Below, one piece after another: positions 1 to 64,000 of a DNA stretch of 64,000 nucleotides (within the stretch, counting starts at the first letter, position 1; each line of letters starts with the position of its first letter). This DNA is from Hydrolagus colliei (Eukaryota). Both the position numbers and the translations under genes were made by a program. The notes under the pieces were generated by a model, which saw only the letters and a program-made list of their open reading frames with translations, ran no database searches and was not told the DNA's origin. Location of the stretch: contig CM068767.1 in NCBI GenBank assembly GCA_035084275.1, positions 5,766,001 to 5,830,000 on the forward strand, in the 5' to 3' direction.

Positions 1-300
1 GTTACATATGGGTGTTTTATCCAAGTGGTAGAGAACGGAAGCAAAGTTGGAGTTGGAGGTGGCCTTGACGAGGCTGAAGGTCATGTCTCCAACAGAACGA
101 GACACGCTTCAGGGTTAGTTGGTTCATTAACTGGTAACAGAGTAACTGGTCTGTGAACGGAACAGTGAGGCTAAGTATCTTTTTGAGTTACTGGGTTCAG
201 CGAAGGGGGCCGTGAGCTTAACTTGACATACTATCTTCCGCCATTAGAGTGCCTGCTCCCGGGCATCTGGCCATCAATTGAGCTATTCCAGGTGAGCAAG
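1..300 (-). mobile_element. Possible highly decayed LINE endonuclease remnant
   Basis: Minus-strand fragments VHRP and (L)VLLGDM..SNFASVLYHL weakly resemble L2 EN motifs YRPP and GDFN, but only across frameshifts. Confidence 0.25.
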
Positions 301-516
301 TCAACAATGTGTGCGTCTCTACTCTACTTCTCTCTGAGCTGCTTGTACCGCACTCCCCCGTCACCCACCCCCATTCCCCCCCCCCCCCCCCCCACCACTT
401 CCACATACACACTCCCCACCCCGCTCAGCTACCGCAAGCCTCAGCACCCGATTTTTACTTCCGCAGCACACCATCGGTTGCCAGCCCTTCAGTCAGTCAC
501 TACACAGTTTGCCTCT

Positions 517-820
517 AATAATAACCAATGATCCTTGCATTTGACATAGCGTCTTATCGCGTCTTCGAGGCGTCTCAAAGTGTTCCACAGACTATGTAAA
601 GTGAATTGATTGTGTCTTCCGTGGGAAAAACGCGGCAGCCAATTGCACACACAGCAGTGCCCTGCTCTACTCAACTCAGAGGGGACGGATTATTATTATT
701 AGGTAGTGTATGTGGAGGAAGGAAACTTGCCCAAGGTTTCGCCCTGACCTGCCTGGATTCGAAACACAGGTCTCACGCTTGTAAGGCGAGCACTCTAACC
801 CACTGAGCTACAGGAGCTCC
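517..820 (-). mobile_element. tRNA-head/Deu-domain SINE, near full length
   Basis: Reverse of GGAGCTCCTGTAGCTCAGTGG (A box)..TTCGAATCC (B box), core tgtgcaattggctgccgcgttt, L2-like tail and (att)n. Confidence 0.9.
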
Positions 821-3285
821 GTTGCTCAGAGTAGGAGGTCAAAGATGGTGGGGGTTGGACATTGTCACAGTGAGGCATTGGGGTTGGGTGGGATGCTGAG
901 AGGGGTTCTGACATTGGCAAAAGCGATGGGGGGTTTGGGGGTGGGGTGGGGGATGGGGGGAGGTCGGGCAGAATAGAGGGATCTTCGGTCTGCATCTACT
1001 TGTCTTTGGTGTAAAATTTGGGGTGGTGGGGGTGAAGTCACTGGCACTGGCCCTTTAAGATCGCTTAACCGTCTAGAGCACAATATTCTTAAGCAGTCCT
1101 CTCATATTAATTAAAGGGCTGTTTCCCCCCCCCCGCCCCCAACCACCACCACCTCTCTCTCTCTCTCTGCATTATCCCCTGATGCCTACTCCTTGCCTTT
1201 TATCATTTAAATATAAAGAGAGAAAAAAATAACAGCGTGAAAAATGTATTGCGGGAGAGTGAGTGACCCGGCTTCGCTTTGTCTCGATGTGTCCTTTGAG
1301 AGCGCAGTGTAAATATGGTCAGAGAGGGGAGGGGAGGGGAGGGGAGGGGGGCGGGGGGGGGTGAGGGGGGGGCGTTGGGGGAGAAGGGGAAGGGGAGTGG
1401 TGGGGGGTTGGGGGGAGAGCGCGAGCATTGGGGTGGGTCAGGTAGTGGGTCAGCGGTGGTAGAACGCAGTAAATGACTTCCCCCGGGCTGTAATAACAGT
1501 AACTGTCAGAGAGGGGGGGAAAAAAAGAGCATTGACCAAGTCCAAACAAGAAGGCGAGGGGAGTGGTGGGGCGGGGGGGGGGCGGGAGGGGGGGGGGGGG
1601 GGGTTGGGGGGGAGAGCAAGAGAGAGTGTGTGTGTGTGTGTAGCCTGGAGGGAACGACGGGCAAAACAAAAACGTGCTTATTTCAATCTCCCATCCACCC
1701 CCACCCAGCTCCCCTCCAACTCCCTCCCTCCCTCCTTCCTCCCTCTCTCTCTGTTGCTCTCCGCACCCCCCCCCCTCCGCACCCACCCCACCCACTCCCC
1801 ACCCCCCACCCTCCTCCCGTCTCAGAGCGAGCTGTAAAAAGGTGCGGGGGATAGGCTCTGAAGATTGCCACAGGGAGAAAAACCTTTGGAGTTTTTATGG
1901 CAATTTTCTGCATCAAATATTTTGATAATTAAGCAAAGCTGATCAGAAGAGAAACAACCGGTCTCCAGAGCTTGGGAGCAGAGCCCCATAAAATGGAATA
2001 TCTACAAAATGCCAAGGGCGCCTTTAGCAGATTAATGATGCTCCAGTAATAGACTTTTCCCATGCAAACCTTTTGGAGGAAAGAAAGCGGAGTCTTTAAA
2101 AAAAAATGCGCAGGTGTATAGGAATGCCATGCACAGGTTGGCGGGGGTGGGGGGGGGGGGGGGGGGGTGGGGGGTGGGGGGGGTGCGGGTGGCTGGCGAG
2201 GTCCAAAACCACACCGGTTCAGAGCACAGGAGCACAAGGGCGCTGGAAATTTATGAAAGGAACTATCCGAGGTTATTCATTAATCCTCTTCTCCTCACTG
2301 CCCCACCGCCCCCACCCCCTCCCTCCCCCCTTCCCCCCCCCTTCCCCCCACCCCCCCCACAACATCCCACCCATCCACCTTTTCCACACGCTCCCCACGC
2401 TCCCCCCCCACCCATCACCAGAACCATTCCATTAATTCTGTCCAGGCTGAATCTGGAATATTTTTCTCAACCCCCCCCCAGCCTCCACCACCCTCCCCCC
2501 ACCCCACTTCACACACACTAACCAGAATAATTGCATGTCATATAGAACCTTAACACGTCATCGAGACGTCTCAAAGCGCTCTGAGACGCCGTCCGGCGTG
2601 GAGGGCACTATATAAATCGAAATTGTTGCTGCTGTTGTTGTCTCACACGCGCTTCACAGAATATCCTGTAAAGTGGAGCCACTGTGTGGTTTGTGGGGCA
2701 AAATGTGGCTGCCAATAATAATAATAAATAATATTAGTGCAGCGGTAATAATAATAGTCATACTAGTACTGGGGCCATTGACGCCCTGGTTCCCACCGAG
2801 CTTTCCCTCTCGCCGTGCGGTATCTCGGTATCAAAGGCGCAGTTTGGTGGGTCATTTCATGACCGTTTGTGAGCGTCCGCTTGCCAGCGTTGGACAAGAA
2901 AATGCGCGGTTAGATAGTCTTTGAGCTTGCCGTCTAAGCCAACACTCCCAATACAGCGTTGGGTGGTTAAGGCGATCTTCCTTCGGATGAGATGTTAAGC
3001 CAAAATCCTGTTTGCCTGTTTAAAGGTCCTGGCTCGCCGTGGAGAAAGAGAGTTTCTCTCTCTCTCTCTCTCACTCTCTCTCACTCTCTCTCTTGCTCCC
3101 CTGGCCAACAAGCCTATGAGATCAAATCGACCATTCACTTCACGTTTTTGTGGACGTAAAGAGAGGAACGAAACCGTGATAGTGAAATGAAACGGTGTCC
3201 TTATTCAACTGAGATCGTTTCTAACACCTTTGATAACATTGTATTCATCACGGCTTATGATATTTTTTTGGGGGGGGAGGGAGGG

Positions 3286-3420
3286 NNNNNNNNNNNNNNN
3301 NNNNNNNNNNNNNNNNNNNNNNNNNNNNNNNNNNNNNNNNNNNNNNNNNNNNNNNNNNNNNNNNNNNNNNNNNNNNNNNNNNNNNNNNNNNNNNNNNNNN
3401 NNNNNNNNNNNNNNNNNNNN
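3286..3420. other. Assembly gap (135 N)
   Basis: Run of N after a G-rich tract. Confidence 0.99.
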
Positions 3421-3537
3421 GTGATGTTAAATTTGCCCAATAAAAATCATAGAAAAGAACCCAGGTGTGGTTCAGTCAGTCTCTGGAGGTAGCAGTATCG
3501 GTTTCAGTCTCTCCGCTACTCCCCCACCCTCCCCACA

Positions 3538-3737
3538 NNNNNNNNNNNNNNNNNNNNNNNNNNNNNNNNNNNNNNNNNNNNNNNNNNNNNNNNNNNNNNN
3601 NNNNNNNNNNNNNNNNNNNNNNNNNNNNNNNNNNNNNNNNNNNNNNNNNNNNNNNNNNNNNNNNNNNNNNNNNNNNNNNNNNNNNNNNNNNNNNNNNNNN
3701 NNNNNNNNNNNNNNNNNNNNNNNNNNNNNNNNNNNNN
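3538..3737. other. Assembly gap (200 N)
   Basis: Run of N after a C-rich tract. Confidence 0.99.
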
Positions 3738-6639
3738 TCCCCCACATCGTGCCTTGGCCATCTCTGGTCCTCCTCCCGAGCCGGGCGGGTTGGCAGTATT
3801 TCGCTGTTGACAGTCAAGACAAGCGAGGCCTGGTTCCTCGGCAGGACTTGTAGGGACAGAATAGTTAATGGGAGCCACTCGATCCTCGTTTTCTTCAACG
3901 CCATCGCCGCAGACGACAAATTTGATTGATCCGATCGATGCCTCGAGATTGGCCTCTTGCCCAGAGAAAGAGAGAGAGAGAGAGAGAGAGAACAGGTGTA
4001 GTCTGTAGATGAATAAGACAGCCATTTTGCGCACAGCAAAACGCCCCCAAAAAACAGCCACGAAGCTAGGGGCCGATTTTACCCGTGAGACCGATGGCTG
4101 GGTTCTAAAAAAAAAACAGACCTTCATCTGTGAGCGTGGAGAGGGTGTGACTTACTGCTTACTGAAGAGGACAACACATTTGTGACAGCTGTTGCATGCA
4201 CTGAACATATGTACTGCCTCTGTACGGTAGCTGACAGTGATTTCAATGTCAATGCAGACCTGACAGCTTGTCTCATTACGCTGGCGTCTCACGCAGCATC
4301 TCGCGCACGGAGGCAAGAGTTTGCTGGCACGATAAGGCACTTAGATCAACGTGAGTATTATTATTAGCGCTGCAATCTGCCTCTCCGAGCTGCTCACTCC
4401 CGACTCATTCCTCTAGCTCTGCGCGTAAAGGCATTCAATCTGCACCTTCCCCTCTCTCAGCTGGAGTCCGTGAATATATGACTTCCCTGCACTAATGCCA
4501 TATATCATGTCCCCTGCGCTAAAGTCCTCGTATAATGTAATATTTGATATATTGCCGTTTAGTACAATATAACGCACAATTATCCTATTTAGTAGCCCTT
4601 AGTACCCATATAGTGTACAATATCTAATCCATCATCCCCTTACACTGTCGCTCGCTGGAAGCACAGGTCAACCTGCCTGAATAGGTAGCAAGCTCGACTC
4701 GAGGGCAGAAGGTTTTTTTGTGGGGTGGGGGGGGTCGTTTAGGGGTTCAAGCCCCACGTTCGCAGAAGATTTCTTCCTTTCCCTCCTTCCCACGCCCCAC
4801 CCTCGTCCGACAAACACACGCACAACACCCCACCCCCCAAGCCTCGCGCCCCCCCCACTTACCCCACACCCCCCCAGCGGCCACCTCCGCCATTGGCGAG
4901 AGCGCGAGAAGCTCACTGATGACAAAGTAAAATAAGAATGAACAGGACCCAAGGGGTGGTGGTTCTCAGTCATTAATCAAACCGAGTAACTCAGATGATA
5001 TCATAAAGCCTGAGAGGTTTCAGCTTTTATAACCATCATTTAAGGCCAGATTACTACCTTGAAATCTCTCCAGGATATCTGTTATTTTTTATAATATAAA
5101 CTGTAAAGTTTTATGGGGTGTTTTTTGACTCGGTTTGGGGTCCACAGTCTTTCCCCGAGCATGTGGCTGTCAGGATCGGGTTTCACTGAATACAAGACAT
5201 CGAAACGGAGAGTAATCAAACGGTTTTCTATTATCCGGGAGACTTTAGTGCGGAATCATTGTCGGTTAAGCCCGAGAGAAGGTTTATTTTTATGGCAGGT
5301 TATTTTGAAGCAATTTTGCATGTCTCAGTGTCGTAATTTTCAATGTAGTTTGTCACTGTACTCCCGGAGTGTATGTAGAGGATAACCTATTTGGGTTTGA
5401 ATTGGCTCTATGGTGACTTGCATGGGCAACGGTACATTGGAATCAGAGCCCTGTCAATCACTGGCTTGTTGGCAAGAGTTGGAGGACTGGACAGTCTTCC
5501 TGCTTTATAATAATAATAATAATAATAATCTTTGGATTTAATAAAGTGCCTTATCGGTTCATTGAGACATCTTAAAAATCTGGTCAGAATATATTGTAAA
5601 GCGAGTTTGACTGCATATTGTCTGGGTGAAACGCGGTAGTCGCAGTTGTGGACTCGGCGATCGAATCTCGAATTACTCTAAGCTTTTCGCAACCGACTGG
5701 GAATCAAACCTGGTTCCTCGTGGCTTGCCAGCTGTGGGTGCTAAACCACTATGACATGTTTCCTGCCAGTCCTCTTGGATTAGGGTGGCCTTACTAGGAC
5801 AAGCAGGCAGAAAGCTTGTCCGAACGTAACTTATGGTGTTTAAGTTCTTGGCTTGATATATGAAAGTGCGAGTTATCGGAGCGAGAGAGAAAAGAGAGAT
5901 CCAACCTTCGCTGGTAGAACTATCAAGCGTCTCGGCCAACTCTCCCTACCGTCAAATTGATTGTTCCTTGCGTGGCTGTGAGCAGGAGTAATAATGATAA
6001 TAATACTAATAATAAATATGGTCAGATATTAAGCACATTTCTAAGGAATATTGTTCCCTACGTATGGGCACTCGAGTCAATCACACGATTTCTCCTCGAG
6101 GAATCGCATTCAGGAATGCCTCAACTTAGACGCCAATAGAAAATGATTAGTGGGGTGGGGGAAATTGATGAGGGTGTACAGGGGGAAATATTATCACACC
6201 CACCGCTGAGTGACTTGGCTCTTTAAGATGATAACAATCGAACTCCCGTTCTAAATTAGGTAAAGAGATAGCTACACAATCCCTCAAACCCTAAGCCGGG
6301 CCATTTGCCCCCCACGCCCCCCCCCCCCACCCCATGTCTCAAGACAAGCCATGTGCTCTGAGCACCACCTGCTGGATCAACGACGGAATAACACAGGATT
6401 GAACGAGGTCAACTTGACCCACTGGAATCCCAAACCACAACGCCATACCATTTGCCCTAAACACCTGTGTGCGCAGTTAACGTCGCCGCAACCGTTTCCA
6501 GGCGGAGATTTTTATTTTTTATTTTTCACTGCGTTGTTGTTATACCACGTACGATACATAAGCTTTTGAGACGAATTAAAAGTAACGGAACGGCGTTAGA
6601 ATTTAAAAAAATTAAATAAATTCAATGGTTAGTACAATT

Positions 6640-6915
6640 TTGGCGTCAGCCCAGTTGGTTGGGCTTCTGAATCAGGAGGTTGTGGGTTCAAGCCGTTGAG
6701 CTCACAGTCTAGGCTCGTGTTCCACAGCTGTGCTGGTTTGGGTAAGAGGAGGCGCCATCCTTCAGATGAGACATTAAACCAGGTTCTCACCCGTCCCCTA
6801 ATCAGGCAAACTTTATAGGTCTTATGGCACTACTGGAAAATAAAATAAAATCCCGTGAAGCGCTTTGAGACGTCTCGGAGAACGTGACAAGACACTGTCT
6901 CAAATCCAAGTGATA
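6640..6915 (+). mobile_element. Older, SacSINE1-like DeuSINE with a different tRNA head
   Basis: tctgaatcaggaggttgtgggttcaagcc head, 5' Deu segment gccatccttcagatgagacattaaacc, L2-like tail. Related fragments at about 2910-3110, 9630-9720, 49960-50270, 52860-53160 and 63500-63650. Confidence 0.7.
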
Positions 6916-7606
6916 TCGTATTTGTCATTCTCGGTGCGTCGCGAAAAAAAAAGCCATGGGAGAATTAGAGCGCGACGTAATTGTAAAACCCGGATCTTTT
7001 AACGGATTTCGATAGACGAACGAAACGAGACGCTGACACAGTTAGGAAATAGAGATGGAATTAGGCTCAAACCCATTAAAAAAAACGTTTCCTCAAATTA
7101 TTCTTTTGATTTCTGACACCATCAGAAAAAAAATTGGGGGTCTAAAATGCGACTTGGGCAGCTAGCCCATGGGTAAACATGTTCCCTGGGATAGCCCAGG
7201 TGCTAATAGGGAGTGTAAATGATCGGTAATGCATTCTAATACATTGTAATAATGTAGGGGCTTTAATTAAGCAATGAATGATACATGCCCTGGTGCTGGA
7301 AGGGGAGAGGGGAAAGGAGGAGGAGGAGGAGGGTAAATTGTGCTATTTCCTAACGCTTTCTTTAATAGGAAGCGTTTGGTTATTGATTGATTATTGATCG
7401 GTTGGCCGCCTGAGTAATGCGACAACCTTATCCCTTATTACAAAATCCTTCCCTGTTAGGCAACACGGCAAAAACACTGCACTCCAGGCTGGGTGGGTGG
7501 GGTGTGTTGGTTGAGGTCGGGGTAGAGGCGTAGAACGATACAGATTCGATGCGCTTGGTGCTCGGGGATGACATTATTCCCGCGAACGAGGCAGAAACGT
7601 CGGACA

Positions 7607-7635
7607 GACACACACGCGTGCACACACACACACAC

Positions 7636-7665
<30 letters not shown>
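7607..7665. repeat. (CA)n microsatellite; other examples: (CT)n 3053-3092 and 32740-32786, (GT)n 25709-25740, (AG)n 63832-63858
   Basis: Direct reading. Confidence 0.95.
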
Positions 7666-7666
<1 letters not shown>

Positions 7667-9825
7667 AACCCGAGGCTGGCTTCTCCATTTTTAATTTCTT
7701 CCACGACAACAAATAATAAAAAAAAAGCCCCCAGTAGCATTAGAGAGCACTAATCTTTGGAAGGTTAATTTATTCATGGATATTTTGACAGAGATGTATG
7801 GCTCGGCCCAACATTCTCAGCGTTCCTTCCCACAGGGGAAGCCGAGCCGTGTCAGCAGCATTTTGGTCAGAGAAACATGAGGAAGCCCGTCTGTGAAGGG
7901 ACTGTAAAATCTCTGGCCCGGATCTGTGAGGGGAGAGGCGAGGCTGGGGCTTTCCAAGCGCGGGAGGGGGGGGGTGGGGGGGTGGGGGATGGAAGGGACG
8001 ACAAAGTAGGACCCGTTAAAGTGACTTTCAGATCCGGAAAGGCGCCGTTTCCGACCGAGTTAGTCGATTTCAAGATCCTCGCTCTTTTTTTTTTCCAAGC
8101 CTCTCCAGTCCTCTGCGCGTACACACACACACCCCTCCCTACCTCTCCGACCTTCTCTGTCCCCCCCAACACAGCACCCGTCGATTATCATTATTATTAT
8201 GCGTGCGTGTGGGTGCGTGTGGAGTGAGGAAACTTGCCCAAGGTTTCGCCCTGACCTGATTCAAACCCAGGTCTCAACGGTTACAAGGCGAGTGTCTCTA
8301 ACCACCGAGCTCCAAAAAGTGTAAGATGTTACACTTCACTCCGCGCGAATCTGTACCTATTACAAAAATCCTGCGTCACTATTGATTGGAAAAGAGAAGG
8401 GGGTTTCTCTCTCCCAGCACCCGAGTAGAAGCCCCATCCCACGCCCCACTCCCGGATAAAATCAGTCATTCAATTCATAGCTGTTCATGGTGAGTTCGCT
8501 GTGTATACACCGGCTGCTGCACTCACTTGTGGAACACACAGCCACTACACTTTTACAGTCAGATGGTGTGAAGCACTTTGAGACGTCATCCTGACGTGTT
8601 AGGCGCTGCATCAAATCAAAGGATTCGTATAGTTGCTATTGCAAAGACCTCTCGGATTTCCTAACTGAAGTGAAGGTTTTTGTGGCTAAGTGAACATTTT
8701 GGGTTTGGGAGTCAGCTTGAGATGGGGGCTGAAAGTGTAGGAGGCGGTGGGTCCGCGGGGGGGGGGAACCTGGAATATAAACGATTATGTAAACTATAAA
8801 CTGGTTGAGAGACTACACAATGCCTTGAAATAGTGAGAGGAGGTAAACCCCCTTAGGCTAGCCAGAGTCAAAGGCAGCAAAGATTGGGAACAAAGTTTTT
8901 TTTTTACAGTGTATTGGCACACTGGAATGTCATAACGCAATATCGCTGAGCAAGGCAAACTCATCCGCTAATCTGCCCACAAAGTATTGGGCCTCAGTAT
9001 TGGCAGTTTCAGCCTTTGACCCATTGACTAAGTAGTTGCCAACATCGCGCTGATGGAGTGAGAGTCAAATCCATCCCCCTCCAGCAGAGAAACTCGGTCG
9101 CAAGCGTCTGTCCCCTTCAACCTTTCTCTCTCTCTCTCGCTCATAAACAGTGATTTATGGTTGATTAGTGGAGGATTTTCACTTCCCAAAATTCAAAACG
9201 GGAGCGATCCAGCCACTCAATCCACGATTGTTTGTGGGGGGAACGCGTGTAGTTGGCTAACCGCCGCGTTTCGCCCCCCCCCACCCCCCACACCCCCTCC
9301 CCCACACACACACAGTGTACAGTGTACAGTGTACACCTTGCATTACGTTTGGGTGAGGCGCTTTGAGACGTCTTGAAGATGTGAATAGGCGCTATCGCAA
9401 ATAAAATAGTTTTACAAAAAAACTATAGGAACCCACAGGGATATAAGTGAGGAGTTTGAGCTGCTCACACAGTCCAGTCGAGGGCCAATGCAGAGTTTCA
9501 GATAATAATATAATAATAATAATTAATAATAATCCTTGCATTTTGATATAGCAGCTTTTCACGTCTTCTAGACGTCTCAAAGCGCTTCACAGAATATACT
9601 GTAAACTGGATCGACTGTATGTTTGTGGGCGATGCCTCCTTCAGATGAGACTTTAAATCAAGGTTCCATTTATGCCTGTTCAGGTGGACACGAAAAACTT
9701 TGTTGCTCTTTTGGAAAATGTCTCCACTTTATCCTAGCTGACAATCTCCCCCCACCACCCTCCCCCACTCCTCATCCCCGCCCCCCACCACCACCGCCCC
9801 CCAAATGAAATTTGTCATTCATTTC

Positions 9826-10110
9826 CTGTGTTCAAATCCAGGCAGGTCAGAGCGAAACCTTGGGCAAGTTTCCTTACTCCACACACCTAATAATAATCCC
9901 TCCAAATAAAAAAACCACAATAATAAAATTGGTCATTTCAATCCATGACTGTCTGTGGGAGACACTGCTGTGTGCGCAATTGGCCTCCGCGTTTTCGCTC
10001 ACATATGTACAGTCAATTCACTTTGCAGTAGATTCTGTGAAGCCGCTTTGAGATAACAGTCCAGAAGACGTGAAAAACGCCGCATCAAAATGCCAGGATT
10101 ATTATTATTT
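9826..10110 (+). mobile_element. Same SINE family, lacking the A-box part
   Basis: B box, core and tail present. Confidence 0.85.
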
Positions 10111-12351
10111 TATTCAACATTATTTTTCATGCCCGTTTGTGGGTCATTGTGGAACTTGGTGGGAGAAAGAAAAAGAGAGAAGGAGAGGAGGAGAGCGAGA
10201 ACGAGAATTCGAGAGGGTTAAAAGAAAGATAGCGACAGAGAGAGAGAGAGAGAGAGAAGAGAAAGAAAGTGAAAAAGTACACAAGGCTCGATCCGATCGG
10301 CCAGCAGTATATAAATAAAGGTTACACCGTTCCTCCTCCTCCAAGGCCTCAAAGTGTTAATGCACTTTTAGAGGAAGCTTGGCGATACCTCATAAATCTG
10401 AGCATTTTCTTTGCTCCAGTTTTTTCCTGTGGTGTTGTGCTGCTGTGAGTTCCTGGATTTGTACACAGACAGCTTGTAAAATTGCCCGAAACATCTGAGA
10501 GACATTAGTGGCGCTGATCTGCCAGCGCTGGAGCAAAGTGTCATCAGGTCTCAATGCAGCACCCTGCAGACAAGGCCTTTGCCAAAGCTGCAACCAATTT
10601 CAAATAACCCATGTCAAAACCTGTAACTTCTTTTTTTTCTCTCGCTCTCTCGCTCACTCACTCGCTCGCTCGCTCGCTCGATCACTCACCCGCTCGCTCA
10701 CTCTCCCTCTAATTCTCTTTCTGCCCCCACTAATGAGGATTAGTAGCAGTGAAAGTGTTGAAAATGTAACCTATCCATCTCTTCTCCCCCTCTCTCCCCC
10801 CCTCCTCCCACTCTCTCTCTCTCTCTCCCGCTAACACCCCCTCCACCCCCACCACACTCCCCCCATCCGTCATGTCCTCATTCCCAATCCCCTCCCCCAT
10901 ACAAGCCAACACCGCAAATCCTTGCGCGTCTGCTGTGAAGCGCGTTGAGACATCTCGAAGACGCGATAAGGCGCTATGTCAAAGGCAAGGATTATTATTA
11001 TTATTATGATTGCTTGCGATGCGTACAGAAAAAGATTTTTAAAAACCCCTCGGAAAAGTTTTCGGGCCTCCTGTTTACTTTGAATGGGAAAAAAAAACGC
11101 GAGTAAAATACGAGTTGCAAAGATAAAAGAAGAAAATATATGGGATTAGGGAAGCACAGAAGCCCCAACTACTGCCAGTACAAACACGAGAAGCGTGTGT
11201 GTGTGTGTGGGGGGGGTGGGGGGAGAGACAATCATTCACACTGTGCAACCAAAGCACTCATTCTGACCTGGGATGGACTTGCCTTGTATGAAATGTCCCT
11301 TCGCTGTATTTACAAGCTCTCTGGTGTGTTTTCTTCTCAACCCCTCTACCGCCCACACCCACCTCCCTCCCTCCCTCCCTCCCCACCACCCACCTAAGCT
11401 CATCCATCCACCCACCCACTCACCCGCTATCAATCAGTCCTATAGTATCTGTTACACGCCAGCATTCAGCCAAACCTAACAATTTCCTAACTTGTGTGTC
11501 TCTCCTTTCCTTCCCTTATTCCTTTACCATTTTCTCTTTGGAGGTGGATTATTCAACGGGGCCGGGAGAGAGGGAGGGGGCCGGTGGGAGGTGGTGATAG
11601 CGGCGGGGGTGAGTTGGAGTGAGTTGGGGTGAGTGGGAGTTGGGCGTACAAATTCTTAACACAGCGAACGAGAAACTTTTCGACGTCCTGAAAAACTTTT
11701 AGGGACAAGGCTGCCTTGAGCCGATGCCTTCAATTAACATCATTTTCAGTAAATCCCTCATGTCAGCTCAGGGCAGAGAATGGAAAGTCCTTTCTTCCTT
11801 ATTTCGATCTTTCGCCGAGCCTATTTGCCTTGAGCCCATCTAATTGAAAGTGATCTTCAGTGCGAGTGAGCAGTGACTAATCCTTGTCTATGGCTGCCCA
11901 CATGGTCCTGATTATTATCACACCGGACTAGTTTATTCAATTTCTCATTTCTTTTTTTTTATGGCCAGATACATTTCTAAGATGACATTATTAACTCCAT
12001 CCTTGCAAGTTCCTCTCCTCGCTACAGCTCAATAGATCTTATCACCCCCCACCCCCACCACCTCCTCCCCTCCCCCCCCCAACCCCCCGTTGTCTACAGT
12101 TACCTCTCGAGGATTCTGTAGATTACATTGGGAATAACAGGCAATTGACGGAATTACAGCCTTAATATCACGGTAACCCATGCGTGCGTTTGTGTAAACA
12201 GTAAGGGAGAAGAGTGTGCGGCCCCCGAAATTCCGCCCGGTCCTAGCCTGACTGTCCCGAAGTCAAAGAGTGTTTGAGAAACTATGGCAAACTTGTTCGT
12301 CCACAGCAGTTAAGACGGACGAGGCGTTTCCAAATTGATACCGGGTTTTGG

Positions 12352-12688
12352 GGGGATATGTAGCTCAGCGGTTAGAGCACTCGCCTTACAAGCATGAGAC
12401 CTGTATGTTCGAATCCAGGCAGATCAGGGCGAAACCTTGGGCAAGTTTCCTTACGCGCCTAATAATAATCCGTTCCCCCCCCAAAAAAACACAATAATTA
12501 AAAATTGGTCATTTCAATCCTCGGCTGTTTGTGGGGGACGCTGCTGTGCGCAATCGGCCGCCGCGTTTCTCCCACAGACATACAGTCGATTCTCTTTACA
12601 GTACGTTCTGTGAAGCGCTTTGAGACGTCGATAAGATGTGAAACGCGCTATATCGAATGCAAGGTTTATTATTTACATTATTATTATT
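12352..12688 (+). mobile_element. Same SINE family, full length
   Basis: Head, core and tail (gtgaagcgctttgagacgtc..caagg(att)n) present. Confidence 0.9.
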
Positions 12689-13625
12689 AAACGAAGGCGT
12701 GGATTACGAGTATAATGGTCTCCCCTGTTGTTTTTTGAAATGGCTTGTCAATTTTGCCTAGACATTTGGCCAGGAGGTGGACTAGGCAGCCTCTGCCATC
12801 ACACAACCGCCTAAACGTTGCTGTAATGAATCTGTTTGCCTTCCAACCGCAGGCAGCTTGCCTCTCTGCGGCTCTCACTGACTGAGTGAGTGTCTGGCTG
12901 TGCGGACGCAGCATCAACTAGCCACCGCCGTTACTGCTCCAACGACAACGTGAGTCAGCGTCCCAGGGACCCCGCGGCTCGAGACCGGACCAGCGCTGTA
13001 CTGTCTGAACGCACGTGTTCTTTGTGCGCGGTCGAGTCTCGGGGCGAGCGGAACCTGGAGTGGCGTTTTAAAAGCCTATTCGCGGGCGTGGAGGAATCAG
13101 ACTGGGTTCCACGGCAGCCATTGGGAGAAGAGGGATCGCAAAGCGCTTGCTGGATCCGAACGCTGGTCAAGGTTCTCCTACCAGGCATCGATCGAATTGT
13201 TGTTAGACGACCCCCCCACCACCCCCCCTCCACCATTAATATATTGTTCCTCTGGGACAGCTCAGTGTTCGCAGCCGTTCCTGTGCCTCAGGAAATCGCG
13301 GAACCCGAGCTGCCATTTTGTTGGACCGTCGCTGCGTGAAAACCGCCTCCGCCGTTTGCTCTGCAAATCCACCCAGACTCGACAGCAACTGTGAGGTTGC
13401 GAAGTGGTTTTGAGAATACATTTCCAAATGCTGCTGCAAAAAAATATATATACCGTATATATCTACACGTATATATTTTCTCTCTAAATGAGATGGAGGA
13501 AATAAGTCAGTTGGGCTTGGAAGAAGCTGTGAAGCTCATTGGTCTTCCTCTCCGATCGGATCTGCTTGATATCCAACAATGTTCTGTGGAAATATCTTCG
13601 TTCTCTTCAGTGAATACCCTGAAGT

Positions 13626-13943
13626 GGAGTCCTGTAGCTCAGTGGTTAGAGCACTCGCCGTGCAAGCGTGAGAGACCTGGGTTCAATTCCAGGCAGGTCA
13701 GGGCGAAACCTTGGGCGAGTTTCCTTACTCCACACACACACGCCTGACAATAATCCCTAAAAAAAAAATTGGTCATTTCAATCCACGACTGTTTGTGTGG
13801 GGGACGCTGCTGTGCGCAATCGGCTGCCGCGTTTCGCCCACAAATACACAGTCAATTCACTTTACAGGATATTCTGTGAAGCGCTTTGAGACGTCTGGAA
13901 GACGTGGAAACTGTGATATCAAATGCAAGGATTATTATTATTA
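13626..13943 (+). mobile_element. Same SINE family, full length
   Basis: Head, core and tail present. Confidence 0.9.
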
Positions 13944-14399
13944 TATATAGTGGGGCTATTCAGGGTCAGGACTGATACGATCTTCGGCTGTGACGCAATC
14001 ACTCACAGGTTCGCTCGAACGAGAGATGGAACGAGTGTCTCGTACCAGTGTCTCGTTGCCTTGTACCAAAACTGAATAGAGTGACTGGGAAAGAGAGCCT
14101 CACTGCTCACTGCTCGAGGTGCCGTTTTTTTAGACGAGACATCAACACAAAGCTTCCATCTGCATCTCAAAGATCCTGTGGAGCAGTTGGAGAAAAGAGA
14201 AGGGAGTTTCTCTCTCTTTCTTTGTTTCTCTCTCTCTCTCTCTCTCTGGCGTCTTGGCTGACAATCACCCAAAACAAATGGGGCATTTATCTCTGTGTTT
14301 GTGGCATCTTGCTGGAAGTCAATTAGCCTCTGTGTGTGTGTGTGTACCTGACAGTAAAATGCGTTTGAGATGTTTCAGGTGCAGGTCGATTTTGTTTGC

Positions 14400-14620
14400 T
14401 CCTTCTGCCTCATCCCCTCCCTGGCCTCCTTCAAGTCTCGCCTCAAGACTCCCCTCTTCGATGGACCCATCGGCAACTCCTTCCCCTCCACCCCCCCACA
14501 CCAACCTCTGCCCCCTCCCCCCGCACACTCTTCTCAGCTCGGGTCCGAAGTAGTAACTGTCCAGCGCCTTGGGACGTCCTCCTGACATGAAAGACACTGT
14601 GCAAATGTTGTTGTTGCTCA
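14400..14620 (+). mobile_element. L2 3' end fragment
   Basis: ctggcctccttcaagtctcgcctcaagactcccctcttcgat..., then the gcgccttgggacgtcc tail and (ttg)n; closely similar to 44210-44425. Confidence 0.8.
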
Positions 14621-15587
14621 TTGCGGTTGAGTGTGAGGGCAACGAAAAGAACTTCTTCATCCCAGAGCTTTTGTGTTCATTAAAACTCACATAAAAGGCG
14701 TTCCCCGAATAAAATCTTGCGGGATTAAGAGTCACTGAGATCTCAACGCAGACAACCATCTTACTCTCCCCCGCCCCTCCCCCCTCCCTCCCCACCCACA
14801 CTTGTGCGCCCGCCAGCTCGCTCCCTCCTGAGATCGAGATCTGTTCAATATACAATTTCAAAATAGAGGCTTTGAATCAAGAATGTTATCGTGCTGTATC
14901 TGTCCTGAAATGCTGCCTGCCTTTTCATTTCCAAATGGGTTTCACGTTTTCGCGATGTAATGTTACAGAAATAACAAACGTTAAGACCCAGAGAGTGCTG
15001 CGAATGGACTTTAATTGCATTAGTCGGGGGATACAGAGAGAAAGAGAGAGGGAGGGAGGGAAACGGAGAGAGAGGAGTGGGGGGCAGGGAGAAAAAGAGA
15101 GATGAACAGAGGAGACCCAGTAGGGAGACAAGGTGGCAGTGAGTGGGATATTCAAATGGTTTGTCGATATCGAAAATGGATGGCCTAAGGCCTTTTGGTT
15201 TGTGTAAAAATGCATATAATCTCCACCCCTACCTTCCACTCTTATTATCCAGACTCCCCCAACCCCCACTCCCTCCCCTCCCCGTCCTCCACACACACAA
15301 ACACACTCCCTATCCCCCCTCCCCCTTCCCCCCAATCACTAGCTTCAGTCTCTTGGCTGGCGTAGACAATGCCTGCGTTGAACATTTTCTCTCTGATTAA
15401 CCCATTAAAACCAATGATATCACATCCTGGCTGCCCTCCATACACTCCCTCTTGCATTTTCAAAATAATTGACTTGAACAGTAAAGTCACCCTTCTTGTT
15501 TATACAGGGGTGGGGGTGGGGGAGTGAGTATGTATTAACTGGAGCTCCTCAAAGAACAAGGCAAGAAGGAATGAAAGAGGTAGAGGC

Positions 15588-15618
<31 letters not shown>

Positions 15619-16090
15619 GTGAGGATTGCACAACGATGAGATCAAATGGGTTGTAGAACCTTTTTCAACTCAACCTCTCGTGATGGTATCCCAGTGTATA
15701 CAAACTGTCCCTCTCTGTAACTGAGTGAGATGTTGTCTACTTGAACAGGGCACAGACTCCGGGACCTCAATTTCACGTCTCGTAGCTTCACAAAGGACAT
15801 GGCTTCCAGCAGTGAACTGCCTAGCTTTACCAGTGTCATGTCATATAGTGTGACCCAACTACACAAGCAAATATTGGGTAATCAGGAGATGGTGGAGGGG
15901 AGTGGTGGTGGTGGGGGGTGGGGCTAATGAGATTTACTCAATGCAGCTTCCCTACAATTATACAGTCACTACACCTCTCAAGGAACCAATTTGAGAATTC
16001 CAACAACGCGATAAGGAGCCATATCAAATGCATTAATATTTCTATCAGACAAGGGTGGGGGGGGGGGGGGAGGGGAGAGTATTACTTTAA

Positions 16091-16139
16091 TACTTTATAT
16101 TAAAGTAAATTTATATTAAATTTACTTTAATATAAAGTA
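16091..16139. repeat. Perfect 23-bp AT-rich inverted repeat with a 3-nt spacer
   Basis: tactttatattaaagtaaattta-tat-taaatttactttaatataaagta. Confidence 0.95.
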
Positions 16140-16589
16140 AATTTTTCAACAATTTTCTCCTTTCAAACCCACCCCCACCCTTCTCAAAAATACATTTCTG
16201 CCAGGCAAACTGTAATTCATAACTACGGAAGTAAATTAAGACAAAATAGTTTCCTTTCAATTAACTGTGCCGTAGCCTCCAGTAAGTAAGTATAATTCTA
16301 TTTAATGAAAAAATTAAATTACTCTCTCCACTTCATTGCCTTATAGTTGGTGCTCATTAAACGCTGGAATGAATTTATTTAATCCCCCCAAAAAGCCTTA
16401 TTTGCCTGATTTTTTTAAATATAACAAAGGGACTTTGGACTAATTGAATGTTCACTCGATTGATGTCAGGTTGATAGTCAAGCGGTTTAATGCAAAGGTA
16501 TTGATATGAAATGCAGTCAACACCACCAACATTAATAATCCCTGTTCCACAGTTTTGTTTCCTGCAGAAGTGTCATTTATCAAGCGATG

Positions 16590-16770
16590 TGAGGTTTCGA
16601 GTGGGATTGAGGAACGTAAGAACCCAAAACAACAAAAGTTCAGAAGCGTTGGGGGAATGCGGTAAGGAACGTCTTCACGCAGAGGATGGTGAGAGAGTTT
16701 GGTACTCGTTTCCATGAGTGGGAGTTTCAAGTAGAATGCATTCAAAGTGTTCAAGAGGACATTTGACACG
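16590..16770 (+). mobile_element. Degenerate CR1 ORF2 C-terminal fragment
   Basis: Peptide RNVFTQRMVRVWYSFP resembles the CR1 FFTQRVVxxWNSLP motif. Confidence 0.6.
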
Positions 16771-19031
16771 TCACTGTAACAACAACGACAACCCTCGCAT
16801 TTGATCCCAAGCGCCTTATCACGTCTACGGGACGGCCTCAAAGGCACTTCGCAGAATGCGAATTTGCAAAGCGAATTGACTGGACTGTATATTTTGCCGG
16901 GGAAACGAGGAAGACAAAGGGAAAAGACAGTAGAGGGTTGTAGGAGAGGGGTGGGTGGGAGGCTTGTGTGCAGTATAATTGCCAGATTGGCTCATTTCCA
17001 TGCCACGTAACGTTCTGCGTAGTTTCAGATAATTCAAGGCAAGGCGACGGGAGCAATGGCGGCCAGCCTATCCACACCCCACGGGCCACAGAAAACCCGC
17101 ATCACTCTAGGTGAGTCTGTTTCTAATCTCATGTTTTGTTTCCAAAATTTTTCTTTCTTTCTTCCTTCCTTCCTTCCTTCTCCTGGTTGGATATTTTCTC
17201 AATCTGTGGCACAATTCGCCAGATATTCAGTGAATATCTGGCGACCAAAATGGTTTGGGTTTCTCCCTGGAGTTTGGTGGCTTCAAAATGCCCACACTTT
17301 TCACTTTTCCGCAACTTGGATGCGGAGAAGACAAAATAAACACAAAAATAATCCTTCCAATTGACGCAACGCCTGATCCCGTTACAGAAATGTTTCAAAG
17401 TGCTCCACAGAACTTTAGTTTGATTGGTATTGACCATTGGTAGGCAAATAGTTTATACAGAGTAACGTCCCACAAACAACCACAGAGTGAACTTCTTTTT
17501 AACGTGTGTGTGTGTATATGTATATAATATATATATTAAATATTTAAATAAAAGAAATACGGATGTCCCTCCCGTCTCCCTTTTAATTAAAAGAAGGGGA
17601 AATCCAGGATTGTGGAATACTGGGTGTTCGGGGAAAGAGAAACACGGTCACTTCCCGTTCCATCAGCAGAGTTTGAACTTTTCAAAGTGAGTAATCTATT
17701 AGCCACGGATTTATAGGCATTTATTAGGAACACGTGCTGAAGATTAATTTCCACTGAAGTATTAAGGTATTATGCGGTAATGAAAGACATGGGAAGCCTT
17801 TGCAATGTGGACGGACTATACTGTATCCAACAACTAATATAATTATGGAAATCCTGCGCTTTGGAATTTAAATTGAACAATGTGCATTCTCATTTCGTTT
17901 TTAAACAGAAGAAACTAAAACTGATCATTTATTTGTGGCACGGGATGATGTCGCGCGCACGAGAAAAACAGCTCCACTGTCCCGCTGGGCAGTTTGCTCG
18001 CTCTTTCCTGCTCCGCGAATCGCCGACCACGAGAGGGGCAAAAATCCTCTCCTTCAGGTTCGACTCGCGGGAATCCTGAATGCCCGAGTGAGGAATCCTG
18101 TTCCGATTCCCGATCGGATCGCTGGCTGGTTCGCAGGGGCCTTCCGCTTCGGGACCGTCCGCAAAGCTGGTCTCGGGAAACGGTCCCTGAATTCAGCCTC
18201 GAAGCCGGAGGGAGTTTCTACTCGATCGTTAAAACCTGAAACACAATGGTCCAAAGGCGAAGACTCGGAGATTCTGATTGCGAGAGAGGGAGGGGGCATT
18301 GGTGGTTGTGGGGACAGTGGGGGTGGGGGGGTGCGGTGGTCACTAAATCGTGAGAACCCTACAGATTTTACCTCTTCCCTAAAGTTTGTCTCTCGCTGTG
18401 TGGCTATTTGTGGAGACGTTGCTGTGTGCAAATTAGTTATTAGCTATTACGATCACCTACAGATACACAGTCACTGCACTTCACAGTAAATCCCGCGAAG
18501 CACTTTGAGACATGTTTCTGGACATGAAAGGGGCTATATCAAATTGCAAGGATCATTAGTATTATCCCAGAGTATGGGGGGGAGGGGGGGGGGTGGGGGG
18601 GAGGCGGGGAGGGAGCGATGTGCTAAGCCCAAATTTAAAGCATTTATTTCTGTATACGAAAGCCACCTCTAAGCAAAGTTCTCGCAGAAATTTCATGGGA
18701 GTGAAATTATCTTCAACTAAGTCCATGGCTGTGCGATTGAGTCTGGGTGCCAATTACCGAGCGTGAAAAAAATAAATAGTACAAATTTACCCCGAAAACC
18801 ACGGTAAACCGATTAACATTAAGAGAAATTACCACTAACTGCGGTAATAGCTGCCTTTCCCTCAGTATTTTTACGCTGCTATGTTGCATCTAAACTGGTG
18901 TCAGATCTACCCACCCCCCACCCACCCACCCCAACATCTTGTCCAGGAATAAGGACTTGCGCTTAACTCATTACCAATCTCAGTGTAGCATTGCCCTCTG
19001 CTGGACGCTTTCAATCACCGATACTTGCAGG

Positions 19032-19343
19032 AATAAGAATAATAATCCTTGCCTTTGATAATGCAGTGCTCTGGCGCTTTTCATGCATTCCAGACCTCTC
19101 AAAGCTCTTCACAGAAAATACTCTAAACTGAATTGGCTGTATATTTTGTGGGTGAAACGCGACAGTCCAATTGCGCACAGCAGCGTCCCCCACAAACAGT
19201 CGTGGATTGAATCGACCGATCTCTTCTTTTTTTGTTAGGGATTTTTATCAGGCGTGTGGAGTAAGGAAACTTTCGCCCAAGGTTTCACCCTGTCTGGAAT
19301 TGAACCCAGTTTTCTTGCGTTGTAAGGCAAATACTCTAACCAC
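19032..19343 (-). mobile_element. Same SINE family, near full length
   Basis: Reverse head, core and tail. Confidence 0.88.
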
Positions 19344-19509
19344 ACAATGACAACAACAACAACAACGAGTGCATTTTTGTAGCGCCCCTCAGGCCTGGCA
19401 GCTTCGCAGAGTGGCTTGTGATGGGCAGGTCGCCTGTCCAGGTTATCACATTGAAATCCAGATCAAGCAGCTAACTAACTCATTATTACATATTAGTATA
19501 TTAGTGTCT

Positions 19510-19755
19510 TCCTGTAGCTCAGTGGCTATGGCACTCATCACGCAAGTGAAACACCTGGATTGGATTCCTGGACAAGGCGAAGAAATTTTGGGGCAAGTTT
19601 CCTTACTCCAACACGCCTGATAATAATCCCTGAATCTATATACTTTTAAAAAAATTGGTTGTTTCAATCCACAACTGTTTGTGGCGGACACTGCTGTGCA
19701 CAATTAGCTGTGGTGTTTCACCCACAAAATATACAGTCAATTCGCTTTACAGTTT
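19510..19755 (+). mobile_element. Same SINE family, 3'-truncated
   Basis: Head and core present. Confidence 0.85.
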
Positions 19756-20554
19756 CTTCTGCTCTACATCAAATGCATGGATTGGAGGACTCTTTAACAA
19801 ATGTGGATATACTTTGGGACTGGCCTAATAGCCTCTTCTGTGTTCCTGAGACTTTAAAGGAGGATACAAAATACTTTGTGAGCAACTGGGGGTGGGGAAG
19901 GGGTGGTGGTGGGTAAGGGCACTCTTACTCAGTCTCTCCTTTTCAGCTCAGCTCTCTATTCCATGCTTAACATGAGCAACCAAGCTGATCTGAATTAATT
20001 GCATGCATACTAATGAATCCGGCCTTGAAATTCCTTGTAAAAAAAAATGATTAAGCTGCTAATTAAAGCTGTTTAGAACTTGTTTCTCTGTTTCTAAGCC
20101 ATCAGCAAACCCTGATAATTAACATGTAAATTACCCCAGAGGTGATGGGGTAGGCGGGGGGGGGGGGAAGAGAGAGCAAAGAAGGCACAAGGGACAGGTA
20201 CACACCCCGCTCTCTCTCTCTCCCTCTCTTGAGTCCGTATGGTAGCTTAATTATTGCCTGAATACCGAAACATCACAATTATGAATAGTGGCGTTTGTTT
20301 TAGCGGCAATGAGGTAATTACCCAAATGGCACTTGGAGAGAATTTTCAGGACATTTGTCTTCGCTGCCTCTGGCAACGAGGTTGAGAATGATGAAGCTGC
20401 TTGATAAGCAAACATATTTAGCAAAATGATGTTTAAACGTGACACGACTATTAATTAGCCCGTGTTTATATACACTGTACTGTATATAGTACATATGCAT
20501 ATGTATATTTATTCAGACAGTTTATTTATTTCCTTATGCTCATTCAGACATGCG

Positions 20555-20890
20555 AATAATAATAATAATAATAATCCTTGCGTTTGGTATAGCGTTTTTC
20601 ATGTCTTCTAGACTGAGTCGCAAAGCGCTTCACTGAATATACTGTAAAGTGAATTGACTGTATAGTTGTGGGCGAAACGCGGCAGCCAATTACGCACAGC
20701 GGCGTCCCACACAAACAGTCGTGGATTGAAATGACCAATTTTATTATTGTGTGTTTTTTTGGTGAGGAGGGATTATTATTAGGTGTGTGTGTGTGTGTGT
20801 ATGTGGAGAAAGGATACTTGCCCTAAGGTTTAGTCCTGACCTGCCTGGATTCAAAACACAGGTCTCTAACCACTGAGCTACAGGAGCTCC
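20555..20890 (-). mobile_element. Same SINE family, full length
   Basis: Reverse head, core and tail. Confidence 0.9.
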
Positions 20891-22111
20891 ACACATCCTG
20901 GTTACAGCCCTGAAATGGCCCTTGTTCCGTTGCCTTGGAGGAGTATCTTTGTGGGTTTATATCTCACCTCGGTAAGATATAGGCCTTCCTTCTCATGGAA
21001 CTGGCTAGTGTGTAGCTGCCTGTAGCTGGCTATGGTTCGATGCCATTTGTGATGCTCTAATGTACTGTGAGATCACAGTGTAGGAAGGCTAATTCTCAGT
21101 GATGGGACAATCTTAAGTCAGTGATCTCACAGAGACTGCGGTTCAATGTGGTAAAACAAGGCACTGATTGGACCATCCCCAACAATGTGACCGTCACAAG
21201 AACTTGGGATCCTCTGGATCTCTCCCGTCAGGTGAGAGATCTTCGGTGGGAAACAGCATCTCCGAGAGGGACTTGTCGAGCTGGAATAGGCTGTCAACGC
21301 AATGTGCAGACCCAACCAACACTTGGCAAGGATATTCAATTGGCTGCCGCGTTTCGCCCACAAAATAGACAGTCAATTCTCTTTAAAGTATATTCCGGTG
21401 AAGCGTTTTGAGACACAGTCTAGAAGACGTGAAAAGCGCTTTATCGAATGCAAGTATTATTATTGTTATTCTTTGACTATTCGCGGCTGATAAGGTTAAG
21501 GATACAGAATAACAAAGTGCAGTAGACAACAGGGTGGAAAGTGCGACATTCTGTCACGGATCCAATCTATTTATCGCATGAAATCCGTGGGGAGACGTCG
21601 CATTTTTCAACTCTAAACTGCAGTTCACACACAGTCATCTGAAAGGGCTTGGGAGAAGATTTAATAGTACACATCATTCACCCTCTTAAAGGGGCAATGG
21701 CTGACATTTCACCCACTGTATATTGTATATTCGCCCACAAATTCACAGTTAACTCACTTTATAGTAAATTCTGTGAAGTGCTTTGGGACGTCGATAAGAT
21801 GTGAAATGCTAGGATTATTATTATTATCCAAGCAAATAAAAGTTGCGTTGCCCGAAAATCGGGGCAAAAATAACAATTATTATTTCCTGTGATGGTTTGA
21901 CCCAATAATGATCCTTGCATGTCTTCTAGACTGTGTCTCAAAGCGCTTCACAGAATATACTGTAAAGCGAATTGACTGTATGTTTGCGGGCGAAACGTGG
22001 CCTCTCGTGCCAAAAACAACACAGTAACTTTGGACCCAACTATGCTTATTTTCAGGCAAGCCGAGGAATAGTAAATTACTGGAGGTGGAAAGCAATCAGT
22101 GAAAGGTTAGA

Positions 22112-23506
22112 ATGAAACCACCAAAGTTTCCCTACCTGGGTTTTTTCTGCCTATTCACCCGCCTAGAAAGCGCCACATTGGGCAAAACAGCCTGGAGAGC
22201 TGGTGGAGTAACGGATACATCCGTGGGAATCCTGGAGGGGAGCAGGTTTAAGGCGGCATGTGATTTCGGCCGGGTTAAGTCGCCTTGGGGAGTCTTTGAA
22301 ATCGAATGGGAGCGTTCCTCTGGCGGAGAGGGGATGGAAAGGATCCTTCACCACTCCGTCACTCCCGAGCAGGAGACAGTCCAATACCTGAGTGATTGGA
22401 TCAAAGCCAGATTGCACGGCAGCTCCCTCAACTCCACCGTGTCCGTCTTGACCATTGACTCAATGGTCATCCAGGACACGGGCAAATACGTTTGCTACGT
22501 CAATGGAGTCAAACAGCGCGCGTTCAACGTCTTTGTCTGCGTCCCCTTCAGCAAGATGGTCATGGATTTCGATCCAGAGAAGCCGGTGGAAGAGTCTCAC
22601 ATCCATATAACGTGTCGGGCAGGCATTGGGTTTCCCGAGCCCCTGGTCCAATGGTTCTCCAATGGGAATGACATCACCCACAAGGCCAACACTACCTTGG
22701 TGCGCTCAATCGACCACAAGATCCTGGTGAGGACTTCCATAACGGTCAAAGCCAAGAGAGGGTTGAGGTACATATGTAGCGTTTGGAACCAGTACATCGA
22801 AAACCTCCTGGTGGACTGGGTGGTCCCTGTGCCCGGCGTCACCGTGCGGACCCCGATCGCGGATGTACTGGGGGTACGCGGGAAAAGCGTGCTGCTCATC
22901 TGCGACATCGACATCCCCGGCAACGATCCGGTCACCATCGCGGAGCTGGGCTTCTACTGGGTCATCAGGGACCTGGATATGACTGAGCGCTTGGTCTACT
23001 CCTTCGTGAACGAGAGGCAAGACTTGGAAGAACAGGACCCGGCGTTCGCCGGCAGGGCCTCGCTTTCGTGGGAGAACTTCCTTCGCGGATCGATCGACCT
23101 GAGGCTGGCGAACGTGTCGATCGACGACATGGGCGACTACGTCTGCCGGGTCAAGAAGGACAACGAGGTGATGGGCGAGGCCTCTCTGGAGCTTCGAGTG
23201 GCTTCACCTTACAGCAAACCGACCATCGAATATTCTACTTACCCGGAAGTCCAGGAGCACAGTAGTGTGTCACTCACTTGCTTGACCGAAGGCGGGTTTC
23301 CTCTGGGGAGTGTCCATTGGCGGACGAACAGTGACGAGGATCTCACCTCTCGCTCCAGGACGTCGGTCAAGCTGACGAACGGCCATTTCGACATGTCCAG
23401 TGAGCTGACCGTTTCAGTGTCTCAAGGAGCTCGCTTCACTTGCTCCGTAGAGAACCCTTGGCTGGAGGCACGGCCTAGTTCCACTCTCGTCTTTGTTGAC
23501 CAGTAA
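22112..23506 (+). CDS. Single-exon B7-family (CD276/B7-H3-like) protein with four Ig domains (IgV-IgC-IgV-IgC); putative signal peptide, no TM or cytoplasmic tail
   Basis: Uninterrupted 464-aa ORF with four Ig Cys/Trp sets: ACDFG..IEW..DTGKYVC; ITCRAGIGFPEPLVQW..YICSVWN; LICDI..FYW..LRLANVSIDDMGDYVCRV; VASPYSKP..LTCLTEGGFP..VHW..FTCSVENP. The last two closely resemble CD276 V and C domains. Three N-glycosylation sequons (NST, NTT, NVS). A splice acceptor (ttattttcag, AG at 22054-22055) lies 56 nt upstream of the ATG. Confidence 0.9.
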   Translation: MKPPKFPYLGFFCLFTRLESATLGKTAWRAGGVTDTSVGILEGSRFKAACDFGRVKSPWGVFEIEWERSSGGEGMERILHHSVTPEQETVQYLSDWIKARLHGSSLNSTVSVLTIDSMVIQDTGKYVCYVNGVKQRAFNVFVCVPFSKMVMDFDPEKPVEESHIHITCRAGIGFPEPLVQWFSNGNDITHKANTTLVRSIDHKILVRTSITVKAKRGLRYICSVWNQYIENLLVDWVVPVPGVTVRTPIADVLGVRGKSVLLICDIDIPGNDPVTIAELGFYWVIRDLDMTERLVYSFVNERQDLEEQDPAFAGRASLSWENFLRGSIDLRLANVSIDDMGDYVCRVKKDNEVMGEASLELRVASPYSKPTIEYSTYPEVQEHSSVSLTCLTEGGFPLGSVHWRTNSDEDLTSRSRTSVKLTNGHFDMSSELTVSVSQGARFTCSVENPWLEARPSSTLVFVDQ

Positions 23507-25706
23507 ACGGTGGGGCTTGGGCCCTCAGCCGGTCGTTCGTGGGTTCGTTCATTCTTGCGTCCGTCCGTTGTCGAAGTATATATTCGGAACTCTGTACAGT
23601 TTGCTATTTTTTGGATGGCTTATTCAGAAGAAAAAAATAATATATCAATACAGTATTTTGTTTCTCTCTCCTCCGAAAACAAGAGCAAGGCTTGTATCAT
23701 ATTTCAGCGAGTTTTTTTTTGGCATTAAAAATGAATGACGCCTACAAAAAGTTTGGCGCCATAGGATTGAAAGCAGGGTCCAAACAAACAAAACACACGA
23801 GCAGCGTATCTATAAAAACAATATATTATTAATAGTGCTCAGTACAACGCACTCGTTGCCACGCCTTGCACACCTCATCGGGGAACATGGCAAAGTGCTT
23901 CAACGGGATGCACTGTAAAGTGGAATGACTGTACCTATGTATGTTTGGGGAGCGTCAGTCGGTCAGAAATTATTTAGAGTTTAACTTAATCTCGCCCAAA
24001 CGCATTTGTTGGTGTCTCCTAGCGCGGAGGCTACCGGTAGATTTTGATATTCGAAACCCAAACTCCGCTGAAACGGATCTTGGCTTTGCAAAGTCCCAGA
24101 TAAAAAAAAAGAGAGACGGTGACTTCATTCGGAGTTGACGCGACCGGAATCGTTTTAATTGGCAGTAAATGACAAAGGGGGTTGATTTCAGCTTTGCCTG
24201 CTCTCGTCGGTCTTTTCTTTGTGGGTTTGTGTGTGTCTGTGTGTGTGTGTGTGTGTCTATAGCTCTCTTTCAGCTTTCAATTGAATTGGTTGCATTAGCA
24301 AGCAAAGCGAGTGACCGGCAAAGAGAGGCTTTGGGTTCTTGAAGGAAATGTACGCATCAGGAATTATGGTGAGTTCAATTTTTTTAATATATACATGTAT
24401 GTGTGTGCGTGTCTCCTTGGATTTGGTTTATAAAATATGGAGCATCAGACAAGATGAAATCTTCCTTGATGACTGACTGATTGACTGTCTCTCTCTCTCT
24501 GTCTCACACACACACACACACAAAAGAATTTGGCTCGTAAGAGAAAGGGATGGATAGGATGAAGGGGAAGCCACCACTGGTGTTTCTCTGGAGCTATAGC
24601 AACAGGGGAAACATGCCGAGCTGAAATTGACCAGAATCAACTGATTGTATTCAGGTGGCGGCCAGGAAGAAGTTGGCAAGAGTCGTTCAGGTGAGTGTTG
24701 TATGTGATTGTGAGTGTGTTGTGGGACAGTGTGTTGTGTGAGTGTGTGACTGTGTGAGTGTGTGACTGTGTGTGTGTGTGTGTGTGTGTGAATAGAGCAT
24801 TCAAGCTACAACAGCTTCCCATTATGGGATTCGGATCAGAACTTGGATTTAGGACAAATAAAAAAAAAGTTAACCAGAACAACAAGATCATTGTTTTGCC
24901 ACCCACCACCACCCCCACGTCCCCCACCACCCCCTTCCCAACACACCCGTCTCTCTCTCGTTTAGACAAAGAGTGGGAGGGAAGAGAGTGGGAGGGAGGG
25001 AAGAGAGGGGGGAAAAAGAGGGAAAGAGGGACAGTAGTTAGAGAGAGGAAGAGGGTGAAAGAGAGCGAGAGAAAGGTGGGAGGGACAGAAGGAGGAAGGA
25101 AGTTCTTTCACAACAAGTTCAAACATTTATAGGCAGCTCTTTCTAGCTGCTGCTTTCTCTTATTATGTATGTGTGTGTGAGAGTGTGTGTGTGTGTGGAG
25201 GTGGCATCTTTACTATGAATAGTAAAGCATGAGCTTGAATTTGAAATTCTACCCCCACCCCCCACCACCACTTCCCTCGATCAAAAGGATACTCTTAATT
25301 AAACAGGACACAATTTGGTGAGAGTCTCAGGGAAGCAGCGGTGTGGAGGTGATCTGAGAATTGTGAGTTTCTGTTCAGTTTCTAAAATGTTTATTTTTAA
25401 TGTTTTTTAAGGGAGCGCAATAATAATAATAATAATCCTTGCATTTGATATAGCGCTTTTCACGTCTTTTAGACGTCTCAAAGGGACAGACTGAAATAAA
25501 CTGAATCGACTGTACATTTTGTGGGCGAAAATATGTGGTGTGTCAGTGTGGGTGGGTGTCAAGCGCACACTGATACTCACACAATATTAATCCTTGCATT
25601 TGGCCTAGCGCCTTATCTGGTTGGAAGGACGTCTCAAAGCGCCTCGCAGGATTTACTGTGAATAGGATTGACAGTGTATTTGCGGGCTTGCGTGCATTCA
25701 CATAAT

Positions 25707-25743
<37 letters not shown>

Positions 25744-26112
25744 ACACGTCCGCAAACATATGCTCACATACATTCGTATATGTAGATGTAGCTTTATACG
25801 CATGCTCAAATGCATGTGCAGGTTTGACACAAACACGCGCGCACACACACGCACACGCACACACACAAACACCTGTACTAGTAACAGGTGTTGTTCACCC
25901 AGCACAATTGCGCTCCCTGCCTCCCGGGGGATTTCATGAATATTTCATGTTTCATGAATAGATTGTGTTTAATTCATTGCTCGGCCAGTCTCCTCTATCC
26001 AGCTGTGCGGGTGAGCATTACTGAGCACGGGGCCGAGTTACCTGGCAGCGTTCGGCGTCTTTGCTGTCGCCTCCACCCGCTGTCTAGTCTCTTGTTTTTC
26101 GCGTCGTCTCGT

Positions 26113-26575
26113 GAGTCCCGTAGCTCAGTGATTGGAGCACTCGCCTCGCAAGCCCATTGAACCTGGGTTCAATTCCAGGCCAGGGCGAATCCTTGGGCAA
26201 GTCTCCTTACTCCGCAGACGCGCCTAATAATAATCCCTCCAAAAAAGCACACAATAATAAAATTGGTCATTTCAATCCACGACTGTTTGTGGGGGACGCT
26301 GCTGTGCGCAATTGGCTGCCGCGTTTCGCCCACAAATATATACACTCAATTCACTTCACAGTATATTCTGTGAATCGGTTTGAGACGTTGATAAGATGTG
26401 AAAAGTGCAAGGATCAAATACAAGGATTCTTATTATAATAATCCTTCCAAATCCCCCCCAAATTGGTCACTTCAATCCATGACTGTCTGTGGGGACACTG
26501 CTGTGAGTTCCACCCACCAGAATATACGGTGAATTCACTTTACAGTGTACTGCGTGAAGCACTTTGAAGACGTTT
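26113..26575 (+). mobile_element. Full SINE (26113-26440) followed in tandem by a second partial copy
   Basis: The first (att)n tail runs into the internal linker of a second core and tail. Confidence 0.88.
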
Positions 26576-26579
26576 GCAA

Positions 26580-26690
26580 TCAAAACAGAAGTCGCTGGGA
26601 AGGCATTGCAGGTCAGGCAGCATCTATGGAGAGACAGAGAGAGAGGAAAATGAGTTGACATTTCAGGTTGACTCGGGACCTTTTCGACCT
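26580..26690 (-). mobile_element. Second, more degenerate copy of the same hammerhead-associated repeat
   Basis: aaaacagaagtcgctgggaa..gcaggtcaggcagcatctatggagag..gagttgacatttcaggttg; clearly homologous to 63186-63290. Confidence 0.65.
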
Positions 26691-27082
26691 TTTCCCATTA
26701 GGCCCATCGATGGATCTGGTTCCCGGGGCTTGGGTGGGTCTTCAACCCAAAGTTCAACCCTATGTCTGTAGCAGTGACTGCCCCGCGCTCTTGGGAAAGG
26801 CGCTCTACAAGTGTCATTTTGGTGTTGTCGTACGTGCCTTTGTGAGGGGACTCAAACCGCTTTGCCTTGACAATTTGGACCGCTGACGGTGTGCGTCTCT
26901 TCCTGCTATACAAAGGTAGTGTCGTGGTTGTTGTTGTTGTCCCATCATCGGGCGAAGAAAGGCATAGTTTTTATTGATGGAGATCTAATCTGCTCGTTTG
27001 CCTACCATTTCCATGTACGGCATCGCCTCCTTCGCCTTGTGGGTAGATTTGCATTGGCCTGGAGCCAGCGCCGGCGGCTAGG

Positions 27083-28500
27083 ATGTGGAAGGAAGCCGGA
27101 CTAGCCGTGCGGGCGGGCCAGGCGTCTGTGTCCGGAGGATCTCCGGGTCTCCCCGGATCCGCAGCTGCCGTTGTCCAGCCGGGAACCGGGGCGAACAAGG
27201 ACCGGAGGATGGCTTCGGAGACGTCGCCGCCGCCGGTGAATGTAGGGGTGGCAGCCGTCTTCCTCTCCGACGAGCCTCTCTCCTCCGCGCTGGCGGTGGA
27301 AGCCCTGGTGAGGGGCGGCCGGTACCAGGAAGCCATCGGACGCTGTGACGCCCTGTTGAACGCCCGCCCCGGACACTCGCTCCACCTCCTGCTGACCCGG
27401 GCCTTGGCCTGGGTGCTGTCCGGTGGCCACGGCGCACACGGGGTGGTGGACTACCTCCAGGCCTTTGCCGACCGGCAGCAGGAAACGCTGGACTTCATCG
27501 CCACCAGGCAGAGGGACTATTTGCCTCGCATCGTGGAGGCGTGTCGCGACTACCTCGCCCACCGCCACCGGGACCGGGAGGAGCCTCCCTCCGGTCACGC
27601 GCTGAGCGACTGCCAGCGCTTCCTGCGGGAAATAGCCCCCGGGGCCCGGCCCCCGCCCGAGCCCGGCAAGGCCGAGGCCCCAAGCGCCGAGGTCCTGGTG
27701 GAGCGAGCGGCGTTGCGTTACACGGCCGGCGCCGGGGAGGACGACACCATCCTGGACCTGGCCTCGGCCTTCAACGTCTCGCCAGCGCCGGCCGAGCGGA
27801 GGTTTCGGGAGCTCTTCCCTCCCAGGGACGCCGCCGCCATCTTGGATCAGGCCAAGCGCTCGGCGGAGTCGCGTTTCGCCGAGTACCGGGAGGCGGTGAG
27901 GTGCCGGGCGCAGCTACGCGGCGAGGGAGGGGCCGAGCTCCTGGCCCGGGTCTCCCTGGTGCTGGGGCTCGTCCTCCGGCTGCAGCCGGGCGAGAACCGG
28001 GACCTGCGGGTCCGGCTGGCCGACTGCGGCCTCCTGCGCGGCGACTCCGCCGGCTCCCTCGCCGCCTGCCACCGGCTGCTGGGCTCCGACCCGCAAACCT
28101 ACCACAACACCATCCTGGCCATCCGCGGATTCTGCCACCTGCGGGCGCTCCGGACCCCCGAGGCCCTGGAGGACTTCCAGGCGGTGCTGGAGCACGGCTC
28201 CCCGCACCCCGGCAGCTGCGTGAAGGCTCTGTGCGGCCGGGCCGTGGCGAGAATGACGGCCGGCGGCACCTATCTCACCGCGCTGGACTACATCACCGCC
28301 TGCCGGCTCCGGCCGGACGAGACGGCCCTGGTGACCAAGTCCTACGTGCCCTGGAATCTCCGAGGTTTGCTCTACAAGGTGCTCCAGGAGGAAGGGCAGA
28401 AGATCCTTCGAGGGAAAGCCACACAGCCACTGGCCAGCCCCCCGCACAGAGGGAAAAAGCGAGCTCAGCAAGGTTCCCAAGGCTCCTTCTTCAAAGAGGG
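27083..28500 (+). CDS. TTC34: TTC34 coding exon 1 (large, GC/CpG-rich; true start uncertain)
   Basis: Long ORF with TPR-like helices ([21 protein letters not shown]). Donor GG|gtaagc at 28501, phase 2. Confidence 0.85.
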
Positions 28501-31500
28501 GTAAGCTCTATACAGTGAAATAACAACAAATTGTATTGACACAGTAGATTTGCACATCCCAAGACAGTTAGGGATTAAGACCCAAATTGGGGATTGGGAT
28601 CAGGTGAGTAAGGGTAGGGAGGGTGCCCAAAGGTGCAGGGAAAAAGGAGGGTCTTGAGGCTGGCCATGAAGGAGGGAAGGGAGGGAGGCGAAGGGACTGT
28701 GGGATGGGGTTCCAGAGGATGGCGGAGGAGAGGCTGAAAGCCTAACCCCACATATGGTGGACATGGCGCAGGCCACATCAACCTAACACTGTAATAATAT
28801 ATTAAAATCCTTGCGTTCGACAGGGCGCATTACCACATCTTCGAGACGTCTCAAAGCGCTTTACGGGATATACTGTAAAAAGTCAATTGACTGTACAATA
28901 TGTGGGCCAAATGGGCTTCAACGGTCTGGTCTGTAACATTAGTTCAGGATTAAGACCCAAACTGGGAATCGTGGATAAGATGGGAAAAGGGTAGGAGGGT
29001 GCCCATAAGGCAAGGGGCGAAAAGGAAGGGTTTGAAATTGGCACGGCTTGATGGTTCTTTGGGAGTGGGGGGTGGGGAGGGAACGGGCATTAAAACCCAG
29101 GACTAAAACCAGTGGTGGGGGTCTTTGCTTCCTCCAGGGACGCGTTGGGGGTTCACTACTTGGCTTCGCTGCTGCTGGAGTTGGATCCCTCGGACGACGA
29201 GTCTCGCATCTTGTCGGCGGACGCTCTGTACCAACTGGACCGCGTGGAGGAAGCTCACCAGGTCCTGCTGGTCTCTCTGAACGGCCCCGCGCACCGGCCT
29301 CCGGTTCTGGCCCGCCTTGCCCTGCTTCAGCTCAAGAAAGGTTTCCTCTACGATGCTAACCAGGTAGTTGTGTACTCTGCCCCCACCCTCAGCCCCCACC
29401 CCCCACCCCCGAACAGGCCCTGTGTGTCCCAACGCAAAGAGAGTGAAGTCCGACCTAGAAGGAGAAGGAGATGGTTCGAGTCTGTGGAGCTCCTGTAGCT
29501 CAATGGTTAGAGCACTCGCCTTACTCGCCTGTGTTCAAATCCAGGCAGGTCAGGGCGAAATCTTGGGCAAGTTTCCTTACTCCACACACATACACACGCG
29601 GCTAATAATAATTCATCCATCCGCAATAATAAAATTGGTCATTACATTCCACGACTGTTTGTGGGGGGGACGCTGTTGTGCGCAAATTGGCTGCCGCGTT
29701 TCGCCCACAAAATACACAGTCAATTCACTTTACAGTGTATTCTGTGAAGCGCTTTGAGACGTCGATAAGATTGAAAAGCTCTGTATCAAATGCAAGGATT
29801 ATTATTATTCGTGATTATTAATGTAACCAGACAAGATGGGGGCGGGTGGGGGAATTCTCCCGGCAGGTGAGACCTGTTGTACCGCGTTTTACCACAAGGC
29901 AGCGCTGTGACCACAGATTTCCCAAATCCGTACCTGTACCACCTGCACTCAGGTGTGTAACCACAAGGGGTCGCTCTAACCACGTAGCCGCCCAAGCTAG
30001 TGCGGCTCTCTATGTCTGCCACAGGAGGGCGATAAAACCCTAAACCAGGCAGCCACACACCAGGATTGTCTGGATACTGTAGACGCTGGATAATAATAAG
30101 AATAATTCTGGCCTTATCATGTCCTCTAGACGTCTCGAAGAGCTTCACAGAGTATGCCGTCATGCGAATTGACTGTATATTCGCGGGCGAAGCGCACGAA
30201 ACGGGCACAGCGGTGTCTCACAAACGGTCGTGGATTGAAACGACCGATTTATTGTTGGGCTATTTTTCTGTGGAGGGATTATTGTGGAATTCTTTACCCC
30301 CAAAGGGCTGTTGATGCTCAGTCCTTTGAACATATTCAAGACCGAGATAGGTAGATTTCTCTTTGGGACGTCCTCCAGACGTGAAAGGCGCTATATAAGT
30401 GCAATATTGTCGTTGTTGTTCTCATTCATACAGGGATCGACGGGTATGGGGAATAAGGCAGGTAGCTGGTGTTAGAATGGAATACCAGCCACGATTCAAT
30501 GGCGTGGGCAGGCTCGATGGGCCGAATGGCCTACTCCTTCTCTATGTTCTTAGGTGTGTGGAGTAAGGAAACTCACCCAGGGTTTCACCCCCGGTCGGGA
30601 ATCGAACCCGGGTCTCCCTCGCTTTTCGAGGCGAGCGCTCGAAACCACTTCGACTACTGGAGTCCAGGATTGGAGCGAAGTGAAGAGGGCAAAACGATTG
30701 GCTTTTTTCCTTTCAGCTGATCAAGAAAGTGATTCAGATCGGAGACACCGCCTGTCTCCTGCCCATCATGGACATCTTCAGATCGGAGGACCGTGGGCTG
30801 ATGGAGAGACATTGTCACTCCAACGCAACTTCAATCCTCCAGAACAAGGAAGGGGACACTTACATCAAAGAGGCTGTGGCCTATCTCTCCCTTGCCATCA
30901 TCTCTTCGGGTGAGGATCCGTCACTCAACCATAGTCTGTCTCCTCAAATAATAATAGAATAATAATAATAATATTAATAATAATCCTTGCATTTGACGTG
31001 GCGCTTTTCACATCTTATCGACATCTCAAAAGCGCTTCACAGAACATACTGTAAAGTGAATCGACTGGATATTTGTGGGCGAAACGTGGCAGCCAATTGC
31101 GCACAGCAGCGTTCCCCCACAAACAGTCGTGGATTGAAAATTGCCGATTTTATTAGGCATCTGTGTGTGAGCGCGCATGTGTGTGGAGTAAGGAAACTTG
31201 CCCAAGGTTTCGCCCAATCTGCCTTGGGATCTGCCTGGATTCGAACACAGGTCTCATGCTTGTAAGGCGAGTGCTTTACTAACCCCTGAGCTACAGAAGC
31301 TCCACAATCCTTGTTTATCGCGTCGTCGAGGCACAGGATTTTCCTGTGAAGTGGATTTGCTGCCCAATTGTCCCTTCAACAGCCAGGAAATTAATTTGAC
31401 GGATTTTAATTCTTGAGGGTGGGTGGGTGGGTGGGTGGGTGGGTGGGGGGGGTATTGTTGGTCAACACACAGGGAGAAACTCACTTCTGTTTTCGAAACG

Positions 31501-32737
31501 GTGCCTTGGAACCGCTGTCTGCTCTGCTGCTCTCTTATTCTTACTCAATGGGGTTTCACGACAGATCTCAACCAACCTGAAGGCTCCTCACAAGCGCCTC
31601 AGTTCTTCAATCTTTGCCACCCACCCCCAATTCAAATTCATTTTGCCCCTCGCTCTCGCTCTTTCAACTTAGAGTAGATCCCTCAATTTCTCCTACCTCG
31701 TTCCTAGTCTCTCTCTCTCTCACACGCTGACTCTCTCTCAAAAGGGACTCTCTCCCTTTGCCTTGCCCCTTCCTTCCCTTCTCTCAAATCCTGGCTGTGT
31801 CCGCCAGGATTTGATCAGTCGCCATTACTCCCTGTCGTGCGTTGAAGAGCTTTGAGACGTTTGTCTGATGTGGTGGCTGCTGTACACATTGTGTTTCAAG
31901 GCGGATGAGAGAAGGTCGGGAGAGGGAGAGAGAGAGAGGATAAACACGTATATTCTTCTGAAAGAAGAAGAGTTACATACGATCGCTTAATGCTCTATTT
32001 ATCCCAACTTTGGAGAAATAAATCTCCAGGTCGGGCGTGACTGGAGCTCAGTCCATCTGTCAACTGAATGTGGCGATGGGATTGAGACCATTAATCAAGT
32101 CAAATGGGAGCCTGGTGAAGTGAAGAGGACATTAGGGAAAACGGTTCTGTTATCTGCAAGCTCGGGTGATTTTGGACTTGACTGATTTCATTGGGGCTGA
32201 AATGGGACATTTGGCTATATCTCTCTCTCTCTCTCTCTTTCTCTGTGTCTCTCTGAGATGAATCTTTCGGATAACAGGTTAAATTAACCCCTGCTGTGCC
32301 GTGCAGACAACGCCACTCTCCCAAATCCGCCAGAAGATTGTCTTCATCGAAGCTTCGTCCTGTTGATAGCGGTCTCGCGTGTAGATCAGGAGGTGGTGGG
32401 GTCCATGCCTCCCCTCTAGGCTGATTCTCCAGGACCGTTCTAGGACTTACAACGGCAACGACAACAATACAATTGCACCAATAGAGCGCCTTTCATGTCA
32501 GGAGGACGTCCCAAAGCACCGACAGAGGAATTAGGAGTAGGCTATTCCATCCCATCAAGCCTATTCCGCCATTCCATGAGATCTTTAATCGTGATAAGGG
32601 AAGCAATTTCGCCCATAAAATCAACCCACTTTACAGTATATTCTGTGAAGCGCTTTGAGATGTTTGAATCGTGCACAGAAAGGCACGAATCATTATTATA
32701 AAATTCTTGCCAACTTTCTCCGACACTGAATCGCTCT

Positions 32738-32788
<51 letters not shown>

Positions 32789-35700
32789 CCTTAGGAGGCT
32801 CTGCCTTGGATGCTCTCCTGACGAGAGCGCGATGTTATGCGCATCTCAACCAGAAGAAAACGGCCATCTTCGACTTCAGTTCCATTCTGAGGACCTGCCC
32901 AAGCCACGTACAGGCACTCTGTGGTCGTGCGTTCACCTACGCCGTCCTTTGCAAACAGGAGGTACAGTCACCCACCCACCCACCCACCCACCCACCCACC
33001 CACCCACTCCCTCACCCACCCACCCACCCACCCACTCACAATAACAATAATAATAATCCTTGCATTTGATACATCGCTTTTCACATCTTATCGACGTCTC
33101 AAAGCGCTTCACAGAATATACCGTCAAGTGAATTGACTGTATATTTTGTGGGCCAAACGCGGCAGCCGATTGCGCCAATTGCGTCCCACCCCCCACAAAC
33201 AGCCGTGGATTGAAATGACAAATTTTATTATTGGCACATTATTATAAGTGAAACTCCTCTCTCCCAGAGGCTCTCCCTCACTCCTCCAGCAATCTTCTGA
33301 ATAAGTTCCACCCAGCCCTCCCCCGTCAACTCTCTGGATACACTCACACACTCTCTCTGCCTCTCGTTGCCTCTGTATTACGTTTATGTAAGATCAAATT
33401 AAAAGCACTAAAAGCCTACCTCGTTTCCACTCCAGGGCTGCTGCTATTTACCAGGCAAGGCACTGAAATTTGAAACAAACAAGGTTACTGACGAGGCTTA
33501 ACAATTAACAGCCCTTTTGTGTAGGGTTTGCATGGTTTGAGCACTTGACTTCGGGGACTGAGTGTAAATGCTTCCAGAACCCCTTCATTGAGCCAATTAA
33601 CAAAAGCAATTTGAATTCGTTTGAATGGAAAATGTTGCTTCCCCCAGTTCCCCCACTTTTACACCCCACCCTCCCCCAACTCCCCACCCCCACCTTCCCT
33701 CAGCAACCACAAACCTAATTAAGAAATCTACCTGAAAGCTCAGCCTTGTTTGTTACTAAACAATTTTGCTTTCAAAGCGTCGGTACACATAAGAGCTTAT
33801 TAACAACAGCCCAAAGCCACACAACATCTGAGTGTGTGCGAGAGAGAAATAATGAGACAGTGCATTGCTTGTTTGAGTGGACAGAGAGCAGTGTAATTAC
33901 GTGGTAATAGTTGCTCATTCGATCCTTCCTCCTCTTGTTTTTTCCCCCCTTCCCTTTCACTCTCCTCTCTTCTCTCCCACCACCCTCCCCACCCCTGTTT
34001 CTTCCTCAATCCCTCCCTCCCTCCTTCCCTTTTAGAATCTTTCCGTGTTACGTTTCAGAAATCCTTGTTTTCTGTCTCTTTCCCTCCTTAACAGCTCTCC
34101 CTCACTCTCTCTCCCTCATCAACTTGAAGTGTTTCAGGAGTCTGGAGGCCCAACGCTGTGTGTGTGTGAAATCCGCCTAAAGTTTATCTTAATTGGTTTT
34201 AATCCCTCGTGCCGTTTGAACATTGTTTTTCATTATGAATGATTAATGCTCGTGTTTCTCCCCAGAATTGAATAATTCACGCTAAGCGGGGGTTTTCGCA
34301 AGATTGCCTGTTCATTAAAAGCCATTCGAGTTCTTTGCAAGCCAGGAAAATGCTCCCCAAAGCGCTTCACTTGATGTGTGGTGACTTGTGTTTTGTAGGT
34401 GAATGCGGGGGAGGGTGGGCCCGATTCGACAAGAGTCCCAACACTTATGCGGCTATTCGTACATAGGAAATGCTCGAAGAAATAAACACCCAATGTCCAT
34501 CTATAATAATACATCAATAATAATAATCCTTGCAGTTGATATAGCGCTTTTCACGTCTTATCGACGTATCAAAGAGCCTCGCGGAATATACTGTAAAGTG
34601 AATTGACTGCATAGTTTGTGACAGCCACTTGCGCACTGCGGCGTTCCCCCACAAACAGTCGCGGATTGAAAATGACCAATATTTATTATTGTGGGTTTTT
34701 TTGGGGGGGGAATGGATTATTATGAGGCGTGCGTGCGTGTGTGCGTGTGGAGTAAGGAAACTCCCGAGGGAACCTGTTCCACAGGTTTACTGTTTGCTCA
34801 CTTGCAATAGGGGTGGGGGGGGTTTCTCCGCAGAATATTGGTTGTGAATTTTCCTTGCGTTTGGCCCGCAGGAAGCCGTTCAGGACATGGTCCTGGCTCT
34901 GAAGGCAAATGAGACACTGGCTCTCGTTGAGGTGCAGTGTCTGAGACCCGAGGCCCAGGCCCTGATCACAGGCTGGCTGCACGACCATTGCACTAGGAGC
35001 CTGACCAGGTCCCAAGAGGCTAACAGCGTGAGCCCAGAGGAGCTTCTCAGTCTTCAGGTGATCACTCGATCTCTACTCGCCATCGATGGGAATAACTCAG
35101 CCTGGCACCTCTTGGCCGTCGATGTGTTGATTGCTAAAGGTGCGTTTGTGAACCATGAATGCATCATCGCTTTTAACGTAAGCGTGGAGTCCCTGTAGCT
35201 CAGTGGGTTAGAGACACTCGCCTTGCAAGCGTGAGACCTGAGTTCGAATCCAAGCAGGTCAGGTCAGGGCGAAACCTTGGGCAAATTTCCTTACTCCTCA
35301 TACACATACAAACGCCTAATAATAATCCCTCCGTTAAAAAACACATAATAATAAAATTAATCATTTAAATCCACGACTGTTTGTGGGGGACGCTGCTGTG
35401 CGCAATTGGCTGCCGCGTTTCTCCCACAAACTATACAGTCAATTCACTTCACAGTATACTCTGCAAAGCGCTTTGAGACACAGTCTAAGAAGACGTGAAA
35501 AGCCGCTGTATTCCAAATGTAATGATTATTATTATTATTACGCTGCTTTCGTCGAGCAGTTCTGACCTTCCTATATGCTTGCGATCCTGACCCGGCTCTG
35601 GATTCTCTACAGGAATGTACGAAGACGCTTTGAGAGACTTACAAGAGGCTTTCGGTGCGTCGCTGGGTAACGTGTGCGCCAAGGCCAGGTATGGCATCAT

Positions 35701-36866
35701 CCAAGCCACCAAGGGTAATCTCCAGTTGGCCACTCAACACCTCAGCCCGCTGGCCGAGAGGGACAACCGGGATTTGGAATTTCTCTTGGGATTCCTGGAT
35801 AGCAACGTGCGTCGCCTTGTCGCCCAGGTAAGAGGGATCGTAGGCTAGCATGGAGCTCCCTGTCCTGTAGCTCAGAGGTTCGGTAGAGCACTCACTCACC
35901 CTAACAAGCGTTGAGAGACCCGTGTTCAAATCCAGGCAGGTCAGGTCAGGATCAGGGCAAAATCTTGGGCAAGTTTGCTTACTCTATATACACACACGCG
36001 CACACACACACACACCTGATAATAATACCTCCACATTAAAAAAATTGTTCATTTCAACCCACGGCTGTTTGTGGGGGGGACGCTGCTGTGCGCAATTGGC
36101 TGCCGTGTTTCGCCCACAAATATACAGTCAATTTGCTTTACAGTATATTCTGTGAAGCGCTTTGAGATAGAGTCTAAAAGACGTGAAAAAGCACTATATC
36201 CAATGCAAGGATTATTATTATAGGAACTCTGTTCCCTAACCCTCTCTGTAGATCTCTGTGCCATCATTCGACCATCTCCCAAACCGAAGTTGCTCGTTCT
36301 ATCATTCATTCAGTGGAACCTGTCACCCTTTACTGTAAAGTGACTGTGTATGTTGCGGGGGGGGGGGGGGGGGGGGGGGGTGGAATGCGGCACGCCTCTG
36401 TGCACAGCAACGTCTCCACAAACAGCGGGGAAGTGAGTGACCAATTTTCTGTCCTCAGGATTGTCGGCAGGACACTTAAGAGAGAATAGGTCCAAGGGAT
36501 CTATACCAAATGTGCATAAACGAGTGTATTGGGTAGCGCGGGCAGTGGAAAAACTTCTGTTTAAAGACACAATTTCCCTCCCCCTTGCATTTGTTCTGTG
36601 TGTGTGTATGTGTGTAGGCCTCAGCAGTTCATACTCAAAGTGCCACCATTCAGTATTTGGTTTCCCACCCCACCCTCTTTTTCTCTCTCTCTCTCTGCAT
36701 TAAAAGCGCCAGCTAATTAGTATAATGGACTGCTGTTTATTGAAGTGATTGATTTAAAAGTGGAGCTGGAGATGCGGTATGCGCTTTTTCAGCGAGGAGA
36801 ATTAATGAGCAAAGTGACTATCCATAAGTGGTGCATTAAAGGTTCTCCCAACAATTTCTGAGTTTG

Positions 36867-36902
<36 letters not shown>

Positions 36903-39575
36903 GCACCTCCTCTCAGTCAACAACTAGAAGTGTCTGACTTTTGGTGACTTGTTCTGAAGAGTTTTGACGTGTTTATGGAGCTCCTTTCACGTCGGGAGGA
37001 TGTCCCAAGGCGCTGAACAGTCCCGGACGGGACCCGAGCAAGGGAGAGAGGCAGGGTGGTGGGTGGGGGTGGGGGAAGTTCTAGTTGTCTCAAAGTGCTT
37101 CACAGAACATACTGTAAAGTAAATTGACTGTATGTTTGTGGGCGAAACACGGCAGCCAATTGCGCAATTGCGCAGCGTCCCCCACAAACAGCCGTGGATT
37201 GAAAGGAACCAATTTTTTATTATGGGTTGTTTTTGGACGGATTATATTATTAGGCGCGTGGAGTATGGAAACTTGCCCAATTAGAATAGAGAAGCGAGTT
37301 TCTCTCCCGCTGTGTCAGCCCGCCAACCCTTCAGGAGAAAATGATCGATCTCTTCTTCAACAACAAAATGACGCTTTCACGTAGCGCATTTCACGTCAGG
37401 AGAACGTCCCAAGCGCTCTGAGACGCCGTCCGGCGTGGAGGGCACTATATAAATCAAAGTTGTTGTTGTTGTCCCAAGACCCGAGCTGGGGTTAGACTCG
37501 AGTAGTTGAGATTGTGGGCCTGGTGGATGTCAGTCTTAGCCTTGCGTTTTCTATCACATTCCTGGCAATAAAACTCATGGCTGGAAAGTATAGGAACTGG
37601 GTCCTTGTTATCCTTATTTGGTTTGAAGCTCTCACCTCTCCATAGTGACTCCCAGACTAACTGTAATTCAGAACATCTGACTCTCCCGAGTGTCTTTAAC
37701 CCTGCGTTTACTTAACAAGCGGAACAGGCATAGGATGAGGCCATTCAGCCCATCAAGTAACTTACACTACATTAGATCTTGGCAGATCTTTCATTCCAAT
37801 GCCATATCTCTTCTGCTGAAGTCTCTGTAAGCTTCCTCATTAATTCTACTTCAAACAGTTTCCTATGTCAGAGCGTTCCACATCTTCACAGCCCTGCGCT
37901 AGAGGGAGTGAGTTCCACAGGTGAGGGGGAAGGAGGAACTGAGCTTTGGGTCCTGGATTGGGAAAGGCGGGTGTTGCCGGGCAAACGGAGAGGCCATGGG
38001 TGGAACGTGTAAATTGCACCAAAGTGCTGATCAAATGTGTGGGATTGACATGGAGCCAGAGGGTAAATACTGTCACTGGAAGCCTTCCAGGAAGTTCTGG
38101 GAGCTTGGCCAAACACATCTTCTTGAAGCCTAGAATATCTAATGGGGTTTCCAAATTAGCCTGATTGACTCTCAATTGCTGAAACTTTTACTGGGGCCCA
38201 TTTCTGGGGGAAAAAGCCCAGAGCCCTATTTTCTTTCTCAGTGTCCTTTTTGTGGACGTGTTTTTAAGTCTGTTCCTCTTTAACAGGATGTTAGCTTGAG
38301 CAGCCTCCTGGCCCCATTATGTCACGTTGACCAGACCTGATCCTCATTACTTAACTCCTGGTGCTTTTTTTTAACATCAACTTGCACTTTTTTAACATCA
38401 ACTTGCATAAAGACATTCACGCAAGATGCCTAGCATCTCGCGAGGGCATAATGTCAAGGTGGGGGGAGGGAGGAGGTGAGTGTCAGCACGGTCAAAGAGG
38501 GAGGTCCTCAGTCGCGATCAAAAAGAGGACGAAGGAGGAGGCAAGATGGAGGGAGGGGAGAAATTTCTCAAGCTACGAGAGATGGCGCAATGGCTGAAAG
38601 GGCGGATGTGTTGGCGGTGGAGCAGGGGGGCGGGCGAGGGACAAGCAGGAGGCCAGACTAATGTGAACTTAATAATTATAATAATAATCCTTGCATTTGA
38701 TATACATAGGCCTTTTCACATCTTATTGACGTCCTAAAGTGCTTCACAGAATATACTGTGCAGTGATTTGACTGTACACATTTGTGGGTGAAACACAGCA
38801 GCCAATTGAGCAAGGCAGCGTCCCCCCCACACAAACAGTCGTGGATTGAAAACGACCAATTCTGATTGGTGTGTATTATTGGGGACGGATTATTATTAGT
38901 TGTGTGTGTGTGTGTGCGCGCGTATGTGTGTGGGTGTGTGGGGGTGTGTGGAGTAAGGAAACTTGCCCGAGGTTTCGCCCTGAACCTGCCCGGATTCGAA
39001 CGCGCAGCTCTCTCGCGCTTGTTAAGGGACCGCGCACTCTAACTGGGTTACTTTGGTTCGGGCAGGCGGCATCCCAGGAGGCGAAGACCTTGGCCGGAGA
39101 GAGTCGCCAGGAGAAGGCTCTGCGTTGTCACACGGTGGCTGTGCTGGCCAGCGACTCTGCCGGGCACGTGCGGGCGCGGGCCGCGTGCCTGGCCAGGCTG
39201 AGGCAGTACGAGAGAGCGGTGGGCGACCTGAGCCGACTCATCGACCGGCGCGGCTCCCCCGAGCCGGTGGCGGACTACTGCGCCAGGGGCCACGTCAGGC
39301 TGCTGGCCCTCAGGGACCTCGAGGCTTGCCAGGACTACGCGGAGGCCCTGAGGCTCGACCAGCCGGCCGCCCTGGCCCTCATCGCCCGCAGGCCCGGTCG
39401 GTCCGCGCTGTCCCAGCGCTTCCACCGCGCGGCTCTCGGCCGCTTCGAGCGAGGGCTCCACCAGGAGGCCTGGAGACTGGCGGACAGTGGGATGGTGGTG
39501 GACGAGGCCAACGTTGAGCTCAGGAGACTGAAAGCCAGGATCAAGAGGGAGGATTCCAGCTGCGTGGTTCACTAG
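27083..39575 (+). CDS. TTC34: Tetratricopeptide repeat domain 34 (whole gene span, 7 coding exons, 2997 nt, 998 aa from this ATG)
   Basis: Exons join in frame through GT-AG introns of phase 2,0,1,0,1,0. The peptide matches recalled TTC34 blocks ([32 protein letters not shown]; [13 protein letters not shown]; [11 protein letters not shown]). It lies directly upstream of MMEL1 on the same strand, as in human. Confidence 0.9.
28565..28770 (-). mobile_element. L2-like 3' fragment (antisense); a related copy lies at about 28940-29065
   Basis: Reverse complement resembles the L2 ORF2 C-terminus and 3'UTR ([14 protein letters not shown]). Confidence 0.65.
29138..29363 (+). CDS. TTC34: TTC34 coding exon 2
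   Basis: Acceptor cctccag|G; DALGVHYL...YDANQ; donor CAG|gtagtt. Confidence 0.92.
29486..29809 (+). mobile_element. Same SINE family, full length (TTC34 intron 2)
   Basis: Head, core and tail present. Confidence 0.9.
30090..30665 (-). mobile_element. Divergent SINE copy split by the CR1 insertion (body 30090-30283, head 30551-30665)
   Basis: The consensus ggagggattatt|attaggcgtgtg junction is broken exactly by the CR1 fragment. Confidence 0.8.
30284..30552 (+). mobile_element. CR1-clade LINE 3' end, itself interrupted by an L2-type tail at about 30362-30430
   Basis: gtggaattctttaccccaaagggctg..atattcaagaccgagataggtagattt and the CR1 tail ggctcgatgggccgaatggcctactcct..tatgttctta. Confidence 0.8.
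30717..30909 (+). CDS. TTC34: TTC34 coding exon 3
   Basis: Acceptor tttcag|CTG; [14 protein letters not shown]...[13 protein letters not shown]; donor G|gtgagg. Confidence 0.92.
30955..31303 (-). mobile_element. Same SINE family, full length (TTC34 intron 3)
   Basis: Reverse head, core and tail. Confidence 0.9.
32795..32961 (+). CDS. TTC34: TTC34 coding exon 4
   Basis: (CT)n tract plus ttag acceptor; [14 protein letters not shown]...LCKQE; donor GAG|gtacag. Confidence 0.92.
34516..34764 (-). mobile_element. Same SINE family, head missing
   Basis: Reverse core and tail. Confidence 0.85.
34872..35139 (+). CDS. TTC34: TTC34 coding exon 5
   Basis: Acceptor cgcag|GAA; [11 protein letters not shown]...[10 protein letters not shown]...[13 protein letters not shown]; donor G|gtgcgt. 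Confidence 0.92.
35186..35540 (+). mobile_element. Same SINE family, full length; fills most of TTC34 intron 5
   Basis: Head, core and tail present. Confidence 0.9.
35613..35827 (+). CDS. TTC34: TTC34 coding exon 6
   Basis: Acceptor ctacag|GA; GMYEDAL...RRLVAQ; donor CAG|gtaaga. Confidence 0.92.
35852..36221 (+). mobile_element. Same SINE family, full length
   Basis: Head, core and tail present. Confidence 0.9.
37080..37280 (-). mobile_element. Same SINE family, partial
   Basis: Reverse core and linker. Confidence 0.8.
37710..38135 (-). mobile_element. Antisense CR1 tail (about 37710-37890) adjoining an antisense L2 fragment (about 37900-38135)
   Basis: aggccattcagcccatc (reverse CR1 tail), cgttccacatcttcaca; the L2-like part reads LWNSLPL on the minus strand. 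Confidence 0.55.
38671..39043 (-). mobile_element. Same SINE family, near full length, abutting the TTC34 last acceptor
   Basis: Reverse tail, core and head ending in cactctaac. Confidence 0.88.
39066..39575 (+). CDS. TTC34: TTC34 terminal coding exon
   Basis: Acceptor ggcag|GCG; AASQEAKTL...[16 protein letters not shown], stop TAG at 39573-39575. Confidence 0.9.
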   Translation, partial: AASQEAKTLAGESRQEKALRCHTVAVLASDSAGHVRARAACLARLRQYERAVGDLSRLIDRRGSPEPVADYCARGHVRLLALRDLEACQDYAEALRLDQPAALALIARRPGRSALSQRFHRAALGRFERGLHQEAWRLADSGMVVDEANVELRRLKARIKREDSSCVVH

Positions 39576-42500
39576 CACGACCTCTCCCTCCCTCCCTCTC
39601 TCCCTCTCTCCCCCACCCAACCACCTCCCCTCCACCCATCCCATCTCCTCACCTCCAACCCACCGCCCCCCAGCCCAGGACTCACGGAGATTGGCAACGC
39701 CCTCAAACCCCATTGGGTCCCCTTTGGCAGAACAGAACCGAGACTGATGGCCGGTGGGGTGTTTGGTGACGATCGAGCCTTGAGGGATCGAGCGGGTTCT
39801 GAACCTCTGGCCTCGAGACCGATCGCACGGCAGCAGACGTCTCGCTGCGAGCCGCAAGGCAGGGTCACTCGGAAACGTTCAACCGTGTCTCTCGGTGACT
39901 TATTACGGGGCTAGTAAACTCCACCACACGCAACAAACACCTCCCTCGATTTGACTCCCTGACGGCGAGAATGAGACTTTGTGGAAACATGTCCGCCGGC
40001 CTTGTGTTAGGCGAGGGACTCGATTGTCTGTTCGTGAGTGATAGAGGAACTCCACCTGGTGCGAGATTTTACTCTGTACATCGCTTTATTTTAAAAGCCC
40101 CCCCCCCGCTCCTCACACCCCCGCCTCTCACCCCAGATTCAGCAGAATTTTTGAATCCAGCTTTATTTAATTTCCAAGTCGGCTTTTCTGTGAAGGCACG
40201 CACCAGGCACAATCCACTTCAAAGCTAAAAGACCGAATCCAAGCCATTTGCCAAGTTCTCGATGCTTCTCCAATGCCGGATTTGGATCCAGATGAGAATT
40301 TTCAATCCTGTAAATGTTCACGTCTTGATCTTTTAAATATCGTCTAATCCTGACGAATGTGTTTTGCCTGGAGTAAGCTTCTACAGCGCGCTGTCTCCCA
40401 CCTAAATCAAACACACACACACACACTCTCTTTGAAATTGACAATGCGCCTTAGCACGTCGCCGAAATACTGCTCTCTCTCTCTCTCCCTTTTTTTTCTC
40501 TCTCTTTCTCTCAGTCCTCTGAAGGTTCCTTCAGTGATTTGAGCTTTGAGTGCACGGGGTCTCACCAAATTAAAAATAAATTCAAACGCAAATATTAATC
40601 ATGGATCGTTGTCAAGGGGCCTCCCTACACATGCGCGCCCGCTAATTATCCACCACAATCGTGTGGTTACAAATGTCTGGGAAATTGTAATGGGAGTTTG
40701 GGTCCACATGAGACAGCTCGGAATACAAAACCACCCATCCTCCCGGAAATGCCAGCTTGGTTCCTGCCCAGCTCGTTCCTGGCGATCTGCTTAGGAAACG
40801 TTGCGTAGGCAGTCGAGAGCCGATTGGGATGTTCGACGGATCTGTGTTCCAAGTGTGTAAGTAAGAGAGAAGGTAGTGTGTGCTTAACGTGGGTCTCTCT
40901 GGCACGCTCGCTCGCTCGCTCACTCTTTCTTGCTGTCTCCTCACACCCCACCCCAAGATATAATAGATATACACACACACACACACACGTGTGCGTGTAA
41001 TGCCAGCTCCCCCACTCACTCACTCACTCACTCTGTCTTTCTCTGGCACACACACACAAAGCACTTTGCTGCATTTGTATGTTATTAGCAAGGTTACATT
41101 TTCTGGCTTGACTCAAGTCTTTTATTCGGCTGACACGAAGTCTTTTTGTTCGTGCATTTTTGTACCTGACAGAGATAGGTGAATCAAAGAATTTTTGAAA
41201 CACTTTGCAATCTTAAATACCTCGGTCAGAATCCCCTTCCCGCCCCCATCCACCCTCCCACACACACACACACACACGCAAACACACTTCACAAACCCAG
41301 CCACCTGATCACCTTGTTTCTGACAATATTGCATATTTGAATAACTGAAAACAAACGATCAAAGGAGTTTGCGAATCACGCTTTTGGGTTAGCAAACATG
41401 GATTGCTAATGAGTCGTTTTATATACAGTGTAAAGTGGGTGTCGTGTGGCCATTGTAGTCAAATTGCCAGCTTGGGCGAAGTGTCTTTTCAGCTCCTTTT
41501 CCCGAGGTCTCTCGACAGATTGTGAAGAGGAGCAGCAATAAGGTAAATAAATGATGGGGTGTGCGGTTGTGCGGGAGTTAATGGTGGGTGATAGGGAAGT
41601 GGAAATTCATTTATTTAGTGCCACAAGTGGGTTAGGGCCTCTGGATTTGTGGCAGCGAAAAAAAATTGTGGGCGGAGGGGGTGGGTGGAGGGGAGCGAGG
41701 GCGGAGAGGGAATTTCTGGTTGTAAAGTAAATCTTTGTATTGTGATACAGCCTCTTTAACAATGGGAGATCTCAAATCGTCTCTGCGAAGTGTAGTGACT
41801 GTGTTTTTTTGTAGGCAAACACCGCAGCACACGTTTGCGCACAGCAAACAGCCCCACAAACAGCCGCAAAGTGAACGGACCCTTTTAAAAAACTATATAG
41901 ATATATATAATTTGGGGAGGTGGGGAAAGAGAGAAAAATTCCTTCACCAAGGAGGGTTATAAGTAATAATCCCTTTAAAAATAACTCACATCATTTTATT
42001 TGACTTATTTGTGGGTCTCGACCGTGCGCGATTGGCTGTTTGGCCCACCAAACAAACTTGCAGCCAGTTCACTTCCGATTACATTCCACGAAGCGTTTTG
42101 AGACGTTCTCGAAGGCGCGATGAGGCAAACCACATCACATGTCCAGGATAATTACTATTCATATTATTATTAATATTGTTGGCGTTTTCAAATCGGTTAT
42201 CAACGCAAGTGATCAGCGACCGAAAAAAACCCGACTCGTGCACAGAGATGAAGCAAACGTGACAACGATGATGATGATGATGATGATGAAGAGGCTTCTC
42301 AATGCTTGATCTGCCATAAACACTCCCGATGGCTCGAAATAGTGAAAAAGTGTGTGTTGGCAGGGTTTAAAGTGAGCAAATGAACCCAGAGGAAGGGGCT
42401 CGCAGGACCACTCCGCGAGTCCAATGACAGTAAATGGTATTATTCGTGGCGGAGGGGAAACCAGAGGCCATATGGACGATGGCACGGGCAGAGAGGGGAG

Positions 42501-42722
42501 AGAAACAGAGATAGAGAGAGATAGAGAGAGAGCACTTCCATAGTAATTGCTGTCGAGTGCAATGACTGTTCATTTGTGGGCAAAAATGTGACAGCCAGTT
42601 CCGCACCCTGCAAAGTCCACATTGACAGTGTGTCTCAACCCTCCGTCACCTCGACTCACCACACATCACTCGATTGAGTATAGGAGGGAGCCAGGTGTTA
42701 GCTCCCCCCCCTCCCACCCCTT

Positions 42723-42804
42723 TCCCCCGACCCCCTCCATACCCCCATCCAAGACCACCACAGTCCCCCGACCCCCTCCATACCCCCAACCAAGACCACC
42801 ACAG
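42723..42804 (+). repeat. Two-copy 41-bp C-rich tandem repeat
   Basis: tcccccgaccccctccataccccca(t/a)ccaagaccaccacag x2, one mismatch. Confidence 0.9.
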
Positions 42805-43129
42805 TCCAACGCATTTTTCTTAAATTTGGAAATTCTTTTCTAAACCAATTTTATTTTTGAATCCACAAGTAATATTTCCCCTCCCGGGTCAAATCGCTTC
42901 TCTATATCGGTGGAGAGGAGGGGTAGGTTTTAATTTAAAGCCCCCTCAATAAAACACGAACATTTGGTGAAAAGTTGGCAGATTCTGATTGAATGAAGCA
43001 AGTTTGATTCATTTGCCCGTCTGGTGAGGTCAGAGATGTCCATTGTCACTGAAATTCACAATCCACGTGTTGAAAAAATAGGACCTCTAATATAACAGGA
43101 CTTCCTATACCCTTCTCCCCCCACCTCCC

Positions 43130-43165
<36 letters not shown>

Positions 43166-43599
43166 ATGCATACACACACCAACTAACAACTTGCAAATTA
43201 CAGAGAGCCCTCCATCCAGGGTAGTATTTCAGAACACACACACACATACTAGAAAATCAACTTAGACCGTGTGCTCAAAGTCACACTCTTTGGGGCTTGA
43301 TCCCCCAGCCCTAACCCACCCCCCCCAAAACCCTCCGACCCAGAGGCAAAAGAAAGAGGGAAACAGAGACAGACAGTGCTACCAACTCAGCCTGGCGGCC
43401 ACAGTAAATTTTAATTAGGTTCATCACTATAGATGGTCACTGCAAGCAACCGATCCATTTCAAAGTTAATTGACGAGTGTCACCAGGCAGGGGCGCACGC
43501 GCGCGCGTGTGTATGTGTGTGACACAGACTGTCATCTGCATGTGTCACTAGTCGAGTGAGCTATTTACCCCTCCCCTCCTCCCCTCCCCGCCTCAAATC

Positions 43600-43840
43600 T
43601 GTGCCTGGCTTCATTTGGGATTCCGAACCACCTGCCCACCTCTGGCAATTGGCCTCCAGATTTTGCGGTGTGAGAGAGCGGGCTGAAAGGCGATTTGCAT
43701 CTGAATGCGCGACTGCTAATTCAGTCGCAGTTTGAGAAAAGTGTCAGTCGGTGGAAGCTGGGCTGCTGTGGCGGAGGCTTTTGGCAGCTGTCTCCCCACC
43801 TGCAGATTCCTCCAGCAAAACGGCGGTGAATCGTGTGAGT
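43600..43840 (+). promoter_or_regulatory. Candidate MMEL1 promoter or non-coding first exon
   Basis: Unique sequence with the octamer ATTTGCAT (43693-43700) and a strong donor GTGAGT (43835-43840). MMEL1's ATG exon starts at an acceptor, so an upstream UTR exon is required. The assignment to this site is inference. Confidence 0.3.
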
Positions 43841-44129
43841 GTAACAAGTTTATTGATCACCCACACACCCTCCTCCCCACCCCCTCCCCCCCCCACCACC
43901 ACCGTCCCCCTCCCCACCACCACCCACCCATCTCATCTCTCCCCCCATCTCTCTCGTGTTTCTTTCCCTTCATTTCGTCCGTCCCCTTTCGCAGGAACAT
44001 GTTGAAATCATCATCCTCTTTTGAATATCCATTTGATGAATTGAATCAGCTGTTATTACTCTTTTTCTCTCTCTCTCTCTTTCTCTGTTTCCCCTGCTCT
44101 CTGTGCGTTGGGTTCAAGGTGAATTCTTA

Positions 44130-44425
44130 AGTCCCTTTCTCCATCCAGCAGTCCCTCCGCCTCGCACCCCCCCACCCCCCCACCCCACACCACACCACCC
44201 CACAACCCCCTCCCTCCCTGGCCTCCTTCAAGTCTTGCTTCAAGACTCTCCTCTTCGATGGACCCATCGGAAAATCCTAATCCCCCCCCCTCCACTTACC
44301 TCCCCACCCCAACCCACGTCCTCAGCTCGGGTCTGAAGCAGTGACCCAAGCAACTGTCTTGAGACATCCTCCCGACGTGAAAGGCGCTATATACAAGTGG
44401 TCATTTTCTTGTTGTTGTTGTTGTT
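44130..44425 (+). mobile_element. L2 3' end fragment
   Basis: Same subfamily as 14400-14620; tail cgacgtgaaaggcgctatata..(ttg)n. Confidence 0.8.
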
Positions 44426-44689
44426 TCTGGAGGCTGAGACGCGGAACTGGGACCTATTATCACAGGTGGCTGGGAGAGTGGTGCAAACAGAAGGCAATAT
44501 TTAGTGGGGGGCGGTGGGGAGGGGGGGGGGAGAGAGAAAGGTAGAGAGGAGGTGAGCATGAAAAATTCTCAAAGGATGGACTGAAATGGAGTGATTGAGA
44601 ATTATCAGTTGCTCACTTCATATTATTATAATTCTATTATTGTAGAATTATGCCGTACGCGAAGAGGCCATGCGGCCCACCGTAACTCT

Positions 44690-45006
44690 AATAATAATAA
44701 TATGAAAGTCGTCTTCTAGACGTCTCAAAGCGCTTCACAGAATGTACTGTAAAGTGAATTGACTGTATATTTGTGGGAGAAACGCGGCAGCCGATTGCGC
44801 ACAGCAGCGTCCCCCACACACAGCCGTGGATTGAAAGCGATCAATTTAATATTGTGTGGGTTTTTTTGGAGGGATTATTATCAGGCGTGTGTGTGTGTGT
44901 GGAGTAAGGAAACTTGCCCAAGGTTTCGCCCTGACCTGCCTGGATTCGAAACACAGGTCTCACGCTTGTGAGGCAAGTGCTCTAACCACTGAGCTAAAGG
45001 AGCTCC
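44690..45006 (-). mobile_element. Same SINE family, near full length
   Basis: Reverse head and core, partial tail. Confidence 0.88.
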
Positions 45007-45054
45007 ATGAGGCAGGGGCAGGCTGGACATTGTGATCTTAACAGTAAATAAATA

Positions 45055-45170
45055 ACTATGCCGGCTCTTTGAAGAGAGCTGTCCAAATCAATCCCACTTC
45101 CCCCCGTTCTCTCCCCGTAGCCCTGCAAACATCTCCTCCTCCCCAAATAATTCTGAAAGATTCGTGGTTT
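45055..45170 (-). mobile_element. CR1 3' fragment (antisense)
   Basis: gagagctgtccaaatcaatcccacttcccccgttctctccccgtagccctgcaaa resembles a reverse shark CR1 3' region. Confidence 0.5.
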
Positions 45171-45657
45171 CATGTTTGTGAGTGAGAGCTGTTTGCAATA
45201 CTGGCTGCGCCTTTGCCCCGCGAAACACACCAGTCACCAACCGCACTTTACAGTATAGCTTGTGGAGGTACAGTTTTGCGAACTGAAGTTTCTTGCTCTT
45301 TTTTGTATTGTCTCTAGTGGTGGTAGGGCGGGTGGGGTGGGGGGGGGGGGAAGTGGGGGGGCGCTAGGAGTCCCCTAGCTTCATGTTGTGTACTGCTGTA
45401 GACTAGCCTAGCTGGACATGGCTTCAATGGATCAGAACTCAACCGTTCCTGAATTCTGCCCCCCTTTTTTTATGGAATGATTCCCCACTCTCGAATTCAC
45501 CCCCTAACTCGGTTCTAAACCCTTGACTATCCAACCTCAGGACGCACCCCATCACCCCCTCCCCCCCACATACCCCCACCCTCCCCGACACGAAAGGTTC
45601 TGTAGAAATGCAATTGTTGTTGTTGTAATAATCCATGCGTTCACCCTTTACTTCCTT

Positions 45658-45930
45658 GGAGCTGTTGTAGCTCAGTGGTTAGAGCGCTTGCCTTACAAGC
45701 GTGAGACCTGTGTTCGGATCCAGGCAGATCAGAGCGAAAGTTTGCGCAAGTTTCCTTACTCCACACCCACACGCCTGATAATTATCCCTTCAAAAATAAA
45801 TAAAAATTGGTCATTTCAATCCACGGCTGTTTGTGGGGGACGCTGCTGTGCGCAATTGGCTGCCACATTTCGCCCACAAATATACAGTCAATTCACTTTA
45901 CAGTATATATTCTGTGAAGAGCTTTGAAAC
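45658..45930 (+). mobile_element. Same SINE family, tail truncated
   Basis: Head and core present. Confidence 0.88.
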
Positions 45931-46812
45931 AGCCACTTAATGATCCTTTATTCGAGAATATAGTTATGATGCGATTCACTTCTGAAAGGTTTCAGATCCT
46001 GGGTGGGGAGTGGGGTGAGTGGGTGGGGGAGTGGGTGGGTGGTGTGGGGGGGCGAAGGGGTGAATGTGTGGAGAAGATGGCTGAGAAAACAGTTGGTTTT
46101 TTTGAAAAAAAATGTGTGTGTAGAGACATGAAAACATTCGTTGATCACACGCACAAAACCATCAACTGGCTATTTAATCATTCGCGAAGTGTCTGAGCTG
46201 AGCTGAGATAGCTGGCAAGTCACTAATCGCCTTTCCACCCCCTTTTTGTTTGGATAAATCTGTTTATATGGGAGTCCAACGATTCTGAATCACGTAAGCG
46301 ATGTCAACCTCACCCCGCCCCCCCACCACCCGCACTCACCCTCACAAAGCAATCTCCCTGAGTACATATGGAAATCTGCAGCAATGTTGATAGCCAATTA
46401 AGAACTAATCACAGAAAAGCTGCAACGCTCCGAAAATCCATTTTCCGTAATGAAGGACAATTAGACATGAATATTGGATTTAATTGAGTGCCCTTTTAAG
46501 ATTCTGCGCTTCTCTTTCTGCTTAGACAAGGACTCAAAATAAATACCCAGAGTCTCTCAGCGGAGATTCTCTACCGTGCAACATAAATTGAGGTTCGGGT
46601 CTAACCTCTGCCTCAAAAGATTCCTCTGCACTGTTCGGAAATCGATCCCTATAGTGTCTGGAAACCAGCCCCACTCCCCCTCCACCACAACCCCCCCCCA
46701 CCCCCAGATAAAACTGGTCATTCACTATCCCCACTGTTTTTGGCACCTAGCGCTGTGTGTGCAAATTGATTGCAATATTCACCTAGATAACGTACAGCTG
46801 CTACACGTTAGT

Positions 46813-46917
46813 AGCCACCCACACAACACGAGAGGCGCTGAAGGCTGGTGTTTTTGTTGTTACGTACAGCGATGTGCCCTTTGGGGGCGAGTGCGACACA
46901 TCTCATTACCTTGAAAA
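46813..46917 (+). repeat. Left copy of the 105-bp direct repeat flanking the L2
   Basis: 104/105 identical to 48415-48519. Confidence 0.95.
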
Positions 46918-48400
46918 CCATCAAGTTATCGACCCATCTCCAACCTCCCGTTTCTATCCAAGGTCCTTGAAAGAGTGGTTGCCTCCCAGCTCCGCTCTTT
47001 ACTTTCAACTCACTCACTCCTTGAACCCCTACAATCAGGTTTCCGCCCTATCCACAGCACAGAAGCTGCCCTGGTTAAGGTTACAAATGACATCCTAACC
47101 GCCTGTGACCAGGGCTCCCTCTGCCTCCTCGTCCTCCTTGACCTGTCTGCTGCGTTCGACACAGTCGATCACACCATCCTCCTTCAACGTCTTTCCTCCC
47201 ACCTCAACCTTCAAGGCACAGTCCTTGACTGGTTCCATTCCTATCTGACCCACCGTTTACACTTTGTATCTTCCAATGGTTTTTCTTCAAACCCCCGCAC
47301 AGTTTCTCACGGCGTCCCTCTGTCCTCGGTCCCCTCCTTTTCACCCTTTACACGCTCTCTCTGGGCGACGTCATCCGCAGACATGGGGTAAATTTCCACA
47401 TGTATGCGGATGACACCCAACTGTACCTTTCTGCCTCATCCCTCAACCCCCAGACCATCGATGTTCTGACAGCATGTCTGTCCAACATCGAGTCCTGGAC
47501 GAGGGACAACGTTTTGCAATTGAACGTGAGTAAGACCGAGGCCCTCCTGATTGGCTCAAGCCAACGCCTCCGCACATCGGGCGCTGCCAGCCTCAACATC
47601 CAAGGCTGTACTCTCCACCTCACAAAGCCAGTCAGGAACCTCGGGGTCACGTTCGACCAAAAACTTTCCTTCCTCCCCCACATCCGCGCCTTGACTGGCA
47701 CCGCCTATTTCCACCTGCACAATATTGCCAGGCTCTACAACTATCTTACCCCCCGCGCTGCCGAAACACTCGTGCAGAGGCGTACATCACCTCACGGCTG
47801 GACTACGGAAACTCTCTCCTCGTCGGCCTCCCCAGTTCCTCCATTCACAGGCTGCAGGTCATCCAAAACTCTGCAGCCCGTGTACTATCCCGCACCCGCC
47901 TCCGCGACCACATAACCCCCACCCTCGCCCGTCTCCACTGGCTCCCCATCCTCCAGAGGATCGAGTTCAAGATCCTCGTCCTCACCTTCAAGGCCTTACA
48001 CGGCCTTGCCCCATCCTACCTAACCCATCTACTCTCCCCCTACACGCCCACCCGGACCCTCCGTTCATCAGGACTTGGCCTGCTCCAAGCCCCCCGCCCG
48101 AACCGCCCCACCATCGGAGGCCGGGCCTTCAGTTTCTCCGCTCCCACCCTATGGAATGCCATCCCTCAATCCCTCCGTCTCGTCTCTTCCCTTTCCTCTT
48201 TCAAGGCCGGTTTGAAGACTTTCCTCTTCGATCGTGCCTTTTGTTCCACCCCGAACTCTTTTACCTCCCCTTCGTGTTTCACCCCTTCCCAAACACTCCC
48301 CTCCCAGCTCGGGTCACACGCCTCCTGTGCAGCGCCTTGGGACGTCCTCCCGACGTGAAAGGCGCTCTATAAATGTAAATTGTTGTTGTTGTTGTTGTTA
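46918..48400 (+). mobile_element. 5'-truncated L2-clade LINE (RT domain to 3' tail) with two frameshifts
   Basis: [60 protein letters not shown]; tail gcgccttgggacgtcc..aaggcgctctataaatg(ttg)n. Frame breaks near 47320 and 47775. Confidence 0.92.
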
Positions 48401-48414
48401 GTGTGAAGCTTCTG

Positions 48415-48519
48415 AGCCACCCACACAACACGAGAGGCGCTGAAGGCTGGTGTTGTTGTTGTTACGTACAGCGATGTGCCCTTTGGGGGCGAGTGCGACA
48501 CATCTCATTACCTTGAAAA
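48415..48519 (+). repeat. Right copy of the 105-bp direct repeat flanking the L2
   Basis: 104/105 identical to 46813-46917. Confidence 0.95.
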
Positions 48520-48581
48520 GGCACTTTTGCGTCCGTACGGCTAGTTAATGTGAGATTGTTTTTCAAAATACACAGTGCGTA

Positions 48582-48616
<35 letters not shown>

Positions 48617-49622
48617 GCGTTGCTTTGTGTACAAGGTGACAGATGTGTGGAGAGAGCCATAGTACAACAACAGCAACAAAATGACATTTATAGAGCGCCA
48701 TTTACATCGGGAAATGTACTTCAGGTGGACATTATCTGAATATACAGGACCCAATGCAAAAATGAAACCCCTCTCAATACTATATACACACATACACACA
48801 CACACTCTCCAATCTTCTTTTGAGTTGAATAAATGGCTTGGAATGTTGAGTTATTGCAGACTTTTTTGTCGAAGAACAAGAAAGTCTGACCCAACAAAAA
48901 CAATCATGTTTCCAATTCTTCAAGTCTTCAGATAGTGTGTGTGTGTGTGTACTGTGTATATATAGCAACAGCTCTGCGCAGAGTCAACATTTGTGTAGCA
49001 TGAGTTACGGCCCTGACTTTTACTAACTGAAACAACATGTGTGGAAAAGATGTTCTGGGAAACGTTTCCCATCCCGAAAGGAGACTTTTTTTTCTTCTTG
49101 TTAGTCCTAGGTTTTACCTCGGCTGCAAATCAACGGCGATCCGCTGATTAACGAGATATTTAGATACCGGGAGTTTCATTCAAATTCTCTGAGCCAAACC
49201 TTCGAGCAATGGTCAGAGTTTTCGATCGTCTTTTTATACCTCGGCTCGTGAGAGTTCCAGCGAACTATATCATTCAGACAGATTCATTGCCTGGCTCGTT
49301 CATTGTTGTCCTTGGCCAGCGCTCGGTTCGAATGGTAATAATACTCCAATGCCAACAGACTCAGTCAGTAGACGCAAGTGTACTTTACTTGTCAAGTGGG
49401 AAGAACATTAGAGAATATTAAACATTAAAGGCCTCTAAAAGTGCTTTGCAGCCCAGCCTAGTGACTGTTATTAGGCAAGCTAACAATAATACTAATAATA
49501 AGCATAATAATATTTGATATCGCGCTTTATCACGTCGTTGAGACGTCTCAACACTCTTCACAGAATATAGTGTAAAGAGGATGGACTGTGTATGTTGTGC
49601 AATCCTTTAGTTGAGACATTGT

Positions 49623-49959
49623 GGAGCTCCCATAGCTCGGTGGTTAGAGCACTCGCCTTACATGCCTTACATCTGTGTTCGAATCCAGGCAGATCAGGGC
49701 AAGTTTCCTTAATCCACACACACACACACACATGCGCCTAATAATCATCCGTCCAAAAAAAAAACACAATAATAAAAATTGGTCATTTTCAATCCGCGAC
49801 TGTTTGTGGGGGGGACGCTGCTGTGCGCAATTGGCTGCCGCGTTTCGAACACAAATACACACAGTCAATTCACTTTACAGTATATTCTGTGAAGCGCTTT
49901 GAGACGTCGATGCGATGTGGAAAGCCGCGATATCAAATGCAAGGATTATTATTATTATT
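49623..49959 (+). mobile_element. Same SINE family, full length
   Basis: Head, core and tail present. Confidence 0.9.
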
Positions 49960-50407
49960 TTTAACCCGAGGTCTCACTTGCCTGGTCAGGTGGGCGTTAA
50001 AGATCCCAAGGCACAATTGAGAAAGGCGAGAGAGTTTTTCCCCCAGTGTCCTAACCAACAAATAGCCCAAATAAAATGGATCGCTCCCTCCGCGATTGTA
50101 TGTGGGACATTGCTGTGCGCAAACCGGCTGCCTTGTTTCACCCACAGAACCCACAGTCACTGAGTGACACACAGTCACTCCGCTTAAACGCAATAACATC
50201 CCGTGAGAAGTCTTACGTTAAGATGTGTTAAGACGTTGTATAAAATGCCAAAATTATTACTGTTGTTATTGCAATATTTACAATTTTCATCAACTTGTTT
50301 CCTGGCTATTTTGCCAACAGTGAAAGCGACAGCCACGTCTTTTCACAACAAATCAAATGGCTCTATTCCTGGCTCTTAAATTCCTTCACAGTGGTGCTCA
50401 TTCCACA

Positions 50408-50438
<31 letters not shown>

Positions 50439-51670
50439 AAAAATGTACAGTATGTTAAAAGTTGAAATGAAACTGCATTGCAGACAGATTACTGAGCACA
50501 TTCTAGCTAGATCCAAGGCAAGTTGGGCGAGATCCAGTGGCTGAAAGTGATGTGAGATTAATGAGGGTTTCTACTGTAAGGTTGAGTTGGGTCAACTCTC
50601 TTTCTCCCACTCGCTTCCCTCCCCCTCGCTATGTCTCTATATGTCTCTCTCTCTATCTCTCTCTGTGTCTCTCCTATTCTGGGATTGTTTCGGAGAGACA
50701 CATCTACAAATTCCTACTCCCTTCCACTCCTGCGAGCTGAGATTTTGAGTTTCCATAGCTGTGCCAGAGTTTCTAGTGAAGAGAAAATATACAGTACAGA
50801 GGGAATTCTTCCAAGATGCACCCAACTGCCCCTACCTCCCTCGCTCAGGAATGATCTCAAAGCTGAATACTTAGCTCTGGAAAAAGGAAGTGTGGGCTAC
50901 AGAGACATTACTGACACTCGGTCGTTCAATGTGTGTGTATGGGGATGGGGGGTGTGGAGAGGGAGAGAGAGGATTGGGGGGAAACAAAAATCAGAGATTC
51001 ATTTTTTCCCAAGAACTTTTTGTAGAAAGTTGACTGATGTGTCTGTTCTTCCTATCCTGACCCTAGCTGGGCATTTGGCAGTTTGGAAGGCGTGAAATTC
51101 TCAGAAGTCAACAAATGGTATGGACTTACTTACTTTACTTACTAACACTCACTCACCTCCTCCCCTCCCTCCCTCCCTCCCTCCCTCCTAACCTCCTCCC
51201 CACTCAGTTTCTCATGCGATTCAAATCCATAGCACTCCACTCAGCAGTTACAAACTCAGGGATTTGGGGGAGAGTGGGGGAGAAGAGTGGCACGTCAGCA
51301 AACCAGAGGCAATCAGCAATGGAAGATCAAATGTAAAAGTACATGTAATATGTTCTATTAATTATATATAGGTTTATATTATATTTGATATATATTTATT
51401 GAGATGTGCGAAAAAAAAGTAAAATAGCAAATTATTCAGAGATTTGTATGCATATGTATAGTGTGTGTATTTATAATATAATAAAATCAGATTATTTAAA
51501 ATCTATTTTAATATACTTCAATATATATTTTAATATACAGTATAATTTTAATGTATTCACACATAACAATATTATTAATAATGATATGATTATATGTGTG
51601 GGTGTCTCAACCGTAGCCTTGATCTCTCTCCCTCTCTCTCCCTCTCTCCTGTTTAACTAGAGTCACGATC

Positions 51671-51824
51671 ATGGGAAAGTCAGAAAGTCAGATGGATATC
51701 GTTGAAAAATCTACTAAATCCGTCAAGAGAAATTGGAGTCTGTTGGAAATCGGTCTAGCAGTTTTGCTGCTACTGATGACATGTGCAGTGGTCGCGTTGG
51801 TCGTTCTATACTCCACCGAAAAGG
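51671..51824 (+). CDS. MMEL1: MMEL1 first coding exon (cytoplasmic tail plus TM anchor); exon begins at 51661
   Basis: [14 protein letters not shown]...[20 protein letters not shown]; acceptor taactag at 51654-51660; donor G|gtgagt. It is shorter than 60 aa and so absent from the ORF track. Confidence 0.92.
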
Positions 51825-54800
51825 GTGAGTGTTGAGAACAGGCGGGTGAGTTACAACTTAAAAGCAAAGTTCCAACTCTTTTAACTAAATGATCATTTTT
51901 TTTCTGAACGTTGAAATAGTTGATTGTGATTTTTTTTCTTACTTGTTTTTATCTGCACTCAATATTTCTCCCTCCCCTCTCTCTGTATGTGTGTGATCGC
52001 ATTATTTGAAACTGATTTAAAGGCAGCATTAACAGTTGTGATTCACGTTAGTCCAAAATAGTGAAAAGATACTGGAAATAATAATAATAATCCTTGCAAT
52101 TGATATAGCGCTTTTCACGTTTTCTAGACGTCTCAAAGCGCTTCACAGAATATACTGTAAAGTGAATTGACTGTATATACGTGGGCGAAACGCGGCAGCC
52201 AATTGCGCACAGCAGCGTCCCCCCCCCCCCCCACAAACAGTCACGGATTTAAATGATCAATTTATTATAGGTTTTTTTTTAGGGATTCTTATTAGGGGTG
52301 TGTGTGTGGAATAAGGAAACTGGCCCAATGTTTCGCCCTGACCTGCTTGGATTCGAACACAGGTCTCACGATTGTAAGGCATAATGTTATAGTGTGAAAT
52401 GTTAGTTTACTTTTTTTTTAAAGTGTTGAATATTACATGTATACGGTTAATTCACTTTACAGTGTATTCTGTGAAGCGCTTTGAGACGTCTAGAAGAGGT
52501 GGAAAGCGCTATTTCAAATGCAAGCATTGTTGTTATATTTCTTTGGTGACAATGTGGGAAGTTTGCAGCGGTGCGTCACTCCGCCAATGAGAGTGATAAT
52601 GACTTGAGACTTTGAGAGTACGGTTACACAGCTTGTGATAGTGATGCTCACACTAAACTGAACTCAGCAATGGCTGGGAATCACATACAACAACTTGCAT
52701 TTATATAGCGCCCCCCCCCCCCCCCCTCCACGCTGGATGGCGTCTCTGAGTGCTTCACAATGGCAGAAACAAAGTTTCGGAGTGTTAGTGGCCGAGAGCA
52801 CGGCCACCGATGGTGGAGCGGAGATGGGGGTGGGGAGGAGTGGGGGGATGGGGGGGTTTGGTAAGTGCCGTAAATGCCATCTTTCGGGTGAGACCTTAAG
52901 CTGAGGTCCCTTGAGGTGCTATTTGAAAAGGATGTTTCTCCTAGTTTCCTGGCCAACAAATCCCCCAAAGAAAATTGGTCCCTCGACTCCGTGAATATAT
53001 TGTCAAGTGGATTGACTTGTGTGTTTTTGGTGACTGTGTTATTTTGTGGGGGAATAGAATCGGTTACTCACTCCATGGCTGTTTGTGTGGGACGTTTGCT
53101 GTGTGCGAACTGGCTGATGTGTTTAGCCCACAAGACACACAGTCGATTGCAACAGTAGATTTACAACATCATATAACTGCCTTGCTGGTGAGTTCTAGGA
53201 TAGTACAGTGCCCATTAAAATTAATTATGTAATTCACTCCCAATTCCACCCACAAATAGATTTTTTTTATGGCTGCAAGATTTATTAGTGTTAATGATTG
53301 TAAGAGTGCTTCACAGAGAGAAACATTTGGCAAATGCACTACAGAAAGAGAGAATGTTCTAGGTATTGATAAATGCAAGTTCTCCATATTTAGTATTGTG
53401 TCTGTGTTGAGGGAGCTGCCCTATTCTGATTTTTAAACAATAACTTGGATGATTAAAATAGCATTTAAATCAGTCATTTCAATCCCAGACTGTCTGTGGG
53501 ACACTGCTGCGCGCAAATGGCTGTCTACACGTTTCGCCCACAGAGAGACAGTCAATTCACTTTACAATATATTCTGTGCAGCGCCTTGAGACATCTCATT
53601 GAATCAAACGCAAGGATTATTATTATTATTTCATTTCCAAACCTTTGCTATGGGTGAAAATAGTGCGTTTGCCTTCGAAGAACTATTATTGAATTAGTCT
53701 GTGAAGCGCCGTGGGGCTTTATGCGGAGACCGTAAGGCACGCCAAGAGTAGAAAGTTGTTTCCGCAGTGGAGGAAAGTTTTTTTTTGGGTGTGAAAAGTG
53801 TTTACAGAAAGAGCATCAGGGTGTTTTGTAGGACACATTAGTCACACTTTCCAGAGCGTGCTTTTCCTCTCCTCGGGTTAAAGCAATTCCAGCAAAAAAA
53901 AGAAAGTCATTTAAATCACATTCTGGATTCAGGACCTTAGAATAAATCACACAGACCATTAGCGAGGGCCAGTACCTATCTGTATCTGCCACAGAAATCT
54001 CGCTGTTCACCACAGCGAGCACACGTTTCTACCTCCGTTAGTGTCTGAGCCTCTGCTCTGCGCTAGACCGAATGCTCTCTGTCTTGTGGAGTCCGGTAGC
54101 TGAGTGGTCGCCTTACAAGCGTTGAGACTTGTGCTCGAAACCAGGCAGGCCAGGGCGAAACCTTGGGGCAAGTTTCCTTACAGACGCCTATTGATAATTC
54201 CTCCAAAAAACACAAACAATACTAAAATTGGACTGACTGTGGGGGGGACGCTGCTGTGCGCAATTTCTCCCACAAGTATACAGTGAATTCACTTTACAGT
54301 TCATTCTGTGAAGCGTTTTGAGACACAGGCTAGAAGACGCGAAAGGCACTACATCAAATGCAAGGATTATTATTGCTATTATAAATGCAGAAATCGAGAC
54401 TGGCTAACTTGTTTGTTCAGAGCAAAGCAGTGCCATTAATGATGCCATTAATCACAGTTTAATCTCCTTGTTATGGACTGTCATCGCTTTATTGTCTTTG
54501 GATCAAGGTACGCAGAGGATTCGTTCCTCATTCGAAGGGATGTTGCACTCTCTCTCTCTCGGCTGTCTTGTATGATGTATCTGTTTGTCAATCTGTCTCG
54601 GTGAATAACTAAACCTCTTAATAGTCAGAACAACGCAAAGCGCGCTGCAGAATGAGCATCCGCGAGGTGCCCTTTAGACTTAATATCTATTGTTAAAATG
54701 CGTTCGCGTTCCCCTCCGCTCAACGTAATCAGCCTCTGAGCCTCGGCCAGACTCTGCCATCTGAAGTGTCACTTACTAAAACCCCCGTGCGTTCAACGCA

Positions 54801-57800
54801 AAGACCTCTTTCCACCCCTAGGGCCTTAAGTTCAAACGCATTCATTATCAGGGAGGAAAACCTGGTGCATCTCTTCCTTCTCTCCCCCCAACCCACCCCC
54901 CACCACCTTTCCATGTACAGGGTATAATCATAAATAATCCTACCATTTTTAGAGCGCTTTTCACATCTTCTAGACGTCTCAAAGCGCTTCACAGGATATA
55001 CTGTAAAGTTAATTGACTCTATATTTGTGGGCGAAAAGCGGCAGCCAAACGCGCGGCAGCGTCCCCCCCCCCCCCCCCCCCCCACACACACGATCGCGGA
55101 TTGAAAATGACCAATTTCGTGATTGTTTTATTTTTGGGAGGGTTTAGTATCAGGCGTGGGTGGAGTAAGGAAACCTGCCCGAGGTTTCACCCTGACCTGC
55201 CTGGAATCGAACCCAGGTCTCGGGGTGTTCACGAACTGACTGTTTGACACTCGTGCTTGAAACACCCTTCCCTTCTCCCTCAGGCGAGCGGCTGAACAGA
55301 AGTTCGGATAAAGTCTGCACGACCCAGGGCTGCATTACCGCAGGTCAGTGACTAACTCCACCTCCGCCACCACCAACAACAACTTGCATTTGTAAAGTGC
55401 CCCCTCATCACCACAGTGTAGCTTCCTAGATGGGAATATGTTTGAAGAAGGGGGGAGGGGGGGGGGGGAAACGTGACTGTAGGAACGTGATGGATTGAGG
55501 GATTGAGCGTCCTAGAGTTTCAGGATAGAGTGGGACAAGCAAGAAGCTGGGGCCGGGCGAATAGAGGCACGAGTGATATTGTGGGTGGGTGGGCAGGTGT
55601 GATTGATGGTATTAATCTGTGTCCCCAGTGGAAATATTAATGGGATTTCTTATTAATACAGCCGAGAGGTGACACCGATATCTGTGTGCGTATCCATGGT
55701 TGGAGGGCTGTTACCAAACTAGTAGAGGCCAGGGTAGTAAATGTTTGGGGCAGGCTCCGCGAAGAGATGGTGGAAGCAAAAAAATAGTATTATTAACAAT
55801 TATTTAACTAATTAAATCATTGACTAAATCATTCAACTTAAGAATGTTGATTATTTGAATGATAGTAATCCTTGCATTTGATATGGCGCTTTTCACGTCT
55901 TCTATACTGTGTCTCAAAGCGCTTCACAGAATATACCGTAAAGTGAATTGACTGTATATTTTGTGGGAAAAACGAGCCAGCCAATTGCGCACAGGGCATC
56001 CCCCACAAACAGTCGTGGATTGAAATGACCAATTTTATTATTGTGGGGTTTTTTTTGGTAGGGGGGGGGGATTATTATTAGGTGTGTGTATGTGTGTGTG
56101 TGTAGGTATATGTGTGTGTGAAGTAAGGAAACTTGCCCAAGGTTTCGCCCTGACCTGCCTGGATTCGAAACACAGGTCTCACGCTTGTGAGGTGAGGTGA
56201 GCGCTCTAACCACTGAGCTGCAAGACAGGATGCATCTCAGGAACATCTCAGCGACGTGAATGCTATTGTTTTGTCTTCCCCGCAGCTGCTCGAATCATCC
56301 AGAACATGGATTCCACAGCCCAACCCTGCGAGGACTTTTACAGATATGCCTGTGGGGGCTGGTTGAGCCGAAACATTATCCCCGAGACCAGCTCAAGGTA
56401 CAGCATCTTTGATATCCTTCGCGATGAACTGGAGATCATCCTGAAAGGTAACGGAACAACAGCAAACACATTGTCCCAACTTCAAATACTTTTTTTCTTA
56501 TAAAAAAACAAAAAAACATCTTTCTCTCTGTGTTTTTCCTTCCCTGACTTTTTTTTTTCCTCTGAGCCTCTCCCTCCTCCTCCTCCCCACCCACCCTCCC
56601 CTCTCACTCTCGGGCGAATATACCGTTGGCATTGTTAGTAAGATGGAGTTACTTCTCTCTCGTTTTAGGCGTCTTGGAAAGACCCGATGACGGAGACCGA
56701 GACGCTGTTAAAAAGGCTAAATGTCTGTACAAATCCTGCTTGAACGAAAGTAAGTTCATTCTCCCAACTGTGTTCGCTTTGAAATATCCGATTGAAATTC
56801 GCTCTCAGCCTCGAGAGTGCCAGTTCGCGTTAACACCAGCTTAATAATAAATGCCAGTACAGTATTTCCACTCACCAGCCGCCCACTCACCACAGCCCCA
56901 CCCCTCCCCCCCCCATCCATTATAAACAAAGCTGTCAGATGGCGAAGGGACTGGTCAGATGAGCCCTTTTAATGGATGGAAGGAGCCAGGAAGCATCAGC
57001 TGCCCGGAATGGTTGTCTCTCTCTCCCTCTCTCGCTCGCGAGTTAATGAAGGCGTTGGCAATGCTTGCAAGGCTATTAGCTGTGAAGGGAAGCGTGAAGG
57101 CTGTGGTTAACGGCCTTTTATAGCGTGTGACGTGCGTGTATCACAATGAGATTCTCATTTCCTCGCAAATTACCGAGACCTCCGAGGCTAATCGTGTGAT
57201 GCTTTGACAGGCGCATGATCTCTTTCCTAACCTCCCTCCACACTGTGTCACCTTTCTTACCCAGACCAGCTGTGCACGATTAGGTAGTGATTTAGCCCTT
57301 CGCTCTGCGGGCTGGAGATGTGAATCCAGGCACGGCTGAAATCCGTTGACGGAGGCCGGTTGCCACCATCGCTCGGTCTCTGCTTCACTCACGCCCACGT
57401 CGCGTCAAAGCAAAACCCTCTCGACAGACTGAGGAGGATTAGGAAAACGATTGAAATACAATGCAAATGATTTGGAGAGGTGGGGGCGGGCGGATGGTGG
57501 TGATGGTGGGAGGGTGTAAACAACATCCACGACACAGCAATTGCAGGAAGAGATGTGCGCAAAGTGGCTGCCGCGTTTCGCCCACAAATATACACAGCCG
57601 ATTCACTTTACAGGATATTCAGAAGGTTGGGAACGAACTCGGCAGAGCGTGGAGATCGAAGCTAGGCCTCGCCTATTCCTCTCCTAGCCGCCTGAGCTAC
57701 GGAGAAAGTCATTGAGCCACCAGGTTGCGCTGGTCGCCCTGCCCTGCCCACGCTCTTATTTCTCCACAGGTTTAATAGAGGAACGCGGTTCGGAACCACT

Positions 57801-60800
57801 CATGTATTTGTTGGACGCGGTTGGAGACTGGCCAGTGGCCACAGTTGACTGGAACGTCACAAGAGGTAAAGTCAGTCAGTTCAGGTGTCAGCCTGGCTCA
57901 GATGATAGCGCGCTCCCCACCGCGAACCTGGACTGCAGACCCACGTGAAGACTCGGGTTTGCGGTCGAGACCGACCAACGCCGCCGCCGTGATTTCGGAC
58001 GAGATGGCAAAACGCGGCTCCCAAAGCGGACCTTAACCATCACTGCCACCAACCAGGGCAAGAATAAAATACATTTACCTCACGCCTTCCTCGTCGGGAG
58101 GACGCAAAGTGTTTCTTGACGCCCCTCAAGTTGGCTTGAAGTACAGGTTCTCCTTCGTAGGGCGTCCTCCTGACGTGAAAGCCACAATGCAAGGGTCATT
58201 TTGTTGTTGTTGTGTGTGTGTCCCCCAGATCCTGAGTGGAGTCTTGAGAGGATCCTGCCTCTGTTGAACACCGATTACAACAAGAGAATCCTGGTGGACA
58301 TGTTCGTTTGGACGGATGACATGGACTCCAGCAGATACACAATTTATGTAAGAGCCCAGGCCTTCTGATAATTTGCTCGGCGGTCTACTCTCTTGCTGTT
58401 TGGTTCCGTTAGCCAACGTAGCACCCGTGCCGCGACTCTAGAAAGTTGAGAGTCTCGACGCGTCGTCACCTCTACGGGTGTTTGGTTGCTCAGAACTCTT
58501 CCCCATTTCAAAGGGCACTTCGGGGAAATGTGGGGGGGGGGGGTGGGAACGACGACGATCGAAGCTGATTTTAAACGTTGAAATTTGTAGTCCAAAAACC
58601 ATAGAAATTGGACACCAGCGAGGAAGGATAATCGGTCTGTTGTGTTGGTGCTGGCTTTTTGAAAGAGCGATTCTTTCGCTTTCACTCCCATTTCCAATTC
58701 CTCTTTTCCCCATACCTCTGCAGATTGACTGATTTTTTTAGATGTCTCGTGTGTCCCCGGCCTCAGTTTACCAACAGAATAAGTAGGAACCCGATTTTTA
58801 ATCCATCCATGACTGCTCGAAGCTCAGCGGTTGGAGCACTCGGCTTACAAGCGTGAGACCTGTGTTCGAATCCAGGCAGGCCAGGGCGAATTTCAACCCA
58901 CGACTGTTTGTGTGGGGGAGACGCTGCCGCGCGCAATTGGCTGCCGCGTTTCGCCGGTGAATTGATACACAGTCAGTTCACTGTACAGGATACACGCGCG
59001 ATATCAAAGGCAAGGATTCATCAATAATAGGAATAAAATATGTTGCTCAACGCTTTGCTCTTCCAGGTCGATCAGGCTCTACTCGGAATGCCATCCAGAG
59101 ACTTTTATTTCGGAGGCGGCAATAATAAAAAGGTGAAGCCGTTTGAATCTCACTTTCTTCTTTCCACATCCCGGCTCGATTACGCAAACGCCTTGCTTGC
59201 TGGTCGGCCTTCCCAATTCCTCCCTCCGCAGGCTGCAGACAGTCCAGGACTCTGCGGCCCGTGTCAAACTGTTCCAAACTACCATCCCTCCCCACACCCA
59301 ATCCTCGCCCGACTCCATTGGCTCCCCATCATCCGGAGGATCCAATTCAAGATCCTGGTCCTCACATTAAAAGACCTCCACAACCCAGCCCCCCCCCCCC
59401 CCCCCCACCTTAAGTGAACGTGACCGCCTATCCCCTTACCAACCTGCCCACCCCCTCCGTTCGGCATGCTCTGGCCTGCTCCACGTCTCCCCCAACCATT
59501 GGCGGGCGAGCCTTCAGTCCCCCAAAACCTCTGGAACTCCATCCCAAAGTCCCTCCTGAAAAGCGCTATGCAAATGTAATTTGATTATCGTTGTGGTTTC
59601 ACTCGGTTTCACCCCCTTTCCGTTGCAAGGTGCGTGACGCCTACTTGCAGTTTATGATTTTGATCGTCCAGATGATCAGAGAGGACAGAAACCTGACCAG
59701 GAACGACGCCTTCGTCCGGGAGGAAATGGCCAAAGTCCTGGAATTCGAAATAGAAATTGCCAACGTGAGTGTTTAACAAGGTTTTATTTGGAGTCAACTT
59801 GGAAGAGAGTGTGTGTGTGTGTGTGTGTGAGCTTAGCTGGTAGCGGTTTTGCATCTGGTTCAAACGATTGTGAGTCCGTGCTCCTTTGAGCCTGCAGTTC
59901 AGGTTCCAGTGCAGTAATGGGAGAGAGGGAGAGAGAGAGGGGTGGTTTCATTGTAAAATGTACTATTTCGACATGGGGTGCGGAGCTTCTGTTGCTCGGT
60001 GGTTAGAGCACTGGCCTTACAAGCGTGAGACTTGTGTTTCGAATCCAGGCAGGTCAGGGCGAAACCTTGGGCAAGTTTCCTTACTCCACACACGCACGCG
60101 CCTAATAATAATCCATTCCCCCCCCAAAAGATAAAAAATTGGTCATTTCAATCCACGATTGTTTGTGGGGACGCTGCTGTGCGCAATTAATTGGCTGCCG
60201 CGTTTCGCCCACAAATACACAGTCGATTGACTCTACAGTATATTATGTGAAGCGCTTTGAGAACAGAGTCTAGAAGACGTGAAAAGTGCTATGTCAAATG
60301 AAACGATTATTATTATTATCTCCCTAAACTCAGGTGCAAAGCTGAGTTTGTCTATCTTAACATCTCACGTTAATCTCAAAGGCAACCGCAGCACAGGAAG
60401 AAAGACACGATGTCACACAGATGTACAACAAAATGACACTTTCTCAGCTGCAGGAAAAGTTTGACCTCAATGTGAGTAATTGTTCATTGATTTCTTCAGC
60501 CTTGATGTAATAGGGCTTTGGGTCTTATTTTTTGTTGTGTGTGTGTGTGTTTCTTTGTCCGCTGGCAACCCATCACTGTGCTTAAGAGAAACGATTCGCT
60601 CTTTGGCTCGTAAGATTAAATCAGAGCTGGGTGGGTGGGTGGCTTAGGAAAAAATCCCTGCTCTCAGTGACTCGTCCTGGCAAAAGGGAAAATACATAAC
60701 CATTCTCATCTTACAAACCGTAGCGATTCATTCGGATGTTCTCCTCCTTGTGTCTCAGGGGTTTAACTGGACCAAATTCATTCAAGGAATCATGTCAAGT

Positions 60801-62999
60801 GTGGACATCAAGGTCTACCCAGAAGAAGAAGTTGTGGTCTACGCTCCCAGATACCTCCAGAGGCTCAAGTATATACTCCCCAAGTACTCCAAAAGGTAAG
60901 GGCATTCATTAGAACCTACAAAGCCTTGTTTAGAGATGTGCTGAGATGTTCTGATGTGAAAGCTGTACTGATGTGAAAGATCTCTTCTCAGCCTCGCACA
61001 TAAAACCGTCAGATATCAGATAATTTATTGGCATGAGATATTTTACTATTAGACATGATTAGGAAAGAGAAGGGAGTTTCTACTGGCAGAAAGCACCCTA
61101 TGTTCTGTTCATGCCTTGTTTCCCCCCCACATCCCTAGTGATTCTGACGCTATCACTGATGCTTTTCCAGCACTGTACAGAATTATCTCGTCTGGCGACT
61201 GGTGATAGAACGGGTCAGCAATCTCAGCAGACGTTTCAAAGATGCCCGAGCCAACTACCGAAAGGTTTGAAACCCTGTCTTGTCTTTCGCGAGCGTGGGG
61301 TAGAGAGGGGCTCTGGCCTCTGGGGTGACTGTGCGTTCGGGCTTGTGGGGGGGAGTGGGGGTGGTGGTGGGAGGTGGGGGGATGATGTCTTAATGAAACA
61401 GATGGCGCATGGGTTAGGCCTGTGCTGACTTGCGGCTGACCTTGGGCAAGTTTCCTTACTCCCCACACACACCTAATAATAATCCGTCCAAAAAATACTC
61501 ACAATAATAAATATTGGTCATTTTCAATCCACGACTGTGTTTGTGTGGGGGAATGCTGCTGCGCGCAATTAGCTGCCACAAATATATACAGTCCATTCGC
61601 TTTTACAGTAGATTCCGTGAGGCACTTTGAGACATCGATGGGGATGCAAAAAGCAATGGGATTATTATTATTGATTGGTTGACCTCTCGTCGACTCAGGC
61701 GCTGTTTGGCACCACCGTGGAGGAGGCCCATTGGCGCGAGTGCACCAGCTACATCAACAGCAACATGGAGAGCGCGGTGGGCTCACTTTACGTGAAGGAG
61801 ACGTTTGTGGGAGACAGCAAGAGAATGGTAAAGGGCGTCTCGTCGAGGGCAGGGCTTCAGGCTGAAAAAACGTGCCCTTTGGCAATCGAGTCCCAGTTCA
61901 GTCCACATGCCTGACAATAATCCACCCATCACCCACCCCAAACCCCCCCCCCCCACAATAGAATAAAAATTGGTCATTTTCAATCCACGACTGTTCGTGG
62001 GTTCGACGCTGCTGTGCGCAATTGGCTGCCGCGTTTCGCCCACAAATGTACAGTCAATTTACGTTACAGTATATTCTGTAAATAGGAGGGTGTCTCCTAT
62101 TGTCAACGCATTGTACTGAATACGTTCTCCCCCCCACCTCCCACTCCCCCTCCCCACCCGTCCGTCCCCTTTTTATTAGGTCAAGGATCTGATCGATAAG
62201 ATCCGAGAGGTGTTTATTGAAGCGTTGGATGAGCTGCAGTGGATGGACGAGACTTCCAAGGAAAAAGCAAAGGAGAAGGTTTGCTCTAGTTAACTTTGTT
62301 CGCCCGTATTTAACGATTGAGTGTTTTGGTTACCGGTCTGTTGCACTCTCCCCTTCGGCTTGGCTGGCAACAACAACAACAACTTGGATTTATATAATGC
62401 CCTCCCTCACTCCACGCCTGACGGCGTCTCAGACAGCTTCCCAACAACGGATCCGGGGCAGGGCCGAGCCAATGGGGAGTTGTGGGGGGTGGGATAAGGT
62501 GACCGAGACACGCGGTCGAAAAGAAAGGTCTTCAGCCGAGATCTGAAAATAGGAAGAGAAAGAGGGTGGAGGGAGCGAGGCAAAGGGAGTGAGGGAGAGT
62601 GAGTTCCAGAGCCTTGGAGTCTAATGGGTCCCAAGCCCCAAAGCCTGAACTCCCTGTTCAGGGGATAATCCAGTGTGATAGCAGAAAGAAAAGGGGGAGG
62701 TTGTGGTATTCGAGGGTGGGGAGTTGGTGGGGGGGGCTGGGGGTTGGGTAGAGCTGCATTGATAAACGTGCCATTCTTCAGATGAAAGTCAGTTAAGCAA
62801 GTTCCTATTGGTGCCTGTTCAAGTAGATGTTAAAATTATAAAAAGAGAAGAGAGTTTTCTCCTGTTGTCCTGACTGACAATTCCCCCCTCGCTCTTGTGT
62901 TGCTCATCGACTAAGGCCCTGGCCATCAATGAACAGATTGGATATCCAGACTACATCCTGGAGGAGGGTAATCCCAGACTGGACCAGGAATACGCACAC
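51671..62999 (+). CDS. MMEL1: Membrane metallo-endopeptidase-like 1 (neprilysin-2, M13 family); partial, the HExxH catalytic exons lie beyond the window
   Basis: Fourteen GT-AG exons (154,60,162,81,96,119,66,135,90,137,94,129,99,84 nt) join in frame. The product has a type II signal-anchor, [19 protein letters not shown] and [25 protein letters not shown] and the position next to TTC34 favour MMEL1 over MME. Confidence 0.93.
52078..52380 (-). mobile_element. Same SINE family, near full length
   Basis: Reverse core, tail and most of the head. Confidence 0.88.
54088..54380 (+). mobile_element. Same SINE family, full length with small deletions
   Basis: Head, core and tail present. Confidence 0.88.
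54932..55220 (-). mobile_element. Same SINE family, near full length
   Basis: Reverse tail, core and B box. Confidence 0.85.
55284..55343 (+). CDS. MMEL1: MMEL1 coding exon ([10 protein letters not shown])
   Basis: ccctcag|GC ... G|gtcagt; conserved M13 CTTxGC motif. Confidence 0.9.
55375..55780 (-). mobile_element. Old L2 3' fragment (antisense)
   Basis: Begins caacaacaacttgcatttgtaaagtgccc (reverse tail); contains the reverse of the HW codons (ccccagtggaa). Confidence 0.6.
55860..56220 (-). mobile_element. Same SINE family, full length
   Basis: Reverse head, core and tail. Confidence 0.9.
56286..56447 (+). CDS. MMEL1: MMEL1 coding exon (AARIIQNMD...EIILK)
   Basis: cgcag|CT ... G|gtaacg; [13 protein letters not shown]. 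Confidence 0.95.
56669..56749 (+). CDS. MMEL1: MMEL1 coding exon (VLERPDD...YKSCLNE)
   Basis: ttttag|GC ... A|gtaagt. Confidence 0.93.
57770..57865 (+). CDS. MMEL1: MMEL1 coding exon ([10 protein letters not shown]...GDWPVA)
   Basis: ccacag|GT ... G|gtaaag. Confidence 0.93.
58229..58347 (+). CDS. MMEL1: MMEL1 coding exon (PEWSLE...RYTIY)
   Basis: ccccag|AT ... TAT|gtaaga. Confidence 0.93.
58820..59030 (+). mobile_element. Same SINE family, internally deleted
   Basis: Head joined directly to core; shortened tail. Confidence 0.82.
59067..59132 (+). CDS. MMEL1: MMEL1 coding exon ([15 protein letters not shown])
   Basis: ttccag|GTC ... AAG|gtgaag. Confidence 0.93.
59140..59585 (+). mobile_element. 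L2 LINE 3' fragment filling most of an MMEL1 intron
   Basis: [37 protein letters not shown]; ends aaagcgctatgcaaatgtaa. Confidence 0.85.
59630..59764 (+). CDS. MMEL1: MMEL1 coding exon (VRDAYLQFM...EIEIAN)
   Basis: gcaag|GTG ... AAC|gtgagt. Confidence 0.93.
59982..60319 (+). mobile_element. Same SINE family, full length
   Basis: Head, core and tail present. Confidence 0.9.
60382..60471 (+). CDS. MMEL1: MMEL1 coding exon ([11 protein letters not shown]...KFDLN)
   Basis: ctcaaag|GCA ... AAT|gtgagt. Confidence 0.92.
60759..60895 (+). CDS. MMEL1: MMEL1 coding exon (GFNWTKFIQ...EEVVVY)
   Basis: tctcag|GGG ... AG|gtaagg. Confidence 0.93.
61171..61264 (+). CDS. MMEL1: MMEL1 coding exon ([11 protein letters not shown]...NYRK)
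   Basis: tttccag|C ... AAG|gtttga. Confidence 0.93.
61435..61675 (+). mobile_element. Same SINE family, 5'-truncated; another partial copy lies at about 61910-62085
   Basis: Linker, core and tail present. Confidence 0.82.
61699..61827 (+). CDS. MMEL1: MMEL1 coding exon ([21 protein letters not shown])
   Basis: actcag|GCG ... ATG|gtaaag. Confidence 0.94.
62180..62278 (+). CDS. MMEL1: MMEL1 coding exon (VKDLIDKIR...[13 protein letters not shown])
   Basis: tattag|GTC ... AAG|gtttgc. Confidence 0.94.
62368..62650 (-). mobile_element. L2 3' fragment (antisense)
   Basis: Reverse tail (caa)n..tatataatgccctcc..acggcgtctcaga; the minus-strand peptide [13 protein letters not shown] is typical of L2 ORF2 ends. 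Confidence 0.75.
62916..62999 (+). CDS. MMEL1: MMEL1 coding exon ([14 protein letters not shown]...EYAH)
   Basis: ctaag|GCC ... CAC|gtgagt. Confidence 0.93.
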
Positions 63000-63185
63000 G
63001 TGAGTAACACACATGAACTGATGGAACACGTTGGGTGGGCTGAATGGGCTGTTCCTGTTCCAAATGAAGATCTTTGGACCTGATCTAGAATTAACACAGG
63101 ATTTCATTCACCTCAAAGTTAGCTCCACATAGTTGCAGGAGAAATGTCCATGTCACAAGACTCTTAGGGCCTCAAGACATTCGAA

Positions 63186-63305
63186 ACAAAAACAGAAGTT
63201 GCTGGGAAAACTCAGCAGGTCAGGCAGCATCCATGGAGAAAGGAAAGTGTGAGTCAACGTTTCGGGTCCACGACAACTTCGTCAGAACTGGACATTTTTT
63301 CTGTT
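63186..63305 (-). mobile_element. Penelope-type/retrozyme-like short repeat carrying a hammerhead-like motif
   Basis: aaaacagaagttgctgggaaaactcagcaggtcaggcagcatccatggag..gagtcaacgtttcgggtc..tcgtcagaact; the minus strand reads CTGACGA..GAAACGTT. Confidence 0.65.
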
Positions 63306-63784
63306 CGCTTCAAAATCTCGCCTCTCTCTCTCACTCTCTCTCATCCTCGTTTGGTGTTAACCTGTTTAGCCCCGATATTGAAGTCGCAGTAACATCACAA
63401 CGGCCAAGGATTAAGTAGTAAGGGGCGATTGCCTTAAGACTTCGAGTCTTGTAAAGCAGAGATGATTAGCAAGCGCACAATTCACCTGGTTTAATCCTTT
63501 ATGTGGCTTGCTGTTGCTGAGATTAGTTGCCCTAGTAACAGCCCGACTGCAACATTAACCTGCGGACCTTCAGAGTTAAGGTTGAATTCGGCACTTTACC
63601 GCGTCCTGGGGTCTCCGAAATGCGAGATGATCAGAGTGAATGAATCTAGACCCGCTGAGAATTCATCCCAATCCACTGGCCTACTTGATAACTGCACGCT
63701 TTTCTTGCAAACGGCCGATTCCCAATAACAAAAACGGCCGTTTCTACACGATCGTCTCCCAAAGCATTAGAGCTTGCTGTTCAT

Positions 63785-63828
63785 GGGAGTCCCATAGCTC
63801 AGTGGTTAGATAGAGCGTTTGCCTTGCA

Positions 63829-63859
<31 letters not shown>

Positions 63860-64000
63860 CCCAGGTTTGATTCCCGTGCAGGTCAGGGCGAAACCTTGGG
63901 GAATTTTCCTTACTCTCCACACATACACGTCCGATAAATTATCCCTCAAATAAAAATATCAATTTAATCACTCGCTCCACCGCGAGTGTTTGGGGGGACG
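63785..64000 (+). mobile_element. Same SINE family, runs off the window; (AG)n expansion inside the anticodon-arm region
   Basis: gggagtcccatagctcagtggttaga..gccttgcaagc(ga)n cccaggtttgattccc. Confidence 0.85.

What the first reader, a model, noticed from the sequence alone, without database searches (positions are those of the whole stretch)
22112..23506. Intronless, anchor-less four-Ig (V-C-V-C) B7/CD276-like gene: candidate secreted co-signalling decoy
Seen: one continuous 1395-nt ORF encodes V-C-V-C Ig domains and stops about ten residues after the last conserved C-domain cysteine. It has no hydrophobic TM or GPI signal, and I see no convincing phase-1 donor at the domain end. Established: B7-family genes normally have one exon per Ig domain (phase-1 introns) and separate TM and cytoplasmic exons. 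Inference: this is a retroposed or intron-lost, probably secreted B7-like ligand kept intact by selection, in a lineage near the origin of adaptive immunity. The two VC units are highly diverged from each other, so the duplication is ancient and unlike the near-identical four-Ig B7-H3 duplication in mammals. The N-terminal hydrophobic stretch (YLGFFCLF) is short, so the signal peptide is plausible but not certain.
Basis: partly seen in the sequence, partly recalled or inferred. Interest (0 to 1): 0.75.

Follow-up and report, generated by a model that had tools for sequence, protein, structure and literature searches.

The report
Ancient secreted four-Ig B7-H3 paralogue
This is a real, selectively maintained gene for a secreted four-immunoglobulin-domain relative of the immune checkpoint ligand B7-H3 (CD276), encoded in one coding exon and without a membrane anchor, shared by chimaeras, sharks, rays, sturgeons and coelacanth and apparently never described, although automatic annotations of its orthologues already sit in public databases.

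Summary
The ORF at 22112..23506 (+, 464 aa) is real. It encodes signal peptide-V-C-V-C, with all four Cys-Trp-Cys Ig cores intact, and it ends two residues after the last G strand, with no TM or GPI tail.

It is not lineage-specific. Full-length orthologues that stop at the same place occur in Callorhinchus, four elasmobranchs, paddlefish/sturgeons and coelacanth. In the five loci I could read, the CDS is likewise one exon. Shark bona fide CD276 spans 53 kb in at least six exons.

dN/dS among elasmobranchs is 0.21-0.36, and every domain is under constraint. The VC1 and VC2 units each form a clade holding all ten species, so the four-Ig layout predates the split between cartilaginous and bony fishes. 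Both units group with CD276 rather than with BTN/BTNL2-like proteins. An AlphaFold model (pLDDT 82) best matches solved human 4Ig B7-H3.

- A 3' splice-site motif conserved in all five chondrichthyan loci, 56-80 nt upstream of the ATG, implies a 5'UTR intron. Only the CDS is intronless.
- Retroposition is not demonstrated.
- The decoy function is speculation.
- The stop lies 20 residues after the last cysteine, not about 10.

No paper describing the family was found. Moderately interesting: a new B7-family variant.

The parts
22034..22055 (+). Conserved 3' splice-site-like motif (branch-point-like ACCCAAC, pyrimidine tract, CAG); the putative coding exon would begin at 22056
   Evidence: The motif ACAACTATGyTTATTTwCAG|G aligns in the window and in L001, L004, L002 and L003, 56-80 nt upstream of the conserved start codon. 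Its function as an acceptor is inferred, not shown.
22056..22111 (+). Putative 5'UTR portion of the coding exon; contains an in-frame TGA at 22100-22102
   Evidence: The in-frame stop 12 nt before the ATG excludes an upstream coding exon in this frame. The stretch is partly alignable with the elasmobranch upstream sequence.
22112..22183 (+). Start codon and predicted signal peptide (about aa 1-24; h-region YLGFFCLF)
   Evidence: It is the only hydrophobic N-terminal stretch (KD9 1.79) and aligns with the more hydrophobic leaders of the orthologues. AF2 pLDDT is below 50 for residues 1-34. The cleavage site is not predicted by any dedicated tool.
22223..22543 (+). IgV domain 1 (aa 38-144; C50, W66, C128)
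   Evidence: Pfam V-set/Ig hits; Cys-Trp-Cys invariant in 10 species, Cys-Cys spacing 78; AF2 beta-sandwich. C143 at its end is invariant in the 7 chondrichthyans only.
22544..22825 (+). IgC domain 1 plus the conserved C1-V2 linker (aa 145-238; C168, W181, C222; YIENLLVDWVVPVPG)
   Evidence: C-type Cys-Cys spacing of 54. The segment aa 229-243 is the most conserved part of the protein: 80% identity to elasmobranchs and 57% between cartilaginous and bony fishes.
22826..23206 (+). IgV domain 2 (aa 239-365; C264, W283, C345)
   Evidence: Pfam V-set 251-363. This is the domain most similar to the CD276 V domain. Lowest dN among the domains.
23207..23503 (+). IgC domain 2 through to the C-terminus (aa 366-464; C390, W403, C444; ...NPWLEARPSSTLVFVDQ)
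   Evidence: Pfam Ig_3, C2-set_3 and C1-set hits at 369-454. The complete G strand is followed by only two residues.
23504..23506 (+). Stop codon TAA, positionally conserved in all orthologues
   Evidence: All ten proteins end within 0-2 residues of this point. DNA was checked in six loci.
23724..23729 (+). ATTAAA poly(A)-signal-like hexamer, 218 nt after the stop
   Evidence: Pattern scan. Whether it is used is not known.

Best explanation
The ORF is the holocephalan orthologue of an ancient, so far unnamed jawed-vertebrate gene of the B7 family, whose closest named relative is CD276/B7-H3.

Shown:
- The entire coding sequence lies in one exon.
- The product is leader-V1-C1-V2-C2 with four intact Ig cores.
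- It terminates at a positionally conserved stop right after the C2 domain, with no transmembrane segment or GPI signal.
- The gene is under purifying selection.
- The same gene, with the same ends, exists in chimaeras, sharks, skates/rays, sturgeons/paddlefish and coelacanth.
- It is a paralogue of CD276, not its orthologue.
- The four-Ig arrangement predates the split between cartilaginous and bony fishes.

Inferred mechanism:
- A non-coding first exon is spliced onto the coding exon at a conserved acceptor about 56 nt before the ATG.
- The leader takes the protein into the secretory pathway and is cleaved near residue 21-24.
- The glycosylated four-Ig rod of about 50 kDa is released as a soluble protein.
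- Like other B7 ligands, it engages an IgSF receptor through a V-domain face, and so acts as a diffusible ligand (agonist or competitor) rather than a cell-bound one.
- In cartilaginous fishes the odd, invariant Cys143 at the V1-C1 hinge may make it a disulfide-linked dimer. That would favour receptor cross-linking over simple decoy action.
For: - ORF, and length beyond chance.
- Domain content and hallmark residues.
- CD276 is the best solved-structure sequence match (1e-44), far ahead of BTNL8, BTN1A1, ICOS-L and PD-L1.
- AF2 model with pLDDT 82.4 shows four Ig domains. Foldseek's top hit is human 4Ig B7-H3 (9ly6_A, E = 1.4e-26, 444 columns), and single V-C units superpose on PD-L1, B7-H3 and BTN at TM 0.74-0.85.
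- Orthologues and their names.
- Identical C-terminal end and no hydrophobic tail in any orthologue.
- Single-exon CDS in Chiloscyllium, Rhinoraja, Narcine, Scyliorhinus and Polyodon (gene range equals CDS length).
- Control: Scyliorhinus CD276 spans 52.9 kb, with V, C, TM and three cytoplasmic exons.
- dN/dS is 0.21-0.36 overall and below 0.55 in every domain.
- No conserved coding block downstream, no conserved donor before the stop, and no TM relic after it.
- Tree: VC1 clade 100/100 and VC2 clade 99/99, each containing all ten species; VC1+VC2+CD276 separate from BTN/BTNL2-like at 96/94; bona fide shark CD276 groups with tetrapod CD276.
- Conserved acceptor motif upstream of the ATG.
- A linked single-copy conserved non-coding element supports orthology of the loci.
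Against: - Secretion is inferred from sequence only. No signal-peptide predictor was available, and the window's h-region is short (8-9 residues).
- The RefSeq model of the closest relative (Callorhinchus, P0001) starts at an internal Met and lacks the leader.
- No expression data could be examined, so the 5' exon, the poly(A) site and the absence of alternative TM-bearing isoforms are unverified.
- An Ensembl Callorhinchus model (P0006) splices out of V2 into an unrelated hydrophobic tail. Its odd ends are a SINE-like repeat and a peptide absent from the window.
- The receptor, the tissue of expression and even an immune role are unknown.
- Cys143 is not conserved outside cartilaginous fishes.
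- The sister relation of VC2 to CD276 is weak (75/82), and VC1+VC2 monophyly is not rejected (p-AU 0.43).
- B7-family sampling in the tree was limited to CD276 and BTN/BTNL2-like proteins.
Confidence: 0.72

Rival explanations
1. The protein has a membrane-bound form. The ORF would be only the ectodomain part of a longer gene, with alternative splicing or read-through joining it to a downstream TM/cytoplasmic exon, as in every other B7-family gene. The soluble form would then be one isoform.
For: All named B7/BTN relatives are membrane proteins (established knowledge; TM segments are visible in P0147, P0126, P0170 and P0012). A donor-like motif sits 4 nt after the stop in the window (ACG|GTGGGG) and in Chiloscyllium (ACG|GTGAGT). 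A hydrophobic ORF preceded by an acceptor-like tttcag lies at about 24176-24260. An Ensembl Callorhinchus model ends in a hydrophobic tail.
Against: The stop codon is positionally conserved in ten species spanning more than 400 My. The donor-like motif lies after the stop, so it cannot extend the protein, and it is absent in the four other loci. No downstream coding block is conserved between the window and the elasmobranch loci within 3.6-10 kb. The hydrophobic ORF at 24176-24290 is largely encoded by a (TG)n microsatellite. The peptide of the Ensembl tail is not encoded in the window. The first 100-500 nt after the stop are conserved at nucleotide level among elasmobranchs, like a contiguous 3'UTR.
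Confidence: 0.08
2. It is a retrogene: a reverse-transcribed copy of an mRNA for a soluble splice form of an ancestral four-Ig B7-H3-like gene. The copy inserted before the gnathostome radiation and later acquired a promoter and a 5' non-coding exon. This is the reader's origin hypothesis, and it is compatible with the main explanation of what the gene is now.
For: At least four family-typical introns (leader/V1, V1/C1, C1/V2, V2/C2) are missing together, and the TM and cytoplasmic exons are missing too (against 63 and 65). Retrogenes commonly recruit upstream 5'UTR exons (established knowledge), which fits the conserved acceptor.
Against: No poly(A) relic, target-site duplication or parental multi-exon gene with a VC1-type unit was found. 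Such marks would not survive more than 400 My, so the idea is essentially untestable from these data. The A22 run 8 nt after the paddlefish stop has no upstream poly(A) signal and is more likely a microsatellite. Stepwise intron loss, or origin by exon fusion, explains the same facts.
Confidence: 0.3
3. The protein is secreted but its main role is not lymphocyte co-signalling. It could be, for example, a reproductive-tract or gamete-associated, matrix or adhesion protein.
For: A Siberian-sturgeon sperm proteome reports changes in proteins called 'butyrophilin-like protein 2' and 'CD276 antigen' (PMC11291920). Similar names, 'butyrophilin-like protein 2' and 'CD276 antigen-like', are carried by the two Acipenser ruthenus orthologues of this gene (XP_058857980.1, XP_034760594.2). 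An omega of 0.2-0.36 is typical of both immune and reproductive proteins. Mammalian CD276 itself has non-immune roles (established knowledge).
Against: The accession numbers could not be checked because no supplementary files are held, and sturgeons also have a bona fide CD276 (P0052). The link is therefore only a coincidence of names so far. All structural relatives are immune ligands.
Confidence: 0.15
4. It is a decaying or non-functional copy (a processed pseudogene or a chance ORF).
For: The ORF lacks the introns and the anchor expected of the family. SINE-like repeats lie within 110 nt upstream and a few hundred nt downstream. The protein is not on record as a called gene in the collection searched.
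Against: The 464-codon ORF is intact, against at most 257 aa in shuffles. Orthologous intact ORFs occur in ten species of four major lineages with the same start and stop. dN/dS is 0.21-0.36. All structural core residues are invariant. GC3 is 0.72, as expected for coding sequence.
Confidence: 0.01

Closest known systems
CD276 / B7-H3 (B7 family), including the human 4Ig isoform
   Same: It is the best sequence match among solved structures: each human V-C unit aligns to aa 239-459 at about 77 bits. It is the best structural match over all four domains (9ly6_A, E = 1.4e-26). Both have the (A/S)PYSKP-type V-C junction. Both V-C units fall in the CD276-containing clade rather than with BTN/BTNL2-like proteins (96/94).
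   Different: It is not the CD276 orthologue. Sharks have a separate 2-Ig, TM-anchored, multi-exon CD276 (P0147, P0126) that groups with tetrapod CD276. Mammalian 4Ig-B7-H3 arose by a recent duplication (the Canis units are nearly identical). Here VC1 and VC2 are 29% identical and diverged before the chondrichthyan-osteichthyan split. The window gene has no TM or cytoplasmic tail, and its CDS is a single exon.
BTNL2 (butyrophilin-like 2), the name NCBI gives several orthologues
   Same: V-C-V-C order of four Ig domains and no B30.2 domain.
   Different: BTNL2-like proteins of mammals, turtle and teleosts form separate groups outside the CD276+VC1+VC2 clade (96/94), and their two units are lineage-specific duplicates. 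BTN-family proteins score lower in sequence searches (about 51 bits against 156 for CD276). From established knowledge, not tested here: mammalian BTNL2 is membrane-anchored and multi-exonic.
Soluble forms of B7 ligands (sB7-H3, sPD-L1 and others) made by shedding or alternative splicing
   Same: The end product would be the same: a free B7 ectodomain able to bind the receptor without cell contact. That is the mode of action proposed here.
   Different: Those are by-products of membrane-protein genes (established knowledge). Here the germline gene encodes only the soluble form, and that state has been conserved for more than 400 My.
Virus-borne intronless Ig/B7-like genes, e.g. the 'CD276 antigen-like' gene of the medaka Teratorn herpesvirus-transposon (PMC5601938)
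   Same: An intronless B7-H3-like ORF in a fish genome.
   Different: The window gene sits in conserved host synteny, with a linked CNE from chimaera to paddlefish. It has no viral neighbours in the window. Viral structures match much more weakly (best E = 4e-15, 12% identity).

Membership tests
B7 family (CD80/86, CD274, ICOSLG, CD276, VTCN1, HHLA2 ...) | Ectodomain built of IgV-IgC tandem(s) with the B7/BTN-type fold | tested here: met
   Pfam V-set, C2-set_3 and C2-set_2 hits. Each V-C unit superposes on PD-L1, B7-H3, BTN and ICOS-L at TM 0.74-0.85 and rmsd about 3 A.
B7 family (CD80/86, CD274, ICOSLG, CD276, VTCN1, HHLA2 ...) | Sequence affinity to family members above other IgSF proteins | tested here: met
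   The top PDB hits by sequence are CD276, BTNL8, BTN1A1 and ICOS-L, with BTN3A and PD-L1 close behind. The profile search returns CD276 as the best single-copy non-orthologue.
B7 family (CD80/86, CD274, ICOSLG, CD276, VTCN1, HHLA2 ...) | Type I membrane anchor (TM plus cytoplasmic tail, or GPI) | tested here: not met
   No TM-grade segment and no hydrophobic C-terminus in any of ten orthologues. No conserved downstream exon.
B7 family (CD80/86, CD274, ICOSLG, CD276, VTCN1, HHLA2 ...) | One exon per Ig domain, separated by phase-1 introns | tested here: not met
   The CDS is uninterrupted in the window and in five other species. Shark CD276 keeps the canonical layout.
B7 family (CD80/86, CD274, ICOSLG, CD276, VTCN1, HHLA2 ...) | Binds a CD28-family or other IgSF receptor and modulates lymphocyte activation | not testable with these tools
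   Needs binding and functional assays.
CD276 orthologous group | Groups with vertebrate CD276 to the exclusion of other genes of the same species | tested here: not met
   Scyliorhinus has both P0004 (this family) and P0147 (CD276). The CD276 clade (93/83) contains the shark CD276s and excludes VC1 and VC2.
BTNL2 / butyrophilin-like | V-C units cluster with BTN/BTNL proteins | tested here: not met
   A 96/94 branch separates the BTN/BTNL2-like units from CD276+VC1+VC2.
Processed retrogene | Loss of all parental introns in the copied region | tested here: met
   No intron in the CDS.
Processed retrogene | Poly(A) tract, target-site duplications, or an identifiable intron-bearing parent | tested here: inconclusive
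   None found in the window, and no parent-like protein appeared in the exhaustive profile search. None would be expected to survive more than 400 My. The conserved upstream acceptor shows that the gene is not wholly intronless.

The most novel reading that the evidence does not exclude
This family would be the only germline-encoded, obligately soluble member of the B7 superfamily. It would be a diffusible 'checkpoint' ligand, covalently dimeric in cartilaginous fishes, that was present in the first jawed vertebrates alongside membrane B7-H3 and was later lost in teleosts and tetrapods. If it shares or competes for the still-unidentified B7-H3 receptor, it would offer a natural soluble probe for de-orphanising that receptor. 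Alternatively, it defines a lost ligand-receptor axis of early adaptive immunity, or of fertilisation if the sturgeon sperm-proteome lead holds.
Probability: 0.3. Interest if true: 0.7.

Novelty: new variant of a known kind. Interest (0 to 1): 0.45.

Why it matters
B7-family ligands are the central switches of T-cell co-stimulation and inhibition, and all named members act from a cell surface. A paralogue of B7-H3 that has been made only as a secreted four-Ig protein since before cartilaginous and bony fishes diverged would show that soluble co-signalling ligands were part of the earliest jawed-vertebrate repertoire. It would also add an unnamed orthologous group to the family's evolutionary history. 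That group is currently mislabelled 'CD276-like', 'BTNL2' or 'uncharacterized'.

The receptor of B7-H3 is still unknown, so a naturally soluble close relative is a ready-made reagent for receptor hunting in fish models such as sturgeon or catshark.

The finding also corrects annotation. These genes should not be transferred the names or functions of CD276 or BTNL2.

Tried and rejected
- Downstream TM exon. tblastx and blastn of 23507-27082 against 10 kb downstream of four elasmobranch genes found nothing conserved. Three-frame hydrophobicity scans found only (TG)n-encoded artefacts at 24176-24290. The T-rich +1-frame stretch 'IFGTLYSLLFFGWLIQKKK' just after the stop lies in AT-rich UTR-like sequence, and no donor could reach it.
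- TM relic after the stop. A tblastn alignment to Cetorhinus CD276 ran through the stop, but the read-through peptide is charged and barely similar.
- Ensembl Callorhinchus model P0006 as evidence for splicing. Its N-terminal part maps to a SINE-like repeat (window 21151-21231) and its C-terminal peptide is absent from the window, so it is uninformative.
- TTC34 or mitofusin synteny. No TPR-gene match lies within 10 kb in the elasmobranch or paddlefish loci, and there is no mitofusin in the window. The flanks were too short for these large genomes. I did not independently verify that the TPR ORFs are TTC34; Pfam shows only weak TPR hits.
- The upstream conserved block as a repeat or an ncRNA. 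It is single-copy, and Rfam gives only sub-threshold miRNA-like hits in its non-conserved GA/CT-rich centre.
- Viral origin. BFVD matches are weak and generic.
- Wider distribution. The alignment query and the paddlefish query to the 90%-clustered database added no new taxa. The first was capped at 8000 candidates and even missed coelacanth, so absence in gar, bowfin, bichir, lungfish and amphibians is provisional.
- Fetching the Callorhinchus and Latimeria loci, and looking up the window's own protein. No exact record was found, so there is no holocephalan-specific dN/dS.
- Literature. Six searches and six look-ups in four held papers found no description of the family. The key B7-evolution paper (Flajnik et al. 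2012, PMC3709836) is not held.
- The first AF2 run, with 7 sequences, was poor (pLDDT 63.6) and was replaced by the 10-sequence run.
Full report
OBSERVATION. An in-frame TGA lies 12 nt upstream of the ATG. In 300 dinucleotide-preserving shuffles of the same 1395 nt, the longest ORF averaged 114 aa and never exceeded 257 aa. GC3 is 0.72 against GC2 of 0.43, as expected for coding sequence.

Pfam detects V-set and C-type Ig domains. Each of the four domains has the Cys-Trp-Cys core. Cys-Cys spacings are 78 and 81 residues for the V domains and 54 and 54 for the C domains. No 19-residue window reaches transmembrane-grade hydrophobicity, and the last 20 residues average KD -0.22.

One detail needs correcting. 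The stop is 20 residues after the last cysteine (C444 to Q464), not about ten. The C2 domain is therefore complete and only two residues follow its G strand.

WHAT ORGANISM AND WHAT RELATIVES. The closest database protein is Callorhinchus milii XP_007900360.1, an 'uncharacterized protein' at 78% identity. The window therefore comes from another holocephalan.

Full-length relatives at 45-50% identity occur in Pristiophorus, Chiloscyllium, Scyliorhinus, Narcine and Rhinoraja. They are annotated 'butyrophilin-like protein 2', 'CD276 antigen-like' or 'hypothetical'.

An exhaustive HMMER profile search of 1.84 billion representatives added only two further full-length groups:
- paddlefish and sturgeons (463 aa, e.g. 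XP_041129161.1);
- coelacanth (XP_005986153.2, 474 aa).

Other strong hits are TM-bearing tandem B7/BTN arrays of lungfish and teleosts, and bona fide CD276. Two further word-indexed searches added no taxa. Within these collections the family is therefore seen only in Chondrichthyes, Acipenseriformes and Latimeria. Absence elsewhere is provisional.

THE ANCHOR-LESS END IS CONSERVED. All ten proteins end within two residues of the same alignment column (...SSTLVFVDQ*...SSTVTFISE*...EVITFVNKNR*...GSMVFIVW*), and none has a hydrophobic tail.

At DNA level, none of the six loci has a donor-like site before the stop that is conserved in position or in phase 1. A donor-like motif 4 nt after the stop, in the window and in Chiloscyllium, cannot alter the protein, and the other four loci lack it.

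Nothing coding is conserved between the 3.6 kb downstream of the window ORF and the 10 kb downstream of four elasmobranch genes. The first 100-500 nt after the stop are conserved among elasmobranchs, like a contiguous 3'UTR.

A tblastn extension through the stop into 'TM-like' sequence proved to be a charged, barely similar peptide. The only TM-grade ORFs downstream (24176-24290) are largely encoded by a (TG)n microsatellite.

GENE STRUCTURE. In Chiloscyllium, Rhinoraja, Narcine, Scyliorhinus and Polyodon the annotated gene range equals the CDS length (1374-1470 nt), so each has one coding exon. As a same-lineage control, Scyliorhinus CD276 (299 aa) spans 52.9 kb, with separate V, C, TM and three cytoplasmic exons. 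The departure from the family's exon-per-domain rule is therefore real and ancient.

The gene is probably not intronless, however. The window and all four elasmobranch loci share the motif ACAACTATGyTTATTTwCAG|G, 56-80 nt upstream of the start codon. In the window the AG is at 22054-22055. This looks like a branch point, a pyrimidine tract and an acceptor. Conservation over roughly 400 My argues for a 5'UTR intron and a non-coding first exon that I could not locate.

The in-frame TGA at 22100 excludes an upstream coding exon. An ATTAAA lies 218 nt after the stop.

SELECTION. Pairwise Nei-Gojobori dN/dS among the four elasmobranch genes is 0.21-0.36 overall and below 0.55 for every domain. Against the window, dS is saturated with dN of 0.41-0.46; where dS could be estimated, omega is 0.14-0.25. 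Seventy-three alignment columns are invariant across ten species.

The most conserved stretch is the C1 G strand plus the C1-V2 linker (YIENLLVDWVVPVPG). It is 80% identical between chimaera and elasmobranchs and 57% between cartilaginous and bony fishes. This suggests a fixed C1-V2 interface.

An odd cysteine, C143, at the V1-C1 junction is invariant in the seven chondrichthyans. It is D in paddlefish and sturgeon and T in coelacanth. A covalent dimer in cartilaginous fishes is possible but untested.

FAMILY PLACEMENT. By sequence, solved CD276 is by far the best match (1.2e-44), with each human V-C unit aligning to aa 239-459. Next come BTNL8, BTN1A1, ICOS-L, BTN3A and PD-L1. The N-terminal V1-C1 half alone still hits CD276 best, but weakly. 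The two halves are 29% identical over 124 residues.

An AlphaFold2 model built from the ten-species alignment has mean pLDDT 82.4, with residues 35-464 confident. Foldseek's best PDB match is human 4Ig B7-H3 (9ly6_A, E = 1.4e-26, 444 columns). Single V-C units superpose on PD-L1, B7-H3, BTN1A1, BTN3A1 and ICOS-L at TM 0.74-0.85. Viral Ig proteins match much less well.

A maximum-likelihood tree of 40 V-C units (LG+C20+F+G4) gave these results:
- VC1 of all ten species forms one clade (100/100) and VC2 another (99/99), each mirroring the species tree.
- Together with CD276 and one bichir protein, they are separated from the BTN/BTNL2-like units (96/94).
- Shark CD276 groups with tetrapod CD276 (93/83).
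- The V-C units of mammalian 4Ig-CD276 and of the BTNL2-like proteins are recent, lineage-specific duplicates.

Whether VC1 and VC2 duplicated after the split from CD276 is unresolved. VC2+CD276 has only 75/82 support, and VC1+VC2 monophyly is not rejected (p-AU 0.43).

The gene is therefore a distinct, ancient paralogue of CD276. It is neither CD276 nor BTNL2, and its four-Ig layout predates the chondrichthyan-osteichthyan divergence.

ORTHOLOGY AND CONTEXT. A single-copy, TAATTA-rich conserved non-coding element (window about 19939-20342) lies 1.8-2.2 kb upstream of the gene. It recurs at 80-86% identity, in the same orientation, 6-9 kb upstream of the gene in Chiloscyllium, Scyliorhinus and Narcine. 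Part of it recurs 1 kb downstream of the paddlefish gene, inverted. This supports orthology of the loci and implies a local inversion in paddlefish.

Downstream in the window are very GC-rich TPR-containing ORFs (27083-28504 and 38871-39575). The paddlefish gene has a mitofusin gene just upstream. The window holds no other B7-like exon.

MECHANISM.
- Shown: this is a selectively maintained gene whose single coding exon specifies leader-V-C-V-C and nothing else.
- Inferred: the leader directs secretion. The leader is weak in the window. The paddlefish and coelacanth leaders are longer and clearly hydrophobic.
- Inferred: the soluble glycoprotein has sequons at N107, N193 and N334. N107 is present in 9 of 10 species.
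- Inferred: the protein engages a receptor through a V-domain face, as other B7 ligands do, and so acts at a distance as agonist or competitor.

'Decoy' is one possibility among several. If the protein is a Cys143-linked dimer, cross-linking would be as plausible as blocking.

A non-immune role cannot be excluded. A sturgeon sperm proteome lists 'BTNL2' and 'CD276' proteins (PMC11291920). Similar names, 'butyrophilin-like protein 2' and 'CD276 antigen-like', are carried by the two sterlet orthologues. Accession numbers could not be checked.

ORIGIN. The simultaneous absence of at least four family-typical introns and of the TM and cytoplasmic exons fits retroposition of a soluble-isoform mRNA. 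No hallmark of retroposition survives, and none would be expected to. No parent gene was found. In-situ intron loss explains the same facts. I rate retroposition at about 0.3.

NOVELTY AND VERDICT. I found no paper that describes this family. The main B7-evolution paper is not in the library, so prior mention cannot be excluded. Orthologues are already in public databases under automatic, inconsistent names.

The gene fails two features that define B7 membership, the membrane anchor and the exon-per-domain structure, while clearly belonging to that fold and clade. I therefore class it as a new variant of a known kind.

Its interpretation is partly supported. The structure, the selection and the ancient duplication hold. 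'Intronless', 'retroposed', the implied lineage specificity and 'decoy' are unproven or need correction.

Interest is moderate at 0.45. This is a tidy, testable addition to B7-family evolution and a possible handle on the orphan B7-H3 axis, but it is not a surprise in kind.

Noticed in passing
window 19939-20342 (+); L001 1057-1401, L004 3053-3396, L003 4015-4323; L005 12304-12413 (inverted): A deeply conserved, single-copy non-coding element rich in TAATTA-type homeodomain-site motifs. It is 80-86% identical between chimaera and sharks/ray and 74% identical to paddlefish over 129 nt. It is linked to the Ig gene in all of them, but in paddlefish it lies on the other side and is inverted. It is probably a developmental enhancer of a neighbouring gene rather than part of the Ig gene. 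It was not found within 10 kb in Rhinoraja.
   Followed up: partly
window 20155-20231: Sub-threshold miRNA-like hairpin hits (mir-2110, mir-483 and others, 22-27 bits against gathering scores of 60-95). They fall in the G/GA-rich versus CT-rich centre of the conserved element, which is its non-conserved part. This is most likely a low-complexity artefact.
   Followed up: no
window-wide, e.g. 21337-21476 (+), 21915-22001 (-), and about 30 other sites: A SINE-like repeat tail of about 135 nt (...agcgcttcacagaatatactgtaaagcgaattgactgt...) occurs about 32 times in 64 kb, roughly once per 2 kb. Copies lie within 110 nt upstream of the gene's ATG. The odd N-terminus of an Ensembl Callorhinchus model (P0006) matches sequence just upstream of one copy (window 21151-21231).
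   Followed up: partly
window 27083-28504 (+) and 38871-39575 (+): Two long, very GC-rich ORFs (GC3 0.86 for the first) with weak TPR hits, downstream of the Ig gene on the same strand.
   Followed up: partly
window 46975-48372 (+): Adjacent ORFs with reverse-transcriptase (RVT_1) fragments, split by a frame change: a decayed LINE-type retroelement.
   Followed up: no
window 3286-3420 and 3538-3737: Two runs of N (135 and 200 nt).
   Followed up: no
window 23510-23518; L001 11378-11386: A splice-donor-like motif 4 nt after the stop codon (ACG|GTGGGG in the window, ACG|GTGAGT in Chiloscyllium). It is absent in Scyliorhinus, Rhinoraja, Narcine and Polyodon. It could mark a 3'UTR intron in some species or an ancestral relic. 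It cannot change the protein.
   Followed up: partly
L005 11393-11425 (paddlefish): An uninterrupted run of about 22 A starts 8 nt after the paddlefish stop codon, and the paddlefish gene is inverted relative to the linked conserved element, with a mitofusin gene 3.2 kb upstream. The A-run could be a microsatellite or the trace of a secondary retro-relocation.
   Followed up: no
window 24220-24265: A (TG)n microsatellite produces TM-like 'VCVCVC' ORFs in all three frames. This is a trap for hydrophobicity-based exon hunting.
   Followed up: yes
P0001 / P0006 (Callorhinchus milii models): The RefSeq model of the closest relative starts at an internal Met (MGILEGS...) corresponding to window residue 38, so it lacks the leader. 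Either the Callorhinchus 5' end differs or the model is truncated. The locus could not be fetched.
   Followed up: partly
literature: PMC11291920: A Siberian-sturgeon sperm proteome reports altered 'butyrophilin-like protein 2' and 'CD276 antigen'. Similar names ('butyrophilin-like protein 2', 'CD276 antigen-like') are given to the two sterlet orthologues of this gene. This may be protein-level evidence and a hint of gamete association, but accessions were not available.
   Followed up: partly
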